Positions 1-64,000 of a stretch of 64,000 nt of DNA are shown here, piece after piece. The position numbers and the translations under genes are program-made. How positions within the stretch are numbered: the first letter of the stretch is position 1; the number at the start of each line of letters is the position of its first letter. The notes below the pieces were generated by a model that made no database searches, was not told where the DNA came from, and worked only from the letters and a program-made list of their open reading frames with translations. The stretch comes from an uncultured bacterium (GTDB lineage: Bacteria > Omnitrophota > Omnitrophia > Omnitrophales > Abzuiibacteriaceae), in assembly GCA_964387845.1 (NCBI GenBank), contig CAYLXA010000001.1, forward strand, positions 128,001 to 192,000, given 5' to 3'.

Positions 1-3000
1 GCATGCGTTCTGCCAGTTCCGGATCGCGCCGAAGCTGTTTGGGCAATGCATGATTGTTAATCCAGGCTTTCTTCCGCACATTCTGCGGCGTTGCTTGAAG
101 TCCTTCTCGGTTAAGATCACGGATTGCATTGAGAATTCTTCGTGAGAAAAATTGGTTAACGGCTTCTTGAACTGCCCGGTTTTGATTTGTACGGTTTTGA
201 ACCACATCCAGCGAAAGCCGCGATTCCCTTGCGATCGTCATAAAGCTTGTTTTGGATTTCTGGCTTGGTTTCACGCGGCTTAGCTTTTGCAGTGCGTCGA
301 GAATCTCCGAATCATAAAATTCATTCAAAGCAGCTTGAACATTGACGTCCGACCGGACCAATGCTTTGAAATCGGGAACGGACAAGCCTGCTAAACTTGC
401 GATCGTGCGTGTATTTCGAACTGTTATAGACCAATCACTTCTCAAATGCCGAAGTACGGTGCCCAGTTGGTTTGGTTTTGCCCGCCGAAGTTCGCTGCGC
501 CGCTCAGCGCGATGATTGGCCGAAAGCTCGGCCATTTCCATAAGGATGTCGCGCAATCCTTCTTTTTGCACGGAAAAAACGGCGTGCAGCCACTGGAAAT
601 CTTTTTGTAATTGTAGTGTAAAACTGCTTCCCAAAATTAGTTCGGCTACTTGCTTTTTCGCGTTATGGCTGGAATGCTGTGCCTTGCTGGCCCAAGATTT
701 TGTCCGCGGCGGATTTGTATTGGACAATCGATATAAATAGAAAGAAAAACGCCTGATTCCGCTCATTATTTGTTGGAAAGTTTCTGAACTTAATGAATAT
801 GAGTCGGAATTCATTGTAAATTTCGCATATTCATCCCGGAATTTATCTGACAGAACAGCAAAATTGCCGCTCACCTCACGCAAAACGCTCTCGGCCTCGG
901 GATAACGGCGGGCAAGATATTTCAAATTTGTTTCCACATCTTCTATCAAGCGGCTGCCAACCGCAAACAACAACTGATGGCGGATAACAAAAGAAATCCC
1001 GTCCGGCTGGCTAACAGCATGAGGTGAGACTAAATCAAGATCTTCGTGATTGCGGTGCTGGAATTTCATTCCAACCCGCTGATTGACATAAATTTCGGTT
1101 AATAAATCAAGCAACATTTCATATCCGGCTGATCCGAGAGACACTTGCCTCTCCAGCCGGTCTATAAAGCTATGCAAATGGTTAAACAGGACATCATTCA
1201 TATGAGAACGCCATTGGCGTGACTGCATCATCCACAACACCACCGGCAGAAGCTCGTCATATGTACTCTCAGACAACAATTCTCTGAATCGATTGGCTTC
1301 GCCAATAAGATTGATGATAGGCAAATGTCTTTTTGTCACATAATCTTTGATGCGTTTCTCTAGGATACTTTTGGTATTGTAGTGATCAATCGTGAGTTCA
1401 AAATCATTCCGCAGCTCGGAGCGGGCCGGGTCTTCATCTTTGAAATCTAAAGCCTCTACAGACTCATCACGCCGGATTTCTTGCTCAAATGGAGTGACAG
1501 GTTCGGCCTCCACTTTAGGCCTATGGATAGAGTCTGCGATACGCAAAACATTGACCTGCTTATTCATCGAATCGGTCAAAGTAACAGTGGCGGCAAGCCG
1601 GCCTGCATGCTGCCGGACTTGTTTTAAAACAAATATTTTCTTATCAAGGCGCCTGGCCTCGGTTTTACTCCCGCTTGTATACGTTTTTTTCACACCCGTT
1701 ACGAGATAATCAATATGGCCTTCCACGCGATTAACACGCACGATATCCAGCAACTGAATTTGCCGTAGCGGTTCAGGCAGAAAAATAGATCTTTCATCTT
1801 GGATAATCTGCGACACTTCCTGCATGAGCTGATCGAGGCTTTGTAAGGGCACTACTTCTTGTGTATAGGCGGTCCGGTTTACCACGCGCCACTTTCTTCG
1901 AAAAGTTTGAATCCGGTCTCTCAGAAGCCGAATTTCATGAAGCTTCTCGGTATTAATACTTGCTTCCAGATGACTCGGGTGCGCCTGCGTAATTGTGTGT
2001 TGAATGTCAGATTCCGGTTCAAGTGAAATGGGAGCCGTATCCCTTGATTCATCCACTTCATCCAGCATGCGGTTCATGAGCGCTTTCAGAGCGTCCGTAT
2101 TTCCCGCCGCTTGTTTAGTATCTCTCTTCCAACTTTCTCTGACGCGCGGATCAAGCACAAGCGGGCTCAAGATTGAAAACAACCTAGAAAGTAATTGAAA
2201 TAAAGTCGCAGGATCGGTTTGTTGCGCTATTTGCTCCCGCGTACCGGGGATCTTTGGCTGAAGGTCTGATAATTTCTTGAGACGGTCGCTGCTGCCTGAT
2301 AAGAACCGTCCCACCGCATCGGCCTGTTGGGCTTCCGACCTTTCTTCGGCATATCGAGGGCCAGTGTCTTTTGGAACTTCCACTCCAGCTTGTTGAGCCA
2401 ATCGATTCAGATAAGCTTTGCCTTCGCGCTCATCTCTCGCCTTCCGTAAGCGCTCATCTTCCGCGGCTTCACGTGCAATTCTCGCCTGGTCTTGTTGATG
2501 CTTAATGTCCTCCGGATCCGGGAGCTTTGGCCGTTCATCTTCCGCCCGCAATTCGGATGAGGCGCGGGATGTGTTGTCGGTTTCATTGGATATCTTTGAC
2601 CCGTCTGAGTTTGATTCTTTACGGCTGCCATCGAGGACAAAATTCAATTGGCCGCTCAAGAGATCATCGACTTGGACTTCTCCATTTCGCGGCGTACTGC
2701 TGGGATCAATGATCCGATAGACGAACCCCGGCATGAGCGGCACATCGGCATGCCGCTTATGTTTACCATCAGCGTGGCGAACCACAGAACCTACAATGAT
2801 TTTGTCAGCCGTTAAATCTGGATCTTGAAAAACATATGATACGTCTGCGGCAAAACGCTGCGATCTTCCGACCGTCAGAACGATATCGCCGGGCTCGAGT
2901 TGTGAGGCATTGTCGATCGGTTCTGCTGTAAATCCTTGAAGAACTGAGGCAATAAATGCCGAATCCATGGGAAGTGACGGACGATAAAATCGCTCGACCA

Positions 3001-3817
3001 GTGGTTCTATAATCGATTGTTTCCACAATGGAAGCTGGGACAACCATTCCTTGGGGTATCTTTGCGCAAGGTTTTTATAACCTTCCCCAATGCTTGTGTG
3101 GAGGCCAATTCCGCCAATTGTCATCGGTTCTCGCTGATTCTCATCTTGCCGCAGCTCAGAGCGGGCCGACTTCAAAAGCTCCAACACTTCTTTGATCAAC
3201 TCGCGGTCATTCTTCGGAGAGAGAGAACCTGATTGAATTTTTCTCCCGATGATACCAAATTCTGACATTCCGGCTTGCTTTTCCAAATCAAAAAAGACAC
3301 CCGCCATTTCTGGGCTGGCATCAAGGCTTTTTATTTTTCTGCTAGACTCGTGGCGACGAAGAAATCGGGTTGCTTCATCTACCAATCTCTTATCAACTAA
3401 TTTCTTTTGAGTTGTTGGGAGTGTCGAATCACCTAGATCATCCAAATAACCATAAGGATGCTCTGAAGGACGTATTGTCACATAACCAGGCTTCCATTTA
3501 CTCGGATCAAGCGGCCGACTCCGCAGTTCGGAGCGGGATTTTCTGGCTTCAAGCTTCAAGCTTCCAGCTCCAGGTTTAACTGCTTGTGGCTTGTAGCTTG
3601 CAGCTTGTGGCTTGATTGAAACTTGCCCACTCGCGGCAATTTGCGCACTGTAGGGAAGCTGAAGATTAACGTCTTTTCGGAGGCCGAGATTGAAATTAGA
3701 TTTGGTAAGCGATTCGAAGAGAATCGGGGCGTCGCCGTAAGCGACCGTACTGGTCGTTAAAACCGTTGCGACGAGAACAAGGCTAATAAATTTGAAGATA
3801 GAAGATTTTGCCGGCAA
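1..3817 (-). CDS. giant secreted protein, N-terminal ~1270 aa; the C-terminus lies beyond the window start; contains four RSELR motifs
   Basis: Hand translation of the minus strand gives one uninterrupted frame from a TTG at 3817..3815 (preceded by an in-frame TAA) down to nt 1. It is absent from the ORF track because its stop codon lies outside the window. The N-terminus MPAKSSIFKFISLVLVATVLTTSTVAYG looks like a signal peptide. There is a KPQA-type low-complexity stretch and ~55-aa tandem repeats near the window edge. The TTG start is inferred. Confidence 0.55.
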   Translation of the reverse strand, partial: MPAKSSIFKFISLVLVATVLTTSTVAYGDAPILFESLTKSNFNLGLRKDVNLQLPYSAQIAASGQVSIKPQAASYKPQAVKPGAGSLKLEARKSRSELRSRPLDPSKWKPGYVTIRPSEHPYGYLDDLGDSTLPTTQKKLVDKRLVDEATRFLRRHESSRKIKSLDASPEMAGVFFDLEKQAGMSEFGIIGRKIQSGSLSPKNDRELIKEVLELLKSARSELRQDENQREPMTIGGIGLHTSIGEGYKNLAQRYPKEWLSQLPLWKQSIIEPLVERFYRPSLPMDSAFIASVLQGFTAEPIDNASQLEPGDIVLTVGRSQRFAADVSYVFQDPDLTADKIIVGSVVRHADGKHKRHADVPLMPGFVYRIIDPSSTPRNGEVQVDDLLSGQLNFVLDGSRKESNSDGSKISNETDNTSRASSELRAEDERPKLPDPEDIKHQQDQARIAREAAEDERLRKARDEREGKAYLNRLAQQAGVEVPKDTGPRYAEERSEAQQADAVGRFLSGSSDRLKKLSDLQPKIPGTREQIAQQTDPATLFQLLSRLFSILSPLVLDPRVRESWKRDTKQAAGNTDALKALMNRMLDEVDESRDTAPISLEPESDIQHTITQAHPSHLEASINTEKLHEIRLLRDRIQTFRRKWRVVNRTAYTQEVVPLQSLDQLMQEVSQIIQDERSIFLPEPLRQIQLLDIVRVNRVEGHIDYLVTGVKKTYTSGSKTEARRLDKKIFVLKQVRQHAGRLAATVTLTDSMNKQVNVLRIADSIHRPKVEAEPVTPFEQEIRRDESVEALDFKDEDPARSELRNDFELTIDHYNTKSILEKRIKDYVTKRHLPIINLIGEANRFRELLSESTYDELLPVVLWMMQSRQWRSHMNDVLFNHLHSFIDRLERQVSLGSAGYEMLLDLLTEIYVNQRVGMKFQHRNHEDLDLVSPHAVSQPDGISFVIRHQLLFAVGSRLIEDVETNLKYLARRYPEAESVLREVSGNFAVLSDKFRDEYAKFTMNSDSYSLSSETFQQIMSGIRRFSFYLYRLSNTNPPRTKSWASKAQHSSHNAKKQVAELILGSSFTLQLQKDFQWLHAVFSVQKEGLRDILMEMAELSANHRAERRSELRRAKPNQLGTVLRHLRSDWSITVRNTRTIASLAGLSVPDFKALVRSDVNVQAALNEFYDSEILDALQKLSRVKPSQKSKTSFMTIARESRLSLDVVQNRTNQNRAVQEAVNQFFSRRILNAIRDLNREGLQATPQNVRKKAWINNHALPKQLRRDPELAERM

Positions 3818-3927
3818 AGTGGTTTAGCCTGCTTTCTTAAAAAGTGTTTAAATAGTACCATTTTACACCTAATATGGCAAGTTTATGACCCAATATTTAA
3901 TAATTACAGATAAAAATAGAAGGAAAA

Positions 3928-3987
3928 TTAGTGGTAAGTGGTAAGCGATAAGTTGTTCGAATAACTTAAAACTTACCACTTAAAACT
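3928..3987. repeat. heptamer-built palindromic element, copy A: (TAAGTGG)n arm, spacer, (CCACTTA)n arm
   Basis: ttaGTGGTAAGTGGTAAGcgataagtt...aacttaaaacttaccacttaaaac. It shares a 16-nt identical core (AGTGGTAAGTGGTAAG) with copy B at 60581..60650. Confidence 0.6.
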
Positions 3988-3990
3988 AGA

Positions 3991-4221
3991 TCAGCCATCA
4001 CTACCGATGGCTTCGACGGGACATTCTGTAATGGCTTGCTCGCAGCGCTCGCGTTCTTGATCGTTCGCGGGCTGCTTGTGGACATAGCTGTAACCGCTTT
4101 GCTCGTTGCGCTCAAAATTGGCGGGTGCCGTTTGACGGCAAAGATCGCAGTCAATGCACTGCGTATCAACATAAAAAGCGCCTTCAACGTTTCCTAGATG
4201 TTTATGATCTTTGTTAGCCAT
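3991..4221 (-). CDS. small ferredoxin (single 4Fe-4S cluster, CxxCxxC...CP type)
   Basis: 76-aa ORF with CIDCDLC....CP(VEAI) cysteine spacing typical of single-cluster bacterial ferredoxins. It lies next to the 2-oxoacid:ferredoxin oxidoreductase genes. Confidence 0.7.
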   Translation of the reverse strand: MANKDHKHLGNVEGAFYVDTQCIDCDLCRQTAPANFERNEQSGYSYVHKQPANDQERERCEQAITECPVEAIGSDG

Positions 4222-4355
4222 TTTCTTTTAAATTCAAATATCAAATTTCAAAATCTAAAACAAATTCTAAATTCAAATGTTTCAATACAGCTGTTTTGAA
4301 TTTAAGGATTTGGTTATTTGAAATTATTTTGAATTTTGATATTTGATATTTGAAT
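4222..4355. repeat. ~130-bp AT-rich imperfect palindrome filling the aspA-fdx intergenic space
   Basis: The outer arms are a perfect 18-bp inverted repeat: taaattcaaatatcaaat (4224..4241) and atttgatatttgaattta (~4337..4354). The inner parts are built from ttcaaat/atttgaa units around a central ACAGCTGT. Confidence 0.6.
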
Positions 4356-5750
4356 TTACTTCTGTTTTGGGGTTGTCAATTCCTTGGGGGATAAAATTTT
4401 GTCGAGTTCGTCCTTGCTTAACAACTTTTTTTCTAAAATGATTTGCCGCATGGTTTTGCCGGTCTTCACGGATTCTTTCACTACCTCCGCCGCTTTGCTG
4501 TAACCGATATAAGGATTAAGCGCCGCCGCAATGCCGTAACTCTCTTCCGCATATTTTGAGCAGACTTCTTTGTTCGCCGTAATGCCGTCAATGCACATTT
4601 CTGCCAATGCCGAGCATGTGTTCTTTAAAATCTCTATCGATTGCAGCAAATTATGAATCACGGTCGGGATCATGACGTTGAGTTCCAGCTGCCCCGCTTG
4701 TGTCGCCATGGAAATCGCGGTGTCGTTGCCGATGACTTGAAAACAAACGATTGTCGTCATCTCGGGCATCACCGGATTGATCTTCCCCGGCATAATGGAA
4801 GAACCCGGCTGGCGCGCCGGCAATACAATTTCGTTAAAACCGGTCTTGGGACCTGAACTCAAGAGACGCAGATCGTTACAAATTTGGATTAAAACAAGCG
4901 CCAAGGTTTTCAACTCACCCGAAACCGCGCTGAAGTCAGAGGTGCTCTGCATTTTCTCGAAAAGATTTTTCGCAGAACGAAATTTAAATCCCGTAATTTC
5001 ACCAAGATTGGCAACTAGATCATTGCGATATTGAACGGTGGTGTTAAGTCCTGTTCCAACGGCCGAGCCGCCGATTCCCAAATCCAACAGATAATCCGAA
5101 ACATGCTTCACGCGATCAATGCAATTTTGAACGTTGCCGGCGTAGCCGCTAAACTCCTGGCCGAGTGTAATCGGCGCGGCATCCTGCATGTGCGTGCGGC
5201 CGGATTTCACAACATCCGTAAATTCCTTAGACTTTTTCTCGAGGGATTTCACCAATTTCTGAGCTGCCGGATAAAATTCGCCGAGTAGTTTCGTCACCGC
5301 CACCCGGAGTGCTGCAGGCATGACATCGTTGGTGGATTGGCCCATATTCACGTGATCATGCGAATGAACTTTTTTGTAATCGCCTTTTTCGTGGCCCAGG
5401 ATTTCGAGCGCGCGGTTCGTGATCACTTCATTTGTGTTCATGTGCTGCGAAACACCGGCACCCGACTGAAACACATCCACCGGAAATTCCTTGGCCAGCT
5501 TGCCGGCCATCACCTCTTCGGAAGCTTTGACGATGGCATCGCCGATTTTTTTATCGAGCGCACCGCGTTTCATGTTGGCTTTGGCAGCCGCGATTTTAAT
5601 GGCGGCAGTTGCCCATACAAATACGGGATGAAAACGAAGGCCTGAGATCGGGTAATTTTCGATAGCGCGCGCGGTTTCGGCGCCATAATAAACTTCAGAG
5701 GGAACTTGAAATTCTCCTAGCGAATCTTTTTCGGTCCGGGTTTTGGGCAT
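4356..5750 (-). CDS. aspA: aspartate ammonia-lyase (aspartase/fumarase class II family)
   Basis: 464 aa. It has the YYGAETARAIENYPISG N-terminus, FPVDVFQSGAGVSQHMNTNEV and GSSIMPGKINPVMPE (aspartase-like PVxPE rather than fumarase PTQCE). Similarity to E. coli AspA is colinear. Confidence 0.8.
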   Translation of the reverse strand: MPKTRTEKDSLGEFQVPSEVYYGAETARAIENYPISGLRFHPVFVWATAAIKIAAAKANMKRGALDKKIGDAIVKASEEVMAGKLAKEFPVDVFQSGAGVSQHMNTNEVITNRALEILGHEKGDYKKVHSHDHVNMGQSTNDVMPAALRVAVTKLLGEFYPAAQKLVKSLEKKSKEFTDVVKSGRTHMQDAAPITLGQEFSGYAGNVQNCIDRVKHVSDYLLDLGIGGSAVGTGLNTTVQYRNDLVANLGEITGFKFRSAKNLFEKMQSTSDFSAVSGELKTLALVLIQICNDLRLLSSGPKTGFNEIVLPARQPGSSIMPGKINPVMPEMTTIVCFQVIGNDTAISMATQAGQLELNVMIPTVIHNLLQSIEILKNTCSALAEMCIDGITANKEVCSKYAEESYGIAAALNPYIGYSKAAEVVKESVKTGKTMRQIILEKKLLSKDELDKILSPKELTTPKQK

Positions 5751-5774
5751 GATTGTTTCGGTCGTTGGGTAAAA

Positions 5775-6632
5775 TTATACGAAAATATCGGCAAGTTTTT
5801 CCAGATCGCCGCCGCGGGTTTCTTGCGCGCTTTTTTGTATCTTTGCAATGCGCTCTTCAAATGTCGTGGCTTCGCGGCGGTAAAAGATGCCTAAATATGT
5901 ATTTTCCTTATCAAGCGCCGTGGCAAATGCTTTCTGGCGGTTCGTCGGATCATAATCGGCCGGCAAATTTTTGATGCGCTGTGAAATGGGTTTGTAATTA
6001 TCGTTAAAAGTTGTGCACGGACTTAAAACTTCGAGTAAAGCAAAACCTTTGTGCTCGATGCCTTTTTGAATTAATTCAGCAAGCTCCTTGGGTTTTCCCG
6101 AATAGCCGCGCGCGACGAACGAAATATTATAAGCCACTGCCATCGCGATCGGATTCAAGGCTTCTTCTGCGTTGCCGTAAGGGGTTGTGCCGCCCGAGAA
6201 ATCTTCGGCCGTTGCGGATGATTGTCCTTTCGTAAGGCCGTACACTTCATTATCCATGACAATATAGCAAATATCGGGATTGCGGCGCGCAACGTGCGGA
6301 ATGTGTCCGCCGCCGATCGAATAGGCATCACCGTCACCGCCCACGCCCAATACTTCAATCTCGGGACGCGCAGTTTTGAGTCCGGTTGCCATCGGAAGCA
6401 CACGGCCGTGCACACTATGAAGACCGTAGACATTGACATATGCCGGAAGGCGGCTTGAGCAGCCGATACCGGAAACAATCGCGGCATTCTGCGGCTGAAT
6501 CTGCATTGCGGCAAACGCACGGTAAATACAAGTCAAAACACCAAAATCACCGCAACCCGGGCACCACACGGGATGCACATCTGTTTTGTAGCTTTGAATA
6601 TTAAACGCAGGTGCCGGCGTTGGTTCTACCAT
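5775..6632 (-). CDS. korB: 2-oxoacid:ferredoxin oxidoreductase, beta (TPP-binding) subunit
   Basis: 285 aa. It carries the WCPGCGDFG signature and a GDG TPP motif. Confidence 0.85.
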   Translation of the reverse strand: MVEPTPAPAFNIQSYKTDVHPVWCPGCGDFGVLTCIYRAFAAMQIQPQNAAIVSGIGCSSRLPAYVNVYGLHSVHGRVLPMATGLKTARPEIEVLGVGGDGDAYSIGGGHIPHVARRNPDICYIVMDNEVYGLTKGQSSATAEDFSGGTTPYGNAEEALNPIAMAVAYNISFVARGYSGKPKELAELIQKGIEHKGFALLEVLSPCTTFNDNYKPISQRIKNLPADYDPTNRQKAFATALDKENTYLGIFYRREATTFEERIAKIQKSAQETRGGDLEKLADIFV

Positions 6633-6642
6633 TTTTTTCTCC

Positions 6643-8382
6643 TTACTTCGAACTTTTGATGTATTGGCGCGTCACGCGCTCAACTTCATCGATAATTTCT
6701 TGAGGCGTAAACGGCAGCCCCGAAATTTTATTAAACGGAACCACTTCAATCTGGAATTTCTCACGGATCAAACGTGCGAATTGACCCAAATAATTTAACT
6801 CCGGAACAATAATTTTCTTGCACGAACGAACAAAAGTTTCCATTTCATGAACCGGCAGCGGATTGAGAACTCTCGGATGCAGCGCGCCTACTTTATACCC
6901 CATCGCCGTAAGACGCAAAATGGCTTCGCGAATGACTCCTTCCGTCGAACCCCAGCCCAAAATTCCGACATCAGGCTTATCGGATCCATAATGGCGGATC
7001 AACTCGGCACCTTTTAAGACGAGTTCTAATTTTTTAAAGCGCTTTTCCTGCATGGTGACGTGATTTTGCTGGTCCCAATTCGGAGATCCCTCCTCGCCAT
7101 GCTCAAGACCGGTTGCCGTGAAAATGCTGCCCGGCTCACCCGGAATTGCCATGGCCGAAACACCGGTCGGATTCAGACGATAACGTTTGTACGACTGTAG
7201 TTCTTCCTCAGAAGGCTTTCTCCGCTCTTCGATCAAAACCGATTTCAAATCAGGACGTGGAATGGTAGAGGTTCTTTGTGCGAGCGACTGATCGGACAAT
7301 ACAATCACCGGACATTGACAGCGAACTGCATAGTTAAACGCACGAATAATTCCATAAAATGAATCTTGAACACTCGTCAAAGCCATCACGATACGCGGTG
7401 CTTCGCCGTGGCCGCCATAGAGCGCCTGAAAAAGATCGCTTTGTTCTGTTTTGGTCGGCATGCCTGTGCTTGGGCCGGCGCGTTGAACGTCTACAATGAC
7501 GCACGGAATTTCGGCCATGCTGGCCAATCCTAACAATTCGGTCATCAATGACAATCCGGGGCCCGACGTGGCAGTCATCGACTTCACACCGCCATAACCG
7601 GCGCCAATCACCATCGATAACGCCGCAATTTCATCCTCTGCTTGGACGAGAGATCCGCCAAAGCGCGGCATTTCCTTCGAAAGCCATTCCATAATATCCG
7701 TCGCCGGTGTAATAGGATAGCCGGCATAAAAACGGCAGCCTGCGACGAGGGCGCCTAGCGCTAGCGCTTGGTTGCCTGAGATCACCAGCCGGTTATTCGC
7801 ATCTTTGCGGCCGACCGTGTAAGGATCTTTTTTCTCGACGTGCTGCTCGACATAATGATAGCCATGCTCAAGCGCTTTGACGTTTAAATTGACGATTGCC
7901 TCGCCCTTTTTCTTAAAACGCTTGGTGATCATGCTGACTAATTTTTCGAGAGGAAAATTAAATAGTTTCGCCAGAATGCCCAGGAAAATAATGTTTTTTG
8001 TCAGGTAGCTATTGAGTTCTTTGCGGGCCATATCGGAAACTGGAATCGCATACTGTATTTCCGGAACGCCTTCTTTCGGCTTGCAGGAGCTGGAATCGTA
8101 AACCAAAACGCCGCCCTGCTTGCGGATAGAATCAGCATGCAGATCGTATGCTTCTTGGTTAAAACAAACGAGAACATCAACGGCATCGCCTTTGGAGAAC
8201 AAGATTTCGCGGCCAACGCGAAGTTGATACATACAAGGCCCGCCTTTGATTTCGGCGGGATACGTGCGGAATGTGAAAATTTCGAGCCCGGCTTGCGCGG
8301 CTGATTGCGTTAAGATATCACTACAGCTGATAACACCTTCTCCGCCTTCTCCGGCCAATCTAAAAATAACGCTTTCTTCCAT
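6643..8382 (-). CDS. korA: 2-oxoacid:ferredoxin oxidoreductase, fused gamma/alpha subunit
   Basis: N-terminal POR-gamma-like region (IFRLAGEGGEGV) followed by an alpha domain. Start placed at MEESVIF (8382), where GAGGAG sits 9 nt upstream. The longer ORF start (8418) would overlap the upstream gene by 32 nt. Confidence 0.8.
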   Translation of the reverse strand: MEESVIFRLAGEGGEGVISCSDILTQSAAQAGLEIFTFRTYPAEIKGGPCMYQLRVGREILFSKGDAVDVLVCFNQEAYDLHADSIRKQGGVLVYDSSSCKPKEGVPEIQYAIPVSDMARKELNSYLTKNIIFLGILAKLFNFPLEKLVSMITKRFKKKGEAIVNLNVKALEHGYHYVEQHVEKKDPYTVGRKDANNRLVISGNQALALGALVAGCRFYAGYPITPATDIMEWLSKEMPRFGGSLVQAEDEIAALSMVIGAGYGGVKSMTATSGPGLSLMTELLGLASMAEIPCVIVDVQRAGPSTGMPTKTEQSDLFQALYGGHGEAPRIVMALTSVQDSFYGIIRAFNYAVRCQCPVIVLSDQSLAQRTSTIPRPDLKSVLIEERRKPSEEELQSYKRYRLNPTGVSAMAIPGEPGSIFTATGLEHGEEGSPNWDQQNHVTMQEKRFKKLELVLKGAELIRHYGSDKPDVGILGWGSTEGVIREAILRLTAMGYKVGALHPRVLNPLPVHEMETFVRSCKKIIVPELNYLGQFARLIREKFQIEVVPFNKISGLPFTPQEIIDEVERVTRQYIKSSK

Positions 8383-8386
8383 TGCA

Positions 8387-8818
8387 TTACTCCTCATGAA
8401 TATCACCCGGCCTGACATCTAACGGCTGGCGATACATAAAACCTTTTCCGACTTCGTGCCAATGATCGATCTTGTCTTCATCCAACTTCCAGCACAAATA
8501 AACGACTTTTCCGTCCATCAAGGAATAAAAATCAACGAGCCCCGTTTCCACATCTTTCAGAAGACAGCCAAACTCCTGAATTTTATCAATGGTTTCGTAA
8601 AAATCCGTCACGACATTTTGATGCTTTTTGACCAGGGACTCGATTTCTTTCTTCGAATTCGAGTTACCTGACCCGCTGACAATTTCGAGTGCATCAATCT
8701 GCGCTTCGATATGAACGGCTTGGCTTTGTTTTTCCTTTAACTGATGGATAAGATCTCTTAAAACGGGGATTAGCTGATTGGCTTCTTCAACTGTAAATAC
8801 CTTTAACTCATTATCCAT
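8387..8818 (-). CDS. conserved hypothetical cytoplasmic protein (DUF2203-like)
   Basis: 143-aa ORF in the operon position directly upstream of korA. Coding-like composition. The family assignment is from memory only. Confidence 0.5.
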   Translation of the reverse strand: MDNELKVFTVEEANQLIPVLRDLIHQLKEKQSQAVHIEAQIDALEIVSGSGNSNSKKEIESLVKKHQNVVTDFYETIDKIQEFGCLLKDVETGLVDFYSLMDGKVVYLCWKLDEDKIDHWHEVGKGFMYRQPLDVRPGDIHEE

Positions 8819-8961
8819 TCATGCCTCGGAACCGCTGATTTTTAGGATATCCTGACAATATATAGGAAGACCGGAAACCTGTTTCAAATATACAGCAAGG
8901 GACCCAGCCAATCAAGGGCTTTGTTACCTAACTGCTTTTAAAATTGAGTTTTCCGAAGATT

Positions 8962-9351
8962 TTAAGAACTATAAACAAGCCGACCGCCGAGATCGCTTGC
9001 CACCGAAACCAGAATGATTCCTAAGAGCGACCCAACTATCAAAATCAGCTTATAGCTGGCCTTCGCAGGATTCGCCTTATACCAATAAAATCCGCGCGCG
9101 GTATAAATAATAAACACGCAAACAGCCGCTACAAAATGATTCCGGATAGGGGGCGAAATTTCACCGGCATCCACATAACCCGCTATCATGGCAAGAACCA
9201 TGAGCGCGTAACCTGCTTTAAATGACAAAAACGCGAATTTCTTATAAGAATCGTCCTTCTTAAAATGCCAAAGACATAAAAGAAAGAATTCAAAGAAATA
9301 AAGCGCGATCGGAAAATGCACGGTCATCGGATGAAAATGAAGGTGCTCCAT
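8962..9351 (-). CDS. small integral membrane protein (HPMTVHFPIAL motif, DUF2231-like)
   Basis: 129 aa with 3-4 hydrophobic helices. It is adjacent to the metal-efflux genes. Confidence 0.5.
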   Translation of the reverse strand: MEHLHFHPMTVHFPIALYFFEFFLLCLWHFKKDDSYKKFAFLSFKAGYALMVLAMIAGYVDAGEISPPIRNHFVAAVCVFIIYTARGFYWYKANPAKASYKLILIVGSLLGIILVSVASDLGGRLVYSS

Positions 9352-9379
9352 AAAAGCCCTTTCTTAAGACGGTGCAGAA

Positions 9380-9655
9380 CTAATGGCTGTGTGAATGATT
9401 GTGTCCGACCACTTCTTTTTTAGTGCCATGCCCCAATATGGTAATAAATTTTTCAGGGTTTTTCTTAAACTTGTCAGAGCACATTTTGCAGCAAATACCG
9501 TAACGCTTGCCCTGATATTCCACAAATGATTTTCCGGAAACATCATCACCGCTCACGGGGCACATTTTATTTCCGGCGTCAATCAGTTCGGCTGCAAAAA
9601 GATTTGTTGAACCAAGTAACAATACAGTAAACATTGTTAAAATTATTTTCTTCAT
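9380..9655 (-). CDS. secreted YHS/TRASH-like metal-binding protein with a His-rich C-terminus
   Basis: Signal peptide MKKIILTMFTVLLLGSTNLFA, then CPVSG....CCKMC and a C-terminal HNHSHSH. It overlaps the RND pump gene by 4 nt, the last gene of the efflux operon. Confidence 0.6.
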   Translation of the reverse strand: MKKIILTMFTVLLLGSTNLFAAELIDAGNKMCPVSGDDVSGKSFVEYQGKRYGICCKMCSDKFKKNPEKFITILGHGTKKEVVGHNHSHSH

Positions 9656-12600
9656 GTCAAAGCTCCTTTCTGATTTAATTTTAATTCACGAGACTTCCAA
9701 ACCGCGTAAATCGCGGGATACACCAAAAGTTCGAGGATAAACGATGTCAACAGCCCACCGATCATAGGCGCCGCAATCCGTTTCATCACATCGGCACCGG
9801 CGCCCATCGTCCACATGATGGGAATCAAACCCATGAATGAAGTAACGACTGTCATCATTTTGGGCCTCACGCGCTTGACCGCTCCGTGGACCACAGCTTC
9901 ATCCAAATCCTCTTTGGTTTTCATTTTGCCGTTTTTGACCGCGTCTTGATACGCTAAATCTAAAAAGAGCAGCATGAAAACACCCGTTTCGGCATCGAGT
10001 CCCATTAGCGCAATCATGCCGACCCAAACAGCAATTGAAATATTGTAGTCCAGAATCCAAAGCAGCCAAACCGCTCCGATCAGCGAAAATGGGACGGCAA
10101 GCAAGACGATCCCTGTTTTCACCCATGATTTGGTATTGATATAAAGCAGGAAACAAATAATAAACAGTGTGAGCGGTATTACAATTTTCAAACGTTCTTT
10201 CACACGGATCATATTTTCATACTGCCCGCTCCAAAGCAGCGTGTAACCCGGCGTCAGCTTTAGTTCTCGATCGACGATTTTCTTCGCCTCATCAACATAG
10301 CTTCCAATATCGCGCCCTGTCATATCAACATATACGTACCCGGCCAACAAACCATTTTCATTTCGGATCATGGCTGGCCCGGAATTTAAGCGGATATCCG
10401 CAAGCTGCGCAAGCGGCACATGAGTTCCTGACGGCGTCGGCACAAAAACACGTTTTAGTTTTTCAATGTCATCCCGAAATTCACGTGAATAACGGACATT
10501 GACCGGATAACGTTCGCGGCCTTCGATAGTAGTTGTGATATTCTCACCGCCGATTGCAGTCATGATAACCAGCTGCGCATCATCAACTGAAAGCCCATAA
10601 CGCGCAAGTTCTTCGCGCTTCAAATCAAAATCCACAAAATAGCCGCCCGCCACCCGTTCCGCGTAGACGCTGCGTGTTCCCGGAACGTTTCGAAGAATCA
10701 TTTCAATATGCGTTCCGATTTCCTGGATCTTTTGAATATCATCGCCCAGGATTTTGATTCCGATCGGCGTTCGGACGCCTGTTGTTAGCATGTCAATCCG
10801 GTTTTTAATCGGCATCGTCCAGGCGTTTGTAGTCCCCGGAATTTTGAGCGCTTGATCCATCAGTTCAATTAATTCTTCGTGAGAAATACGCTCAGGCCAA
10901 ACACTTTGAAAAGGCCATTTGAAATGAGCCGGCAGCCACGAATGCCACCTTGGCTTGAAGCGCCATTCTTTTTCGGGCTTGAGCAGCACAACAGTTTCCA
11001 TCATGGAAAACGGCGCAGGGTCGGTCGAGCTTTCGATACGGCCGGATTTTCCGAACACACGCTCCACTTCGGGAAAACTTTTGAGGATTTTATCTTGTTT
11101 CTGTAAAAGTGCCTGAGCTTCGGTTACTGAAATTCCGGGCAAAGTGGTCGGCATGTAGAGAATGCTGCCTTCCCATAAGGGCGGCATAAATTCGGTGCCA
11201 AGACGCATATAAACCGGAATGGTTGTGAGCACCAATAAAAGCGCTGCGATAATTGTTTTCTTGCGGTGTCTTAGAACAAACCGGCACACCGGTTCATAAA
11301 TCTTAAATAAAACTTTGCTGACCGGATGTTTTTCTTCGGGATAGTAAGTGCCAACAAAAAGCGTGGTTGCCATTTTAGACAGCCATGTGAGCTTGATCCC
11401 CTCGCCCTTCCCTCGCTTCGAAGGAAAAAGATTGATGGTGAGGGGTTTGAACGGCTCCATGCGCGTAAAGAGCATCCGGATCGCAGGATCGAGTGTAATG
11501 GCCAAAATGGCGGCAATCGCCATCGCTAAATTCTTGGACCAGGCGAGAGGTTTAAAGAGGCGCCCTTCCTGATCCACTAAAGTGAAAATCGGCAAGAAGG
11601 CGACGGCAATCACAAGCAGTGAAAAGAAAATAGAGGGCCCGACTTCTTTTAACGCCTGAAGCCGGACTACATGGAAATCCCCTTTCCTACCGCCTTCTAT
11701 CCATTGCTCCAGCCGTTTGTATGCGTTTTCAACTTCTACGATAGCGCCGTCCACCAAAACACCGATTGAAATGGCGATGCCGGCAAGCGACATGATGTTG
11801 GATGTTAGGTTCATTCCGTTCAGAAGAATGAACGAAAGCAGCACCGAAATCGGAATGGTCACAATCGGAACAATCGCAGACGGAAAATGCCAGAGGAAAA
11901 TCATAATGATGATGCTGACAATAATCATTTCTTCAACAAGCTGATGTTTCAGCGTTTCAATCGCACGGACGATTAAATCCGACCTGTCGTAAAGCTCTAC
12001 CAATTCCACGCCTGGAGGAAATGAGGATTTCAATTCCTTAAACCGCTCCTTAACACGTTTGATGACTGTCAAAGCATTTTCACCGGAGCGCATGACGATG
12101 GTTCCTGTCACCACATCGCCCTCGCCGTTTAAGTCCGCAAGCCCGCGGCGGATTTCAGGCCCGATTGTCACAGTCCCGATGTGTTTCACCAAAATCGGCG
12201 TGCCTTTTTCATCGATACCGACTACAATATTTTCAAATTCATCAATTGTTTTCGCATAACCACGGCTCCGCACCATGTATTCCGCGCCTGAAAATTCAAG
12301 AAGCCTTCCGCCGACCTCCTGATTTCCTTTCCGGATCGCCTCTACCACGCGTGTGATCGGCATGTTGTAAGCCAAAAGCCGGTTTGGATCGATTGTCACT
12401 TGATATTGCTTCACAAATCCGCCGAGAGAAGCGACTTCGGCAACGCCCGGAACGCTTTGAAGGTTGTAGCGCAGAAACCAATCTTGAAAAGATCTTAATT
12501 CCTGGAGGTCGTGCTGCCCGGTTTTATCAACAATCGCGTATTGATAAACCCAGCCAACACCCGTCGCGTCAGGCCCAAGTTCGGTTTTGACACCGTCGGG

Positions 12601-13023
12601 AAGCTTTGGGATGATTTTGCTGAGGTATTCAAGCGTACGGCTTCTCGCCCAGTAAAGATCGGTACCGTCCTTGAAAATGACATAAACATAAGAAAATCCA
12701 AAATCCGAAAAGCCGCGGATTGCTTTCACATTGGGCGCTCCGAGCATCGCCGTCACGATCGGATACGTCACTTGATCTTCAATGATGTCGGGACTTCTAT
12801 CCCAGCGCGAATAAATAATGACCTGCGTATCCGACAAATCCGGAATAGCATCAAGCGGAATCCGCTTGAGCGACCAAATGGCTGCTAAAATGGCGCATCC
12901 AACAAGAATCAATACCAAAAATTTATTGTGCGCCGAAAATTCAATGATCTTCTCGATCACGCCTTCTTTTCTATTCGGATTAAGCTCCATGTTGATGGCC
13001 TCCGGCTCCGCCGATTTCTTCAA
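9652..13023 (-). CDS. heavy-metal efflux RND permease (CusA/CzcA family)
   Basis: 1123 aa. 12-TM RND architecture with HME-family blocks (AIGGENITTTIEGRERYPVNVRY, GLDAETGVFMLLF). The real start may be MELNP at 12990. Confidence 0.9.
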   Translation of the reverse strand: MKKSAEPEAINMELNPNRKEGVIEKIIEFSAHNKFLVLILVGCAILAAIWSLKRIPLDAIPDLSDTQVIIYSRWDRSPDIIEDQVTYPIVTAMLGAPNVKAIRGFSDFGFSYVYVIFKDGTDLYWARSRTLEYLSKIIPKLPDGVKTELGPDATGVGWVYQYAIVDKTGQHDLQELRSFQDWFLRYNLQSVPGVAEVASLGGFVKQYQVTIDPNRLLAYNMPITRVVEAIRKGNQEVGGRLLEFSGAEYMVRSRGYAKTIDEFENIVVGIDEKGTPILVKHIGTVTIGPEIRRGLADLNGEGDVVTGTIVMRSGENALTVIKRVKERFKELKSSFPPGVELVELYDRSDLIVRAIETLKHQLVEEMIIVSIIIMIFLWHFPSAIVPIVTIPISVLLSFILLNGMNLTSNIMSLAGIAISIGVLVDGAIVEVENAYKRLEQWIEGGRKGDFHVVRLQALKEVGPSIFFSLLVIAVAFLPIFTLVDQEGRLFKPLAWSKNLAMAIAAILAITLDPAIRMLFTRMEPFKPLTINLFPSKRGKGEGIKLTWLSKMATTLFVGTYYPEEKHPVSKVLFKIYEPVCRFVLRHRKKTIIAALLLVLTTIPVYMRLGTEFMPPLWEGSILYMPTTLPGISVTEAQALLQKQDKILKSFPEVERVFGKSGRIESSTDPAPFSMMETVVLLKPEKEWRFKPRWHSWLPAHFKWPFQSVWPERISHEELIELMDQALKIPGTTNAWTMPIKNRIDMLTTGVRTPIGIKILGDDIQKIQEIGTHIEMILRNVPGTRSVYAERVAGGYFVDFDLKREELARYGLSVDDAQLVIMTAIGGENITTTIEGRERYPVNVRYSREFRDDIEKLKRVFVPTPSGTHVPLAQLADIRLNSGPAMIRNENGLLAGYVYVDMTGRDIGSYVDEAKKIVDRELKLTPGYTLLWSGQYENMIRVKERLKIVIPLTLFIICFLLYINTKSWVKTGIVLLAVPFSLIGAVWLLWILDYNISIAVWVGMIALMGLDAETGVFMLLFLDLAYQDAVKNGKMKTKEDLDEAVVHGAVKRVRPKMMTVVTSFMGLIPIMWTMGAGADVMKRIAAPMIGGLLTSFILELLVYPAIYAVWKSRELKLNQKGALT

Positions 13024-14245
13024 GCGCAGATGTCAGGCGGCTTTCGGAATCAATTAAAAAATTTCCGCTTGTCACAGCCAGCTCGCCCTCTGACAAACCG
13101 TTTTTAATTTCATAAAACCGGTCGGTCTTCACACCAAGCGTGACTTCGCGCGGTTCAAACCGTCCATCCGGTTTCGAAACAAATACCACGTTTTTCTCTC
13201 CGGTCCTAAATACCGCCTCTTCCGATACGGCAAGCACATCGCCCAAATCAATTCGAAGCACCGCATTGACATACATTTGCGGTTTCAAAAAGCCTTCCGG
13301 ATTATCAAGCACAGCACGGATATTAATGGTTCTGGTCATCGAATCAATCACCGTATCCACAGCGCGGATAATGCCTTTCCATTTTTTTCCTGAAACAGCC
13401 GGGACTTCTACCTCGACCTCATTTCCGATTTTCACAAGCGGCATTTCATATTCATAAATCGGTGCATAAAGCCATGCGGTTCCGCCTGCTTCCGAATAAA
13501 GCAGTGAGCGGTCGGCTTTGCCTGCGGTTTCCAATTCTTGAATAATCTCATCGCTTAAGCCCATCAATTTCAATTTAATGCGCGCAGATTCCACAAGCTT
13601 CGCGGCTTGTTCCTTGATTTCCTGGATGGTACCGCCCTCTGCTTTTTTGAGCGATTCACGGGCTTGCAAATATTCTTCTTCGGCTTGGTAAAGCACGGGG
13701 TCATAGGCAATACGGCCTGCCGTGCGGATGGTTTTTGTCATCGGTATTTTTTTGACCGCCTCTGTCTTGACCCCGATGAGCTGCTGTTTTTCCGGATCCA
13801 ATTTGACATTGGCATAGCCGTCTGGCAGCAAATCTTTAATCACAACACCTAAATCTTCGCCGCAATGCGGACATTTTCCGGCGCGCGCAATTTCTTCTGT
13901 CATTGCAATCATGCATTGGCCCATTTTGCACTTATGAAGCAGGCAAATTTCACCCGGCTTCATACTCATGAGTTCCTTTAGCGTCATTTCACGCGGCTGA
14001 TTGGATCCGTGGGGCATATGCGCCTTTTCAGATTCGCCTCGCTTCACCAGGTTCATGTTGCATATCGGACAGCTGCCAGGCCGGTCAGACGTATAAGTCG
14101 GATGCATCGGACAATAATAAAGTGGCTTGCTTGCAGTTTTATGTGTTTGATTATGCATCTTTGGCGCTTGACGCATCCAAACTGCAGCGCCTACTATCGC
14201 GATGACAATTACCAAAAGCGCAATCAGTGTTTTATTTTTGTTCAT
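12980..14245 (-). CDS. RND efflux periplasmic adaptor (CusB-like) with an N-terminal Cys/Met/His metal-binding extension
   Basis: 421 aa. YYCPMHPTYTSDRPGSCPICNMNLV and CKMGQC...CPHCGE motifs, followed by membrane-fusion-protein beta-barrel and lipoyl-like regions. Confidence 0.8.
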   Translation of the reverse strand: MNKNKTLIALLVIVIAIVGAAVWMRQAPKMHNQTHKTASKPLYYCPMHPTYTSDRPGSCPICNMNLVKRGESEKAHMPHGSNQPREMTLKELMSMKPGEICLLHKCKMGQCMIAMTEEIARAGKCPHCGEDLGVVIKDLLPDGYANVKLDPEKQQLIGVKTEAVKKIPMTKTIRTAGRIAYDPVLYQAEEEYLQARESLKKAEGGTIQEIKEQAAKLVESARIKLKLMGLSDEIIQELETAGKADRSLLYSEAGGTAWLYAPIYEYEMPLVKIGNEVEVEVPAVSGKKWKGIIRAVDTVIDSMTRTINIRAVLDNPEGFLKPQMYVNAVLRIDLGDVLAVSEEAVFRTGEKNVVFVSKPDGRFEPREVTLGVKTDRFYEIKNGLSEGELAVTSGNFLIDSESRLTSALEEIGGAGGHQHGA

Positions 14246-15501
14246 TGCTTCCCCTCTTTCGTTTGAGTCAACACGGTTAAGCCGCAGCAGCGTAGAAGAT
14301 CAACGTAAGCTTTTAGTGATTCTGTGTGAAATTGAATTTGCGCGAGTTTTGCGTTGAAGTAAACCCGCTCGCTATCGAGTAGATTTAAAAAATCAACATT
14401 TCCCGCCTCATAACCTGCCTGATCGGCAGAAAGCGCGAGCTTTGCCTGCGGAACAATTGCGGTTTCATAAAGTTCCGACATTTTGAGTGCGGTTTGGTAT
14501 CGATGATAAGAATCTTTGACTTCCCGGAAGGTTTTATTTTTTGTTTCCAACAAGTCAGCTTCGCGCGCCTCTTCAAGAAGTTTCGCTTCCTGGATTTCGG
14601 GAATAATCCGGTTTTGCCAGACCGGAAGATTGAAACGGATCGGCATCATCCATTCGCTATCGCCCTCCTTCGGTTTGATCAGCCGCGCTCCGATATCCAG
14701 ATCCGGAATATAGGAAAGCTGCGCGAGACGTTTCGTGTGAGCGGCCTTTTGGACTTCAGCTTCGGCTGCCTGAATTTCCTGCCGGTTTTCAACAGCAATA
14801 TTAATAAGCTCGACCAATGAATAATCCAAGACCGGCTTTTCGGGAAGGACCGCTTTTCCGATCGGCAGCATTGGGTCTCGGTTTAACAGCGCATTCAATA
14901 CGGCGACTACACTTTCGCGCTTTTGCTCAAGCTCATATAATTTTTCTAATGATAAAGAAAATTCCGCCTGAGCTTTTGCGACATCTCTTTGGTCACCCGC
15001 AAGATTGGAATACCGCGCGGAAGCTATGGACTCAAACCGTTTAAGCAATTCCTTAATTTCATTAATCGTCTCTAGCGAAGCATCGACATAATAGAGATCG
15101 TAATAAGCATCCGTCAGTCGCAGCAAAAGGTCGCGCTCGACAATTTCTTGTTTTAGCGATGCAATATCAGCGTCGTTCTTCGCAATTTTTCCTTTTTGAT
15201 ATAACTTAACTGGAAACGGAATCGCTTGTGAAACCATGTATTCACTCTCAGCAGTTCCTGGCGTGATTTCGGCCATCGGGTCCGGAAGTGCCGTCTCCTG
15301 CCAAATTTTTTTCCTGGCGGCAAGCAACTCGGCTTTAGCGCTAATGAGTTCCGGGTTCTGTTTGAGCGCAAGCTCGATTAAATCATCCAGCCGCACTTCC
15401 TGAAGCGGAGCGCTCGCCTCGTTTTCGGCGATTACATTTCCGGAAACTGAAATCGCCATCGCGACTAACACACACATTAATTTGTATAAAAAGTGGTCCA
15501 T
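14242..15501 (-). CDS. outer-membrane efflux protein (TolC/CusC family)
   Basis: Two-repeat coiled-coil/beta OEP pattern. Start placed at MDHFLYK (15501), where AGGAG sits 9 nt upstream. Confidence 0.7.
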   Translation of the reverse strand: MDHFLYKLMCVLVAMAISVSGNVIAENEASAPLQEVRLDDLIELALKQNPELISAKAELLAARKKIWQETALPDPMAEITPGTAESEYMVSQAIPFPVKLYQKGKIAKNDADIASLKQEIVERDLLLRLTDAYYDLYYVDASLETINEIKELLKRFESIASARYSNLAGDQRDVAKAQAEFSLSLEKLYELEQKRESVVAVLNALLNRDPMLPIGKAVLPEKPVLDYSLVELINIAVENRQEIQAAEAEVQKAAHTKRLAQLSYIPDLDIGARLIKPKEGDSEWMMPIRFNLPVWQNRIIPEIQEAKLLEEAREADLLETKNKTFREVKDSYHRYQTALKMSELYETAIVPQAKLALSADQAGYEAGNVDFLNLLDSERVYFNAKLAQIQFHTESLKAYVDLLRCCGLTVLTQTKEGKQ

Positions 15502-15586
15502 TTTAAACTCCTGTTGATCAAAATAACTGTAAAATCTCCACACGCCGCTCGTTAAAGGTTTCGGCGCAAAGAAGTATTTTGAGAAA

Positions 15587-15964
15587 TCAAATCAGGAGCT
15601 GAACGGTCGCAAGCTTGGATAAGCTTGGCGGAGATATTTCGGAATGATTTAAAACGCTTGAAGTAAAGCCGGGTACAAAAACTGCTTTGGCCTCTGGTGA
15701 AATGGTTTTAAAACCGGAAACCAATTTTTCTACTTCAAAAGAATGAACGCCTGCAGCTTGATCCTTATTAATCACCATCGGCTTGTCGGTGCAGGCATTC
15801 TCGCCCGGGCAGCAGCAAGAATCGGCTTTGGTTATAATCACTTCATTCGCCGCCGCTTGTGCTGTGGGACAGTGACACAACGCCGCACACATAAAAACAA
15901 ATGTCGGCACTAAAAACACTGCTAACAAAATTCGTAATATTTTATTGCCGCATTTGGTTTTCAT
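15587..15964 (-). CDS. small secreted Cys-rich protein (possible metal-binding accessory protein or regulator)
   Basis: 125 aa. Signal peptide followed by CxxxCHC and SCCCPGENAC clusters. First gene of the efflux operon. Confidence 0.45.
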   Translation of the reverse strand: MKTKCGNKILRILLAVFLVPTFVFMCAALCHCPTAQAAANEVIITKADSCCCPGENACTDKPMVINKDQAAGVHSFEVEKLVSGFKTISPEAKAVFVPGFTSSVLNHSEISPPSLSKLATVQLLI

Positions 15965-16147
15965 AAAAACGCCTCAAAATCTAGTAAAAAACTAACACAG
16001 ACTTTGTTTTTCTGTCAAGAACCTCATGCCATTTATCGTCCTCTTTTGCCTAAAATATCAGCTGGCTGTTAAAAATTTTTTAGGTGTAAGGTGTGAATCA
16101 ATTTTTGCCTTATTTTCGCCCTCCAAAATCAATAAACCAAGCGAAAA

Positions 16148-16175
16148 TGACTTTCTAAAACGCTGAAGAAAGTCA
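16148..16175. promoter_or_regulatory. perfect 8-bp inverted repeat TGACTTTC-N12-GAAAGTCA in the divergent intergenic region
   Basis: Read directly from the sequence at 16148..16155 and 16168..16175. Confidence 0.4.
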
Positions 16176-16187
16176 AATCGCTTTATC

Positions 16188-16202
16188 TGTCAAAATTTGA
16201 CA
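16188..16202. promoter_or_regulatory. palindromic operator candidate TGTCA-N5-TGACA
   Basis: tgtcaaaatttgaca lies between the efflux operon and the 1920-aa gene. It shares the GTCA/TGAC core with the neighbouring inverted repeat. Confidence 0.4.
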
Positions 16203-16297
16203 ACACGTAATTGCCGTGCGACGCTCAAATTAGGTGCGTGAAAGGCTTTTGTTCGTAAAAAACAAAATGACGACACAAACCAGACCCTACAACAACC

Positions 16298-19200
16298 GTG
16301 ATGGACAATATGAAAAAGAGTACAAATTTTTTTGTACCTTTATTTAAATCTTTTCTAACTGGCTTACCAAAACGCGTTGTTACAGTTCTAGCCACTTTCT
16401 TCCTAGTCATTAACCAAGTCATTATTCCGGTTCCTAATTCCTTACTTCCCACGCTTAGCCCGGCAATCGCACAAGCTTCGGAAGATAACGGTACGACGGT
16501 GTCGATAGAAGCCTCCGGCGACGCTTATCTATCAAAGCAAAATCCGGATCAAAATTATGGCATTACGGATCTTATTACCGTAGACGGGCAAGACATTAAT
16601 GGAGACCCGAACACTGAGCTACGCGGACTGATCAAATGGAATCTTAGCCAATTGCCGGAAGGCAGTGTGGTCCAATCTGCCAGAATCATCCTTCATCTCG
16701 TCAACCACAGCGGCGGCAATGTTTATACCTTGCACAAATCTACGAAAGACTGGCACGAGGCGGATGTGACATGGAACAATGCAAGTGCCGACTTTGAATC
16801 AGCCTCTCTCGGCATACTGTCATCCAATATTTTAGGATTGCACAGCATCCCGTTGAATAGCGACGGAATTGCAGCCATTCAATCTTGGATCGATAATCCG
16901 GAAACCAATTTTGGATTTTTAATCCTCCCTGACGCAAACAGCACCAACGGCTTTGAATTTAAATCAAAAGATTCTTCTATTAAACCCGTCCTTGAAGTGA
17001 CAGTCACATTTCCTCAGGATGCTAGTTACAACGTTGAGATGTCAGTGAGTGGCGACGGCGCTATTTTCGTGAGCCCGGAACAGCCATTTGGATTTAACGA
17101 TAACGTTACGTTTACGGCGGAAGCCAACGATGGCTGGCAATTTGAAAGGTGGGAAGGCGATCTTGGCGGAGTGGAAAATCCGGCAACGATTCAAATTCAA
17201 AACAACATGAATGTGATGGCTGTTTTTCAATCTCTGGCTCCAGCTGAACCGCAAATGGGAATGTCGACTTGCGGTAACGGCGTGCTCGAAAATGGCGAAC
17301 AATGCGAGGGATCAAATCTGGGAGGTCAAAGCTGCTCAACTCTCGGGAACGGTTCAGGAACTCTTGTGTGTGCAAGCGACTGCACATTCAATATGGGCAG
17401 TTGCGCATTTGCGTGGCCGGCCGAGGCATTTGCATCAGCCGAAAACTTAACTTACATTGATTCTACCGGCTTTGGGGTTAATTTAAGCGGCGCCGCTTGG
17501 AATCCGGTATCACGAAAACTTTGGCTCGTTCGAAATGGCGGACCCGGCGGATCAAAATTGTGGGTATTGAGAGAAAATGGCAGCGGCGGATTTGAAGTTG
17601 ATTATAAAAATGGGCTGCGCGGTGAATGGTCCAATTTTAATGATTTAGAGGCTATTGCGCTGGCTGATTTTAATAATCCCGATGTGGTTTATTTATTAAT
17701 AGAAGGCGAAGAGCGCATTAAGAGATACAACATATCGACCTACGGCACGGCCATTCTTGAACGAAATTGGAACACAAGTCCGCATTTACCTTTAAATGGC
17801 GGGAGCGGCGCTGAAGCGCTTGCTTTTATTCCCGATTCATTTTTGACTGCGCAGGGCTTTGTAGATCCGGCCGGCAATCCGCGCACAAGTCAAAACGGAA
17901 TGGGCGGCTTGATGTTTGTCGGTCATCAAAACGGCGGACGGATTTATGTGTTCGACTTAAATCCTAATAATGACTCTTTCACCTATGTTGGCGCTTATCG
18001 AACAAACTATTCTGAAACTGCAGATCTGGCCTTTGATCGTTCAACCGGTTACTTGTATGTTTTTCATGGCGCCAATCATAATCATACTGAAGTGGTGTCT
18101 CTGGCTTCAACAGTAAACGGAAGTGAGCGAAAGCTTGTCACGCTGGTTGATTATAATCGCCCAACCGGAAGCGCAACAAACAGCAATATGGAAGGCATTG
18201 CGGTTGTTGAAACATCTGATTGTGCGGATGGAAAACGAGATTTCTTTTTGACGATTGATGACGGCGGCGCTGATTCCCTGTTCCGCTTCCGTAATTTTCC
18301 GTGCGGCTTGGCACGCAACAAAGCGCCTGTTGTGAATGCCGGATCCGATCAAACCATTACATTCCCGAACGCCGCTGCATTAAATGCAAGCGCATCCGAT
18401 GATCGTTTGCCCAATGGAACTATTACAACAACGTGGACACAAATTGGATTTGTGCCTGCGCCAGGTGTTTCCGGAAGCGGTGTCGCTACATTTGATGATT
18501 CAACCGCGTTAGCAACAAACGTTAACTTTGACTTGGCCGGCGATTACACGCTCCGCATGACAGTCACCGATGGCGAACTCTCAGCCGCGGACGATGTGAT
18601 TGTAACTGTCGATGAGGCAGCACGGCCTGTTACGTTTACCATTAATGCCTCGGCTGGATCTAACGGGTTTATTTCACCGATTGGAGAAGTTATTGTTGAT
18701 TCAGGCGCTAATCAAACATTCACAATCGCGCCAAATGCCAATTATCACATTGCCAATGTATTAGTAGACGGGGCTTCCGTAGGCGCGGTTTCAAGTTACA
18801 CATTTTCAAACGTAACGGCGAATCATACCATCGCGGCCAGTTTTGAAGTGAATACTTATACGATTGACTCCTCCGCGGGATCCAATGGTTCTATCTCACC
18901 CGCCGGTGTGACGACAGTGAATCATGGCGGTAGTCAAACCTTCACCATGACACCGAGCACAGGCTATCACGTAGCTGATGTGTTGGTGGATGGTGCATCA
19001 GTAGGTGCCGTGTCTAGCTATACCTTCAGCAATGTGACGGCTGATCATACGATTGAGGTGAGTTTTGCAGCAAGCAGTTTCACCATCACAGCTACAGCCG
19101 GCACTAATGGTTCTATCTCGCCAAGTGGTGATGTGGATGTTTCAGCCGGAGATGATCAGGTGTTTACGATAACGCCTAATTCTGGATTTCAAATTCAGAA

Positions 19201-22060
19201 CGTGACGGTTGATGGGCAGCCCGCAGGCGTTCTTTCAACCCATACATTTAGTAATGTCACCGCCAATCACACGATTCACGCTTCTTTTGTAGCAATAGAT
19301 CCTGTGAGAGATACCTACCTCCGGCAAAATACACCAACCACCAATTATGGAAGTGCAACCAGCGTCAATGTAGATGGCGATGAACCGGCAGGAACGGGAC
19401 ACGACGTGTTTGGTCTGTTGCGTTTTAACGTAGCACCTATTCCTGCTGGAAGCATCATTGATGCAATCGAATTAAGATTAAACATCACGAATGACACGCC
19501 GCACACTTACAGAATCTATGAAGTGAAGCGCCCTTGGTCTGAAGATCAGGCTACATGGAACCAAGCAGCAGCCGGTATGCCGTGGCAGGTTGCAGGCGCA
19601 AAAGGGGCCGAAGATCGTGGAGTAATTTTAGCAAATATAGGGCCTCTGGCTCTCGGACAACAGACCATTCTTTTGAATGACGCGGCTAAAAATATAATTC
19701 TCGGCTGGGCCAATAATCCTGCAAATAATCACGGCCTTATGATTGCAGACGAGGCAAGTACAAACGGTTTTGATTTTGCTTCCTTTGAATCGGCAACACC
19801 GCCACAACTCATTATCACCCATCGCCCAGGCTATACAATGACAACCAACGTCAATGGCAATGGGTCAGTATCAAAGAATCCGGATCAACAATATTACACA
19901 AATGGTTCAAATGTTACTTTAACCGCTAACGCAGGAGCCAACTCTGTATTCACCGGCTGGTCGGGTGACGCAACGGGAACCACCAACCCGCTTTCCGTTT
20001 CCATGAATAGCGATAAGAATATAACCGCTAACTTTACTATCAGAACCTATACACTCACGGCGTCAGCCGGTGCAAATGGTTCTATCTCACCCGCCGGCGT
20101 GACGACTGTCAATCATGGAGCGAGCCAGACTTACACCATGACACCGGCAACGGGTTATCACGTAGCCAATGTATTAGTAGACGGGGCTTCCGTAGGCGCG
20201 GTTTCAAGTTATACGTTTAGCAATGTCACAGCGGCTCACACGATCTCTGTCTCGTTTGCAATTAACACTTATACAGTCACCACCACGGCTACTTCAAACG
20301 GCACCATTTCTCTTTCGCCTAATCAAGCTTCGTATAATCATGGTTCAACGGTTACTGTGACCGCAACACCGAATAGCGGCTACACCTTCGCTAACTGGAC
20401 CGGTAGTCTCTCAGGTAGCGTGAACCCGGCCACACTCACGATGGACAGCAATAAAACCATCGGAGCGGTGTTCGCACAGATTCCGACGTTCACGATTACC
20501 CCGTCTGCGGGATTAAACGGTTCGATCTCTCCCGATACCATGGTCAATGTAATGGAAGGCGAGGATCAAACCTTCACCATCACGCCGGCGGCGGGTTATC
20601 ACATTGAAGATGTCTTGGTCGATGGCACCTCTGTTGGCGCAGTCGCAAGCTATACCTTCAGCAATGTGACGGCAAACCATACGATTGCAGCCAGTTTTGC
20701 GGTAAATACCTTCGCATTGTCGGCTTCTGTTTCAGGCAATGGCTCTATTTCAAAAAACCCGGACCAACCATACTACAACAACGGCTCTTCAGTGACTCTC
20801 ACTGCGAATGCAGGAGCTGATTCTGTATTCATCGGCTGGTCGGGCGATGCTTCAGGAACTGCTAATCCACTTTCGGTCACGATGAACGGCGATAAAAATA
20901 TTACGGCTAACTTTGCCGTTCGAACTTATTCATTGACCGCATCCGTTGAAGGAAGCGGCTCCATATCACCTTCAGGAGTTACATCGGTCAGCCACGGCGG
21001 GAGCCTAACTTACACGATAACCCCGGCAGCCGGTTATCGGATCCAATTTGTGAAAGTGGACGGCGTTTCGGTTGGCGCCGTTGAAAGCTATACGTTCAAT
21101 AACGTTACCGCCAACCATACGATTGCAGCAACTTTTTCAGTGAACACGTTCATTGTCTCTGCTTCTAACGGCAGTAACGGAAATATTTCACCCGTCGGAA
21201 ATACTCCGGTTAATGAGGGTGCTGATCAAACCTATGTGATTACTCCTGATTCAGGCTATGCTATTGAAGACGTGCGTGTAGACAATCAGTCGATGGGTGC
21301 AATTCCAAGCTACACCTTTAGTAATGTGACCGCCAATCACACAATTTCAGCAAGCTTCACCATGATTAGGCGCGCGTTAACCATTAGCACCAACCGCGGG
21401 CTTGGCGGAGCAGTCATTATCAATCCGGACAGCCCGGACGGCACTTATCTGCACGGCACGGAAGTAACCTTGACGGCTATTGCAAACCCCGGAAATATTT
21501 TCTCGGGATGGAGCGGAGACGCGGCGGGTTTGATTAATCCAGTCACAATCACCATGGACGCAGATAAAAATGTAACGGCTAATTTCAGCATGATCACTTA
21601 TTCGATAGAAGTTGAGACGACAACCGGCGGCGCGGTAGAAGTAAGCCCTGAAGGCCCACACTATTTGGGAGATGAAATTACACTGACAGCCACGCCGGAC
21701 TCAACTCACACCTTCAATGGATGGAGCGGCGACGTTACCGGTTCTGAAAATCCGATCTCAGTGACCGTAACGGGAAACATGAACATTGCGGCAAATTTTG
21801 CACCGATTACTTATACGCTCAATATAACCACAATCGGAAACGGAACCGTCACAAAAAGCCCGAATATGACGGATTACCCGGCAGGCACATCGGTAACCTT
21901 GACCGCGAACCCCGCGCGTTTCTGGAATTTTCTGCGCTGGACAGGAAACGCTTCGGGAACCAATCCGGTTATTACAGTTGTCATGGATGGCAACAAAAAC
22001 ATTCAGGCACGCTTTAAGCAGGGCCTAAGTCCATTCAGCGGCGGCGGCCCGGCATCGTAA
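16298..22060 (+). CDS. 1920-aa secreted/surface protein: two DNRLRE-type domains, a Cys-rich region, a beta-propeller-like region, a PKD domain and ~14 InlB-B-repeat-like domains
   Basis: N-terminal signal/anchor. The DNRLRE-like blocks are NTELRGLIKWNLSQLP...VTWNN and VFGLLRFNVAPIP...ATWNQ. The PKD-like block is APVVNAGSDQTITF. Many ~75-aa repeats have the pattern G..GS.SP.G..Y..G..VTLTA.P..G..F.GWSGD or ..GYH..DVLVDG..VGAV.SYTFSNVTANHTI. Confidence 0.85.
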   Translation: MMDNMKKSTNFFVPLFKSFLTGLPKRVVTVLATFFLVINQVIIPVPNSLLPTLSPAIAQASEDNGTTVSIEASGDAYLSKQNPDQNYGITDLITVDGQDINGDPNTELRGLIKWNLSQLPEGSVVQSARIILHLVNHSGGNVYTLHKSTKDWHEADVTWNNASADFESASLGILSSNILGLHSIPLNSDGIAAIQSWIDNPETNFGFLILPDANSTNGFEFKSKDSSIKPVLEVTVTFPQDASYNVEMSVSGDGAIFVSPEQPFGFNDNVTFTAEANDGWQFERWEGDLGGVENPATIQIQNNMNVMAVFQSLAPAEPQMGMSTCGNGVLENGEQCEGSNLGGQSCSTLGNGSGTLVCASDCTFNMGSCAFAWPAEAFASAENLTYIDSTGFGVNLSGAAWNPVSRKLWLVRNGGPGGSKLWVLRENGSGGFEVDYKNGLRGEWSNFNDLEAIALADFNNPDVVYLLIEGEERIKRYNISTYGTAILERNWNTSPHLPLNGGSGAEALAFIPDSFLTAQGFVDPAGNPRTSQNGMGGLMFVGHQNGGRIYVFDLNPNNDSFTYVGAYRTNYSETADLAFDRSTGYLYVFHGANHNHTEVVSLASTVNGSERKLVTLVDYNRPTGSATNSNMEGIAVVETSDCADGKRDFFLTIDDGGADSLFRFRNFPCGLARNKAPVVNAGSDQTITFPNAAALNASASDDRLPNGTITTTWTQIGFVPAPGVSGSGVATFDDSTALATNVNFDLAGDYTLRMTVTDGELSAADDVIVTVDEAARPVTFTINASAGSNGFISPIGEVIVDSGANQTFTIAPNANYHIANVLVDGASVGAVSSYTFSNVTANHTIAASFEVNTYTIDSSAGSNGSISPAGVTTVNHGGSQTFTMTPSTGYHVADVLVDGASVGAVSSYTFSNVTADHTIEVSFAASSFTITATAGTNGSISPSGDVDVSAGDDQVFTITPNSGFQIQNVTVDGQPAGVLSTHTFSNVTANHTIHASFVAIDPVRDTYLRQNTPTTNYGSATSVNVDGDEPAGTGHDVFGLLRFNVAPIPAGSIIDAIELRLNITNDTPHTYRIYEVKRPWSEDQATWNQAAAGMPWQVAGAKGAEDRGVILANIGPLALGQQTILLNDAAKNIILGWANNPANNHGLMIADEASTNGFDFASFESATPPQLIITHRPGYTMTTNVNGNGSVSKNPDQQYYTNGSNVTLTANAGANSVFTGWSGDATGTTNPLSVSMNSDKNITANFTIRTYTLTASAGANGSISPAGVTTVNHGASQTYTMTPATGYHVANVLVDGASVGAVSSYTFSNVTAAHTISVSFAINTYTVTTTATSNGTISLSPNQASYNHGSTVTVTATPNSGYTFANWTGSLSGSVNPATLTMDSNKTIGAVFAQIPTFTITPSAGLNGSISPDTMVNVMEGEDQTFTITPAAGYHIEDVLVDGTSVGAVASYTFSNVTANHTIAASFAVNTFALSASVSGNGSISKNPDQPYYNNGSSVTLTANAGADSVFIGWSGDASGTANPLSVTMNGDKNITANFAVRTYSLTASVEGSGSISPSGVTSVSHGGSLTYTITPAAGYRIQFVKVDGVSVGAVESYTFNNVTANHTIAATFSVNTFIVSASNGSNGNISPVGNTPVNEGADQTYVITPDSGYAIEDVRVDNQSMGAIPSYTFSNVTANHTISASFTMIRRALTISTNRGLGGAVIINPDSPDGTYLHGTEVTLTAIANPGNIFSGWSGDAAGLINPVTITMDADKNVTANFSMITYSIEVETTTGGAVEVSPEGPHYLGDEITLTATPDSTHTFNGWSGDVTGSENPISVTVTGNMNIAANFAPITYTLNITTIGNGTVTKSPNMTDYPAGTSVTLTANPARFWNFLRWTGNASGTNPVITVVMDGNKNIQARFKQGLSPFSGGGPAS

Positions 22061-22093
22061 TTACATATTGAGTATTTCATACCTGATATTTCC

Positions 22094-22459
22094 TCAAAAA
22101 AGCGAAAAAGTCAGAAGCCCGAACGAAACCGCGACAAGCCCTAGAAGCCGGACTGCAAGCGCAGGCATTCCGGCGTAATGTTCCATAAATCCCTTCACCT
22201 TCTCGATATCGACCGCAAAAATAATGATGCCGCTCGTCAGAAACAAAACACCGAGCGCTGCGGCCGCCATCGGAATCGCGCTTTTGGATGAACTGAGCAG
22301 CAATAAAATACCGACGAAAAGGCGCAGAAAACCCGCATAATAAATCCGCTTTCCCTGGCTCATAAAATCAAAAATTTTACGGGTTACATTCGGAGAAACC
22401 ACAATCGTAAGCCCTAAGCCCGCCATCACTACTGCGAGCAATTTAATAATCGCGATCAT
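22094..22459 (-). CDS. small integral membrane protein
   Basis: 121 aa with four hydrophobic segments. Confidence 0.5.
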   Translation of the reverse strand: MIAIIKLLAVVMAGLGLTIVVSPNVTRKIFDFMSQGKRIYYAGFLRLFVGILLLLSSSKSAIPMAAAALGVLFLTSGIIIFAVDIEKVKGFMEHYAGMPALAVRLLGLVAVSFGLLTFSLF

Positions 22460-22490
22460 AAAGCCTCCTTTGGTTAGGCTTTCATTCTAA

Positions 22491-23012
22491 TTACATTTTC
22501 CGGCTGTCGTAGGCCCAATGCAGAATAGCCTGGCGCTGGCGCTTGCGGCATTCCCAGTCGCCGCGAACGCAGTTCTTCCGGACCTGGACAATATGGCGCT
22601 TAATGGCAAGCCAGCGCTTAATTTGCCGGTCATCTTCCCCGGGAATCCGCCGGCCCATGAAGTAACGGCAATACCACTGAAACCAGCCGCGCGGGTCTTT
22701 ATCGCAGATCCACCTTTTCTTGCGCCATACTTTGAGCGGCTGGCTTGCGTTCACGCCGAAAAAATTGAGCTTGGCGTCATGTTTTTCCGGACAAAGTTTT
22801 GCCTGCCGGAACCAATCCGCCGGAAATTCCTTCCGGCAATCCGTCATGTATTTGCCGCCGAAAATACCGAGCCGGAGCATTTCCTTCGGCGTCAGTTCGG
22901 GTTTAAAGCGCGGATCGAAATTTTCTCCCGCCGGCTCCGTCAAAACGTAGCGGTAATTTTTCTGCATCTTGTCATTGACGGTAACGGTTTTACGCCGCTT
23001 TTTTTGCGCCAT
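22491..23012 (-). CDS. conserved hypothetical protein (Cys/Trp-rich, DUF4186-like)
   Basis: 173 aa with conserved-looking blocks YMTDCRKEFPADWF and GWFQWYCRYFMGRR. Chosen over the fully overlapping plus-strand ORF 22518..23030 because it matches the gene orientation and a known-looking family. Confidence 0.5.
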   Translation of the reverse strand: MAQKKRRKTVTVNDKMQKNYRYVLTEPAGENFDPRFKPELTPKEMLRLGIFGGKYMTDCRKEFPADWFRQAKLCPEKHDAKLNFFGVNASQPLKVWRKKRWICDKDPRGWFQWYCRYFMGRRIPGEDDRQIKRWLAIKRHIVQVRKNCVRGDWECRKRQRQAILHWAYDSRKM

Positions 23013-24468
23013 GCTCGGCCCTGTGTTTGATTGCGTTGATCATTCCCGCAAATACAAAATGATGAATCCAAAGAAGTGCAAACCAATACAGGATACCAAA
23101 AAGGCCTTTCGGAATGAACCGCGCTGTCTGCGACAGCATGGAGGATTGTGCGCTTGTCTGTGTTATTTTAAATTCCAAGACCGCAAAGCCAGGTAATTTC
23201 ATTTCCGCCTGGAGAACCAATCTTTTCTCCGGCTCCACCTTTGCGATACGCCAAAAATCAACCGCATCTCCCTGACGCAATTCGGCCGGATCCGTCCTTC
23301 CCTGTCGAAAACCGACGCCTCCGGCCAATCTGTCAAGCCAACCTCTCAACCTCCACAAAAAATCAGCGTGATACCAGCCCGTATGGCCTCCGATTTTTGA
23401 CAAAAGAGCCCAAATTTCTTTGACGGAAACTTGAATTGGAAGCGACCGGCTATCCACAAGCATCGTTCCGCCCGACCACTTTTGATCTGTCGGCCAAACC
23501 CATTCGGCAGGGCGAAATTCATCCGGCACTTTTTCATCTTCAACCAGCCGGTGCCGACTTCCTTCGATCGCGAGCCTAATGCTCTCGCGGGCGCCCAACA
23601 GCCGCTGCGGGATTATATTTTGAATAGAAGTATCACGGACCACCACGCGGTTCCTCAATCCCTCAGCAAGCGGAATAGCCAGCGACCGGTGGATCGGCGT
23701 TACAAAATGAATCCAGTAGGAACTCAGTTTGGGCGTCAAGACAGGGACCGGAATCACAAACCGCTTTGCGAGACCGGCTTCTTCCGCATAGATTTCCATG
23801 AGCTGCCGGTAGGTCACGACATCCGATCCGCCGACTTCAAAAGTTTTTCCCGCTGTATTCGGACTCTCGAGACTTTCGGCAAGGTAGTAAAGCACATTCC
23901 GGATAGCAATCGGCTGGCTTTCGGTGCTGACCCAGCGCGGCGTCACCATCGCAGGAAGCCGTTCGACTAAATAGCGCAAAATTTCGAAAGATGCGCTGCC
24001 GGTTCCGATAATCATCGCTGCGCGGAAAATCGTCGACGGAACCGGGCCTGAGGTGAGGATTTTTTCCACTTCGCGGCGCGACTTCAAATGCTTACTAAGA
24101 TTCTCGTTTTCCTCACCAAGCCCGCCTAAGTAAATAATTCTCTCAAGCCCGGCTTCGCCGGCCGCCTTTGCCATATTCTGCGCAGCTTGACGGTCCCTCG
24201 ATTCAAATTCCTTGCCGCCGGGAGCCATCGAATGGACCAAATAAAAAGCCGCGCCACAGCCCCGCGCAGCTTTGAGGATAGAATCATATTGAAGAACATC
24301 GGCCGAGGCGACTTCAATTCTGGAATGACGAAACCATGAGTAGGCTTTTAATTTTTCTGTCGACCTGGCCGCAGCCCGGACCCGGAAGCCCCGCTCGAGC
24401 AAAAACGGCACAAGCCGGGCGCCCACGTATCCGGTCGCGCCAGTCACTAAAATAAATTGATTTTTCAT
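22990..24468 (-). CDS. NAD(P)-binding SDR/NmrA-like oxidoreductase with a C-terminal DUF2867-like domain
   Basis: N-terminal ILVTGATGYVGARL Rossmann motif. 492 aa. Confidence 0.7.
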   Translation of the reverse strand: MKNQFILVTGATGYVGARLVPFLLERGFRVRAAARSTEKLKAYSWFRHSRIEVASADVLQYDSILKAARGCGAAFYLVHSMAPGGKEFESRDRQAAQNMAKAAGEAGLERIIYLGGLGEENENLSKHLKSRREVEKILTSGPVPSTIFRAAMIIGTGSASFEILRYLVERLPAMVTPRWVSTESQPIAIRNVLYYLAESLESPNTAGKTFEVGGSDVVTYRQLMEIYAEEAGLAKRFVIPVPVLTPKLSSYWIHFVTPIHRSLAIPLAEGLRNRVVVRDTSIQNIIPQRLLGARESIRLAIEGSRHRLVEDEKVPDEFRPAEWVWPTDQKWSGGTMLVDSRSLPIQVSVKEIWALLSKIGGHTGWYHADFLWRLRGWLDRLAGGVGFRQGRTDPAELRQGDAVDFWRIAKVEPEKRLVLQAEMKLPGFAVLEFKITQTSAQSSMLSQTARFIPKGLFGILYWFALLWIHHFVFAGMINAIKHRAEHGAKKAA

Positions 24469-24499
24469 CGTGCCCTTACGATTGTCAAAACTCAGGCTG

Positions 24500-25504
24500 C
24501 TAATTTTTTCCGACCAATTCGGGACTGACCATCATTTCTCTACGGACTTTTTTGTGCTGATAGTCGTCAATATTCTGCAGAGTCGTATGGGCAATATTGG
24601 CCATCGCGGAGTCGGTGAAAAAGGCCTGATGACCCGTAATTAGAACATTCGGAAATGTGAGCAGCCGCGCGAAAATATCGTCCTGAATCACATGATCGGA
24701 CAAATCCTCGAAGAAAAGGTCCGCTTCTTCTTCGTAGACATCGAGACCCAAATACCCGATTTTGCCCGACTTAAGCCCTTTGATGACTTCGCGCGTATCA
24801 ATCAAGGCGCCGCGGCTTGTGTTAATCAACATGACCCCCGGCTTCATCCGGCTCACCGCCTGGCCGCCGATCATATGCTTCGTTTCGGGTGTAAGCGGCA
24901 AATGAAGGGAGATGATGTCGCTTTTATTGAAAAGTTCGTCCAAAGCCACATACCGGGCGCGACATTCCGGATTCCGCATAGGATCATAGGCAATCACATC
25001 CGTGCTAAAACCCATCATGATATTCGCAAAGATATTTCCGATTCGGCCCGTCCCGATCACGCCTACGGTTTTTCCCGTCAATTCAAATCCGAGTAATCCT
25101 TCAAGCGAAAAATTTCCCTCATGGATCCGGTTGTGTGCGCGATAAAGTTTTCGGTTCAGTGCCAAAATCAACGCAACCGCGTGCTCGGCAACACCATGAG
25201 GCGAATAGGCGGGCACCCGTACAACGGTCATGCCCAAATCTTGTGCTTTTTTGATATCGACGTGATTGAAACCGGCGGAACGGAGCGCTAAAAGTCTCAC
25301 GCCATTCTGATGAAGCAAGCGCAAAACATCGGCGTTTAGTTGGTCATTGACAAATACACAAACCGCCTCAAAGCCGAATGCCAGTTTGCAGGTTTCGAGC
25401 GTTAATCGCGGTTCAAAATAAACGATCTTGTGCCCAAATTCCGCATTCGCCTTGTCGAAAAACTGCCGGTCATACGCTTTCGTACTGAAAACAGCTATTT
25501 TCAT
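24500..25504 (-). CDS. ldhA: D-lactate dehydrogenase (D-2-hydroxyacid dehydrogenase family)
   Basis: Colinear similarity to E. coli LdhA ([12 protein letters not shown]..., [21 protein letters not shown]). Start placed at MKIAVF (25504), where GGAGGAG sits 8 nt upstream. Confidence 0.85.
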
Positions 25505-25557
25505 ACCTCTATTCTCCTCCAAATCATATTGAATGCAATCTCTCTTTTGGAGAATAG
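25505..25557 (-). promoter_or_regulatory. stem-loop in the ldhA leader that pairs the Shine-Dalgarno sequence
   Basis: In the minus-strand RNA, UCUAUUCUCC (plus 25508..25517) can pair with GGAGAAUAGA (plus 25549..25558), which is part of the GGAGGAG SD immediately 5' of the ATG. The stem is 10 bp with a ~28-nt loop. Confidence 0.35.
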
Positions 25558-25633
25558 AATAAAAAAATGGGGTCAACCCGCAGTGATTCTGATCACGCGG
25601 AAAAAAGAGGACAAACGCTTGAAGCTGAATAAC

Positions 25634-26962
25634 TTATGAGCCGCGCTTGGCTGATTGAGCCTGGAGCTGACCTTGGCGTGCGTAATCAATAGCTTCAGCT
25701 AATATGCGCGCAACTTCCTGAGGCGCGTGAAAACCCATTGAATTCTCGGCTGAAACAAAATCAAGCCGCCACTGGGCTTTTCGGTGCATTTCAAGAGCCG
25801 GCTGTAATTCTTCTTCACCTGCGCCGCGTTTTTTGGCCGCAACGATTTCATCGATCAGTGCCAACACGGCAGCCTCGGCGCGGTCCATCAACACTTGTGT
25901 TTTTTCCTGAATAGATTCGGCTCGGTCAAGCATTTCGCGCTCCGTAAAATGATGGCACGGAAGGCACGACCTCGACACATTCAAAAGCGGGCTGCGAATA
26001 TGATGATCCGTCACTTTTAGCGCGCCTTCACGCTGATAAGGCATGTGGCAATCGGCGCACGAAACACCGCTGCGCGAATGGATGCCCTGATTCCACATTT
26101 CAAATTCGGGGTGCTGGGCTTTCAGCATTTTCGCGCCCGTTTCGGCATGCACCCAATCCGTGTGGCCGACTTGCTCATAATAAGCTTCAATTTCTTCAAC
26201 TTTTAACCCATTCGCCCACGGATAAGTGAGCATTTTCTCAGGGCCCGCAAAATAATATTCAACATGGCATTGAGCACAGACAAACGTGCGCATCTCCTGC
26301 CGGGTTGCCATGGTGTTTGGGTCATAATTTTGAATGCCTTCGCGCTCTTTAACTTTTTTAATTGCATTCATAAATCCCGGACGCGTGACACGCAGGTCCA
26401 TCGTTTTCGGATTGTGGCAATCCGTACACGCGATCGGATGTTGGACATACTTCCATGCCTCCTCAAGCGGCATTTTATTCACCTTCGCAAATCCCGCCTG
26501 GATGTCCCCTTCACCGACTAATTCATAAACTTGTTTCATGCCGCCTGCGTGGCATTGGAGGCAAGCGCCCGGCTGTTTGAACTCTTTTGTCCGGAGCGTT
26601 TCCTGCTGATCCGACAAGGAATACGCATGGCCGCGCTCTTCCCGGTAATCAACACCGAATGCGTAACCCGCGAAGAAACGTTTCCACGCAGGATCTTCAT
26701 CCAGTTTCGAGAAAGCTTCGCTGCCGCCGTAGCGCGTGCGCGCCGTATCAACCGTGCGGATATAGCCGTCATACTGGCGCGGATAATTTTTTGCCCAAAT
26801 CGCGGGATCAATTGTTTCTTCCGTCAATTCGACGACGGATATGTTCCGCCACTTGGCTTCTTCTTTTCTTTCGCGAATATTCAAGAGCAGAGACGTAATA
26901 GCCCATGTAACTGCAGACGTCATCACAATAATAAGAAAGTAAACCGCCATTTTTTTGAACAT
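25634..26962 (-). CDS. nrfA: cytochrome c nitrite reductase, pentaheme catalytic subunit
   Basis: Five CxxCH motifs, including the CAQCHVEYYF block. N-terminal membrane/signal segment. 442 aa. Confidence 0.85.
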   Translation of the reverse strand: MFKKMAVYFLIIVMTSAVTWAITSLLLNIRERKEEAKWRNISVVELTEETIDPAIWAKNYPRQYDGYIRTVDTARTRYGGSEAFSKLDEDPAWKRFFAGYAFGVDYREERGHAYSLSDQQETLRTKEFKQPGACLQCHAGGMKQVYELVGEGDIQAGFAKVNKMPLEEAWKYVQHPIACTDCHNPKTMDLRVTRPGFMNAIKKVKEREGIQNYDPNTMATRQEMRTFVCAQCHVEYYFAGPEKMLTYPWANGLKVEEIEAYYEQVGHTDWVHAETGAKMLKAQHPEFEMWNQGIHSRSGVSCADCHMPYQREGALKVTDHHIRSPLLNVSRSCLPCHHFTEREMLDRAESIQEKTQVLMDRAEAAVLALIDEIVAAKKRGAGEEELQPALEMHRKAQWRLDFVSAENSMGFHAPQEVARILAEAIDYARQGQLQAQSAKRGS

Positions 26963-26972
26963 GCCTGGCTCC

Positions 26973-27437
26973 TTAATCGTACACCGCGTGGCCGACCGAA
27001 CGGTGGCAGCTTGTACAGTTCATAACTCCCCTTTGAATATCCCTGTGGCTTGCAATATCGCTTGTTAGAACCTGATGGCAATGAATACAGTTATGTTGAA
27101 GATCATTCAGATTTTTCGGCGTAATCCGGATCGGCTCCGGCCAGTTCTGAAGCGTAAATGCTTTCGAATGATTCCACCCGTTCCTGGCTTTGACCCAGTA
27201 TTTTTCCGGAAACGTATGCGGCACATGGCAGTCGTTGCAGCTTGCGGCTTTGTGGTGGCTTGACCTTATCCATGAATCATAATGCTCCTGCATAATATGG
27301 CAATTAACACACGCCTGCGGGTTATTGCTCAAATAGGAAGTGCCTTTTGCATAATAAAATGTGTAGCTGCCAACCCCCACAACAATGCCGCCGCAAACCG
27401 CGAGCACCATCAAAACACCGTTAAAACCTAATTTCAT
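26973..27437 (-). CDS. nrfH: NapC/NirT-family tetraheme cytochrome c, quinol-oxidising partner of NrfA
   Basis: N-terminal TM helix plus four CxxCH motifs (CVNCH, CNDCH, CIHCH, CTSCH). It lies directly upstream of nrfA. Confidence 0.85.
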   Translation of the reverse strand: MKLGFNGVLMVLAVCGGIVVGVGSYTFYYAKGTSYLSNNPQACVNCHIMQEHYDSWIRSSHHKAASCNDCHVPHTFPEKYWVKARNGWNHSKAFTLQNWPEPIRITPKNLNDLQHNCIHCHQVLTSDIASHRDIQRGVMNCTSCHRSVGHAVYD

Positions 27438-27662
27438 ATATTATTTTACGGCCATACATACTGTGTGTTTTACGGAAAGTATTCACCTGACATTTTCGAT
27501 TAAATCTGCTAAGCTTTCCACTTAAATTTATATTTTTCTTTCTCTAAGGGTCGGGTTGGGATAAGTGAGACAAATGTTGATTGGTTTTGCCGAACAATCC
27601 CGAATTAATTTTAAAGTATTTGTTCAGCTCTTTTTCAATTCGAGAAGTCAAGTAGGGATAGT

Positions 27663-27685
27663 CACGGCATTCTTTTCATGCCGTG
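27663..27685. other. 8-bp stem hairpin CACGGCAT-tcttttc-ATGCCGTG
   Basis: Perfect inverted repeat read from the sequence. It lies between the nrfH promoter region and tRNA-Pro. Confidence 0.4.
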
Positions 27686-27725
27686 CAATCCCGAATTGGC
27701 TTCACAATATTTGATCAAACCAATT

Positions 27726-27799
27726 CGGGACGTGGCTCAGCCTGGTAGAGCGCACGCTTGGGGTGCGTGAGGTCCCGGGTTCGAATCCCGGCGTCCCGA
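27726..27799 (+). tRNA. tRNA-Pro (anticodon GGG)
   Basis: Cloverleaf: acceptor CGGGACG/CGTCCCG, D-arm GCTC..GAGC, anticodon stem CACGC/GCGTG with loop TTGGGGT, T-arm CCGGG-TTCGAAT-CCCGG, discriminator A. CCA is not encoded. Confidence 0.85.
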
Positions 27800-27977
27800 T
27801 ACTCCGCTACATTAAAAAGACACAAACATTTATTCATCAAAGCAGAGCATCGCCCTGAGGAGCGTTTTGTGCGACGAAGGGCTGCCCGCGTATCGGGACA
27901 ATGTTTTATGTGGTTCAACACTCACGCCAATGCGTGAGTGCGATGCTATCGCGACTCAAAGATAGCCGCGTACCGCA

Positions 27978-27995
27978 TCGATCCCGGCGTCCCGA
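27978..27995 (+). repeat. direct repeat of the tRNA-Pro 3' end (att-like scar)
   Basis: tcgATCCCGGCGTCCCGA repeats 27781..27799 (tcgaATCCCGGCGTCCCGA), ~180 bp downstream of the tRNA. Confidence 0.6.
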
Positions 27996-28207
27996 CCATT
28001 TAGTATATGTCCGTACCGGAGACGCGGGTTACATCATCTTCGGTGTAAACGAGTACTGTAAGTGCTGAGACATGGCTTGTCACATGTCGTTTTTTATTGT
28101 AATCGGGACTGAGGAGCTTGCGAGACGCTGCAATAAAATCTGCTTTGAATTCGCGAAGCTAAAGCCAGCCCGTTTACATCTCGCTTTTCCCGTCGGTTCA
28201 TATTAAA

Positions 28208-29848
28208 ATGCCTTTCATGAAATTTTTAAAAGTTTTCTCTTTTTTTCTTCTATTTAATGTTATTTCATTTTCTCTCAATGTTGGCGCCGATTCAATTCCG
28301 GACTTATTTCAAAATTACTCCGCCCCTCATTTTAAAGCTCCAGATTATTTAACTTACTCCGAGCTTGTCCGATTCTCTGAAAATCCAAAGCCAACCAAGG
28401 AATTAGAGAAAAAGCTTGATGCCATTCTCCGCACTCCATTTGTTAGCAACGAAGCATTTTATGAAGGAAAGCGTCCTCATCGTCCTTCGCGCGCCGATTT
28501 TGGGCCGTACTTACGCGCGGTTTCATGGAACATTGAAAAATCATACCGGATTCCGGAAGCTATCACCGCGTTTACAAGCGCAACTGGCTACGTAGAACTT
28601 ATCAATCAAAAAAAATTTCCACCGGGATCCAAGAAGTTTCACCGGGCTTTCGTCGAAAGAGATTTATTGAAAGAAGTGGATCTTGCGATTCTGCAGGAGA
28701 TGGAAGTGGGTATTAAGCGTTCGGGTTATCGTGATGCAGCGCGGGAAATGGCGCAAGCAATGGGAATGAATTACGCTTATGCCGTGCAGTATTTGGAGGT
28801 GGATCCCGTGCAGCTTGGCAAAGAAAGAATCTATTATGAGGAAGGTGGTGTTGATACGGAGCTGGAAGAATATTACCGGGTGGATCCAGAAAAATATAAA
28901 GGACTTTTCGGCTCAGCCGTTTTGTCGCGTTATCCGATTAAGTTTGTAGAAGTCATTCCTCTGAAAAATCAAGGTTACGATTGGTATCGCCAGGAGAAAA
29001 ATAAGACCACGTTCTTAGAGAAAGCCAGGCGCTTTGGCGCCAAAACCGTCTTTCTAAGTCATATGCACCGCGAAATAAAACTGGGCGGCCGCCATTATTT
29101 CCGCGTGGATTTGCACGTGCCCGGGCTTCCGAATGATACGCTCACTGTGATTAACATTCACCTAGAGATCAAATGTTTGCCCAAGGCACGCGAAGAGCAG
29201 ATGAGAGAAATTTTATCTTATATGGAGAAAATCAATAATCCCGTCATCATGGCTGGCGATTTTAATTCAGCGCCGTCTGATTTATCGCCTACTTCAACCA
29301 TTCGTGTGATTAAAAGAACGGCGACTGACCCGGAATTTTGGCTTTCGGTTGCGATTCGAGTAGCGCTTCAAGAAGCTCTTTTGATTAATGGCCTGCGTTC
29401 TATTTCTAATATCACTAAGAATTATCAAAATCCTCCCGCCATACATATCCCGTGGATTATGCCAAACAAAGTGAGGGGGCTTTTTAAAACCATCCGCGAT
29501 TTTCGATTTGAAGACGGAGGTGCTTTTGATTTTCGAGGCGATCCAGAGCGTTCGGCTAACGATCACGGTTATTTATCTAATTCCAACGAAATGGATTTTT
29601 GGAAGTATAAAGTCACGTTCCGCACACGAAGAACCATTGCACATTTGGTCGGCAAATTCCGGCTCGATTGGGTATTCGTGAAAGCATTTCTGAAGGAACC
29701 GTTTGATAAGAGCGGTTCTTATCGTTTTGCGCCTCACTTCGGTAGAACGCTCAATCATTTCAACGATGTTTTGCGCACACGCATTTCTGATCATGATCCT
29801 AACGTAGTCGATTTATTTTTTGAGGAACCATTACGGGTTACGCTTTAA
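28208..29848 (+). CDS. secreted endonuclease/exonuclease/phosphatase (EEP) family protein
   Basis: Signal peptide. EEP-type blocks (VSWNIEK, MAGDFNSAPSD, ISDHDP). 546 aa. Confidence 0.65.
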   Translation: MPFMKFLKVFSFFLLFNVISFSLNVGADSIPDLFQNYSAPHFKAPDYLTYSELVRFSENPKPTKELEKKLDAILRTPFVSNEAFYEGKRPHRPSRADFGPYLRAVSWNIEKSYRIPEAITAFTSATGYVELINQKKFPPGSKKFHRAFVERDLLKEVDLAILQEMEVGIKRSGYRDAAREMAQAMGMNYAYAVQYLEVDPVQLGKERIYYEEGGVDTELEEYYRVDPEKYKGLFGSAVLSRYPIKFVEVIPLKNQGYDWYRQEKNKTTFLEKARRFGAKTVFLSHMHREIKLGGRHYFRVDLHVPGLPNDTLTVINIHLEIKCLPKAREEQMREILSYMEKINNPVIMAGDFNSAPSDLSPTSTIRVIKRTATDPEFWLSVAIRVALQEALLINGLRSISNITKNYQNPPAIHIPWIMPNKVRGLFKTIRDFRFEDGGAFDFRGDPERSANDHGYLSNSNEMDFWKYKVTFRTRRTIAHLVGKFRLDWVFVKAFLKEPFDKSGSYRFAPHFGRTLNHFNDVLRTRISDHDPNVVDLFFEEPLRVTL

Positions 29849-30068
29849 TAGCTGTTCAGAATAATTAGAAATGACGGAGAACCGTTCTCTGTTTCGTTAA
29901 CGTGTCATGTGTCCGGTATATTGTGTAAACCATGCGTCAGTAAGTTCAGCGTTCTTTAGAATGTTCCAAGTGAATATTAATCAAAAACGAGCATCGCTCC
30001 AGGAGGCCGAAGGCTAACGCGGAGCTACCCGATTACTTCTTTCAAATATTCCAAGCGTTTATTCAACC

Positions 30069-30617
30069 ATGCTCATCGCCTTTTACAAACCTTACGGCGT
30101 CATTTCACAATTTACGCCCGAACAACCGGGCCAGCGGACACTCGCGGAATTCGGATTTCCGAAAAACGTGTATCCGATCGGCCGCCTCGACCTTGACTCC
30201 GAAGGCCTTTTGCTTCTCTCTGATGAAAAAGAGCTCGTCGACCGCCTGCTCAACCCCAAACATGAACATGAGCGGACTTATCACATCCAAGTCGAGGGTA
30301 TTGTCACGCCGGAAGCGCTTCTGAAATTACAAAAAGGCGTCGTGATTCAAGGTTATAAAACCAAGCCCTGCAAAGCCCGAAAAATCGAAGACCCAGAATA
30401 TCCCGAGCGCAATCCGCCGATCCGTTTTCGAAAAACAATTCCGACTTCGTGGATCGAAATCAAATTAATCGAAGGCAAAAACCGGCAAGTCCGCCGCATG
30501 ACCGCCGCCGTCGGCTTCCCCACGTTGCGCCTCATCCGCACCGCAATCGGCCCCATGACGCTCCACGGCCTCCGCGAATCCGCCTGGCGCGAGCTTTCTT
30601 CCTATAATCTAACTTAA
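30069..30617 (+). CDS. rluE: rRNA pseudouridine synthase (RsuA/RluE family)
   Basis: 182 aa. YKPYGVISQF and GRLDLDSEGLLLLSD catalytic-Asp block. Confidence 0.65.
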   Translation: MLIAFYKPYGVISQFTPEQPGQRTLAEFGFPKNVYPIGRLDLDSEGLLLLSDEKELVDRLLNPKHEHERTYHIQVEGIVTPEALLKLQKGVVIQGYKTKPCKARKIEDPEYPERNPPIRFRKTIPTSWIEIKLIEGKNRQVRRMTAAVGFPTLRLIRTAIGPMTLHGLRESAWRELSSYNLT

Positions 30618-30647
30618 GCTTGGTGAGAATAGCTTGCCTCCGGAACC

Positions 30648-30681
30648 GGCGGTCTTGACGCTCCTGCGGCGTCAAGCCGCC
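30648..30681. other. strong GC hairpin (13-bp stem, 1 bulge, 7-nt loop)
   Basis: ggcggTcttgacgc-tcctgcg-gcgtcaagccgcc. It sits ~30 nt after the rluE stop and is not followed by a T-run. Confidence 0.5.
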
Positions 30682-31016
30682 TGCACACTCACCGCTCGGA
30701 CTGCCAGCGAATAACGCGGCAGGGCCAAGCTCCTCGCGGTTCCGTGAGGCGCCCTTTTTTGCTTAGCCCAGTCGGTCTTATTCGCCAACGTTCGACGAGA
30801 AAGGTTCTCAGAAGGCATGTCTCGGAGCCGTTTGGAGCTTGGTCCTGCACGTTTATTTATAGCAGGTCCAAACGGCGAGAGCCAAGGCACCAAGCCGTCG
30901 CAGGAACGGCTCGAGTGCCGGTGCCGGATGAGAAGCCTTTCTTGGCGAGCGTTGGCGAAAGTATGCAATATAATTTTCGGTTGACGAACGGGAGAAGGAT
31001 CGCTAAGGTGTTTCGC

Positions 31017-31574
31017 ATGAAATTTACGCCGCTGGAAATTCCGGATGTGATTTTGATTGAGCCGAAAGTATCGGAAGATGCGCGCGGTTTTTTTATCGAG
31101 TATTACCGCGAAGATCTTTTCATCCAACACGGAATCCGCACAAAGTTTGTGCAAGACAACCACAGCCGTTCATTTAAAGGTGTCGTTCGCGGCCTGCATT
31201 ATCAGATCGAGCCCAAAGCGCAGGCCAAATTCATGCGCGTCGTTCGCGGTTCAGTGTTTGACGTTTGTGTTGATATCCGGCCGGGCTCTAAAACGTTCGG
31301 AAAATCGGTTGCGATCGAACTCAGCGCCAATAATAGGAAAATGCTTTACATTCCCGAAGGTTTCGCGCACGGCTTCTGCGTTTTAGAAGACGGGACGGAA
31401 TTTTTCTATAAAGTATCCAACTTTTACTCGCCCGAAGATGAGCGCGGAATTTTGTGGAATGATCCGGCGCTTGGCATCAATTGGCCCAAATTGGATATTC
31501 CCTACCAACTTTCCAAAAAAGACCAGGCCAATCCTACCTTCAAAGAAGTTTTTGGGAAATTACTGCGGAAATAA
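31017..31574 (+). CDS. rfbC: dTDP-4-dehydrorhamnose 3,5-epimerase
   Basis: MKFTPLEIPDVILIEP...RGLHYQ...GSKTFGK, the typical RmlC sequence. The longer ORF from 30744 is a GC-rich non-coding extension. Confidence 0.85.
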   Translation: MKFTPLEIPDVILIEPKVSEDARGFFIEYYREDLFIQHGIRTKFVQDNHSRSFKGVVRGLHYQIEPKAQAKFMRVVRGSVFDVCVDIRPGSKTFGKSVAIELSANNRKMLYIPEGFAHGFCVLEDGTEFFYKVSNFYSPEDERGILWNDPALGINWPKLDIPYQLSKKDQANPTFKEVFGKLLRK

Positions 31575-31578
31575 AAAA

Positions 31579-32442
31579 TTAATCGGCAGCTAACTGATTG
31601 AGGTAATCGGTGTAGCTGGTTTTGAAAGCACCGGCGGCTTTTTTGATCTCGGCCTTCGATATAAAACCCATGCGGTAAGCCACTTCTTCGATGTTGCCGA
31701 CTTGAAATCCCTGCCGCTCTTCGATGGTTTTGATAAACATGGAAGCTTCAAGCAGCGAATCGTAAGTGCCCGTATCGAGCCAGGCAAACCCCCGGCCCAA
31801 AGTTTCTACTTTTAATTTCTTCTGTTGAAGATATGCGGTGATTACATCCGAAATTTCAAGTTCCGCGCGCGCCGACGGCTTTATTTTCTTGGCAATATCA
31901 ATGACCTGATTGTCAAAAAAATAAAGCCCTGTGACCGCCCAATTGGTTTTCGGATTTTTGGGTTTTTCTTCGATTGAAAGGGCGTTTCCGGCCTTATCGA
32001 AATCAATAACGCCGTATCGTTCGGGGTCTTTGACGTTATAAGCAAAAATCGTGGCGCCTTCTTTCTGCTGCGCGGCTTTCTGCAGCAATTTGCTCAAACC
32101 CGGACCGAAGAAAATATTGTCGCCGAGCACAAGGCATACGCTGTCTTTTCCGATGAATTTCTCACCAACCAGAAAAGCATCCGCCAAGCCGCGCGGTTTT
32201 TCTTGTTCCGCATACGTTAATTGAATGCCAAGATCTCTGCCGTTGCCTAAGAGTGTTTTAAAATGCGGAAGCGCTTCGGATGTGGAAATAATCAAAATAT
32301 CCTTAATACCTGAAAGCATCAGGACCGATAGAGGGTAATACACCATCGGCTTGTTGTAAACCGGGAGAAGCTGTTTGCAGATTCCTTTGGTGATGGGATA
32401 AAGCCGCGTTGCTCTACCTCCTGCAAGAATAATACCCTTCAT
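31579..32442 (-). CDS. rfbA: glucose-1-phosphate thymidylyltransferase
   Basis: [39 protein letters not shown], the canonical RmlA N-terminus. 287 aa. Confidence 0.9.
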
Positions 32443-32447
32443 AAAAT

Positions 32448-33380
32448 CTATTCACTCTTACCAAACGGAAGTTTAAGCTTGTCTTTGAGTTCGCCCGCAG
32501 CACCGGCCAAATCTTTGACAGCATCTTTCGCAGTGCTCGTCACGGCGCCCGCGGTTTCTTTTGCCGTTCCGCCGACAGCGCCTGCTGTTTTCTTAAGGCT
32601 TTCAGGCGCCGAGCCAACCAATTCTTTCGCAGCTTTTGCTTGTTCACCGATCAAGGCCTGCCCCTTCAAAATCGCATCCGCCGCCACTTTTTGCGATGTG
32701 GCCAGCGTATCGGCAACGGATGACTGTAGTGCGCCCAAATCAATGTCCGTGAGCGACGCAATGGTTGTATTCATGAGCGCTTTTGCGACAATCAAACTCA
32801 CAACCGCAGCCGGGTTTTCTATGTTGGTATAAGATTCATTTAAATTTAATTTAAATTCCTTAACGGAAGGCGCATTAATCCGGGCAGTGTAGTCTTTATA
32901 AACCACCTTCTCGACCCGAAGTAAAAGCTTGTCAATTTGGATCGCGGGCGCCTTTCCGGCTTCCTTTGGTTTTTCTGCAGCGGGCCCACCTTTTTTCTTA
33001 GCCTGAGGCGGGATTAATTTGTTGATATTCACTTCGCCGCTTTTATTTTTAATCACTACCAATTCTTTTAAATGGACCCGGATCTCCGGCAAATGCACCT
33101 TGCCTTGAAACAAAGGTTCAATTTGATAAGCAACAAAAAATTCGGGCAAATCAACCATTACCGGATCTTGAAATCCGTCCGGATTATGGAGCCGCAGATT
33201 TTTGATGCCAACCGAGGGGCTCGCGCCGACGCCGATATTTAAATCGGCAATGCTTAGTTTGACGCCCGTCACCAAATGAACGCCTGTTTCGATTGCGGCT
33301 TTGGCAATCAAATTACGGCCGATAAAAAGGCCGATCAAAATAATAAAAACAAAAAGGATAAATTTTAAAAAACTTTTCAT
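32448..33380 (-). CDS. hypothetical secreted/anchored protein with an Ala/Lys-rich C-terminal low-complexity region
   Basis: Start placed at [18 protein letters not shown] (33380), where GGAGA sits 5 nt upstream. The longer ORF start would overlap mscS. Confidence 0.55.
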
Positions 33381-33394
33381 GACTGTCTCCTCAA

Positions 33395-34228
33395 TTATGC
33401 CACTGCGGTTTGCGAAACAATATGAACGTCTCTTTGCGGAAACGGTATTTCGACACCATCTCTTTTGAAAGTCCGGTAAACTGCCAAATTGACGGCAGCA
33501 ACGGTAGACGGGTACTGATCGGCACGCGCCCAATAACGGTAGCCAATATTAACGGAAGAATCGCCAAATTCTTTGATCCCTACCTGGGGAGCAGGTGCTT
33601 GGACCACGTTCGGATTTTGTTTCAGCACTTCCTGGATAATCGCAATTGCCTTTTCGGGATCGCTCGCGTAACTAATACCCACGATCGAATTGGAAATTTT
33701 GTTGGTGAATGAATTGTAAACAATTTCACCGACCATGTGTTTGTTGGGGATGGTAATTCGCGCGCCGTCTGCATTCACCAAAATCGTACATGGCAATTTA
33801 ATGTCCTGCACCGTGCCGGTGACATCTTTCACCGTAATCGTGTCGCCTATTGCAAACGGTCGTGCAAAAATGATGGCCAGTCCGGCCGCATAATTGGAAA
33901 GCGTGCCTTGAATTGCAAAACTCGCACCGAAGAGCGCGGCGCTCAAAGCCGCTACGAGCGGCGTAATTGTAATACCGATTTTACCGAGCGCAACGATAAC
34001 GGCAAATGCGATGACTATTAATTTGAAAATACCCGACAAAAATCGCGCAAGCGCCAAATCTACTTTCTTTTTCTCGAAAAGGCCAAGTGAGAACTTTGCG
34101 GTCCAGTTGGCAACGACAAACCCTGCGATCAATACTAAAATAGCGCCGACAAGTTCAAAGCTGTAATTCACTACGAACTCGATACTAGTATCGATTAACT
34201 TCTGAACGGCTGAAATTTCTTCCGACAT
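33395..34228 (-). CDS. mscS: small-conductance mechanosensitive channel (MscS family)
   Basis: Three TM helices plus an MscS beta-domain pattern (GDTITVKDVTGTVQDIKL...). Confidence 0.8.
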   Translation of the reverse strand: MSEEISAVQKLIDTSIEFVVNYSFELVGAILVLIAGFVVANWTAKFSLGLFEKKKVDLALARFLSGIFKLIVIAFAVIVALGKIGITITPLVAALSAALFGASFAIQGTLSNYAAGLAIIFARPFAIGDTITVKDVTGTVQDIKLPCTILVNADGARITIPNKHMVGEIVYNSFTNKISNSIVGISYASDPEKAIAIIQEVLKQNPNVVQAPAPQVGIKEFGDSSVNIGYRYWARADQYPSTVAAVNLAVYRTFKRDGVEIPFPQRDVHIVSQTAVA

Positions 34229-34325
34229 GGGCTTCTCCTTAAGTAGGGCTGTATTTTAACGGTTTACTCCTTATTCTTCTAGCCATTTTTATCTGTCTCC
34301 AAATATATTACAATTATTTATATTT

Positions 34326-34358
34326 ATACTTACAATATACTTACAATTGTGGTATAGT
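34326..34358 (+). promoter_or_regulatory. tandem 11-bp direct repeat ATACTTACAAT x2 forming a sigma70-like promoter (TTACAA-17 nt-TATAGT) 6 nt before the purU ATG
   Basis: Repeats at 34326..34336 and 34337..34347. Putative -35 element at 34330..34335 and -10 element at 34353..34358. There is no Shine-Dalgarno sequence, so the mRNA may be leaderless. Confidence 0.4.
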
Positions 34359-34364
34359 TTATCT

Positions 34365-35444
34365 ATGGGTACAAAAGAGATTATTCTAAAAGAAGTTGAA
34401 TTGAAAGGGTCTGTCAAAACCGCGGATTTGGCCCGAAAAACCGGCATCTCCCGCCAGACCATTGCGCAGCACTTCCGGGACCTCATCAAAGACCGAAAAC
34501 TGATTAAACTGGGTTCTACGCACAACGCAAGTTACCTGCCCTACGTGCCTCAGGCGCCCGTTCCGCTCGCAACCGAAAAAAACGCCAAACAACACACCGC
34601 CACACTTCTCATCCACTGCCCCGACCAAAAAGGGATTGTGGCGGCGGTAACAAAGTTCCTGTTTCAATTCCGGGGAAATATTCTTTACCTGGACCAGCAT
34701 GTGGATTTCGAGAAGAAAGTTTTCTTTATGCGGGTTGAATGGGACCTGCGCGGCTTTCTGATTTCACGAAAAAATATCGGAAAACAATTCGACAGGACTG
34801 TCGGCCGGCATTTCCGCATGAAATGGCAGCTTTACTTTTCCGATGAAATCCCGCGGATGGCAATTTTCGTGTCGACACTGCCGCACTGCCTATACGATAT
34901 TCTCGCGCGCTGCCAATCGGGCGAATGGCGCGTAGAAGTTCCGGTCATCATCAGCAATCATGAATCGTTAAAACCTGTTGCACAGCAATTCGGCATCGAG
35001 TTTCACTATTTCCCCATTACGAAGGCCAATAAAAGCGAGCAGGAAAGGCGTGAAATTGAGCTGTTAAAAAAATTAAAAGTGGATTTTGTTGTGCTTGCCC
35101 GTTATATGCAGATCTTGAGCGATTCTTTCCTCCGTCAATTTCCGGAAAAGATCATCAATATCCATCACTCATTTCTGCCGGCCTTCCCAGGCTCCCGGCC
35201 ATATCATTCGGCTTACGGGCGCGGCGTTAAGATCATCGGCGCCACAAGCCATTATGTTACCGCCAAACTCGATGAAGGCCCGATCATTGAGCAAGACACG
35301 GTTCGCATCAGCCACAAAGACACAATCGATGATTTAATTAGAAAAGGAAGGGATTTGGAAAAACTTGTTTTGGCGCGTGCGGTTTGGCATCATATCCGCC
35401 GCACAATTTTAATCCACGAAAACCGGACGGTTAATTTCGCTTAA
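34365..35444 (+). CDS. purU: formyltetrahydrofolate deformylase with an extra N-terminal winged-HTH domain
   Basis: ACT-like block (TATLLIHCPDQKGIVAAVTKF) plus a formyltransferase block (HHSFLPAFPG, ATSHYV). These are preceded by ~65 aa with KTADLARKTGISRQTIAQHFRDL. An alternative TTG start lies at 34347. Confidence 0.8.
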   Translation: MGTKEIILKEVELKGSVKTADLARKTGISRQTIAQHFRDLIKDRKLIKLGSTHNASYLPYVPQAPVPLATEKNAKQHTATLLIHCPDQKGIVAAVTKFLFQFRGNILYLDQHVDFEKKVFFMRVEWDLRGFLISRKNIGKQFDRTVGRHFRMKWQLYFSDEIPRMAIFVSTLPHCLYDILARCQSGEWRVEVPVIISNHESLKPVAQQFGIEFHYFPITKANKSEQERREIELLKKLKVDFVVLARYMQILSDSFLRQFPEKIINIHHSFLPAFPGSRPYHSAYGRGVKIIGATSHYVTAKLDEGPIIEQDTVRISHKDTIDDLIRKGRDLEKLVLARAVWHHIRRTILIHENRTVNFA

Positions 35445-35932
35445 GACGCGGGTCCTGTCTGCGCAACTTTGTCCTAAAGCTTTGAAGAAGCCCTCCGCTC
35501 AATGGATTCATTGTGAGAAATCTATTCGCTCCGGCATTGGAACACCTTCCGCTGTCCTGCCGCTCAAAACGTCGCAGTCATCGGCTTTCCAATGCCTCCG
35601 CACATGATTGCTCTCTCGCGAATCCAATTCGCTTCGGCGCTTCTTCAAAGCTTTTTGATATTGAGAGACGAAAGCCAAGCTGCTTCTCGGAGCGCCATCA
35701 TGAGGCCGTGATTCCAATCGAATCATGGCCGAATGGGCTGAGTACGACAATTTCTCCCTCAGCGCTTCCTTGAAGATAAATATTCAAGGATCAATTAAGC
35801 GCTGGGGCTGGACTCATTTCTATAAACCGACTGGATCCATTAATGAAAATGAGTCCTGCTTAGGCATGGCGCCTAGAAATTGGCGCACGGAGGAAAGCGG
35901 AGAGAAGCAGGTTGGGCTGAGTCGTGCGTAGA

Positions 35933-38900
35933 TTAGGCTTTGATGATGAGTTCGTGCGCATTTTGGAATTCTGCTCTTAACTCGCTTGAAAACTTGACGA
36001 TATTGAACAATCCTCTGATATCGTCGGCAGAACTTTCATCATCAATAACGCCGCGGTTTTTCATAGCAAGCGCAATCCCCCGGTCCTCTTTTAAGCCAAG
36101 CGCCTGGATAAAACCAACCTGTAGCTTCTTTTTTAAATAATGCGCCGCCTGATCGGGATATTGAAACACTTTCATTCGTTCATCGGCTTGAAAAGAAACG
36201 GCCGCGGCTCCGTCCGAAACCACCGCGACTTCATAACCTTGCGCTTTATAGTAACGCACAAGAAGCGGTGTCACGGTGCCCGCTTCGCGCGTTAAAATAT
36301 CCATCAAAATTACGCCGCGCTTTAAATGGAGATCTTGATTCGAGTCGCCGCTGATTTCAAACGTTCGGTTTAAATAATTTCTAAGTTCCGGCGTTAAAAA
36401 CAACCCCGGATCCGCATCGATTTGCCGCGCGGCTTCTCGCACGCTTGATTCCATAGTTTCTATATGCATCTCGAGCCCGTCAAACGGGTTTAGATGATCA
36501 AATCTTAACTCGGACTTGGCGCCATCACCTTTAACCAAGTAAGTGTAAATTTTCTGAAATTCATGTTCATAGCTTTCGGTAAATTTTTCTTCTTTCTCGG
36601 CCACGCGGCGATAATATTCCGAAGCTTGTCCGGTAACATACTGCCACAAGGTAAAATTTGTCTGATTTTGTTTATTAAAATCAGCCAACTGCTCTGCGTC
36701 TATTTCACCTTGCGCCTCTCCCTGGTGGCGTAGAAAAATCGGTATCTCCGGCCCTAGAAAAACTTCGGGAAAAAGCGCGGCAATTTGCCTGACGATGCTT
36801 AGGAAATCTTGGGACGGATCATTGTCTAAATTCTCTGAAATATCCTGAAGAATTTCTCGGTAGGCTTCCAAACCGAAGGCGTCCACTGGAAAATCATTTT
36901 GCTTAAAAAACTCAGCCCCGTGCGAGGCCGCTGTCTTATTCGGAACAAACAAAAGGCCATTGATCAGCGCGGAACCGTACTCCAATATTTTCTGCCTATT
37001 TTGAACAGGATCTTTTAGAAATTCTTTTAATGAAGGCAAAAACCCTTTGATTAAAATGGGCATCAATTGAATATCCAGTTCATCTGTCCCGATACGGTGA
37101 TCATGCCTTAAGTGCGGGCCCAGGATTCCGAATAAAAGAGCTGCTCCTTGCGCGGATTTTTGCGCAAGCGCCGCAGCGTTATCAAGAAAGACTTGGTCAT
37201 TGTCAGCAAATGACAAAAGTTTTTTAAGCAGCAGGCCGTCAGGTTCGGGAATTACATCATTCAAACGGCCGTCTTCATGCCCCCGCAGTTCGGAACGGTT
37301 TTCAATGGTAATCAAAACCTCTTCCTGTGCGGGGTTTTTGGTTGGAATCACCCTGACCTTAAATTCAAGTGATTCTGAAGCATCGTTCAATACAAATGTC
37401 CCGTAATCGGAACCGGCGCGCTGCCGTTCGATGGCAACATCTTTTGCTATTAACTTCACCAATGTAAAAAAGTGAAGCGCATTTCCGGCAGGTTTGGCAG
37501 TGAAATGCCTGGCAGAAATCTTGCTGTCTGAATCTTTAGACACGATTACGGTAACAACAGCACCGTTACGAATCAACCGCACAGATTTTGCCTGCTTCAA
37601 TTTGAAAACGGGTTTCAGCACATAAGATTGAACCAATTTTGAATAAGGAAGCGGTGTTTCATGGTTGGATGCGATTGACAATAAAAATCGGCCTTGATCC
37701 CGGTTCATGATCCAGAGTGCAAATTGCGCGCCCTTAAGCTCCAACCGTTCCCTTTCGGTCATCGTGCGGCTTTGGGTCAAGCGCTTCATATCCAACTTAT
37801 CAAAGCGCTCCAAGAGCCCATGGAACTTTCCGGGGTCGAGCAGCTCATCCGCGTCAACCTCGGAAAGCACAAGAAGAGTCAGTAAGTGGCCAAGCTGTCT
37901 AAATAACGGGCTTTTATCTCTAAAGTCCTCGAAAAGATTCTTCGCATCTTCAAGCAGGCTGCGGACTTCATCATAGGCAAGGCCAGATGCTGTCAAATAT
38001 CGCATTTTGCCCACCGCGCGCAAAAATTGCCCCTCTTGATCCATGGTTAATCCGACTTTATTTTCGGTTTCTGGATCATCCGGATTGATAATTTCGATGG
38101 GGTCAAGGCCTTCGCGGAAATCTTCCTCTAAAAATTTCTTCAATTCATCCGAACGTTTTCCCATTTCGATTAAAAGCTGGGATAACGCCCTTAATTCGGA
38201 ACGCTGCCCTCCGGCAGAGCCGTTTTGTGCATTATTGCGCTTCTTATAATTTGACACTTCAATAGACAAATCATTGATTTCATTGGCTAACGCTTCAACT
38301 TTAAAAATAAGCTTTCGATTTGGATTTTTTGGATCGGCGAGAATGAACGAGCCGATTTGATCAACATTTCCCCGGTTAATATCGATCTGCTGCGTAAAAA
38401 ATTGCAGTAAGGTTAAAAAATAAAACGCGTCTTGCTTTTCTAATTTGAACTTTTCAGATTTTATGACGTCGCGCTGTGCGTCTGAATCCAGATAGTAAAT
38501 TTCGACTGTATTTGTCTTTTGAACACGTTTGATTTTAATGAAGCCAATATCATCCTCTTTAAATGCCGGGTCTATGATCATTTGCTTTAATAACTGGCCA
38601 ACCTGAAACTGCCTGATCGCCAAATGAATAAAGCGGCCTTGATACTGTCTCATGCCGGCCAACAAGTATTTTGCCGCTGCCGCGATCAGCTTGTCCATCG
38701 GGTCCAGCGGCTGTCCGTTCCGTTCGGAATAATGAAATCTCATAGCTAAGCTGACCAGTTCGTGAAATATGTCGGTTTGAAAATATGTGTTGAGCTTTTC
38801 GGGCGTTCTTGCTAATTCGGTTTGAATTGTTTCGAGCTCACTTCGAAAACCATCGGCTACACTAATGTAGTGATAAGTACCCGCCGCAGAAATAGCTTGT

Positions 38901-41900
38901 GTCAAAAGCTGGTCGAAGCGCCGGTTGTGAACCAGATAAAATAGCGGCGGATAGGCACCATGCTCCAAATCAACTTGGCCAACCACATAGTCAAAGAAAT
39001 CTTTGACTGCTTTTTTTGCATCATTGTTGCCGAGCCGCATCATCACACTGTCTTTTTGCTTGACTAGTCTCTGCGTCAACAATTCTTCAATTTCAAATAA
39101 GCGCTGGCCCATCTCGGCCAAGTCGATTTCCAGTTTGCTCCATCCGCTATTTCCGATATCGCCCGATTTGGTTCGGAGTTCGGATCTTTCCGCAGGTTGT
39201 TTTTGATTATCAAACTCGGCGGTCAATTTAAACGATCTAGCATGTTCGGCGTCGAATGCTTCGAGCATCGGGTCGGCGTATTCGAAAAGCCAGCTAAAAT
39301 CTTTTTCTGCCTCGGGAGTTTTAAAACCAAAGTCTTCTGTAAAAATAGAGAAATCAACCTCAGGCCGGCCGCTCAATAAAAATGTAAGACTAAGCGGATT
39401 TTCTATCTCACGATTACCGTTGATTTCGTCCAGCCATGCTTGAAATAATGCGGCTAGGCGTATTTTCCTTTTATCCAAACTGCCGTCCGGACGCATGATA
39501 TGCCTTAAATTCTTCAGTTCGTTTGCAACCGCTTCGCGCCGCTCTTCGTCTGAAAATGATTGAATATAATCATCAAAGTTGCCGGGTGGCCCGATCTCCT
39601 TCAGAACTGCTTCTGCCAATACTACGAATTGCTCATAATGAGGCTGGGTGGCATACACAACATAACGCCGAAACCAATCCTTCATTTTGGGATCTTGATA
39701 ATAATCAAGAAGCCTTTTCATCGAAGGATCCTTTTGAGCCGACTCATAAAATGTCTCCCCTTTAAGGATCATCTTCCTGTTCAGGTCTTGGTCGAATCGA
39801 TAGCTGCCGTCCGGCTGTATCGCCAAACTAATATTGTTGCGGTGAATCTGCCGATATTTTTTAAATTGCACTGCCCGGGGATTATTCGTTTTTTCGGGAT
39901 AATGAATGAATTTTGCCACATTAATAAAGTACCGAATATTCATCAGCCGGAATTTTCTGGGAAGCCAAGCTGTATAATCATAATCGATGGCAGCCAAGGC
40001 ACTGTTGGGTTCGTCCTTAGATTGCGGCGCCTTCATCAGAACAATTTCAAAGGGTTTCAGCAAAGACCGCCCGTTCAGAGTCACTTCATTGCCGATTGCC
40101 AAACGGGACCCTTTGCTAATCAAACTGATAAATTCCCGGATCAAATTGCGATCCTCTTCGGTTTCGGCATATTTCAGATCTTGATCCAGGATAAAGCGAA
40201 GTTCTTCCGCCAGTCTGTCCATTTTCTCCGAATTCCCCGGCGGAACCCGGAGCGCAAACTGATCAAGCTTGCTGAAGCCAATAGACAAATCGACTGGATC
40301 ATACGGAACTTGCGGTGCCGGATCTTCAAATAGGCGATATTGCAAATCCCGCTTAAACCACCGGACAACGGGGAAATAATAAAATAATGCGGCAATCATC
40401 GATAGCACAGACCCAAAAACCGAGGCCCAAACTATCCGCTTCTTCAGAATTTGCCGTTTTGCATGCTTAAGCCGCTTCTGGCGCTCAAGCAGATTATTCA
40501 AAGCTTGTTTAGCAAGTGAAACGATGTGATGATCGCTATCCTCCGGGCCGAATTCAAACTGAATAACTTGCCCGCGCTTTGTTTCAAGTGCCGCGTATCC
40601 GGATTTTCCATTCTCAGGCAAAAGCACAAACGGTTTTTCCCATGGCCCATGGAAAACAAACGGCTCTTCGTTCGGTAATCTGAGAATCAATTTCTCAATC
40701 TCCCCGGGCCGTTCGGCTTGGCGCCTTTCTTCATCCAATCGTTGTTCGTTATTCCGCCAATCCCTTTTTATTTGCTGAACTTTTCCTAACGCGTCCGCCC
40801 TTTTGGCAGCCGTGGTCTCATCATCATGGAGCACATTTTGGTATTCTGTGTGGCCGAACAGTTTTGTCAGCAAATGATCACGGGATTGAGCGGTCGGAAG
40901 GCCATAAACAACCTCCGCCACGTGAAGCACTCCGCTTTCAATTGCGCTCCGGAGCGAATTTAACTTTGATGGCGTAGCATCAAGCTCTTTTCCTCTCGCC
41001 GGAATTAGATGAAACGGCAAATGACTTTTCCCGGAATCTAAGAATAAACTGATAGATCGTAGTTTTTTTCCGTTTAATTCAATTTCTTTTTTAAAGTTAA
41101 TTTGAATAGTTGATGGCTTGCCAGAATGATCCACGATGATTCGAGTGTGGCTGGAAAAATCGTTCGCCACACCGATAATTGTGTCGGCTATTTCTTTTTC
41201 AGGAACGAGCGGCCGAAAACCTAAATGAGTCCATATTTGAATAATACGTGGATCACGACTTTCGCCTTCTAATTTTAGAACGCTTCCGTTCTTAGACGAT
41301 AATTGATTCTGTGCTATGAATTCGATTTTGCCGTGAAGTTTATGATTCAACCTCGTTGGGTCTATGGTTTCAAGCCGCACCACTTCAGTGCTTGCGCGAA
41401 GCTCTGATCGCGGCGTAGTTTGATTAGTTGCAATTCTGGTAAAGACGAGATAATGCCAATAGCGCCCTGATTTGTAAAAAGCCGGGATGGCGCGCGATCC
41501 TGTAGAACTTTGCCATTCTTCAGGATGAATAAATTCGCGAAATGCTTTTAATATGGAATCGCCCGCTCCATCAAAATCGAACTCTAGCTCGTCAAAGGGG
41601 TACTCAAAAGTAATTTGGCCGCCCTCCGGAATCCTGGCAATTAACTGCCGAAACCACTCTTGCGAGAGCGAATCGACGTAGCGGTCGATATTTCCAAAAC
41701 GGACATGACGATAAGCCGGCTCTTGAAATAACAAGGCGGGATCCCGGATATCAACCCGGCGGATTTCTATTTGGTCACCGAGACGTAAGAATTTTTTGGC
41801 TCGTTTCGAAAAAGCCTCCACGAAAAACGAGCGGTCTGAGAAAATAAAATGATCATCACCGCTGATTTGTTTAAAAAAGTTCACGGCGTTGGTTCCTGAA

Positions 41901-44900
41901 GCCAGATCCAAAACCGGCAGTCTTCTTAATTTTGGATCATTTGAGTTCAAATAAACCGGCACTTCGTCGTCAAAATGTTTCGCCGAAAATGCCATCACGG
42001 CTGCAAACTCGCCTAACTTCTGCAAAAATAATCTTGCTTCGGGTAAATTTTCAAGATAAGCACGCTCCGAAAATTGAATGACTCTCTCTAATTCATCGTA
42101 AATATATTCAAAATCAGAAAACATTGGAAGCGATCGCACAACTTCCGGCCAAAACGTATCAAAATTCAAATAGTAATGATATTGAAATATCATTTGAGCC
42201 AAATATCCGTTGGCTTGCCGAAGGATTCGGCCACGCAAATCTTTGTAATCCTCGATTCCGAACTTTTCTAAAAGCTCGGTGGGCCACGGCTTTGAAACTC
42301 TACGGCTGCTGATTTGATGAAAAACGTGCAAGCTCAAAAACCCGACGGTAGAAGCAACTACAACCGGCCACATCAAGCTACGAAGCTCAGAACGAATCCA
42401 TTTATCCGATAAGTCATGCTGGATTTCGCGGAACTGTTCGCGCCATTGAATCAGCTCGGCGTTTCGTTTGCGTGCATCATCCGCAATTGCTTGAAGCGGT
42501 TTTGGCACCATGCTTTGAACATAATATTGAATATCCAATTGAGCAAACCAGTTCCCAAAACGATATCTTTCACCATCCGGAATTTGACTCAGGTTAAAGT
42601 TTTCATGTTTTAATTTGGAAATAGCGAGCTGCCCTGCCAAGCGAGTCGATAAAGCTCCTGAAAAATAAAGCTGGAGCAACTTTGTTAAATGAAAAAAGTA
42701 AACAAAGTTAAGCCCATTGTTGCCAAATAAAACAGGGTCAAATGCAAACGCATCCTCTCCGCCTTTTTCAGGCCTAAAGTAGAGATCGATTAAGTTCGAA
42801 TTAAAAGAAGCATCTTTGACGTGGGTTATTCCGATTTCCCGCCATATACGCACATCCAGATCACCAATTCCCAACGCGTGGCGTAAACTTCCAAATAAAT
42901 AAACTCGCGGATATAAATCCGATTCAGAATAGCTTTCTTTAGCGCGTACAAAATCGAGTGCCTTTTTCAACTCATCAACCAAAAGAATTGAATTTTGAAA
43001 ATGTTCTAAATTAGTATAAGGATGCGTCAGGTGAAAATACAGCCGATGAAGCATATTGTGGACAAAACTCACGCCATTGATTTCTTCAAAAAGCCGGAGA
43101 TCTGCGGGAAGCACTCTTAGGCGTGGAGACTTTTCTTTGTTCCAACTGCGGATCAGCTGTTCAATCTCAGAATTGATTTGGATGTAGTTTTCTGATGCGC
43201 CCGATTCGAGATCTGGTTTGGCTAGGTCTTTTGATAACTGGAATAACTGATCCTCCATCGACATAATTTTCATGAAAAAATCAAAATCATCATCTGTTAA
43301 AGATCTATGGATGCTTTTCTGAATTTGCTTCAGAAAATAAATCGTATTGTCGAGGAGAATTTTGTGCGCTGCATCCTGCGGTATGTCAAAATGATCGAAC
43401 ATTTTTTGCGCCATTTTTTCAGCGGTTGGATAGAAAAGCGGCTGACCCAATTCATTCATTCTGAGTTCAGAACGGCGAGCAGTCTTCAAGAAACCTGATG
43501 CACCTGCCAACACTTTGCCTGCTTCAGGTAAACTTAATCTTCGAAGGAGCAATGGTTTCACGTTCTTCGCGGCTTTTCGTCTAGCGACTAAATACAAGAC
43601 ACCTTCAAATTCGGTTGCCGCCTCTTTTAAAGTCAGTTCTCGAAGCGGTCCGTCAATACCGTACTTTTCCCAACTCGCGCTTCGGCTTAAGGGGAGGCCA
43701 AAAACCTGAACGTCGATGTTTCGCCGTCTGAAGAGATTGACTAATTCGGCATTTGTCTTGACGCCGCGCGGATTAAGGCTGGATTTGGTTGCGTAAAGCA
43801 GTACGGAATTTTGAACAACGACCGAAGCGCCCGGGCTCATATTTGCCAAAACTTCTCCCGCAACTTTTTGAGCATCAACGTAATTCAATAAATTTGAAAT
43901 GACAATGGTGTCAAATTGAGAATATAAATGCGGCGGACTTAGCTGAGAAGAAGGCTTGCCCTCACGAAGAACCAAATCGATTGCATGGCGATCCTCCGGG
44001 CTCATACTCTCGATCCGCTCAACATCCGCCCGCACAGTCAAAACGTTACCCTTCTGCTCAATATCCTTGGGTGGGCGGAGAGCAAGCGCCACGATTTTTT
44101 TCTTTGGATACATTACAGCTGACAAAGGATTGCCCCCATCCCCCAATTCTAAAATTCGATCCCCTAAACCGCCGGATCGTTCTAACGCTGAGAAAACAGT
44201 TGCTAAATCGCCTCGAAATGTGACATCTTCGTCCCTATAAAAATTCCGCCATAGAAATTCACGGCCGAGATTGGTCAATTCCAGCTCAGAGGTCTTGCCC
44301 ACCACACTGCCTTGAAACACGGACGACAAAGACACAGCCGCTCGATTGCCGTCCTGCATCTGTAAACTTAAATTTCCCTCAAAAGAAGAAGCGTGGATGG
44401 TTATTTTGATTGTTTTTTTATTCTCATCGTCAAATTCCAGAAAATAACTTTCGCTCAAACTTCCTCCGGTTGCGATTTTTTTCGAAAAAGGTTTTTCCTT
44501 GGTATAAAAAGAAATGTTTTTTTGAATCAGGCGGACAAATTTCTGTACTTCTTCCGGCACATCACCGATGGTTTTGAGATCACCTGTTTTAAAAGTTCCC
44601 TCGGCCGAGCCAACAAAAACGAAACCGGTTTCATACTGCGTAAAAAACTGAAATCGCGAGGCCTTCTCTGCCTGAGTTTCATTGGGAACTACTCGAATGT
44701 TGTACCAATCGCCGCTGACAGGATGATAAACCAATAATAAAAATCCATGGCCATTTAATTCGTCTGCAAAAAATAAGTCGCCAATTCTTGGGTTCTGTGG
44801 ATCGGGCTTTCTTCTGCTTTCAAAACTGCCCAAATAGCCGGCGGCCTGCAGGCGCGCTATCAGACGAATGGCGGCAGGGCTAAATGTTTCGCTTTGTTCG

Positions 44901-45286
44901 CGCAATCTTTCATCGGATAGGGCCCTAAAAATAAATTGACGCTTGTCGGTTCTTCGCCGGTAACGCGCAATAGAAAAGTCTTTTAAAAATTCATCAGCCG
45001 TGAGCGCTTTGCCGTTATATTTTTTAAGAAATCTGGAAAGTCTTTCAACGTCTTTCTTTAAAATGGAAATCCGCGAAGCCTGGTTTGCCAGCGCGCTTGT
45101 CCGCAATTCAGAACGGACAATAGCCGGATTTAAGTTCCGGAAGGAACGGCTCTTTAAATAACTTGCGGCTTTTTGAAAGAAGGCGGTGGCAGACGGAATA
45201 TCACTGTACGCAATGGTGCTTGTGAAGGTAAAACTCAGCAGGGTTGTGAGGGCAATGGTTTTGAATAAAGCGGACTTTAATTTCAC
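35933..45286 (-). CDS. 3117-aa giant secreted/membrane protein with seven RSELR/KSELR motifs and two Rossmann/methyltransferase-like motif-I regions
   Basis: Single uninterrupted ORF. Signal peptide MKLKSALFKTIALTTLLSFTFTSTIAYS. Two central hydrophobic helices (LMWPVVVASTVGFLSLHVF; IVWASVFGSVLSMIAALFYYFPVV). ILELGDGGNP and VLDLASGTNAV resemble SAM-MTase motif I. Confidence 0.85.
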   Translation of the reverse strand: MKLKSALFKTIALTTLLSFTFTSTIAYSDIPSATAFFQKAASYLKSRSFRNLNPAIVRSELRTSALANQASRISILKKDVERLSRFLKKYNGKALTADEFLKDFSIARYRRRTDKRQFIFRALSDERLREQSETFSPAAIRLIARLQAAGYLGSFESRRKPDPQNPRIGDLFFADELNGHGFLLLVYHPVSGDWYNIRVVPNETQAEKASRFQFFTQYETGFVFVGSAEGTFKTGDLKTIGDVPEEVQKFVRLIQKNISFYTKEKPFSKKIATGGSLSESYFLEFDDENKKTIKITIHASSFEGNLSLQMQDGNRAAVSLSSVFQGSVVGKTSELELTNLGREFLWRNFYRDEDVTFRGDLATVFSALERSGGLGDRILELGDGGNPLSAVMYPKKKIVALALRPPKDIEQKGNVLTVRADVERIESMSPEDRHAIDLVLREGKPSSQLSPPHLYSQFDTIVISNLLNYVDAQKVAGEVLANMSPGASVVVQNSVLLYATKSSLNPRGVKTNAELVNLFRRRNIDVQVFGLPLSRSASWEKYGIDGPLRELTLKEAATEFEGVLYLVARRKAAKNVKPLLLRRLSLPEAGKVLAGASGFLKTARRSELRMNELGQPLFYPTAEKMAQKMFDHFDIPQDAAHKILLDNTIYFLKQIQKSIHRSLTDDDFDFFMKIMSMEDQLFQLSKDLAKPDLESGASENYIQINSEIEQLIRSWNKEKSPRLRVLPADLRLFEEINGVSFVHNMLHRLYFHLTHPYTNLEHFQNSILLVDELKKALDFVRAKESYSESDLYPRVYLFGSLRHALGIGDLDVRIWREIGITHVKDASFNSNLIDLYFRPEKGGEDAFAFDPVLFGNNGLNFVYFFHLTKLLQLYFSGALSTRLAGQLAISKLKHENFNLSQIPDGERYRFGNWFAQLDIQYYVQSMVPKPLQAIADDARKRNAELIQWREQFREIQHDLSDKWIRSELRSLMWPVVVASTVGFLSLHVFHQISSRRVSKPWPTELLEKFGIEDYKDLRGRILRQANGYLAQMIFQYHYYLNFDTFWPEVVRSLPMFSDFEYIYDELERVIQFSERAYLENLPEARLFLQKLGEFAAVMAFSAKHFDDEVPVYLNSNDPKLRRLPVLDLASGTNAVNFFKQISGDDHFIFSDRSFFVEAFSKRAKKFLRLGDQIEIRRVDIRDPALLFQEPAYRHVRFGNIDRYVDSLSQEWFRQLIARIPEGGQITFEYPFDELEFDFDGAGDSILKAFREFIHPEEWQSSTGSRAIPAFYKSGRYWHYLVFTRIATNQTTPRSELRASTEVVRLETIDPTRLNHKLHGKIEFIAQNQLSSKNGSVLKLEGESRDPRIIQIWTHLGFRPLVPEKEIADTIIGVANDFSSHTRIIVDHSGKPSTIQINFKKEIELNGKKLRSISLFLDSGKSHLPFHLIPARGKELDATPSKLNSLRSAIESGVLHVAEVVYGLPTAQSRDHLLTKLFGHTEYQNVLHDDETTAAKRADALGKVQQIKRDWRNNEQRLDEERRQAERPGEIEKLILRLPNEEPFVFHGPWEKPFVLLPENGKSGYAALETKRGQVIQFEFGPEDSDHHIVSLAKQALNNLLERQKRLKHAKRQILKKRIVWASVFGSVLSMIAALFYYFPVVRWFKRDLQYRLFEDPAPQVPYDPVDLSIGFSKLDQFALRVPPGNSEKMDRLAEELRFILDQDLKYAETEEDRNLIREFISLISKGSRLAIGNEVTLNGRSLLKPFEIVLMKAPQSKDEPNSALAAIDYDYTAWLPRKFRLMNIRYFINVAKFIHYPEKTNNPRAVQFKKYRQIHRNNISLAIQPDGSYRFDQDLNRKMILKGETFYESAQKDPSMKRLLDYYQDPKMKDWFRRYVVYATQPHYEQFVVLAEAVLKEIGPPGNFDDYIQSFSDEERREAVANELKNLRHIMRPDGSLDKRKIRLAALFQAWLDEINGNREIENPLSLTFLLSGRPEVDFSIFTEDFGFKTPEAEKDFSWLFEYADPMLEAFDAEHARSFKLTAEFDNQKQPAERSELRTKSGDIGNSGWSKLEIDLAEMGQRLFEIEELLTQRLVKQKDSVMMRLGNNDAKKAVKDFFDYVVGQVDLEHGAYPPLFYLVHNRRFDQLLTQAISAAGTYHYISVADGFRSELETIQTELARTPEKLNTYFQTDIFHELVSLAMRFHYSERNGQPLDPMDKLIAAAAKYLLAGMRQYQGRFIHLAIRQFQVGQLLKQMIIDPAFKEDDIGFIKIKRVQKTNTVEIYYLDSDAQRDVIKSEKFKLEKQDAFYFLTLLQFFTQQIDINRGNVDQIGSFILADPKNPNRKLIFKVEALANEINDLSIEVSNYKKRNNAQNGSAGGQRSELRALSQLLIEMGKRSDELKKFLEEDFREGLDPIEIINPDDPETENKVGLTMDQEGQFLRAVGKMRYLTASGLAYDEVRSLLEDAKNLFEDFRDKSPLFRQLGHLLTLLVLSEVDADELLDPGKFHGLLERFDKLDMKRLTQSRTMTERERLELKGAQFALWIMNRDQGRFLLSIASNHETPLPYSKLVQSYVLKPVFKLKQAKSVRLIRNGAVVTVIVSKDSDSKISARHFTAKPAGNALHFFTLVKLIAKDVAIERQRAGSDYGTFVLNDASESLEFKVRVIPTKNPAQEEVLITIENRSELRGHEDGRLNDVIPEPDGLLLKKLLSFADNDQVFLDNAAALAQKSAQGAALLFGILGPHLRHDHRIGTDELDIQLMPILIKGFLPSLKEFLKDPVQNRQKILEYGSALINGLLFVPNKTAASHGAEFFKQNDFPVDAFGLEAYREILQDISENLDNDPSQDFLSIVRQIAALFPEVFLGPEIPIFLRHQGEAQGEIDAEQLADFNKQNQTNFTLWQYVTGQASEYYRRVAEKEEKFTESYEHEFQKIYTYLVKGDGAKSELRFDHLNPFDGLEMHIETMESSVREAARQIDADPGLFLTPELRNYLNRTFEISGDSNQDLHLKRGVILMDILTREAGTVTPLLVRYYKAQGYEVAVVSDGAAAVSFQADERMKVFQYPDQAAHYLKKKLQVGFIQALGLKEDRGIALAMKNRGVIDDESSADDIRGLFNIVKFSSELRAEFQNAHELIIKA

Positions 45287-45476
45287 GAAATGTAAAACGC
45301 TCCCTTACGCGAAGATTTATTGAGCTAAAGTGTAGCACTTTATCCTTATATTTTCAATATAATAGGTAATTTAATTTATATAAAATGTATTTAATAGTTC
45401 TATATAGTACTATAAAAATATAAGCTGAAATTTAAGTGTTGAATCAAAAAAACAAGGCGCGATATACTTTTTTGCT

Positions 45477-46547
45477 ATGGACCATACGCATCATCAAAAA
45501 ACAAACGGATCTGAATGCTGCCATCATTCGGAGCAGGCTCGCCGGAAAGCGCCGTGGTATCACAATAAGCTGACAATCATTTTGCTAGGCACTGCCCTGC
45601 TTTATGGCGTGTCTTTTATTTTTCAGCCTCTTCTTGCATTTCGCGAGTCATTTGACAGTTATTTGAAAATCATCGCCATTCCGATGCTCATTGGGCTTCT
45701 CTTGGGCGGCGTGATCGATTACTACATCCCGCAGGAATATGTCTCAAAATATTTAGCACGCACCACGAAACGCACTGTTTTTTACGCAACAGGCCTCGGA
45801 TTTCTGATGAGCGCCTGCAGCCACGGTATTTTGGCACTTTCCATGGAACTTCATAAAAAAGGCGCATCAGGCCCTGCGGTTGTGAGCTTTCTTTTAGCAA
45901 GCCCGTGGGCCAATTTGCCGGTCACTTTTCTTTTGATCGGATTTTTCGGGTGGAAAGGGTTTTTGATTATCTTGGCCGCATTTCTAGTTGCGATTACCAC
46001 AGGTCTCGCGCTTCAACTTTTAGACAGTCGGGGCCTGATTGAAAAGAACCGGCATACTTCTGCGGTGAACTCGGAATTTTCAATTTTGAAAGATATGAAA
46101 CGGAGATTTTCCGAATATGAGTGGACTTTCTCCAATTTATCCAAGGACCTGCGCGGCATCGGAAAAGGCTCTTGGGAGCTTTCGGAAATGATTTTATGGT
46201 GGATTTTAATCGGACTGATTCTCGCGAGCCTGACATCTGCGTTTGTGCCGCACGGAATTTTCCAGAAATATTTCGGGCCGACCTTGCTTGGCTTAGTGGC
46301 TACTTTGCTTTTGGCCACTATTTTTGAAGTTTGCTCGGAAGGCACATCGCCTTTGGCGTTTGAAATTTATAAACAAACGGGCGCATTCGGCAACGCGTTT
46401 GTTTTCTTAATGGGCGGCGTGGTAACGGATTACACCGAAATCGGGCTTTTGTGGATTAATCTTGGAAAACGAACTGCGCTTTGGACACTGGCGTTATCAA
46501 TTCCGCAGGTGTTTTTGATTGGCTGGGCGCTCAATATACTTTTCTAG
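45477..46547 (+). CDS. predicted permease (DUF318-like multi-TM protein) with a Cys/His-rich N-terminus
   Basis: 356 aa with ~8 TM segments. N-terminal CCHH cluster. Confidence 0.6.
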   Translation: MDHTHHQKTNGSECCHHSEQARRKAPWYHNKLTIILLGTALLYGVSFIFQPLLAFRESFDSYLKIIAIPMLIGLLLGGVIDYYIPQEYVSKYLARTTKRTVFYATGLGFLMSACSHGILALSMELHKKGASGPAVVSFLLASPWANLPVTFLLIGFFGWKGFLIILAAFLVAITTGLALQLLDSRGLIEKNRHTSAVNSEFSILKDMKRRFSEYEWTFSNLSKDLRGIGKGSWELSEMILWWILIGLILASLTSAFVPHGIFQKYFGPTLLGLVATLLLATIFEVCSEGTSPLAFEIYKQTGAFGNAFVFLMGGVVTDYTEIGLLWINLGKRTALWTLALSIPQVFLIGWALNILF

Positions 46548-47416
46548 CCGATCCGGAGCCGGACGGTTTCCTGTTTACCGTCTTTCTCGATCACAATGCT
46601 GGTGGGCTTAATTTCAATGATCTTCGTATGGCCCACTTGATCGCCGGGGCGCCAGATTTTTCCATTAATCAAAACAACCGGGTCGGAAGCATCATACATA
46701 ATGCCTTCCAGCACTAAATCTTCATGAGGCGCAGATTCAGCCCATGTCTTGAAAGGATTACGGCCGAATTCCCGGAACCGTGTCTTGCCTGCTTTTCGCA
46801 ATTCAACCGACAATTGGCCTTGATCCATATAAATCAGCTTTTCGTCATTCTCCGGAACAAAAACGGATACCGTCAGTGGCCCCCGGAGAAAATCGCTTTC
46901 GGGATTAGGCGGTGAAAACCGGAATTCGTCAACCCGCATGACGGCTTGATCCAACTTTCCCAGTTGTGAAAGAAATAGCGCGACATCCTGATAACTACCG
47001 CGGATCGTCATATCGATCGGAATCCGCGATAAATTCGGAAGCAGTTTTTTCTCGCTTTCATTTAAATCGGTTTTTGCCCTGGGTGAAATAGAATCAAATT
47101 GCACATTAAAGCGTTTGCCGGTGCTTGTGATTTGTTCGATGTAGGTCGCAACATTATTTCCTGACGTAAACTTAGCGAGCTCTTCTTTTAATTCTGCATT
47201 CGCGGCGGGTTCATTCAGCCGGTCCAATTGCCAGACTTCCTCGCGGTAATGATCCAGCTGGCGGCGGGTCTCGTAATAACCACTTTTTGCCTTGTCCACG
47301 CGAAGCGCCATAACACCGACTAGTGCAAGCATCGCGCACCCGATGACGCCGATAGCGCTCATTGGAATATGCTTGTGCCCGATTTTGATATCAATTTTCA
47401 TGTCTGAAAACTTCAA
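46544..47416 (-). CDS. fused PilO-like / PilP-like pilus assembly protein
   Basis: TM helix, then a coiled coil, then a PilO-type block (IDMTIRGSYQDVALFLSQLGKLDQAVMRVDEF). The C-terminus has a PilP/GspC-like beta-domain (VLINGKIWRPGDQVGHTKIIEIKPTSIVI). Confidence 0.5.
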   Translation of the reverse strand: MKFSDMKIDIKIGHKHIPMSAIGVIGCAMLALVGVMALRVDKAKSGYYETRRQLDHYREEVWQLDRLNEPAANAELKEELAKFTSGNNVATYIEQITSTGKRFNVQFDSISPRAKTDLNESEKKLLPNLSRIPIDMTIRGSYQDVALFLSQLGKLDQAVMRVDEFRFSPPNPESDFLRGPLTVSVFVPENDEKLIYMDQGQLSVELRKAGKTRFREFGRNPFKTWAESAPHEDLVLEGIMYDASDPVVLINGKIWRPGDQVGHTKIIEIKPTSIVIEKDGKQETVRLRIG

Positions 47417-49020
47417 ATCGCCTCTCCCAATATTGAAAAAGTGACTGATTTTTCATTCCGGTCAGACTCGGCCAAAGTAGGTTTTCGAAAAACCGGGCCT
47501 TCAATCTGCTCCAGTGATTTCGAGAGGAGCCCCTGCTGACTGTCGACCGGGAAACTGCCTTTAATGATAAACAAGCCTCTCTGATAAGAGAATTCGGATA
47601 AAGTCACTTCTCTCGGAAATGCTTGAGATAACTCCTGAAAAACATCCTCCCAGTAAGGTTCTGAGGAAAAAACTCCGGAGATCAGTGTTTTCACCTGCAT
47701 GCTTTTCTGACGGATTGCTTTCACTTTTTGCGCTTCTTCATATCCCGGCTGCAGGTTCGCAATTTGCAAATGTAAAGACTTTGTCTTATCTGAGATGGTA
47801 ATGGATTGCCAGGCCAGACTTGAAAACAGTAAAACAAAAGCGGTCAAAGCGGCAATGGCTGTTTGCCGGTACGAAAAGAATTTAACCGCGGAGTTCCCCA
47901 TCTTGAGCAAATCGGGAAGCCACGGCTTTTTTAAATTATGCCTATCTAAAATAATGCTGATAGGACGGTAAAAACCGTTCAAATCGTCTTCACGGAGTTT
48001 GTCGGAAATTTCAATGTCCTGGAAAAAATAAACGGGCTTAACGGGGACTTGGAGAGTTTGTTCCACAAATTGAATAAACCCCTTAAGTCGGCTTCCGCCG
48101 CCTGTGAGAAAGATACGTTCAATTCCTTCCCCGTGTTCCTGGGAGTAAAAATCAAAAGAACGCCGGAGTTCACCGGTTAATTTTTGTAAAACGGGCCGGA
48201 TGAGCGGATATAATTTTGAAGCTTCGATTTTGCCGGCAATCAAATTTTCATTTTCGGCACCCAAAAATACGCTCTCATGCCGTGCCCGATCGGCCTCTTC
48301 CATGGTTAGCGCAATGCGTCCTTTATCAGTCACGATAGGCTGCGTGAGCGCCTGGCTCAATAATTCGCCGCCGAAAGAAATTTTGCGCAGAAAATCAAGC
48401 CGGCCGCCCGCATAAAGCGCGATTTCCGCAATTTTATGGCCAATATCAACCACTGTTACCAAATGCCGCGTCGACTGTGCGAAGGCATACGGCAAATGAT
48501 CGACTTCGAAAGCTGCATTCGCCAATTCAAAAGAACTGCAGCCGGATTCGCGGAGAATGCCGGCCAATGTCTCATAAACCTTGACGGGAAGAGCTGTTAC
48601 TAAAACTGTCTGTCTAAGGTCCTTTTTTTGACCCGGCATAGGTACGATTTTGTAATCTAGTTTCGCTTCTTCGATGGCAAACGGGAGTTCATCTTTTACT
48701 TTCCATTTAATTGTGTCGACCAAGTCTTTTTGAGATATGTTCGGAACGACAAAAGACCCGAAATAAGTTTGGAGGCTGTTGGTTACTAAAAAAACGGTAT
48801 GGCGGCTCAAATCAAACCCGGACAAAGCTTTCGCGGCTGCTTGCTTCAGCGTTTCCCTGGCCTGAGCAACATCCTCGTAAGGCGGAACCGGAATGCTCCG
48901 TGCCTCCAGAAGATGGAACCGCTTTGCGGCCGTTTTTATCTGGACAATTTTGACAGAGGAAGAAGCGAACTCGATTGCCAAGAAGAAGCGTTCGCGGTTT
49001 TCGTTGGGCCAATTCAGCAT
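47413..49020 (-). CDS. fused PilM (actin-like ATPase fold) - PilN pilus assembly protein
   Basis: N-terminus LAIEFASSSVKIVQIK, a PilM-type start. After ~370 aa there is a TM helix plus a PilN/GspL-like periplasmic region. Confidence 0.65.
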   Translation of the reverse strand: MLNWPNENRERFFLAIEFASSSVKIVQIKTAAKRFHLLEARSIPVPPYEDVAQARETLKQAAAKALSGFDLSRHTVFLVTNSLQTYFGSFVVPNISQKDLVDTIKWKVKDELPFAIEEAKLDYKIVPMPGQKKDLRQTVLVTALPVKVYETLAGILRESGCSSFELANAAFEVDHLPYAFAQSTRHLVTVVDIGHKIAEIALYAGGRLDFLRKISFGGELLSQALTQPIVTDKGRIALTMEEADRARHESVFLGAENENLIAGKIEASKLYPLIRPVLQKLTGELRRSFDFYSQEHGEGIERIFLTGGGSRLKGFIQFVEQTLQVPVKPVYFFQDIEISDKLREDDLNGFYRPISIILDRHNLKKPWLPDLLKMGNSAVKFFSYRQTAIAALTAFVLLFSSLAWQSITISDKTKSLHLQIANLQPGYEEAQKVKAIRQKSMQVKTLISGVFSSEPYWEDVFQELSQAFPREVTLSEFSYQRGLFIIKGSFPVDSQQGLLSKSLEQIEGPVFRKPTLAESDRNEKSVTFSILGEAI

Positions 49021-49027
49021 GATGATT

Positions 49028-49546
49028 TTAACTGGAAAAAGTGCCTGTTCCGTTGGTTATAAAAATATCATCGTCATTTTGGCCCGTTAACTTTCCATTA
49101 TTATCAATACCGGTAATATCCGCCGCGCCGTCTGGGCCATATGAAAATGCAACGTAATATTTACCGTTTCCGCTGACGGAATAACTATACTCCGCATTTG
49201 CGGTTCGGAATGGATCATACAGAACTTGCCTCAGAACACGCGGGCTGTCACTCGCTAAATCACTACTTTGCCAATCCGATCCCGTCGGATAGGTGCTGGA
49301 ATGATTTAAATAATAAGCGTTGACGGCCGTCTGGATTGCTCTTAAATCACCTTTGGCAGTTTCAATGTTTTTATGCTCGCTCATCCCGCGCATCCGGATC
49401 AGTGAAATTCCGAGAATAATCACGACAAGCGCCAAAACAAAAATCATTTCGAGGACCGAAAAACCTTTCTTTGTGAATCGATCCCCGACACACACTGCGC
49501 GATACACGAAATCAAACCTCCGCCCAGGAATTTGCTTTTTTGGCAT
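49028..49546 (-). CDS. prepilin-type major pseudopilin (GspG-like), paralogue 2
   Basis: KKGFSVLEMIFVLALVVIILGI N-methylation motif. C-terminus ends ...NDDDIFITNG. Start is uncertain: ATG at 49546 or GTG at 49495. Confidence 0.65.
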   Translation of the reverse strand: MPKKQIPGRRFDFVYRAVCVGDRFTKKGFSVLEMIFVLALVVIILGISLIRMRGMSEHKNIETAKGDLRAIQTAVNAYYLNHSSTYPTGSDWQSSDLASDSPRVLRQVLYDPFRTANAEYSYSVSGNGKYYVAFSYGPDGAADITGIDNNGKLTGQNDDDIFITNGTGTFSS

Positions 49547-50744
49547 AGGTGTAAGTGGTAGTCGTCGTAAAGCCCGCCGGCAAACTAACGGGCAAGTAAC
49601 TTGAATTGTAAGTAATGGCTGCTTGATTAATGATGTTATCGCTTTGAAGCTCATTGGCAACTACGCTTCCGTGAACCACGGCATCATCCTGCACATTGGC
49701 GTTATCCGTAAAAATAATTCCCTCAAATGTTGCTGAATTCAAAATTTTGACTTGTTGATTGGTTTCGGGCGCCATCAAAACCGAAACAACATCAGCGCTG
49801 TCCTTCACAACCACATTGTTTTGGCTGTAAACCAGGCCGCCGCCCTGAACGGTAGTTGTATCTTGAATGGTAATGGTTTTTGCCGAAATCAAATTGACCT
49901 GCGAGCCAATTCCTGCGCTATTTTTAACATCAACCGCTTTGGTTGCCACCAAGTTCCCGGGCCCGGTAACCGTGGCATTGTCTTTGATCGTAACGCTTTT
50001 GTAATAGACGGTTTGCCCGGATAAATTTAAATTAGACGTTCCCGAAAGCGTTAGGTTTGAAGCGGCGTTGGCTTCGGCTTGCACAATGGCGTTGTCGTAA
50101 GTTGTCTTTGTAAAGGAAGGCATGCTGGGCGCAGGACTCGGATAACTCGGCGCCTGGGTATAAGTTCCGCCGCCCGTGACCGAATCGGCATAAACAAGGC
50201 CATTAATGACTTGTGAATTATTTCTTACGATGACAGAATCGGTACCGGCGGTTGGGTTGTAATAGACATTGCCCGATACAACAACGGTATGCGCATTCGT
50301 ATTTCCGACTTTAAGCGTATGATTGCCGCTCGGATTAGTTCCGACAAAAACCGCGTAAGAAAATGCGCTTGGAAAATTAACGGTGGTTGTTACCGTTTCG
50401 GTTTGAGTTAACTGCCTTGATTGACTATTATAAGTACCGGTCGAGTTAATAATGACATCGTCAACCGGCCGGGACAAATCAACCGAATAGGAGCCGCCGG
50501 CAAAACTATTATTCGAGAAACTGGAAATCCCGCCTATACTTAATGTGATGTCACCGTTTTTAAGCCGGTTCACGGCATCCGCAATGCCTGCTTCGGCCAT
50601 CCAAAACGCTTTTGCATCATTGGCATGCACCGCGATGCCGCGCATATCCGTTGTCAGGCTCACAATCAGCCCGCCCACAACCGCGGACAAAACAATCATA
50701 ATGACAATAGACAAAAGAAGAACAAACCCGTTTTTTTTACGCAT
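49512..50744 (-). CDS. PilX-N-domain minor pilin-like protein with a beta-helix-like C-terminal domain (GspK analogue)
   Basis: Hydrophobic N-terminus without Glu5, followed by RGIAVHANDAKAFWMAEAGI, which matches the PilX_N pattern. Confidence 0.55.
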   Translation of the reverse strand: MRKKNGFVLLLSIVIMIVLSAVVGGLIVSLTTDMRGIAVHANDAKAFWMAEAGIADAVNRLKNGDITLSIGGISSFSNNSFAGGSYSVDLSRPVDDVIINSTGTYNSQSRQLTQTETVTTTVNFPSAFSYAVFVGTNPSGNHTLKVGNTNAHTVVVSGNVYYNPTAGTDSVIVRNNSQVINGLVYADSVTGGGTYTQAPSYPSPAPSMPSFTKTTYDNAIVQAEANAASNLTLSGTSNLNLSGQTVYYKSVTIKDNATVTGPGNLVATKAVDVKNSAGIGSQVNLISAKTITIQDTTTVQGGGLVYSQNNVVVKDSADVVSVLMAPETNQQVKILNSATFEGIIFTDNANVQDDAVVHGSVVANELQSDNIINQAAITYNSSYLPVSLPAGFTTTTTYTYAKKANSWAEV

Positions 50745-51246
50745 TGCGGGGCCTCACATAAGCGCTAACAGCCAGCGTATCGCTTCCGGCCGTTGCGCTA
50801 AGCCTTAACCGAGCCACATTGCCGGAACTGGTGATGGTTGTACTGAAAGGGGCATTCAAATTGGTTGTGATTAAATCGCCCGATCCGTAAGAAAAGCCTG
50901 TCACAGCCGCGCGCCTCAGATCATAACTCGTTTGATTAAACGCCGGCGGCCATACGTCGGCAGCGTTGTGTAAATAATAACGGTATTGAACATTTGAACC
51001 GCTTTCATGCAGGGTAAACGTTACCGCATGGTTGGAGACGGTAACAGCGTTGGCATTCCGAATGTCCCGCGTCATGCGCTCTAACGCAAAATACAGCTTC
51101 TCGTGCAAATCAGTCCGGTTTCCGATGTGATGCGAATTTCGCATGGCAACAATATAAACAAAAAGAATTGATGCGATTAAAAAAACGATGAGCGTAATCG
51201 TAAAAACCATTTCGAGTAACGTGAAACCGCGCTCTTGATTTTTCAT
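50737..51246 (-). CDS. prepilin-type minor pseudopilin (GspJ-like)
   Basis: ERGFTLLEMVFTITLIV N-terminal motif. 169 aa. Confidence 0.6.
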   Translation of the reverse strand: MKNQERGFTLLEMVFTITLIVFLIASILFVYIVAMRNSHHIGNRTDLHEKLYFALERMTRDIRNANAVTVSNHAVTFTLHESGSNVQYRYYLHNAADVWPPAFNQTSYDLRRAAVTGFSYGSGDLITTNLNAPFSTTITSSGNVARLRLSATAGSDTLAVSAYVRPRNA

Positions 51247-51248
51247 GA

Positions 51249-51659
51249 TCAGCCATTCACCACATAAGTACTGAGTGTAACGCTCGTCTCGCCGTTAGGA
51301 ACAGTCCAATAAGTCGTTACATCGACTTTCTTTAAATAAGCAGGGACACTGGTCACTGTTACCTGCTGTTCAAATGTTGTGAGCAATGTTGTGCCTGTAA
51401 TATCAAAAACGAGGGAGCGGCCGCTGGAGGCAACACTGGCGAAAGAACTGTCTTTGATTTCTTCGAGTTTGCGCTGAGTCAAGGAAAGGGCAAGTGAATA
51501 ATTTTCGACATCACTTTGTCCAAAAACGCCGCGGTTCATGGCTTCCATTAAAGCGAAAATGCTGATCCCGACAATGAGTGTCGTGATCAGCACTTCCAAA
51601 ATCGTGAAGCCGCGTTTCGATTTTAACTGGTGTGAGCGATACTTAAGTTTGACAAACAT
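51249..51659 (-). CDS. prepilin-type minor pseudopilin (GspI/PilV-like)
   Basis: KRGFTILEVLITTLIVGI N-terminal motif. 136 aa. Confidence 0.6.
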   Translation of the reverse strand: MFVKLKYRSHQLKSKRGFTILEVLITTLIVGISIFALMEAMNRGVFGQSDVENYSLALSLTQRKLEEIKDSSFASVASSGRSLVFDITGTTLLTTFEQQVTVTSVPAYLKKVDVTTYWTVPNGETSVTLSTYVVNG

Positions 51660-51678
51660 TCCATTGCGATGAATCTAA

Positions 51679-52152
51679 TTACGCAGAAAGTTGCCCGTTT
51701 GTCACATAAATATCATCGTCAACTTCGCCGACAACGATATTGCCGCTGGCATCCGGCACTGTGCTAATATCCGCGGTCCGGTCCGGTCCGACCGAATAGA
51801 TGACATAATATCTGCTGTTGGCGGAAATTTTATATTTATAGGGCGAACTTGCGGTGAACGGATCCACGAAATCGCTGACCTCTCCAACCATCCGAGGCGT
51901 AGCACCTTCCAGAGCGCTTTCTAAATCGGCAGTCGTGCCTGCGGTAGCGGCCGGAAGCGTCGGGCTTGTACGCAATAAATAAGACTCGAGCGCGGTTTGG
52001 AGCGTCCTTAATTCTGCAGCAGCCTTGGCTTTTCGGCCTTCATCCGAAACGCCCGTAAACCTGGGCAGCGCAATGCCGACGATAATCAAAATAAGCGTGA
52101 TAACCACCAAGATTTCGAGCAATGTAAAACCTTTTTCTGATTTCAACACCAT
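51679..52152 (-). CDS. prepilin-type major pseudopilin (GspG-like), paralogue 1
   Basis: EKGFTLLEILVVITLILIIVGIALP N-terminal motif. C-terminal ...VDDDIYVTNG, the same ending as paralogue 2. Confidence 0.7.
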   Translation of the reverse strand: MVLKSEKGFTLLEILVVITLILIIVGIALPRFTGVSDEGRKAKAAAELRTLQTALESYLLRTSPTLPAATAGTTADLESALEGATPRMVGEVSDFVDPFTASSPYKYKISANSRYYVIYSVGPDRTADISTVPDASGNIVVGEVDDDIYVTNGQLSA

Positions 52153-52175
52153 GATGAAACTCCTCCTTCGTTTGT

Positions 52176-53384
52176 TTATTGAGGGCTGAAAATTTTAATC
52201 ATATCGAAAATAGGAAGCAGAATAGAGAGCATGATAAAGCCGACTATTACCCCCATGAAAAGAACAAAAAACGGCTCGAGGCTGTCTGTTAACTTCTTGA
52301 GGCTTCTTGCGATCAGTTCGTCATAAAAGCTGGCAATTTTATGCAGCATTTTATCGAGGCTGCCCGAATGTTCGCCGGTTGCCACCATCTGAACTACATC
52401 GTTCGGGACAGCCGAACTCTTCTGTAACGTATCGGCTAACTTGCCGCCACCCTGAACGGATTCATAGGTTTTTTTAAAGATATCCTGAAAGATACTATTC
52501 GATGTTAAATTTTGTGAAATTTCGAGCGTTTGCAGAATATTCACGCCGCTTGAAATCATGAGCGCCACGCTGCGGCTCCAGCGGCTGATTTCGATTCGCT
52601 TGATTAATAATCCAACCAGCGGAAATGACAGCCAAAAACTGTCCCATGCCCGCCGGAAAAATTCAATTCGCATAAAAACCGGAAATAAAGCGGCAAACAC
52701 CGCGAAAAACGCCAAGATCCAAAAACCAAACTGCCGCATCCACAAGCTGAGGTTATAGACCATTTGCGTGGGCAACGGAAGCGATACGCCTGATTTGCTG
52801 AAAATCGTAATAAAAGAAGGCACAACCCATACCATCATAAATGCTACCACCGCGACACTGGCCAGCATCAGAACGATCGGATAAGCAAGCGCAGAACTGA
52901 TTTTATGATTGAGTTCCGATTTGGCTTCTTCCAGCTGTGCCACATAACGCAGAACCTGCGATAAATTTCCGCCGGCCTCCCCCACTTTCATCATGGCACG
53001 ATACAGAGACGGAAATAGATGTTCGTGATGCGCTGATGCTTCTGACAAACTTTCACCGTTTTCGATCCGGGCAATCAGATTCTTAACGGTTTCTTTAAAA
53101 GATTGATTTTCAACCTGATGAACAATTGTTTGAAGTGCGGAAAGCATCGGAAGACCGGCTTCCAGCATGTTGCTGAGCTGCACGTAAAAAAGTATCACAT
53201 CGTCTGGCGAAACACGGTTTCCAAAACTCATCGCAACTGGCGAAGCTTTCGAGCGTTTGATGGATGCGACTAAGTAACCCTGCTTAACCAACTGATCAGC
53301 CAGCGCCTTTTCGGAAATCGCTTCCGTAATTCCTTGCACTTTCCTGCCGGATTGATCATGGACTTTATAAACGTAAGAAGGCAT
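52176..53384 (-). CDS. type II secretion / type IV pilus inner-membrane platform protein (GspF/PilC family)
   Basis: 402 aa. Two repeated T2SSF domains with three TM segments. Confidence 0.85.
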   Translation of the reverse strand: MPSYVYKVHDQSGRKVQGITEAISEKALADQLVKQGYLVASIKRSKASPVAMSFGNRVSPDDVILFYVQLSNMLEAGLPMLSALQTIVHQVENQSFKETVKNLIARIENGESLSEASAHHEHLFPSLYRAMMKVGEAGGNLSQVLRYVAQLEEAKSELNHKISSALAYPIVLMLASVAVVAFMMVWVVPSFITIFSKSGVSLPLPTQMVYNLSLWMRQFGFWILAFFAVFAALFPVFMRIEFFRRAWDSFWLSFPLVGLLIKRIEISRWSRSVALMISSGVNILQTLEISQNLTSNSIFQDIFKKTYESVQGGGKLADTLQKSSAVPNDVVQMVATGEHSGSLDKMLHKIASFYDELIARSLKKLTDSLEPFFVLFMGVIVGFIMLSILLPIFDMIKIFSPQ

Positions 53385-53390
53385 TGCTTA

Positions 53391-55088
53391 TTATCCTTCC
53401 TGGGTTACGCGCATAATTTCTTCGATCGTCGTAACACCGGAAACAATTTTTAAAAATCCGTCTTCGCGCAGCGTTTTCATGCCGGCCTGAATTGCCTTTA
53501 GTTTGATGTCATCGCCCGACGACTTTTGTAGAACCATTTTTTGAATTGCGTTATCCGGTACTAATATTTCGAAAAGACCGCTTCTGCCCTTATAGCCTGA
53601 TTTCTTGCATTGTAGACATCCCTTCCCCCGGTAGAGCTGCTTAGGAAGCTTGCTCATATCTGCTGTCATCAATTTGAGACTGGCGATCTCGGCATCGACC
53701 GGGCTGTAAGCTGTTTTACAGTCTTGGCAAATGGTCCGAATAAGGCGCTGCGCAACCACGCCCGTAATAGTGGAAGCCACCAAAAAAGGTTCGACGCCCA
53801 TATCAATCAAGCGCGTAAAAGCAGACGCAGCGTCATTGGTATGCAAAGTCGAAAAAACAAAGTGGCCTGTCAGCGCTGCTTGAATCGCAATGTTCGCCGT
53901 GTCTTTATCCCGGATTTCACCGACCATGATTACGTCCGGATCCTGGCGCAAAATCGAACGGAGGCCGCTCGCAAACGTGAGATTGACCTTCGTATTGACT
54001 TGAATCTGGCGGATTAACGGAAGCTGGTATTCAACAGGGTCTTCAATCGTTACAATATTTTTTTCCGCGTTATTGATCTGATTAAGCGCACCGTAAAGCG
54101 TCGTGGTTTTTCCGCTTCCCGTGGGGCCTGTGATGAGCAAAATACCGTAAGGTTTTTTGATTAACTCATTAAAAACGGTCAGACTCTCTTTTCCCATACC
54201 CAATTTCTCTAACGGCAAAATCGCGCTTTGCAGATTGAGGAGCCGGACGACAATATTTTCTCCGTGGATCGTCGGCATCACGGAAATGCGCAAGTCAAGC
54301 GGCCGGCTATCAAGGTCCATGCGGACACGTCCGTCCTGCGGCACGCGGCTTTCCGCAATATCCAAATTGGAAATGACTTTCACGCGTGACACAACGCCGG
54401 AATGAAGTTCCGTCGGATACTGGTCTACTTCACGTAAAATTCCGTCAATGCGGAAACGTACGACGACTTTATCTTTCTCCGGCGAAATATGAACGTCGCT
54501 GGCGCCGTCGCGTTGAGCTTGTGAAATCATGGTATTAACCAACTTGATAATGGGCGCTTCTTCGGGCTTGATTTCCTGCGAGACGATCGCTTCCTTTTGA
54601 GCAGTGATGGTCAACTCATCCTGCATCGATTGAACCATATCGCTCACATCGCTTTTGACGCCATAATACTGCTCGATGGCGCCTCTGATTTCGGCCTCGG
54701 TTGCAAGCGCTTGCTCAATTTCATAACCTGTCCGGATACGTAATTGATCGATAAGGTTTAAATTAAACGGATCGCTCGTTGCGACCGTCAGGCGTTTTCC
54801 GATTTTTAAGACCGGAAAAACACGAAACCGCCGGACAATATCCTGGGGCAGGATCGCGAGCACTTCTTTTTTGACGATTTGGTGAGAAATTTCGATTTCG
54901 GGAATGCTGAGTTTCTGGCTCAAGAACGAGACAAACTTTCGCTCGTCGACAAAACCGAGTTTACGCAGCGCTTTTTGAAAAGGTTCATGCGTTCGGCGCA
55001 TCTCCGATTCGACCTGCTTCAGCTGCGAGGTTGTTAGCAAACCCTCGGCAACCAGATTTTCGCCAAGTGAAGGCGCCGTGTTTTTCAT
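53391..55088 (-). CDS. type II/IV secretion ATPase (GspE/PilB family)
   Basis: N-terminal GSPII_E_N-like region. Walker A GPTGSGKTTTLY, Asp box, Walker B and His box are present. Confidence 0.9.
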   Translation of the reverse strand: MKNTAPSLGENLVAEGLLTTSQLKQVESEMRRTHEPFQKALRKLGFVDERKFVSFLSQKLSIPEIEISHQIVKKEVLAILPQDIVRRFRVFPVLKIGKRLTVATSDPFNLNLIDQLRIRTGYEIEQALATEAEIRGAIEQYYGVKSDVSDMVQSMQDELTITAQKEAIVSQEIKPEEAPIIKLVNTMISQAQRDGASDVHISPEKDKVVVRFRIDGILREVDQYPTELHSGVVSRVKVISNLDIAESRVPQDGRVRMDLDSRPLDLRISVMPTIHGENIVVRLLNLQSAILPLEKLGMGKESLTVFNELIKKPYGILLITGPTGSGKTTTLYGALNQINNAEKNIVTIEDPVEYQLPLIRQIQVNTKVNLTFASGLRSILRQDPDVIMVGEIRDKDTANIAIQAALTGHFVFSTLHTNDAASAFTRLIDMGVEPFLVASTITGVVAQRLIRTICQDCKTAYSPVDAEIASLKLMTADMSKLPKQLYRGKGCLQCKKSGYKGRSGLFEILVPDNAIQKMVLQKSSGDDIKLKAIQAGMKTLREDGFLKIVSGVTTIEEIMRVTQEG

Positions 55089-55462
55089 GAACCTCCGAGA
55101 AGTTCCGAAACTTTGGCCAAAAGCGCAGGCGGTTCAAACGGTTTTGTCATGTAGCCGTTTGCGCCGCAATCTTCAAGGCCCATCCGCTCGTCTTCGACGC
55201 CCGCTTTTGCGGTAAAAAGGAGCACCGGAATTTTCTTATAGCGGTCATCGTGCTTTAAAGTCGCGCAAACCTGGTAACCGTCCATTTTCGGAAGCATTAA
55301 ATCCAAAATAATCAAATCCGGCTTTTCAGAACGCGCTTTGGCCAATCCTTCTTCTCCGTCAAAAGCCGTGACGATTTCGTAATCATGCGCTTCCAGACGC
55401 GCCTGAACGGCCATCACCAATTCTTCTTCATCGTCCACAATTAAAATCTTTTTCTTTGCCAT
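55085..55462 (-). CDS. single-domain CheY-like response regulator
   Basis: Receiver residues DD...D...T...K are present. Its stop overlaps the ATPase gene start (ATGA at 55085..55088). Confidence 0.8.
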   Translation of the reverse strand: MAKKKILIVDDEEELVMAVQARLEAHDYEIVTAFDGEEGLAKARSEKPDLIILDLMLPKMDGYQVCATLKHDDRYKKIPVLLFTAKAGVEDERMGLEDCGANGYMTKPFEPPALLAKVSELLGGS

Positions 55463-55476
55463 TGAATCCCTTTGGT

Positions 55477-55860
55477 TTAGGAAGTTTTCTTGGATCTTGC
55501 TTCGATTTCGCGAATTTGCTTCACCAAATCACCGCCGTCGACCGGCTTCATCATGAATGCCTCGGCGCCTTCGAGGCGGAATGCCTGTTCAATCATTAAA
55601 GCTTTTCCGGTTACGATGATAACCGGAATTTTTTTATCGGACATTTGATTAATTTGCTTCAGGGTTGCCAAGCCATCCAAATTCGGCATCAAAGCGTCCA
55701 TCACGATCAGGTCCGGTGCTTTTTTTTGAATCGATTCCAGCGCTTCTTTGCCGTCATAAGCCACTTCGGCCTTGAATCCTTCGGAGCTCAGGCGCATTTG
55801 AAACATCGACGCTAAATCGCGGTCATCATCAACAATTAAAATATTTTTCATTTGCGTCAC
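55477..55860 (-). CDS. single-domain CheY-like response regulator
   Basis: Receiver residues present. 127 aa. Confidence 0.8.
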   Translation of the reverse strand: MTQMKNILIVDDDRDLASMFQMRLSSEGFKAEVAYDGKEALESIQKKAPDLIVMDALMPNLDGLATLKQINQMSDKKIPVIIVTGKALMIEQAFRLEGAEAFMMKPVDGGDLVKQIREIEARSKKTS

Positions 55861-55869
55861 ACGGATGTT

Positions 55870-58230
55870 TTAGATTTTTGATGAAGTTGTTTTACCCAAA
55901 ATCGCCGACAAAAACACTTCCGGCGTCATGGATTGATGATTAAAGGTGTTGACCTGAAAAACGGCTTTAACCTTTAATTTCTCGATTTCGGTATTCATTT
56001 TATCTTTAATTTGAGCCACTTCCTGCGCATCGGCTTCTACGATTGCGGCGAGCCCTTTGCCTTCGTCATAACGCAAAACCATCTCGGTCGTTTTGCGTAA
56101 AGCGCCTTTCATGATTTCGCTCATTTTGCTGACTTCCTGATCCGGCATGGCTTCACCGTTTTTCAATTCTGCATGATCGGGATGAACGCCGATCACGGAA
56201 AACGGCGTCAATTTTTTCTGGCTTTCCTTCAGGCGCTGCTTGACTTCCAATTCAAAGACAGAATCAATTGTATGATATGGAAGCGTAAAAGTAAATTTGG
56301 TTCCTTTGCTGAATTCACTTTCAATCCACATTTTTCCGCCATGCATTTCGACAAGCCCTTTCGAGATCGCGAGGCCCAGTCCGGTTCCTTTGGCACCGCC
56401 GCCCGCCGCGCGGCCGAATTGTTCAAATTTACCGAATACTTTGCTTAAATTTTCACGTGCGATCCCGGTCCCGGTATCCGCCACGCTGAATTCCATTTCC
56501 TGCCCTTTGTGAACGGTTGTGACAACGACCATGCCGCTTTCCGGCGTAAATTTAGCCGCATTGCCGATTAAATTGGTAATGATTTGGATCAATTTGTCGC
56601 GATCAACAAACACCTTGGGTAATTTTTTATCAAAACTGGAATGAAGCGATATTTTTTTGCTTTCAAAATGGCCGCGGTAGGTTTCTAAAACGTCTTCGAT
56701 CAAAGCTTTGACATCCACGAATGAACGATTGAGCACGATTTTTCCCGCTTCGATTTTCGAAATATCAAGCAGGTCGTTGATGATCCGCGCCAAACGGTCA
56801 ATATTGCTCTTCGCGGTCGTTAAGAATTTTCTTTGCTTTTCATTCACTTCACCGCTCACACCGTCCAAGACTAGCGAAACAAATTCCTTAATAATGGCCA
56901 GCGGTGTCCTGAGCTCGTGGCTGACGGTTGAAACGAATTCGTTTTTCATCTGATCAATTTCTTTTTCCTTTGTCATGTCGCGGAAAATTTCGATTGCACC
57001 GATGGTTTTTCCTTCGCTGACGACCGGCGAAATCGTGAGCGCCACCGGAAAACGGGGCTGATTTTGGGAAGCGTAATAAACAGAAGTCGATGTGCTGCGG
57101 CCCGTCGTTAAAACCGACTGCAGCGGATCTTTGCTTTTATCGATTTCTTTTCCTTTATCATCCTGAAGTTTCACGACTTCGTGCAGGAATTTTCCGGACA
57201 CACTTTTCAAAGATTCACCGAGCATCTCCTCGGCCTGCTTGTTCATCATCATGATTTTACCTTCACGGTCCGTTGCGATCATGCCTTCCCCGATGCTTTC
57301 GAGCAGCGCTTCGTCTTTGGCCTTGGCTTGCTCGATTTCCTCTACTTTGAGGACGAGTTCCCGCGTTTTCTCCCGGACTTTTTGTTCGAGGCCGCCGTAG
57401 GATTCTTTGAGCTTCACCGTCATTTGATTAAAAGCTTTTGCCAGTTCGCCGACTTCGTCGTTGGATTCAACCGGAATTTGATAGTTGAGGTTTCCTTTTC
57501 CGATCACTTCAGCGCCTTGCTGAAGCGCGCTAATCGGCCGCGAAATCGACTGCGAAATCAGAAAGCCAAGAATAATGGCAAGCAAAACCGCGAAAATACT
57601 GACCTGCGTGATAAAACGCGTAGAACCTTTCAATAATGTAAGCGTTTCCTGGACTACGCGATCCACATTGTTGGATGTAACAACGAGCGATTCGCCCAGC
57701 TTTTTGCCGCGCCGCTCGACATATTGTTCAAGCCCCGATTTATACTCCTGCTTAAGCCGCCAATAATCGGCGCTTTCAAGCATCCGGATTGCTTCTTCGC
57801 GCATCCCGCCATCCACCGCTGCGATGGCTTTGTATTCCAGATCGACAAATGACTGTTTTGCTTTTTGAACATCCAAGAAAGATTTTTTGTCCTCAACGTC
57901 GCCTTTATCGATACTTTCTTTGATCACATTGCCAAGCTGCGGCTCCATATCTTTGTAGCGGTATTTCCATTTGAGATCGCCCGTCATCGCGTAATTGCGC
58001 GCCGCCTCCGTCAGGACTTGGTCATAGTAACGAATTTGCTGAGCGAGGCTGTCGAGACGGGATGTGCGTTCGATTTCTTTGAGTCCCTTGGGAATATCTT
58101 CGGTGAGCGGGTCGTAGAGCTTTTTCATTTCTTTAAATGAAAAAAGGCTCACAATCCCCACCAGTGACGCGATCACAAGGAATCCGGCCATGAGCCGCGT
58201 CGCGATGTTTAAATTCCGAAACATTTGCAT
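55870..58230 (-). CDS. sensor histidine kinase (TM-periplasmic-TM, HAMP, PAS, HisKA, HATPase) with a C-terminal degenerate GGDEF-like extension
   Basis: H-box FVSTVSHELRTPL. PAS block IGEGMIATDREGKIMMMN. G-boxes present. Start placed at MQMFRNL (58230); the ORF extends to 58287. Confidence 0.8.
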   Translation of the reverse strand: MQMFRNLNIATRLMAGFLVIASLVGIVSLFSFKEMKKLYDPLTEDIPKGLKEIERTSRLDSLAQQIRYYDQVLTEAARNYAMTGDLKWKYRYKDMEPQLGNVIKESIDKGDVEDKKSFLDVQKAKQSFVDLEYKAIAAVDGGMREEAIRMLESADYWRLKQEYKSGLEQYVERRGKKLGESLVVTSNNVDRVVQETLTLLKGSTRFITQVSIFAVLLAIILGFLISQSISRPISALQQGAEVIGKGNLNYQIPVESNDEVGELAKAFNQMTVKLKESYGGLEQKVREKTRELVLKVEEIEQAKAKDEALLESIGEGMIATDREGKIMMMNKQAEEMLGESLKSVSGKFLHEVVKLQDDKGKEIDKSKDPLQSVLTTGRSTSTSVYYASQNQPRFPVALTISPVVSEGKTIGAIEIFRDMTKEKEIDQMKNEFVSTVSHELRTPLAIIKEFVSLVLDGVSGEVNEKQRKFLTTAKSNIDRLARIINDLLDISKIEAGKIVLNRSFVDVKALIEDVLETYRGHFESKKISLHSSFDKKLPKVFVDRDKLIQIITNLIGNAAKFTPESGMVVVTTVHKGQEMEFSVADTGTGIARENLSKVFGKFEQFGRAAGGGAKGTGLGLAISKGLVEMHGGKMWIESEFSKGTKFTFTLPYHTIDSVFELEVKQRLKESQKKLTPFSVIGVHPDHAELKNGEAMPDQEVSKMSEIMKGALRKTTEMVLRYDEGKGLAAIVEADAQEVAQIKDKMNTEIEKLKVKAVFQVNTFNHQSMTPEVFLSAILGKTTSSKI

Positions 58231-58350
58231 AAAAGCCCCTGTGCTAGGTTGGAAAGGCGCACAATTACAGTTAATCTTTATCGGCAAATATGCGGCGAAG
58301 CTTTGAAGGCGTTTTAGGGGGATGCCGCCTCAAAGGCGAAATCCGGACCC

Positions 58351-58749
58351 TTAACTGCCTACTTTAAAGTTTACCTTAGAAAGCGCTTCTTGCAACTGGG
58401 CCTGGAATTTGGCCGGGTCAAGAGGTTTGGTAAGATAGGCAAAACCGCCTGCGTTTTTGGCGTGAAATTCGGTCTGGATGTCCGCAGCAGCGGTCAAAAA
58501 GATGACCGGAATGTGAGATGTCTTGGGGTCATTCTTCAGAATTTCGCAAATATCGATTCCGCTAAGGCCTGGAAGATTAACGTCGAGGATGGCCAAATCC
58601 AACTTTTCGGTTTCGATTTTCTCAAGAGCTTCTTTGGCGGTCGCAGCCTTCACAACCTCAAAATTCATAAGCTCAAGACGGATTTCAAGCGCTGTCAGCA
58701 AATCCGGCTCGTCATCAACAATAAGAATTCTTTTTTTAGCGTTGGGCAT
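58351..58749 (-). CDS. single-domain CheY-like response regulator
   Basis: RILIVDDEPDLL...D...T...K receiver pattern. 132 aa. Confidence 0.8.
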   Translation of the reverse strand: MPNAKKRILIVDDEPDLLTALEIRLELMNFEVVKAATAKEALEKIETEKLDLAILDVNLPGLSGIDICEILKNDPKTSHIPVIFLTAAADIQTEFHAKNAGGFAYLTKPLDPAKFQAQLQEALSKVNFKVGS

Positions 58750-58820
58750 ATTGATAACAACTCTATTTGATACAAATACTTAGAAGTCTGCGGGCCGCCG
58801 CCAAAGGTGGCGAGCCTCGC

Positions 58821-58845
58821 CAATTTTTGCAGAGCAAAAATTGGC
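58821..58845 (-). terminator. 10-bp hairpin CCAATTTTTG-cagag-CAAAAATTGG at/after the tRNA-Asp 3' end
   Basis: Perfect inverted repeat that partly includes the CCA end. A second short GC hairpin (ggcgagcctcgcc) follows. Confidence 0.45.
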
Positions 58846-58918
58846 GGGAGCGACGGGACTTGAACCCGCAACCCTCAGATCGACAATCTGATGCTCTAAC
58901 CAATTGAGCTACGCCCCC
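58842..58918 (-). tRNA. tRNA-Asp (anticodon GTC), CCA encoded
   Basis: The reverse complement folds as a cloverleaf: acceptor GGGGGCG/CGCTCCC with a G-U pair, anticodon loop TTGTCGA, T-arm GCGGG-TTCAAGT-CCCGT, discriminator G, then CCA. Confidence 0.85.
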
Positions 58919-58994
58919 AAAGCTGTAAAAAGAGGTAAGAAGACGAGTATCTTAATAATTTAAGATGGTTTTTGTCAATTAAAAACCCTAGCGC

Positions 58995-59852
58995 TTAGCC
59001 GGCCAGTTTTCGGAACACTTGTGGTAAATATTGAATGATGTCTGAAGCAATCAGTGATATTTGACCTTGTTTTTTTACGGCAAAATCGCCGGCAAGGCCG
59101 TGAACATACACACCTGCGCAAGCAGCATCAAAGGGTTTCAGTTTTTGGCCCAAAAGCGCTGCGATGACGCCGGTCAAAACATCGCCTGATCCGCCCGTTG
59201 CCATGCCGGCATTCCCGGTTGAATTTACAAATGCTCTGCCGCTTTGATCCGCCACGACTGTCTGATTGCCTTTTAGAACCAGCGTCAGCCGGTATTGTTG
59301 AGAGATTTTTTTTGCAATCAGAATTCTCCCTTTTAAATCACCGGGCACCGATACTTTGAAAAGCCGGTGGAATTCACCCGGGTGCGGCGTTGCAATCAAA
59401 GGCGCTTTTAACTTCCGGAACCGAGCAGCTTTCCCTACAAAAGCATTCAACCCATCAGCATCCAGCACAACCGGAATTTTGGATGCTAAAACCGCGCGGC
59501 GGATCAATTTCTGAGTTTCCGGATTTTGTGACAGTCCGGGGCCGACGGCAAAAACATTTTGGTTCTTGAGAAACGTTTTGATTTTTGAGAAAGCGCGAGC
59601 GCTGAGCGTTCCCGATTTTGTTTCAGGAAGCGGCAGGAACATCGCTTCGGTTAAACGCTTTGCCATCACAAGTGATAAACCTTCCGGGACTCCGACCGTC
59701 ACAAGGCCTGCGCCCGAACGAAGCGCAGCCGTGCCGGCCAACACCGCAGCGCCGCTCATGCCAACAGAGCCTGCGAGAATCAAAATGCGTCCAAAATCGC
59801 CTTTGTGGCTTTTTGGGTTCCGGGGTGGAAGTAAATGGCGGATATTTTTCAT
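58995..59852 (-). CDS. nnrD: ADP-dependent NAD(P)H-hydrate dehydratase (YjeF C-terminal domain family)
   Basis: GDFGRILILAGSVGMSGAAVLAG and GSGDVLTGVIAALL motifs. 285 aa. Confidence 0.8.
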   Translation of the reverse strand: MKNIRHLLPPRNPKSHKGDFGRILILAGSVGMSGAAVLAGTAALRSGAGLVTVGVPEGLSLVMAKRLTEAMFLPLPETKSGTLSARAFSKIKTFLKNQNVFAVGPGLSQNPETQKLIRRAVLASKIPVVLDADGLNAFVGKAARFRKLKAPLIATPHPGEFHRLFKVSVPGDLKGRILIAKKISQQYRLTLVLKGNQTVVADQSGRAFVNSTGNAGMATGGSGDVLTGVIAALLGQKLKPFDAACAGVYVHGLAGDFAVKKQGQISLIASDIIQYLPQVFRKLAG

Positions 59853-60565
59853 ACTTTTCGGATCAATCGAACTATTTCAGAAGTTGCGCTTCTGATGCCG
59901 GTAAAAATCGAGCGGGCGATAATCGCATGACCGATGTTGAGCTCCTCCATAAACGGAAGCCGGGCAACCGGCATCACATTTTCATAATTGAGGCCGTGGC
60001 CTGCGTTAACGCCTAAACCAAGTGCGTGCGCAAAAATGGCAGCGCGCCGGAGCCGTTTGAGCTCTGCAGCCCTCTTTTTTCCGGAAACCCGGGCATAAGT
60101 TCCCGTATGAAGCTCGATGTAATCGGCATTCACTTTCCGCGCAGCCTGGATTTGCCGAAAATCCGGATCGATAAAAAGACTCACGCAAATTCCGGCACGT
60201 TTCAATTTTTTAACGGCTGAACTGACTTTCTTAACAGATCCAAGCACATCCAGCCCGCCTTCGGTCGTCAATTCCAAACGACGCTCCGGAACTAAGCAAG
60301 CTTTTTGAGGTTTGGTTTTGACGGCAAACCGGACAATTTCGGCAGATACGGACATTTCCAGATTGAGCGGGACTTTGATTGACTTGAGCAGCCGGGTAAC
60401 ATCGGCATCCTGAATATGGCGGCGGTCTTCGCGCAGGTGAACCGTAATGCCCGATGCACCGCCGCGAATTCCTTCCTGCGCTGCCTTTAAGATATCGGGA
60501 ACAATATCGCGCCGGGCTTGGCGGACCGTTGCGACATGGTCAATATTAAGACCTAGCTTAATCAA
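59849..60565 (-). CDS. pdxJ: pyridoxine 5'-phosphate synthase
   Basis: LGLNIDHVATVRQAR...HLREDRRHI, the canonical PdxJ sequence. TTG start with GAGG 9 nt upstream. Confidence 0.85.
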   Translation of the reverse strand: MIKLGLNIDHVATVRQARRDIVPDILKAAQEGIRGGASGITVHLREDRRHIQDADVTRLLKSIKVPLNLEMSVSAEIVRFAVKTKPQKACLVPERRLELTTEGGLDVLGSVKKVSSAVKKLKRAGICVSLFIDPDFRQIQAARKVNADYIELHTGTYARVSGKKRAAELKRLRRAAIFAHALGLGVNAGHGLNYENVMPVARLPFMEELNIGHAIIARSIFTGIRSATSEIVRLIRKV

Positions 60566-60580
60566 TGCATTGCCTCAGTG

Positions 60581-60650
60581 TTAAGGGATAAGTGGTAAGT
60601 GGTAAGTTATTTTGAATATCTTAACACTTATCACTTACAACTTACCCCTT
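60581..60650. repeat. heptamer-built palindromic element, copy B
   Basis: ttaagggaTAAGTGGTAAGTGGTAAGtt-attttgaatatcttaa-CACTTATCACTTACAACTTACC. It lies between the cdaR stop and the pdxJ RBS. Confidence 0.6.
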
Positions 60651-60657
60651 CACAAAA

Positions 60658-61620
60658 TTATGATTTTATGCGATCGACATGAAGTTTCACGATCGGCGGA
60701 TCGCCCTTTACCGAAATCGTTTCGGGAAGAATCAATGTGGCAGGAATATCGTAAGATCCGCGCTTAAGGCCGCTCACATCTGCATAAATCAAAACACCTT
60801 CTTTAATCAGCCGGTCCAATTCGCTTTTCGGGCCCTTTAATGTAAAAGAAATGACCGGTGTATCCAACACGACCACATTGCCGTTATCGGGCAAGCCGAG
60901 CGGCTTCACAATGATATCGTTAAATTGAAGTTCCGAAAATTCTTCGCGGATCGGAACAAAGACATCGATCACGGATTCGGATGTAACGCGAAACGTAGGT
61001 TCCAGCATGAGCCGCGCAATCATCCGGAATGACCGGGTGCGGCCGATTAAGCCAATCGGCTCGGTTTGAATAAATTCGATTTTTTCAAGCCGGCTCTTTG
61101 GCCCTTCCACCAAAACTGCATTCGGATCAACTTCAACTTTTTCAGTCAAAATTTTATAGCCGTAGGCTGGCTCTCCGACAAAATTCGCCTGGACAGGTAA
61201 TTTTTTCACAATATCTTCGTCGATTTCAACGCTCACAATTTCAGGCAGAATGCTGGTAACCGCAATCCCGGATGAAGGCAGTTTGATATCGGTCGGCAAC
61301 ACACGGAAGGAATATTCTCCCGCGCGGTCAAGATTTTCGATTTTGTGTGATGCCGTAACATCGCCCGCCGAAAGAAGAGACAGCGAGCCGCGCGGCGCAC
61401 GCAAGCGCACATAAAGCGACTCTGCGGAACGTTTAGAAATGCTCAATTTTTTGCCGGCACCCTGAATATCGACTCTCAAAGGAACCGCGCGCGTCACCTC
61501 CACCATTTCTTCGTTGATTGCGTAACCCCAAAAACCGATCGCCAAAATAAGCGAGACCAGCTTGAGGCCCCAATGCTCCGTAAACCAATCGCGAATAGTA
61601 ATGAGCCAATTCCGAATCAT
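60658..61620 (-). CDS. cdaR: YbbR-domain regulator of diadenylate cyclase (CdaR-like)
   Basis: N-terminal TM helix plus repeated YbbR-like beta domains. Lies directly downstream of cdaA. Confidence 0.65.
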   Translation of the reverse strand: MIRNWLITIRDWFTEHWGLKLVSLILAIGFWGYAINEEMVEVTRAVPLRVDIQGAGKKLSISKRSAESLYVRLRAPRGSLSLLSAGDVTASHKIENLDRAGEYSFRVLPTDIKLPSSGIAVTSILPEIVSVEIDEDIVKKLPVQANFVGEPAYGYKILTEKVEVDPNAVLVEGPKSRLEKIEFIQTEPIGLIGRTRSFRMIARLMLEPTFRVTSESVIDVFVPIREEFSELQFNDIIVKPLGLPDNGNVVVLDTPVISFTLKGPKSELDRLIKEGVLIYADVSGLKRGSYDIPATLILPETISVKGDPPIVKLHVDRIKS

Positions 61621-61629
61621 ATCATCCCT

Positions 61630-62454
61630 TTATATTTCACCGCGAGAACGCTCGGCCTTGGGCACGAGACGGACTTTATTCTGCAGAAATTCCAAAAATT
61701 TATTCCGGTTTTCATCCGGCCGGAAAAGGCTCTTCAAAACGCGCCTTAGGCCGTCTTCATCCAAATCGCCGGTCAGCTTTCCGTAAACCGATACGGAAAC
61801 CGAACCCGTTTCTTCCGATACCACAATGCAAACTGTGTCCGTTTCTTCCGTAATGCCGATGGCGGCGCGATGACGCGTTCCGAGCGTCCGTGCCAGCGTT
61901 AAATTTTGTGACAGCGGAAATAAAGCGCCCGATCCTGCGATACGGTCGCCTTGAATAATCACGGCACCGTCGTGGATCGGCGCGTTCGGCGCGAAAATCG
62001 TGATCAAAAGTTCAGCGCTCACTTTGGCATCAAGCGGAATTCCGGATTCCAAATACTGTTGAAGGCTCATTTCCCTTTCAATGGCAATCAGCGCGCCTCG
62101 GCGGATCTTGGACATGCGCATGCAAGCTTCCACAATTTCATCCACCGTTCCGCCTTTTTTCAAGAACGGGCTGAAAAACGTATTTTGGCCGACACGCGCC
62201 AGCGCGCGCCGAAGTTCAGGCTGGAACAAAATGATAAGCGAGATAAAACCGACAGCGGCTAATTTGTTGAGAAACCAATTGATCGTATTGAGTTCAAGCC
62301 ACTTCGATAAATTAAATACGATCGCAAAAAACGCGAGGCCGATTAAAACCTGAAGCGCACGGGTGCCCTGAAAAATCCGGATTGCGAAATAAATAAAAAA
62401 CCAGATGAAACCGATTTCAAGAATGGGCCGCCAAAGATTCAAAATGTATTCCAT
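61630..62454 (-). CDS. cdaA: membrane-anchored diadenylate cyclase (c-di-AMP synthase, DisA_N/DAC domain)
   Basis: Three N-terminal TM helices. DAC block DGAVIIQGDRIAGSGALFPLS...LGTRHRAAIGITEETDTVCIVVSEETGSVS. Confidence 0.85.
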   Translation of the reverse strand: MEYILNLWRPILEIGFIWFFIYFAIRIFQGTRALQVLIGLAFFAIVFNLSKWLELNTINWFLNKLAAVGFISLIILFQPELRRALARVGQNTFFSPFLKKGGTVDEIVEACMRMSKIRRGALIAIEREMSLQQYLESGIPLDAKVSAELLITIFAPNAPIHDGAVIIQGDRIAGSGALFPLSQNLTLARTLGTRHRAAIGITEETDTVCIVVSEETGSVSVSVYGKLTGDLDEDGLRRVLKSLFRPDENRNKFLEFLQNKVRLVPKAERSRGEI

Positions 62455-62670
62455 TTATTTTTTCCCGAAAATTGAAAACAACAGCGTCAAAATCAAACTG
62501 ATCAAAATAGATGTCGTGATCGGAAAATAAAGCGTAAAATTTTCTTTTTTCACCAAAATATCGCCCGGCAAGCGCCCGATGCCCGGAATTTTTTGAAGCA
62601 CCGGCAATAAAAGCCCGATCGCAATCAAAACAGCCCCGAAAACAATGAGCAGCTTTGAAACCGAACTCAT
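62455..62670 (-). CDS. small membrane protein (DUF2905-like)
   Basis: Start placed at MSSVSKLL (62670), where GAGGAG sits 9 nt upstream. Two TM helices. C-terminal PGDILVKKENFTLYFP motif. Confidence 0.55.
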   Translation of the reverse strand: MSSVSKLLIVFGAVLIAIGLLLPVLQKIPGIGRLPGDILVKKENFTLYFPITTSILISLILTLLFSIFGKK

Positions 62671-62671
62671 G

Positions 62672-63724
62672 CTACCAAAGCTCCTCTTGACGCTTGCTGG
62701 GCGGTTTACCGAGATGTTCATATGCCAGCTTCGTCAGCACGCGGCCGGATGACGTCCGCTTAATCAACCCTTTTTGGATCAGATAAGGCTCATAAATTTC
62801 TTCGAGCGTTTCGGCTTCTTCGCCGATCGCGATTGCCAAATTGTTGATTCCGACCGGGCCGCCGTCAAATTCGTTTAAAAGCAGCGTCAAGATCCGCTTA
62901 TCCATCTGGTCAAGCCCCGCTTCATCCACTTCGAGCATGCGGAGCGATTCATTGGCCACTTTTTGCGTGATAACGCCGTCGGCGCGCACCTGGGCAAAAT
63001 CGCGGACGCGTTTGAGGAGCCGGTTTCCGATCCGCGGCGTTGAACGCGAGCGGCGCGCAATTTCCGATGCGCCGGCTTCATCAATTTCAATATTGAGAAG
63101 CTTGGCGGAACGTTTCACGATGGTTGTCATTTCTTCGACAGAATAAAAATTGATGCGTTCGACGATTCCGAAACGCGAACGGAGCGGCGATGTCAGAAGC
63201 CCGCTTCTCGTCGTTGCGCCGATTAATGTGAAGCGCGGAATGTTAACGCGCACGGAGCGTGCGTTGGGGCCTTTGTCGATCATGATGTCGAGATAATACT
63301 CTTCCATCGCCGGATACAAATACTCCTCCACGACGTGTGATGTGCGGTGAATTTCATCAATAAAAAGAACATCGTTTTCCTGCAGATTGGTCAGAATGCC
63401 GGCCAAGTCGCCGGGCCGTTCCAAAACCGGACCCGATGTTGTCCGGATGTTAGCGCCCATTTCACGCGCGATAATGTTAGCAAGCGTTGTTTTTCCAAGC
63501 CCTGGGGGCCCGAAAAGCAGGATATGATCCAAAGGCTCTTTCCGCTGAACCGCCGCCTGAATGTAAACGGACAGGTTTTCCTTTAACTTCTCCTGCCCGA
63601 TAAATTCCGAGAGCAGTGTCGGCCTAAGCGCCGAATCGAATTCCGTATCTTCAACACGCAGCGCGGATGATATCAAACGCGCTTCTTCATTTTCCGATTC
63701 CGAATTGATTTCGCTCATGGTCAC
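62672..63724 (-). CDS. ruvB: Holliday junction branch-migration ATPase RuvB
   Basis: [11 protein letters not shown] Walker A, DEIHR, and the RuvB C-terminal winged helix. 350 aa. Confidence 0.95.
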
Positions 63725-64000
63725 ACGTATTTAAGAGACTGCCGGATTAATTCTTCGACTTTCATTTTCTCATGATTGGGATGCGCAGAAAGCACTTTTT
63801 GAACCGCGATTTTGGCATTTTGTTTTCCGTAACCAAGCGAGACAAGCGCTTTAACCGAATCTTCCATCAATGTACTGCGGTGCCCTGCATGTTTATGGGT
63901 ATCCGCGCGGCGTTCATCCAGAATCACTTTTTCACGCAGCTCCACGATAAGTCTTTCCGCGATCTTCCGGCCGATACCGGAAATCGACGTTAAAACCGGC
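63721..64000 (-). CDS. ruvA: Holliday junction DNA helicase RuvA; only the C-terminal part is in the window
   Basis: The frame is open to the window end. The C-terminal domain ...[19 protein letters not shown] is RuvA domain III. There is a 4-nt overlap with the ruvB start. Confidence 0.8.

Follow-up and report, generated by a model that had tools for sequence, protein, structure and literature searches.

RSELR is a real and strongly selected mark that stands at almost every module boundary of two giant proteins, here called G and P. It is far more frequent than composition predicts, is maintained as a peptide, lies between modules, is conserved in related giants and has equivalents of different sequence in the giants of other lineages. 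A polyprotein junction is a well-supported reading of the motif, and it seems to us an evenly balanced judgment that its general form, [RK]-[SA]-E-L-R, is a lineage-specific module delimiter that would probably act as an endoproteolytic processing site. Both proteins are encoded on the minus strand of the window (the whole stretch of 64,000 nucleotides that was analysed), and their extents, leaders and motif copies are as follows.

35933..45286, minus strand, giant protein G, 3117 aa (ORF list and translation)
45116..45286, minus strand, leader of G, aa 1-57, with a signal-like hydrophobic segment ending TSTIAYS↓D
45101..45115, minus strand, RSELR copy 1 of G, aa 58, closing the leader
43460..43474, minus strand, RSELR copy 2 of G, aa 605, context RRSELRMNE, at the junction of methyltransferase-like module 1 and the next module
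42380..42394, minus strand, RSELR copy 3 of G, aa 965, with the hydrophobic segment at aa 971-989 directly after it
41396..41410, minus strand, RSELR copy 4 of G, aa 1293, aligning with RSELR-4802 of the related giant P0007
39173..39187, minus strand, RSELR copy 5 of G, aa 2034
38189..38203, minus strand, RSELR copy 6 of G, aa 2362, separating two mutually homologous modules
37283..37297, minus strand, RSELR copy 7 of G, aa 2664
36503..36517, minus strand, KSELR of G, aa 2924, preceding the C-terminal module
35975..35989, minus strand, SSELR of G, aa 3100, 13 aa from the C-terminus
1..3817, minus strand, giant protein P, N-terminal 1272 aa, continuing past the window edge (translation)
3536..3817, minus strand, leader of P, aa 1-94, up to the first RSELR
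3521..3535, minus strand, RSELR copy 1 of P, aa 95
3149..3163, minus strand, RSELR copy 2 of P, aa 219
2546..2560, minus strand, SSELR of P, aa 420
1409..1423, minus strand, RSELR copy 3 of P, aa 799
485..499, minus strand, RSELR copy 4 of P, aa 1107

G thus carries nine x-SELR motifs behind a signal-like leader, and P has a leader of the same type with four RSELR copies and one SSELR. All coordinates given in the original prediction were correct, as were its counts of four RSELR copies in P and one KSELR in G. Its six RSELR copies in G become seven with the overlooked copy at aa 605, and it had missed the degeneracy of the motif, which tolerates K at position 1 and A at position 2. Its description of both proteins as secreted is partly supported: in each, a signal-like segment ending AY[SG]↓D was recognized at the N-terminus by eye and from hydropathy, and hydropathy also placed two hydrophobic segments inside G (aa 971-989 and 1617-1641). 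In the leader of G, approximately 30 aa follow TSTIAYS↓D before the first RSELR. This leader shares 48% identity over aa 1-71 with that of another giant, P0037, and TST[IV]AY[SG]D is common to the leaders of G, P and a giant from the sister genome L090; these last three proteins contain no cysteine. A protein identical to G was present in one NCBI assembly and one Logan assembly. Using G as the query, no matches were obtained in Pfam, NCBIfam, PADLOC, PDB sequences, or genome and metagenome scans, and P gave only two sub-threshold, chance-level matches in Pfam, NCBIfam, PADLOC and PDB sequences.

From composition, 0.015 copies of RSELR would be expected in G and P together, and 11 were observed; for SELR, 14 were observed against 0.2 expected, with the preceding residue always R, K or S. 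The original prediction had put the expected number at ~0.005 copies. In shuffle tests, [RK][SA]ELR occurred eight times in G against 0.03 expected and four times in P against 0.016, and shuffled sequences never held more than one or two copies. This excess, roughly 700-fold, was repeated in three further proteins from other samples. E-L-R was invariant in 41 of 41 copies, Ala replaced Ser (RAELR) in 10 of the 41, and the flanks varied freely, in agreement with the earlier remark that flanking residues are not conserved; the linkers bearing the motif also differed in length and composition. Codons differed among copies (CGN or AGR for Arg, TCN or AGY for Ser, CTN or TTR for Leu), and this variation means that selection acts on the peptide, a point already made in the original prediction and borne out by 43 sites from five genes, in which only the first two positions of each of the five codons held nucleotide information and the flanks held none. 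No other [RK]SELR was identified in the six frames of the window, which agrees with the claimed restriction of the motif to the two giants, but this absence says little because only ~0.014 copies would be expected in the other 14,343 residues. Nor was a similar density seen in ordinary proteins, either of the window or of the flanks of three related loci, where the motif was not found, a comparison of low power.

To place the motifs relative to domains, the following modules of G were delimited.

43556..45094, minus strand, module 1 of G, aa 65-577, common to P0002-P0006, P0009 and P0010
42425..43423, minus strand, module 2 of G, aa 622-954, unannotated, common to P0008 aa 437-786
41423..42298, minus strand, module 3 of G, aa 997-1288, a helical domain and a class I SAM-methyltransferase fold
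37298..39172, minus strand, paired modules of G, aa 2039-2361 and aa 2367-2663, each bounded by RSELR
35936..36502, minus strand, C-terminal module of G, aa 2929-3117, weakly like the C-termini of P0037, P0007, P0011, P0015, P0009 and P0067

Homologues of G were found by full HMMER search; word-indexed searches were uninformative (G matched itself alone, and P and G 960-1330 missed even themselves). Each of the first three modules had its own set of homologues, more than 20 in the case of module 3, and the homology blocks (65-577, 622-954 and 999-1301) fitted between the motifs at 58, 605, 965 and 1293. Of the first 1300 aa, the blocks leave only ~12.6% uncovered, yet all four motifs fell in that part (P ~2.5e-4 under uniform placement). 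The C-terminal part of module 1 resembled small methyltransferases, with sub-threshold Pfam methyltransferase matches among its homologues, and module 2 may contain a putative GS...DxD motif like that of nucleotidyltransferases, as judged by eye. An AlphaFold model of G 960-1330 built from alignment A1 (pLDDT 74.6) had its confident fold at model residues 38-329, which Foldseek matched against PDB to a complete class I methyltransferase fold; both motifs lay at pLDDT <50, the second beginning 9 aa past the last strand. A single-sequence model of G 1990-2960 had a pLDDT of 38 and was excluded from the evidence. The paired modules were homologous over their full length (23-300 versus 11-286, 20% identity; E = 2e-6 in a small database), and this end-to-end homology identifies the RSELR-to-RSELR interval as the unit. 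Apart from this pair, no internal repetition was detectable in G or P. The C-terminal module and its lookalikes end in alanine (-AA, -KA, -NA or -SA), and its similarity to the C-terminus of P0037 was weak (E = 0.002 in a very small database). When genomes and metagenomes were scanned with an alignment of the methyltransferase core, two loci were returned, neither with a giant gene. By homology blocks, by the model and by the domains of the L090 giant, the motifs were outside folded cores and at module boundaries.

Three related giants carried the same motif, with x[SA]ELR present in 13 copies in P0007 (5947 aa), 14 in P0037 (2995 aa) and 10 in the L090 giant (4307 aa); those fitting [RK][SA]ELR numbered 12, 12 and 8, respectively. 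The copy at aa 1293 of G aligned with that at 4802 of P0007 despite differing flanks and an indel. In L090, gene order is as in the window and the flanking genes share ~80% nucleotide identity; there, the giant that occupies the place of P has kept the leader and the motif, with modules unrelated to those of P. The original prediction had asked whether orthologous giants lack the motif, and both the homologous giants and the giant at the syntenic position retain it. Pfam domains of the L090 giant included an epimerase, DHQ synthase, an RNA polymerase alpha C-terminal domain and HTH domains. KSELR-519 precedes the start of the epimerase domain by 9 aa, and two further motifs follow a domain end: RSELR-2500 comes 10 aa after the RNA polymerase alpha C-terminal domain, and RAELR-3097 comes 9 aa after HTH_3. 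None of the motifs fell inside a domain (P ~0.1), a weak test on its own because Pfam coverage is low. The motifs nearest the end of G and P0007 lie 13 and 9 residues from the C-terminus, respectively, within an apparent terminal helix in each. Motif pairs 14 to 41 aa apart flanked short low-complexity spacers, and several copies (3 to 4 of 41) preceded a new hydrophobic, signal-like segment. A C-terminal sorting signal of the LPXTG or PEP-CTERM type was considered and rejected, given 5 to 14 internal copies per protein and a hydrophobic segment after so few of them. Among 80 PurU-neighbour loci (best PurU identity, 64%), none had an RSELR-rich ORF. The best PurU matches, at 59 to 64% identity, were in MAGs labelled Bacteroidetes or Verrucomicrobia, and the species-representative genomes yielded no close relative. 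One homologue was labelled Chlamydiota.

Giants that share modules with G bear other repeated junction motifs, namely, RSExR, SE[AS]R, SGFGA, SSSP and DxAML. The shared methyltransferase module is followed, immediately past its last strand, by DRAML in P0014, DAAML in P0066, DHAMA in P0070 and SSSP in P0059, and the stand-alone methyltransferase homologue P0012 ends at the junction-motif position. The lineage's own motif was also found ahead of this module. Exact k-mers exceeded expectation (GFGA, 8 to 9 versus 0.13; SSSP, 7 versus 0.08; DEAML, 5 versus 0.004), as did wider patterns, all of which were defined post hoc after the data had been inspected. GFGA is the equivalent motif in P0011 and P0015, and in P0015 every GFGA-to-GFGA interval with a Pfam match holds one domain, when the overlapping Pyridoxal_deC and Beta_elim_lyase matches are taken as one. 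In the giant homologues P0002, P0003, P0010 and P0047, no reiterated motif was detectable.

These observations can be accommodated if G and P are mosaics in which a conserved Sec-type leader is followed by modules that fold independently and in many cases are enzyme-like, with the motif set in a short linker at almost every junction, ~3 to 12 residues ahead of the next module. Selection on the peptide would then keep the motif while modules are swapped between genomes. Since the corresponding junctions carry another motif in other lineages, the motif would be read in trans by a lineage-specific factor, and the most likely reader would be a site-specific endoprotease that splits the exported precursor into separate proteins, making the precursor a bacterial polyprotein. 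A cut after the invariant final Arg is plausible, given that a small residue (S, A, N or T) usually follows. The spaced motif pairs, the downstream signal-like segments and the unmodifiable GFGA are all compatible with cleavage, and the lack of cysteine would suit a protein that crosses the envelope unfolded. Counting against cleavage are the motifs 9 to 13 residues from the C-terminus, where a cut would free almost nothing. The enrichment, the peptide-level selection, the placement at boundaries, the conservation among giants and the equivalents in other lineages are observed directly; that the motif is cleaved, at which bond, that the proteins are exported and which protease acts are inferred. 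The shared post-translational event originally proposed is partly supported. All three of the refuting conditions set for it (a similar density in ordinary proteins, giants that lack the motif, motifs within folded cores) turned out in its favor, the first at low power, which gives good support to its polyprotein-junction part, and GFGA makes its modification part less likely.

Pfam identified no protease domain in G, P, P0007, P0037 or the L090 giant, and no HExxH or GDSGG-like motifs were present in the RSELR-type giants; an internal protease was therefore rejected, catalytic motifs and cysteine being absent. No protease gene was found within the 64-kb window, and none was conserved beside the giants. 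P0007 alone has a trypsin-like gene nearby, at a distance of 2 kb; the trypsin-like gene at L085:7150-7893 would be a first candidate reader for the motifs that end in Arg.

Some alternatives need no reader of the peptide. An origin of the motif as an artefact of chance or composition, or from tandem repeats that escaped detection, draws only on the general risk that the pattern was chosen after the data were seen; it is in effect refuted by the size of the excess, its replication in proteins from other samples, and the single module pair as the only detectable repetition. A signal at the DNA or RNA level, such as a recombination site, an RNA processing site or an internal translation signal, with the peptide as by-product, is highly improbable. 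Module content does turn over fast at a fixed locus, and 105-nt RNA windows at the sites were slightly more stable than controls (−25.6 versus −22.3 kcal/mol), but an energy difference this small matches the effect of GC-rich Arg codons, third codon positions and flanks hold almost no information, the codons come from different families, and the nucleotide sequence showed no detectable repeat. On the 43-site analysis, a repeat or recombination site in the DNA was rejected. A purely structural linker, that is, a helix start or hinge drawn from a common linker type with no reader in trans, is distinctly unlikely. R, E, L and R residues favor helices, and in both AlphaFold models the motif was at or near a predicted helix start, albeit at low confidence; such a role, however, does not require E-L-R to be invariant in every copy amid freely varying flanks, would not predict wholesale replacement by chemically unrelated motifs elsewhere, and sits poorly with linkers of different lengths and compositions.

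Among alternatives in which the peptide is read, a modification site (phosphorylation or glycosylation of Ser, or methylation or ADP-ribosylation of Arg) could exploit the exposed position of the motif and its Ser and Arg, and two modules of G point toward methyltransferases, module 3 by its fold and module 1 by a weak similarity. It is nonetheless improbable: the Ser is replaced by Ala in about a quarter of copies, the equivalent GFGA of P0011 and P0015 has no modifiable side chain, and the methyltransferase modules are cargo, absent from other RSELR-type giants. An uncleaved docking site is possible but still unlikely. In this reading, every linker would be bound by a chaperone, translocation component or scaffold that might, for example, hold modules in an unfolded state or help so long a chain to pass the envelope. 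It would account for motifs in exposed linkers, for close pairs that would raise avidity, for copies so near the C-terminus that cleavage would be pointless, for the empty protease search and for cysteine-free proteins with signal-like leaders. It is hard to see, however, how the specificity of a partner could shift as far as RSELR, GFGA, SSSP and DxAML with modules still exchangeable; a stand-alone homologue ending exactly at the motif better suits a point of separation, and no candidate docking partner was conserved in the three neighbourhoods.

Read as a processing site, the motif invites comparison with several known systems. Viral polyproteins encode many independent proteins in one ORF, with a short lineage-specific consensus at each junction. 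G and the L090 giant similarly hold several independently folding, functionally distinct modules per ORF with a conserved short consensus at the module junctions, one that differs between lineages; unlike viral polyproteins, G and P are encoded by cellular chromosomal genes and have a Sec-type leader, and no cognate protease was identified in the ORF or adjoining it. MARTX toxins are cleaved at a small-Leu-small site in unstructured segments between modules (PMC2900308), and work cited in PMC6315884 describes effector repertoires that vary among strains by recombination. Like these and the clostridial glucosylating toxins, G and P are very large proteins, probably exported, with exchangeable modules and a short intermodule site at which cleavage would occur. 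In contrast to both toxin types, they have no cysteine protease domain by Pfam and no cysteine at all, RTX repeats were not detected, there are no adjoining type I secretion genes, N-terminal signal-like leaders are present instead, the motif is a strict five residues and variable between lineages, and many modules are housekeeping-type enzymes.

Within Omnitrophota, giant or Archaeovorin-type proteins have been described as mosaics of methyltransferase, HATPase and epimerase-like domains with signal peptides and transmembrane helices, and these descriptions do not mention junction motifs. G and P match this class in their mosaic of unrelated enzyme domains with a signal peptide and/or transmembrane helices, and P0011 and P0015 (7.4 to 7.6 kaa) resemble the Omnitrophota giant multi-enzyme class. 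Archaeovorin-like proteins, however, are at least 10 kaa and carry C39 or S8 peptidase or SecA-like domains, whereas G has 3117 aa and the syntenic counterpart of P has 4307 aa, and Pfam identified no C39, S8 peptidase or SecA-like domain in G. The P97/P102 adhesins of Mycoplasma hyopneumoniae are cleaved at S/T-X-F↓X-D/E by a protease that was then unknown (PMC3322551). The resemblance lies in a short linear motif recurring in disordered regions of large bacterial surface proteins, with cleavage presumed in the present case; motif, family and organism are unrelated, and P97/P102 are adhesins with a loose motif and no strings of enzyme modules. Chlamydial Pmp proteins reiterate GGA[ILV] and FxxN in a repetitive beta-helix passenger domain followed by a C-terminal autotransporter barrel. 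They are similar in that short motifs are reiterated in large exported proteins of a PVC-group bacterium, but the motif of G and P lies between unrelated modules, and neither Pfam nor NCBIfam identified an autotransporter domain.

Uncultivated PVC-type bacteria encode giant mosaic proteins that remain puzzling, and the main preprint on them suspects cleavage, the cleavage points not being known. In the literature searched, such junction motifs were not reported; RSELR as a search term matched only the software varSelRF, and "polyprotein" with Omnitrophota returned nothing relevant. A boundary motif offers a concrete, testable segmentation for structure prediction, per-module annotation and the reading of proteomics, as well as a route to its reading enzyme. 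Somewhat short of an even chance, in our view, is the wider proposal that uncultivated bacteria write sets of proteins as a single giant ORF, with lineage-specific punctuation of 4 to 5 residues and a co-evolving protease acting after export. If so, only the punctuation and the leader would be constrained, so that cargo could be swapped in frame at a fixed locus; the giant genes would be hypervariable delivery cassettes for effectors or enzymes, and the motif would supply the absent cleavage map for giants of Omnitrophota-like bacteria. The retention of the motif at the syntenic locus with complete replacement of the cargo points to an unusual mode of gene evolution via in-frame module exchange.

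A functional link to the adjacent type II secretion or pilus-like operon was also considered and was dropped because the giants P0037, P0007 and that of L090 lie in unrelated housekeeping neighbourhoods. The RND/MFP/OEP genes neighbouring G and P are of the heavy-metal efflux type.

The short peptide RSELR is concentrated in two giant reading frames of the window:

Window 35933-45286, minus strand: G, an ORF of 3117 aa
Window 1-3817, minus strand: P, an ORF running off the window start, with its first 1272 aa inside

A six-frame scan found [RK]SELR confined to these frames. G carried eight copies (RSELR at aa 58, 605, 965, 1293, 2034, 2362 and 2664; KSELR at aa 2924) and P four (aa 95, 219, 799 and 1107). 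Each also had one SSELR, such that the residue before every SELR was R, K or S. From the amino acid composition of the 4,389 residues of G and P, 0.015 copies of RSELR and 0.2 of SELR were expected, against 11 and 14 observed, and shuffled sequences held at most one motif copy. The copies reported in the original prediction were all present, although RSELR at G aa 605 (nt 43460-43474) had been overlooked. Its statement that the motif occurs nowhere else in the window agreed with the scan, though absence from the other ∼14,300 residues carries little information, the expectation for them being just 0.014 copies. Occurrence of the motif in G and P is real, highly non-random and general beyond these two proteins.

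The codons used for the motif varied (CGT, CGC, CGA or AGA for Arg; TCT, TCC, TCA or AGC for Ser; five different codons for Leu). Across 43 sites from five genes, only positions 1 and 2 of each motif codon carried nucleotide information, and the flanks had none. Selection therefore acts on the peptide rather than on a DNA motif, as had been proposed.

No Pfam or NCBIfam family matched G or P above threshold, no PDB sequence was found at a meaningful E value, and no PADLOC model matched. At both N termini, a hydrophobic, signal-like segment ended in TST[IV]AY[SG]|D; G had two additional hydrophobic segments, one immediately behind RSELR-965. Neighboring modules at G aa 2034-2366 and 2362-2668 were homologous end to end, and as no other internal repetition was found, the motif is not part of a repeated domain. 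Cysteine was absent from G (3,117 aa), P (1,272 aa) and 3,140 residues of the related giant at locus L090, compared with 0.72% in other window proteins; transit of the periplasm as an unfolded chain may be the cause. P0009 (3,573 aa) and P0011 (7,439 aa), which are homologues of G modules, likewise lacked cysteine.

Among related giants, x[SA]ELR occurred 13 times in P0007 (5,947 aa) and 14 times in P0037 (2,995 aa), whose leader shared 48% identity with that of G; 12 copies in each protein matched [RK][SA]ELR. Across 41 copies from four proteins, E-L-R was invariant and position 1 was R or K in 36. Position 2 was either S (31 copies) or A (10), and a small residue usually came next. No other gene on the contigs of the related giants contained the motif. 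The most telling case was L090 (JGI 3300028648, Ga0268299_1000257), which was syntenic with window 1 to 15.5 kb; its PFOR and RND genes matched those of the window at ∼80% nucleotide identity. Where the window has P, L090 carried a 4,307-aa giant gene with the same leader as P and a body unrelated to it; the 3,140 aa available (L090:11979-21398) contained x[SA]ELR ten times. Its Pfam domains were located between motifs:

Epimerase domain: starts 9 aa past KSELR-519
RNA polymerase alpha C-terminal domain: ends 10 aa short of RSELR-2500
HTH_3: ends 9 aa short of RAELR-3097

The giant-gene locus is hypervariable, with flanks at ∼80% DNA identity and completely different giant modules (L090 versus window 1-15500). 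The leader common to otherwise unrelated giants (window 45116-45286 in G, 3536-3817 in P, L090:11979-12350 and P0037 aa 1-71) comprised the signal-like segment ending TST[IV]AY[SG]D and a pro-region of 30 to 90 aa up to the first RSELR. A 546-aa endonuclease/exonuclease/phosphatase family protein with a signal peptide (window 28208-29848, plus strand) had a signal cleavage context, GA|DSIPDLF, similar to those of G (YS|DIPSATAFF) and P (YG|DAPILFESL).

When 1.84 billion cluster representatives were searched with full HMMER, G aa 1-1200 gave 73 matches, many of them giants of 2 to 7.6 kaa, each with just one module in common with G. Each homology block (65-577, 622-954 and 999-1301) fits exactly into an interval between successive motifs (58, 605, 965 and 1293); ∼12.6% of the sequence lies outside the blocks, and all four motifs fall there. 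The only alignment clearly crossing a motif paired RSELR-1293 of G with RSELR-4802 of P0007, in a diverged linker with an indel. For G 960-1330, AlphaFold with a 17-sequence alignment gave a model (mean pLDDT, 74.6) with a confident helical domain and Rossmann fold between residues 997 and 1288; both motifs lay in flanks with pLDDT of <50, the second beginning nine residues past the last strand. By Foldseek comparison, the fold is that of a class I SAM-dependent methyltransferase.

Other giants that have modules in common with G had a different short peptide as their most over-represented k-mer.

Over-represented peptides in giants sharing modules with G
P0067: [RK]SE.R, 7 copies versus 0.2 expected
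P0009: SE[AS]R, the most over-represented short peptide
P0011 and P0015: GFGA, 8-9 copies versus 0.13 expected
P0059: SSSP or ASSP, 15 copies versus 0.23 expected
P0045 and P0066: [DN].AML, 9 versus 0.13 and 5 versus 0.06 expected

The shared methyltransferase module had the lineage's own motif immediately past its last strand, and the lineage's motif was also found ahead of the module.

Junctions past the last strand of the methyltransferase module
G: TTP-RSELR
P0007: SD-RSELR
P0014: GS-DRAML
P0066: AA-DAAML
P0070: S-DHAMA
P0059: RR-SSSP

The C terminus of P0012, a stand-alone 367-aa homologue, lay at the same junction. In P0015, Pyridoxal_deC, Cons_hypoth698 and HATPase_c each filled one interval between consecutive GFGA motifs. 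No reiterated junction motif was found in the giant homologues P0002, P0003, P0010 and P0047.

The motif very probably delimits the modules of mosaic giant proteins. Three facts together argue for a trans-acting reader that would recognize the delimiter and co-evolve with it: strict peptide-level selection, a delimiter common to giants of one and related genomes despite cargo exchange, and its replacement in other lineages by chemically unrelated motifs. Cleavage, modification or docking had originally been proposed. A site-specific endoprotease cutting a putative polyprotein is the most economical candidate reader, at about even odds. The short linkers, motif pairs flanking spacers of 14 to 41 aa, new hydrophobic, signal-like segments immediately behind some motifs and termination of P0012 at the junction all fit cleavage, as does the GFGA variant, which could not serve as a side-chain modification site and so disfavors modification. 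The main rival is a docking site without cleavage. Against cleavage, one motif in G and in P0007 lies just 9 to 13 aa from the C terminus, and neither the giant genes nor their surroundings yielded a protease save the following, which was not conserved at other loci:

L085:7150-7893, minus strand: trypsin-like serine protease gene (247 aa), 2 kb upstream of P0007 on the opposite strand

In function, the closest counterparts are MARTX toxins, whose exchangeable effector modules are freed by cutting within unstructured segments at small-Leu-small sites (PMC2900308); viral polyproteins and the Mycoplasma hyopneumoniae adhesins, cleaved at S/T-X-F|X-D/E (PMC3322551), are also comparable. G and P differ from these in having no cysteine protease domain, RTX repeats or homology, and with the defining features missing, membership in any of these families was rejected. 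Their architecture is similar to that of the "multi-enzyme" giant proteins of Omnitrophota; two preprints on those proteins make no mention of junction motifs, and nothing on the motif itself was found in the literature searched. Weak hints suggest that the window comes from the PVC group.

RSELR was absent from a conventional repetitive surface protein of 1,920 aa with InlB-type B-repeats and PKD domains (window 16298-22060, plus strand); the motif is therefore not a general trait of large exported proteins. The region upstream of G carries, on the strand of G, a type II secretion/type IV pilus-like operon (window 46544-55088, minus strand) encoding GspE, GspF, pseudopilins, a PilM-like protein and a PilO-like protein with a weak CdsD_C match; this neighborhood was not conserved at P0037, P0007 or the L090 giant.

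The ∼150-aa C-terminal stretch of G (aa 2929-3117; window 35936-36502) was weakly like the C termini of P0037, P0007, P0011, P0015, P0009 and P0067, which differ in junction motif and all end in alanine (-AA, -KA, -NA or -SA). It may represent a terminal domain that defines the family, or else a factor-recognized tail. Most proteins with the DxAML-type motif (P0013, P0014, P0016, P0024, P0045, P0056, P0066, P0069 and P0070) also had two end domains in common, resembling LSPxFNPPxLKGxxVxPDNPFxFDFIxD... at the N terminus and GGIDLNPxN...GFxPVIxNIxP at the C terminus. These proteins seem to make up another mosaic-protein family, the second, with conserved ends of its own. In an RSExR-type genome, the 215,799-bp contig carrying P0075 held three giant genes within ∼33 kb (>5,125, 4,469 and >3,617 aa), with a Y1 transposase gene between giants. 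Assembly breaks near G, where a Logan contig begins ∼350 nt beyond the G stop. The AsmA-like ORF (window 32448-33533, minus strand) and the MscS ORF (33395-34228, minus strand) overlap by 139 nt as listed, and the TTG start of the 361-aa ORF of this pair is probably placed too far upstream.

Follow-up and report, generated by a model that had tools for sequence, protein, structure and literature searches.

Type IV pili can be controlled by single-domain response regulators, examples being PilG/PilH of the Pseudomonas Chp system and PleD/DivK-type proteins in the control of Caulobacter pili. Among the PVC relatives, the pilus-like Amuc_1098-1102 cluster of Akkermansia presumably has an adjacent secretin. 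Between type IVa pili and type II secretion systems (T2SS), PilM plus PilN are equated with GspL, PilO with GspM and PilP with the HR domain of GspC (PMC4471445), and type IV filament (TFF) systems that are chimeric or 'generic', spread over several loci or served by shared peptidases have been documented (PMC6668835). In Omnitrophota, secretion or pilus genes are described in the literature as adjoining giant genes, and a T2SS-like locus reported beside such genes contains gspD and rcpC.

The locus studied here, a single operon from an uncultured member of the Omnitrophota, lies in a 64-kb stretch of DNA (the window). Its thirteen genes follow closely on one another on the minus strand between 46544 and 58749; nine of them encode a type IV filament machine and four a two-component module, in which one histidine kinase is combined with three single-domain receivers. 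A prior sequence-only reading had placed every ORF correctly but counted twelve genes. Neighbouring genes overlap by 4-8 nt or are separated by gaps of less than 25 nt, with the exception of 63 nt after REC1. Starting from the first cassette gene, they are:

58351..58749, minus strand: REC1, stand-alone receiver, first cassette gene (132 aa; Pfam Response_reg 96 bits)
55870..58287, minus strand: sensor histidine kinase (805 aa; Pfam matches 4HB-HAMP-PAS-HisKA-HATPase_c)
55477..55860, minus strand: REC2, stand-alone receiver (127 aa; Pfam Response_reg 89.8 bits)
55085..55462, minus strand: REC3, stand-alone receiver next to the ATPase gene (125 aa; Pfam Response_reg 94.6 bits)
53391..55088, minus strand: extension ATPase of the PilB/GspE family with MshEN-type N-terminal domain (565 aa; T2SSE 454 bits plus MshEN)
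52176..53384, minus strand: inner-membrane platform protein, PilC/GspF family (402 aa; T2SSF 198 bits in two stretches)
51679..52152, minus strand: major pilin G1, GspG-type (157 aa; N_methyl plus T2SSG 22.5 bits)
51249..51659, minus strand: minor pilin, GspI/PilV-like (136 aa; N_methyl)
50737..51246, minus strand: minor pilin at the GspJ/PilW position (169 aa; N_methyl)
49512..50744, minus strand: large tip-type pilin at the PilX/GspK position (410 aa; PilX_N 20.8 bits, below the 25.5 cut-off)
49028..49546, minus strand: second GspG-type pilin, G2 (about 155-172 aa; T2SSG 23.8 bits plus N_methyl)
47413..49020, minus strand: PilM-PilN fusion (535 aa; PilM_2 80.9 bits)
46544..47416, minus strand: PilO with a C-terminal GspB/GspC-type HR domain (290 aa; PilO 38.4 bits, CdsD_C, T2SSB)

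Pfam and NCBIfam profile searches on the window ORFs, from which these domain assignments derive, bear out the component identities as originally called; every NCBIfam equivalog cut-off was missed by the cassette proteins, so family assignment is not fixed below the superfamily level. The ATPase scores 622.9 with TIGR02533 GspE (cut-off 630) and 614.6 with TIGR02538 PilB (cut-off 676), and the platform protein reaches 351 with TIGR02120 GspF, under the cut-off of 424. Full-length alignment identifies full-length PilB of Geobacter and Myxococcus as the best solved relatives of the ATPase, in which the c-di-GMP motif was not matched. Both GspG-type pilins exceed the Pfam T2SSG cut-off of 21 bits, and the listed ORF start of G2 (49660) is probably too far upstream. 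G1 has no cysteine, carries a C-terminal motif GPD...DDDIYVTNG and scores 54.8 with TIGR01710 (below cut-off); the profile of its family can be aligned with PulG (5wda) across the globular domain. G1 and G2 are 42% identical and fall into separate orthologous groups, both paralogues being conserved and all orthologues of either retaining DDDI[FY][IV]TNG; the claim that both pilins end in this motif holds for its presence, but it sits 4-7 residues before the C-terminus. The GspI/PilV-like pilin stays below cut-off with TIGR01707 GspI (28.5) and PilV (23.6) alike, and its GspJ/PilW neighbour, whose NCBIfam matches are confined to weak ones with ComGF/ComGE/GspH, is assigned because of gene position. 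The tip-type pilin lacks Glu5, shows a weak Bactofilin-like repeat match in Pfam and has a variable, beta-helix-like C-terminal module; a search by sequence for a solved relative of this pilin found none. Same-position proteins in related loci carry T2SSK+HHH (L019) or F5/8 type C domains (L020, L027).

The two fusion proteins deserve separate comment. In PilM-PilN, an actin-like PilM domain is followed by a linker, a TM helix, a coiled coil and a periplasmic alpha/beta domain, an arrangement that shares the topology of GspL; the last three elements are visible in the AF2 model (pLDDT 81.5), and Foldseek returns PilM structures (5eou, 2ych, 3jc8) as best matches with GspL absent from its top 50. 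The proposed fusion to PilN stands on the PilM_2 match, on this topology and on Pfam PilN in 10/12 family members, though the window protein itself has no Pfam PilN match. In the suggested PilO-PilP fusion, PilO is fused, its profile matching PilO of Myxococcus and Pseudomonas, but the C-terminal domain, preceded by a conserved RNPF motif, scores as GspB/GspC-HR type and not as Pfam PilP. Orthologous C-terminal domains match T2SSB in 6/6 and T2SSC in 2/6 cases, and the AF2 model, despite its low confidence (pLDDT 55.7), still matches PilO, GspB (4wfw) and the GspC HR domain (3oss_C). Solved members of the HR family bind or accompany secretins, as with GspC-HR and GspD in 3oss or GspB in 4wfw. 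PilO and the HR protein are separate adjacent genes in the sister Omnitrophota cassettes L027 and L029, and fused PilM-type 'GspL' proteins are met elsewhere too, e.g. in L024 within a gspD-headed T2SS operon.

As the sequence-only reading had noted for secretin and prepilin peptidase, profile searches match no ORF in the 64-kb window to a secretin, Peptidase_A24 or a PilT-type ATPase, and none of the three occurs in cis in any related locus examined. Within 10 kb of the cassette, no secretin is present in any of the Omnitrophota lineages examined (at least ten).

What sets the locus apart most is its kinase together with the stand-alone receivers, a wiring that is genuine and conserved across related cassettes. 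The kinase is built from a 4HB-like periplasmic domain, HAMP, PAS, HisKA and HATPase_c, followed by a degenerate GGDEF-like C-terminal domain: its last ~120 aa align with GGDEF-annotated tails of orthologous kinases, and the GGDEF motif is absent from the window kinase and from all aligned orthologous tails. The receivers are closest to PleD/PhoB-type REC, and REC1 has the DD, D and K phospho-acceptor residues. The ATGA overlap (55085-55088) by which REC3 is translationally coupled to the ATPase gene can be read directly in the sequence; in several lineages the ATPase-adjacent receiver gene overlaps or abuts the ATPase gene. REC3 is also the best conserved cassette protein, with 61-76% identity vs 36-43% for PilMN.

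Complete with kinase and receivers, the cassette is found in ten or more Omnitrophota lineages, and the relatives carry the names Omnitrophica/Omnitrophota, in line with an Omnitrophota origin of the window. It is conserved amid unrelated flanks in the window, L012, L010/L004, L006/L016, L008/L018, L014, L017, L019, L020 and L029. A link to the neighbouring 3117-aa gene, raised by the sequence-only reading, finds no support as a conserved trait: in the closest relative, at 74% identity, the flank is the same but the gene is missing. A weak echo of the link to giant genes is that a large secreted-protein gene immediately follows the cassette in 2 of about 9 other lineages (L014 and L017), and in the window such a gene comes after one intervening gene; across all three cases these genes are not homologous to each other. 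With three very large ORFs in the window, such neighbours have a high base rate. Since the reported locus beside giant genes has gspD and rcpC, it is a locus other than this cassette. As a side observation, large signal-peptide-bearing proteins are common in these genomes and would be candidate T2SS cargo.

We consider it probable, if far from certain, that the cassette is a generic/chimeric TFF machine with its own two-component module, that is, a phosphorelay-gated GspG-type fibre with a swappable tip and a secretin encoded elsewhere. An unlinked peptidase would process the prepilins, and the ATPase, platform and PilMN/PilO complex would polymerise G1 beneath a tip complex of I, J and X pilins, perhaps with G2 included. 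Through its HR domain, this inner-membrane complex may dock to the secretin's N0 domain. The kinase would phosphorylate the receivers, which, having no output domain, would act by protein contact, and the receiver adjacent to the ATPase most likely works as its on/off switch. The receivers could equally serve as phosphate sinks or act on transcription via an unseen partner. Because the cap module differs by lineage (beta-helix, discoidin, GspK-type), a surface-exposed fibre for contact with or adhesion to a surface or host cell is favoured.

The chief competitor of an adhesion fibre is a role in secreting Sec-exported proteins. Here, a divergent T2SS would use a short periplasmic GspG-type pseudopilus to push folded cargo through an unlinked GspD-type secretin, with the two-component system timing secretion, and we regard this as possible yet on the whole unlikely. 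Several traits do favour a T2SS-like pseudopilus over a long pilus: the PulG-like acidic C-terminal motif on the GspG-type pilins, a gene order resembling E-F-G-I-J-K-L-M and an HR domain of GspB/C type. So do cysteine-free pilins that align with PulG, best NCBIfam matches to GspE, GspF, GspG and GspI, the absence of PilT in cis, a true T2SSK protein as cap in L019 and the PilM-type L-position protein of the gspD-headed L024 operon, to which the large downstream genes and the reported proximity of secretion or pilus genes to giant genes may be added. However, all T2SS equivalog cut-offs are missed, the alignment proteins are of PilM/N/O and not GspL/M type, the ATPase N-terminus is PilB-like and GspD is found in cis in none of the at least ten lineages. 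Moreover, the 3117-aa gene is missing from the closest relative, the large downstream genes are unrelated where large genes are frequent anyway, the published gspD- and rcpC-containing locus is a different one, and lectin-type cap modules are easier to reconcile with an exposed tip than with a piston in the periplasm.

In pilMNOPQ operons pilQ normally comes next after pilP, yet no lineage examined has a secretin gene within 10 kb of the cassette, and in L029 the gene after the HR gene encodes a polytopic membrane protein (not a secretin). This could also be taken to mean that the device works without a secretin, as a periplasmic fibre or with its HR domain re-targeted to a non-secretin outer-membrane partner. 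Such a device seems improbable to us: the HR family is known to bind secretin N0 domains (the 3oss match), TFF systems are often multi-locus with shared components (PMC6668835) and Omnitrophota are reported to carry GspD/RcpA-type secretins elsewhere in the genome. We give even less credence to a DNA-uptake (competence) pilus. The pilins do show weak ComGC/ComGE/ComGF-type matches, but these fall far below cut-offs and lie mainly over the shared N-terminal helix; ComEA, ComEC and DprA are absent from the window. The large cap pilin with its beta-solenoid-like module may resemble ComZ, the tip DNA receptor of Thermus, yet the module varies by lineage and includes lectin-type domains.

Returning to the phosphorelay-gated fibre with its secretin elsewhere, how does the cassette compare with described systems? 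Like type IVa pili (Myxococcus xanthus, Pseudomonas aeruginosa, Thermus thermophilus), it has an ATPase that aligns full-length with PilB, PilM, PilN and PilO of that sequence and fold type and a minor-pilin set with a Glu5-less PilX-type cap. It departs from them in several ways: PilM and PilN form a single polypeptide, PilO carries a fused GspB/C-type HR domain in place of PilP, pilQ does not follow and PilT is absent in cis, the GspG-type major pilin has no disulfide-bonded D-region, and a kinase and three receiver-only proteins sit inside the operon. With T2SS (GspC-M; non-proteobacterial forms count here too, among them the L024 operon with its PilM-type GspL) it shares the gene order E-F-G-I-J-K-like-(G2)-L-like-M-like of gsp operons, GspG-type pilins with the PulG-like acidic motif, a GspI-like pilin and, in one lineage (L019), a GspK-type cap, the HR type, and an L-position protein with cytoplasmic actin-like domain, TM helix and periplasmic domain. 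Unlike T2SS, kinase and receivers occupy the usual gspC/gspD place in an operon without GspD, GspL/GspM sequence signatures are missing, the HR domain, which T2SS have in a separate GspC with a PDZ domain, is here joined to the M-position protein, and no equivalog cut-off is reached.

Receiver-only proteins beside pilus genes recall PilG/PilH and PleD/DivK-type control and imply post-translational control of the motor, although here one receiver gene overlaps the ATPase gene, and instead of a CheA/CheW/MCP chemosensory module there is a HisKA kinase of the classical kind whose tail is degenerate and GGDEF-like. To the Akkermansia Amuc_1098-1102 cluster, which has no two-component module, the cassette is linked by a PilMN match to NF045709 (the Amuc_1101 PilM-like family; 84 bits vs a cut-off of 650) and by a PilO model that matches Amuc_1100 structures. 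The mix of T4aP and T2SS parts was called unusual by the sequence-only reading; parts of both types are indeed present, but with accepted equivalences and documented chimeric TFF systems the oddness was overstated. The cassette fits the generic/chimeric class of TFF systems (Denise et al. 2019, PMC6668835), with which it shares an ATPase, an inner-membrane platform, a major pilin and parts that best match profiles of different system types, and for which secretin and peptidase in cis are not required. Unlike that catch-all class, the cassette has a defined and conserved architecture, which so far is confined to Omnitrophota - a lineage-specific form of a well-known machine family rather than a new kind of system.

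Real and conserved, the locus is a variant of the type IV filament machine that is restricted to one phylum and combines two fused gene pairs with a two-component module of its own. Between 46544 and 58749 it comprises 13 consecutive ORFs, all on the minus strand and set apart by overlaps of 4-8 nt or gaps of less than 25 nt, the sole exception being 63 nt after the first receiver gene. Having re-examined ORFs, domains and gene order by Pfam and NCBIfam scans, we find the description given in the sequence-only reading correct apart from small corrections, among them the gene count, which it had put at 12. In transcription order, the scans call the following genes:

Gene 1, minus strand: stand-alone receiver REC1
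Gene 2, minus strand: membrane histidine kinase (4HB-like, HAMP, PAS, HisKA, HATPase_c)
Genes 3 and 4, minus strand: stand-alone receivers REC2 and REC3
Gene 5, minus strand: PilB/GspE ATPase (T2SSE, 454 bits, plus MshEN domain)
Gene 6, minus strand: PilC/GspF platform protein (T2SSF, 198 bits)
Gene 7, minus strand: GspG-type pilin G1
Gene 8, minus strand: GspI/PilV-like pilin
Gene 9, minus strand: further N-methyl pilin
Gene 10, 49512-50744, minus strand: cap pilin of 410 aa, PilX_N-type, without Glu5
Gene 11, minus strand: second GspG-type pilin, G2
Gene 12, minus strand: 535-aa PilM_2 protein
Gene 13, minus strand: 290-aa PilO protein with a C-terminal T2SSB/CdsD_C-type domain

The kinase and three stand-alone receivers reported for this locus are confirmed by the domain scans, and the proposed coupling of the last receiver gene to the ATPase gene is indeed seen as an ATGA at 55085-55088, in which the REC3 stop overlaps the ATPase start codon. 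Both G-type pilins carry the motif that had been noticed in them (GPD...DDDI[FY][IV]TNG, kept in all orthologues), not at the very C-terminus as claimed but 4-7 residues from the end. The listed ORF of G2 starts with TTG and reaches about 150 nt into the end of the cap-pilin gene (window 49512-49660, minus strand), which places a 66-residue leader ahead of the cleavage site between G and FSVLEM. As orthologue leaders span 6 to about 50 residues, the true start is uncertain and the annotated ORF probably begins too early. Upstream of REC1, by 92 nt and on the same strand, lies a tRNA-Asp(GTC) gene (58842-58918, minus strand) preceded by a good sigma-70-like site (58978-58949); transcription of the cassette may begin at this tRNA promoter or shortly behind it. 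Promoter and terminator scans returned sites no more numerous than in shuffled sequence.

The nearest database proteins come from Omnitrophota/Omnitrophica metagenome bins, and related loci that we retrieved and mapped place the cassette in at least 10 lineages. Shared among them are the kinase, two or three receivers, ATPase, platform protein, five pilins and both fusion proteins, the PilM-PilN fusion (PilMN) and PilO joined to a C-terminal HR domain (PilO-HR). Synteny, suggested as a check on whether signalling genes and fusions travel together, shows that they recur jointly in these lineages. Identity of PilMN to the window protein ranges from 74% down to 35%, and the genes flanking the cassette differ in almost every lineage. 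Best conserved is the ATPase-adjacent receiver, with 61-76% identity where PilMN has 36-43%; in several lineages its gene and that of the ATPase overlap or directly adjoin each other. One sister operon (L029) is headed by two PAS histidine kinase genes with a KaiB-family gene (269-547) between them.

For the first fusion, PilM plus PilN, the earlier assignment holds. The family profile matches PilM of Myxococcus, Thermus and Pseudomonas, the window protein scores 80.9 with PilM_2 (Pfam cut-off 27), and Pfam PilN is found in the C-terminal part of 10 of the 12 family members, the window protein itself falling short of E = 0.1. An AlphaFold2 model (mean pLDDT 81.5) has an actin-like domain (residues 11-345) followed by a linker, a single long helix (384-453) that forms membrane segment and coiled coil, and a small alpha/beta domain (457-534). 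Foldseek places PilM structures first (5eou, 2ych, 3jc8) with FtsA and MreB next, and no GspL is among the best 50 matches. Based on profile, model and fold matches, the protein is thus a PilM-PilN fusion by sequence and fold whose overall topology is GspL-like; identity as GspL itself was rejected, PilM being the top match by either approach.

The second fusion had been read as PilO-PilP, of which PilO and the presence of a C-terminal fusion partner stand, while the partner is of the GspB/GspC HR type. PilO of Myxococcus and Pseudomonas is matched in profile searches (Pfam PilO 38.4, cut-off 22), and an invariant RNPF motif precedes the C-terminal 60 residues. Among six orthologues the C-terminal domain matches T2SSB in all, CdsD_C in five and T2SSC in two, with no match to Pfam PilP, so a PilP identity was rejected. 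The AlphaFold2 model is poor (pLDDT 55.7), and in this low-confidence model Foldseek relates the middle part to PilO, Amuc_1100 and, more weakly, PulM, and the C-terminal part to Dickeya GspB (4wfw) and to the HR domain of GspC (3oss_C), the latter solved in complex with GspD. Together with the T2SSB and T2SSC matches, these structures suggest that the domain is an HR-type secretin-contact module, the likely T2SS counterpart of PilP, fused here to PilO and without PDZ or coiled-coil part. A profile search over 1.84 billion representative proteins recovered about 25 clusters (50% identity) of full-length PilO-HR fusions at E < 1e-30 plus some tens more distant, and many proteins of about 140 aa that match the HR part only. 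Since PilO and HR protein are encoded by separate, adjacent genes in two sister cassettes (L027, L029), the fusion is a simple joining of neighbours. Both natural fusions offer ready constructs for structural study of the alignment complex and show how PilMNOP-type genes can give rise to arrangements of the GspL and GspC type.

As for the channel, the claim that neither a secretin nor a prepilin peptidase is encoded in the 64 kb was borne out. Our scan of all sizeable ORFs detected neither of them, nor any PilT-type ATPase, and only one ATPase of the PilB/GspE family; no ORF matches the secretin family, and none does so within 10 kb of the cassette in at least 10 related loci. A 468-aa ORF after the HR gene in L029 was considered as a divergent secretin and rejected, since it is a polytopic membrane protein. 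In the supplements of PMC10066038, text entries for pilQ, a secretin or gspD are absent. The cassette needs a peptidase encoded elsewhere and probably a secretin too.

All three receivers, which resemble PleD/PhoB-type receiver domains, retain the canonical phospho-acceptor residues and have no output domain. The cassette kinases all end in a common domain, annotated by Pfam as GGDEF in some relatives, yet the GGDEF motif is absent from every one; in the window kinase this GGDEF-like stretch of about 120 aa (55870-56230, minus strand) reads LRYDEGKG in its place. By its sequence, the tail of this HisKA kinase would be a GGDEF-like domain, conserved but catalytically dead. The c-di-GMP-binding motif of MshEN domains, two 24-residue RLGxx(L)(V/I)xxG(I/F)(L/V)xxxxLxxxLxxQ units (PMC5013675), is unmatched even in relaxed form in the window ATPase and five orthologues, and the model of MshE-type c-di-GMP-gated ATPases (NF053729) scores 27.9 on the window protein, below its cut-off of 38. 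With the motif failing in six ATPases and the kinase tails lacking GGDEF, we rejected c-di-GMP as the main input, which leaves phosphotransfer as the likeliest one; on grounds of gene coupling and conservation only, the ATPase-adjacent receiver would then act on the motor. In-operon kinase and receivers plus the receiver-ATPase gene overlap thus offer a testable case of direct phosphorelay control over a pilus motor without a chemosensory system.

Clues to what the fibre might do come from its presumed tip. Proteins at the PilX/GspK position share an N-terminal pilin segment and an NDAKAFW.AEAG motif and diverge completely thereafter: a stretch of beta-helix-like repeats follows in the window and nearer relatives, T2SSK plus a helix-hairpin-helix motif in L019, and a discoidin (F5/8 type C) domain in L020 and L027. 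A sequence search of the window cap pilin against solved structures found nothing. Such swapping of tip modules, lectin-type domains included, is easier to reconcile with an exposed binding tip than with a periplasmic piston, and the swaps between lineages point to what the fibre touches. Omnitrophota, as yet uncultured and for the most part ultra-small, are thought to depend on other cells, with pili and secretion systems as their main candidate contact organs (PMC10066038).

Our preferred reading is therefore a fibre exposed on the surface, gated by a signal and used for contact through a modular tip. Its main rival is a T2SS-like secretion role, with which the HR domain family and the gene order (E-F-G-I-J-K-like-...-L-like-M-like) agree and which sits less easily with exchangeable, lectin-type tips. 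A secretin-independent device would be more novel and fits the lack of secretin genes nearby, but runs against the predicted secretin-contact module; we regard it as a minor possibility. We consider it unlikely that the locus is a self-contained phosphorelay-gated filament motor in which a receiver serves as stoichiometric partner of the extension ATPase and which, having no secretin of its own or a borrowed channel, provides cell-cell contact or delivery of very large surface proteins in the host-dependent lifestyle of Omnitrophota. If true, a phosphorelay-gated motor whose secretin is absent or borrowed would make a new regulatory and architectural class among type IV filaments.

Delivery of giant proteins had been suggested from the nearby 3117-aa gene. 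In the closest relative (74% PilMN identity), the downstream flank keeps synteny with the window (ArsP permease, formyltransferase, MscS, AsmA, RmlA) and lacks that gene, so the proposed tie is not supported as a conserved feature, co-travel with the cassette being rejected for this relative. Three very large ORFs are present in the window (2-3823, minus strand, running off the window; 16298-22060, plus; 35933-45286, minus; at least 1274, 1920 and 3117 aa, about 30% of the window), hence one close to the cassette is expected by chance. The 1920-aa protein, in which nine Flg_new_2 repeats and a PKD domain are found, has a homologue encoded some 7 kb away from the cassette in the relative with 74% identity. 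In two related loci a large ORF directly follows PilO-HR on the same strand: at least 1805 aa with FG-GAP and subtilase-like domains in L014 (12699-18116), and at least 2803 aa with a GH141 insertion domain, beta-helix and FG-GAP in L017 (13161-21572). Both share an N-terminal domain of about 550 aa, not present in the 3117-aa protein of the window; this domain has no Pfam match, contains a conserved QDAH...AQ.SI motif and is followed by different adhesin/glycosidase-type domains. All large proteins compared start with signal-peptide-like segments. Published work has noted giant genes of Omnitrophota with secretion or pilus genes nearby, but the locus there includes gspD and rcpC and so differs from ours. 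Association with giant genes is therefore a weak lead rather than a property of the cassette.

Exact RSELR occurs seven times in the 3117-aa protein (with KSELR and SSELR variants) and four times in the ORF of at least 1274 aa (with one SSELR), the copies being about 300-750 residues apart in both, and nowhere else in a six-frame translation of the 64 kb. The two proteins have no BLAST similarity to each other and no Pfam domains; RSELR looks like a putative site of processing or recognition that recurs in giants which are otherwise unrelated. Elsewhere, the window encodes a 2-oxoacid:ferredoxin oxidoreductase (5775-8418, minus strand), a CusCBA-like RND efflux system with a TolC-type outer-membrane factor (9652-15543, minus), an NrfA/NrfH-type cytochrome c nitrite reductase (25634-27437, minus) and, 17 kb away from the cassette, a 546-aa protein of the Exo_endo_phos family (28208-29848, plus). 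A 536-aa protein, alike in having this domain, is encoded immediately upstream of the cassette in L004/L010 (1-809). The presence of TolC-type and AsmA-type genes points to a diderm envelope.

Compared with known systems, the evidence between T2SS and T4aP is split. T2SS-type are the best NCBIfam models (GspE 622.9 vs PilB 614.6; GspF 351 vs PilC 299; GspG; GspI), the cysteine-free pilins, whose globular domain aligns only with pseudopilin PulG, and the lack of PilT in cis. However, the NCBIfam scores for GspE, PilB, GspF, PilC, GspG and GspI all stay under curated cut-offs (TIGR02533, GspE, 622.9 against 630.25; TIGR02120, GspF, 351 against 424; TIGR01710, GspG, 54.8 and 33.2 against 88.85), while Pfam domain-level cut-offs are passed for T2SSE, T2SSF and T2SSG. 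Moreover, there is no GspD in the 64 kb or within 10 kb of the cassette in related loci, and where GspL and GspM would be expected the best profile and fold matches are PilM and PilO. T4aP-type are PilM, PilN and PilO in sequence and in fold, albeit with PilM and PilN fused, and an ATPase that matches PilB full-length, N-terminus included, has full-length PilB proteins as best solved relatives and scores 614.6 with TIGR02538 (PilB; cut-off 675.65), practically equal to GspE. Against T4aP, pilO is followed by neither PilP lipoprotein nor PilQ secretin (the HR domain is of GspB/C type, and no pilQ was found in cis in the 64 kb or related loci), a PilT retraction ATPase is absent from the 64 kb and related cassettes, and mature G1 and G2, being without cysteine, have no disulfide-bonded C-terminal region as in T4aP major pilins. 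Searches with T2SS and T4P profiles, the check proposed for the sequence-only reading, therefore support its PilM, PilO and (in 10/12 relatives) PilN calls, not PilP, and miss the NCBIfam equivalog cut-offs.

The mixed parts are thus present as described, although the mixture is hardly unusual in itself: PilM plus PilN is seen as equivalent to GspL, PilO to GspM and PilP to the HR domain of GspC (PMC4471445), and it is common for systems to be chimeric or 'generic', to be split over several loci and to share a peptidase (PMC6668835). Nor are fused PilM-type proteins unique to the cassette, as a distant one occupies the GspL position in L024, a gspD-headed operon with GspJ, GspK and GspM. Our findings describe a compact, conserved, phylum-restricted type IV filament machine and do not overturn current understanding. 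Judged by the definition in PMC6668835 (Denise et al. 2019), with which domain and NCBIfam scores were compared, co-located ATPase, inner-membrane platform and major pilin that match no specific model fit the generic class of type IV filament systems.
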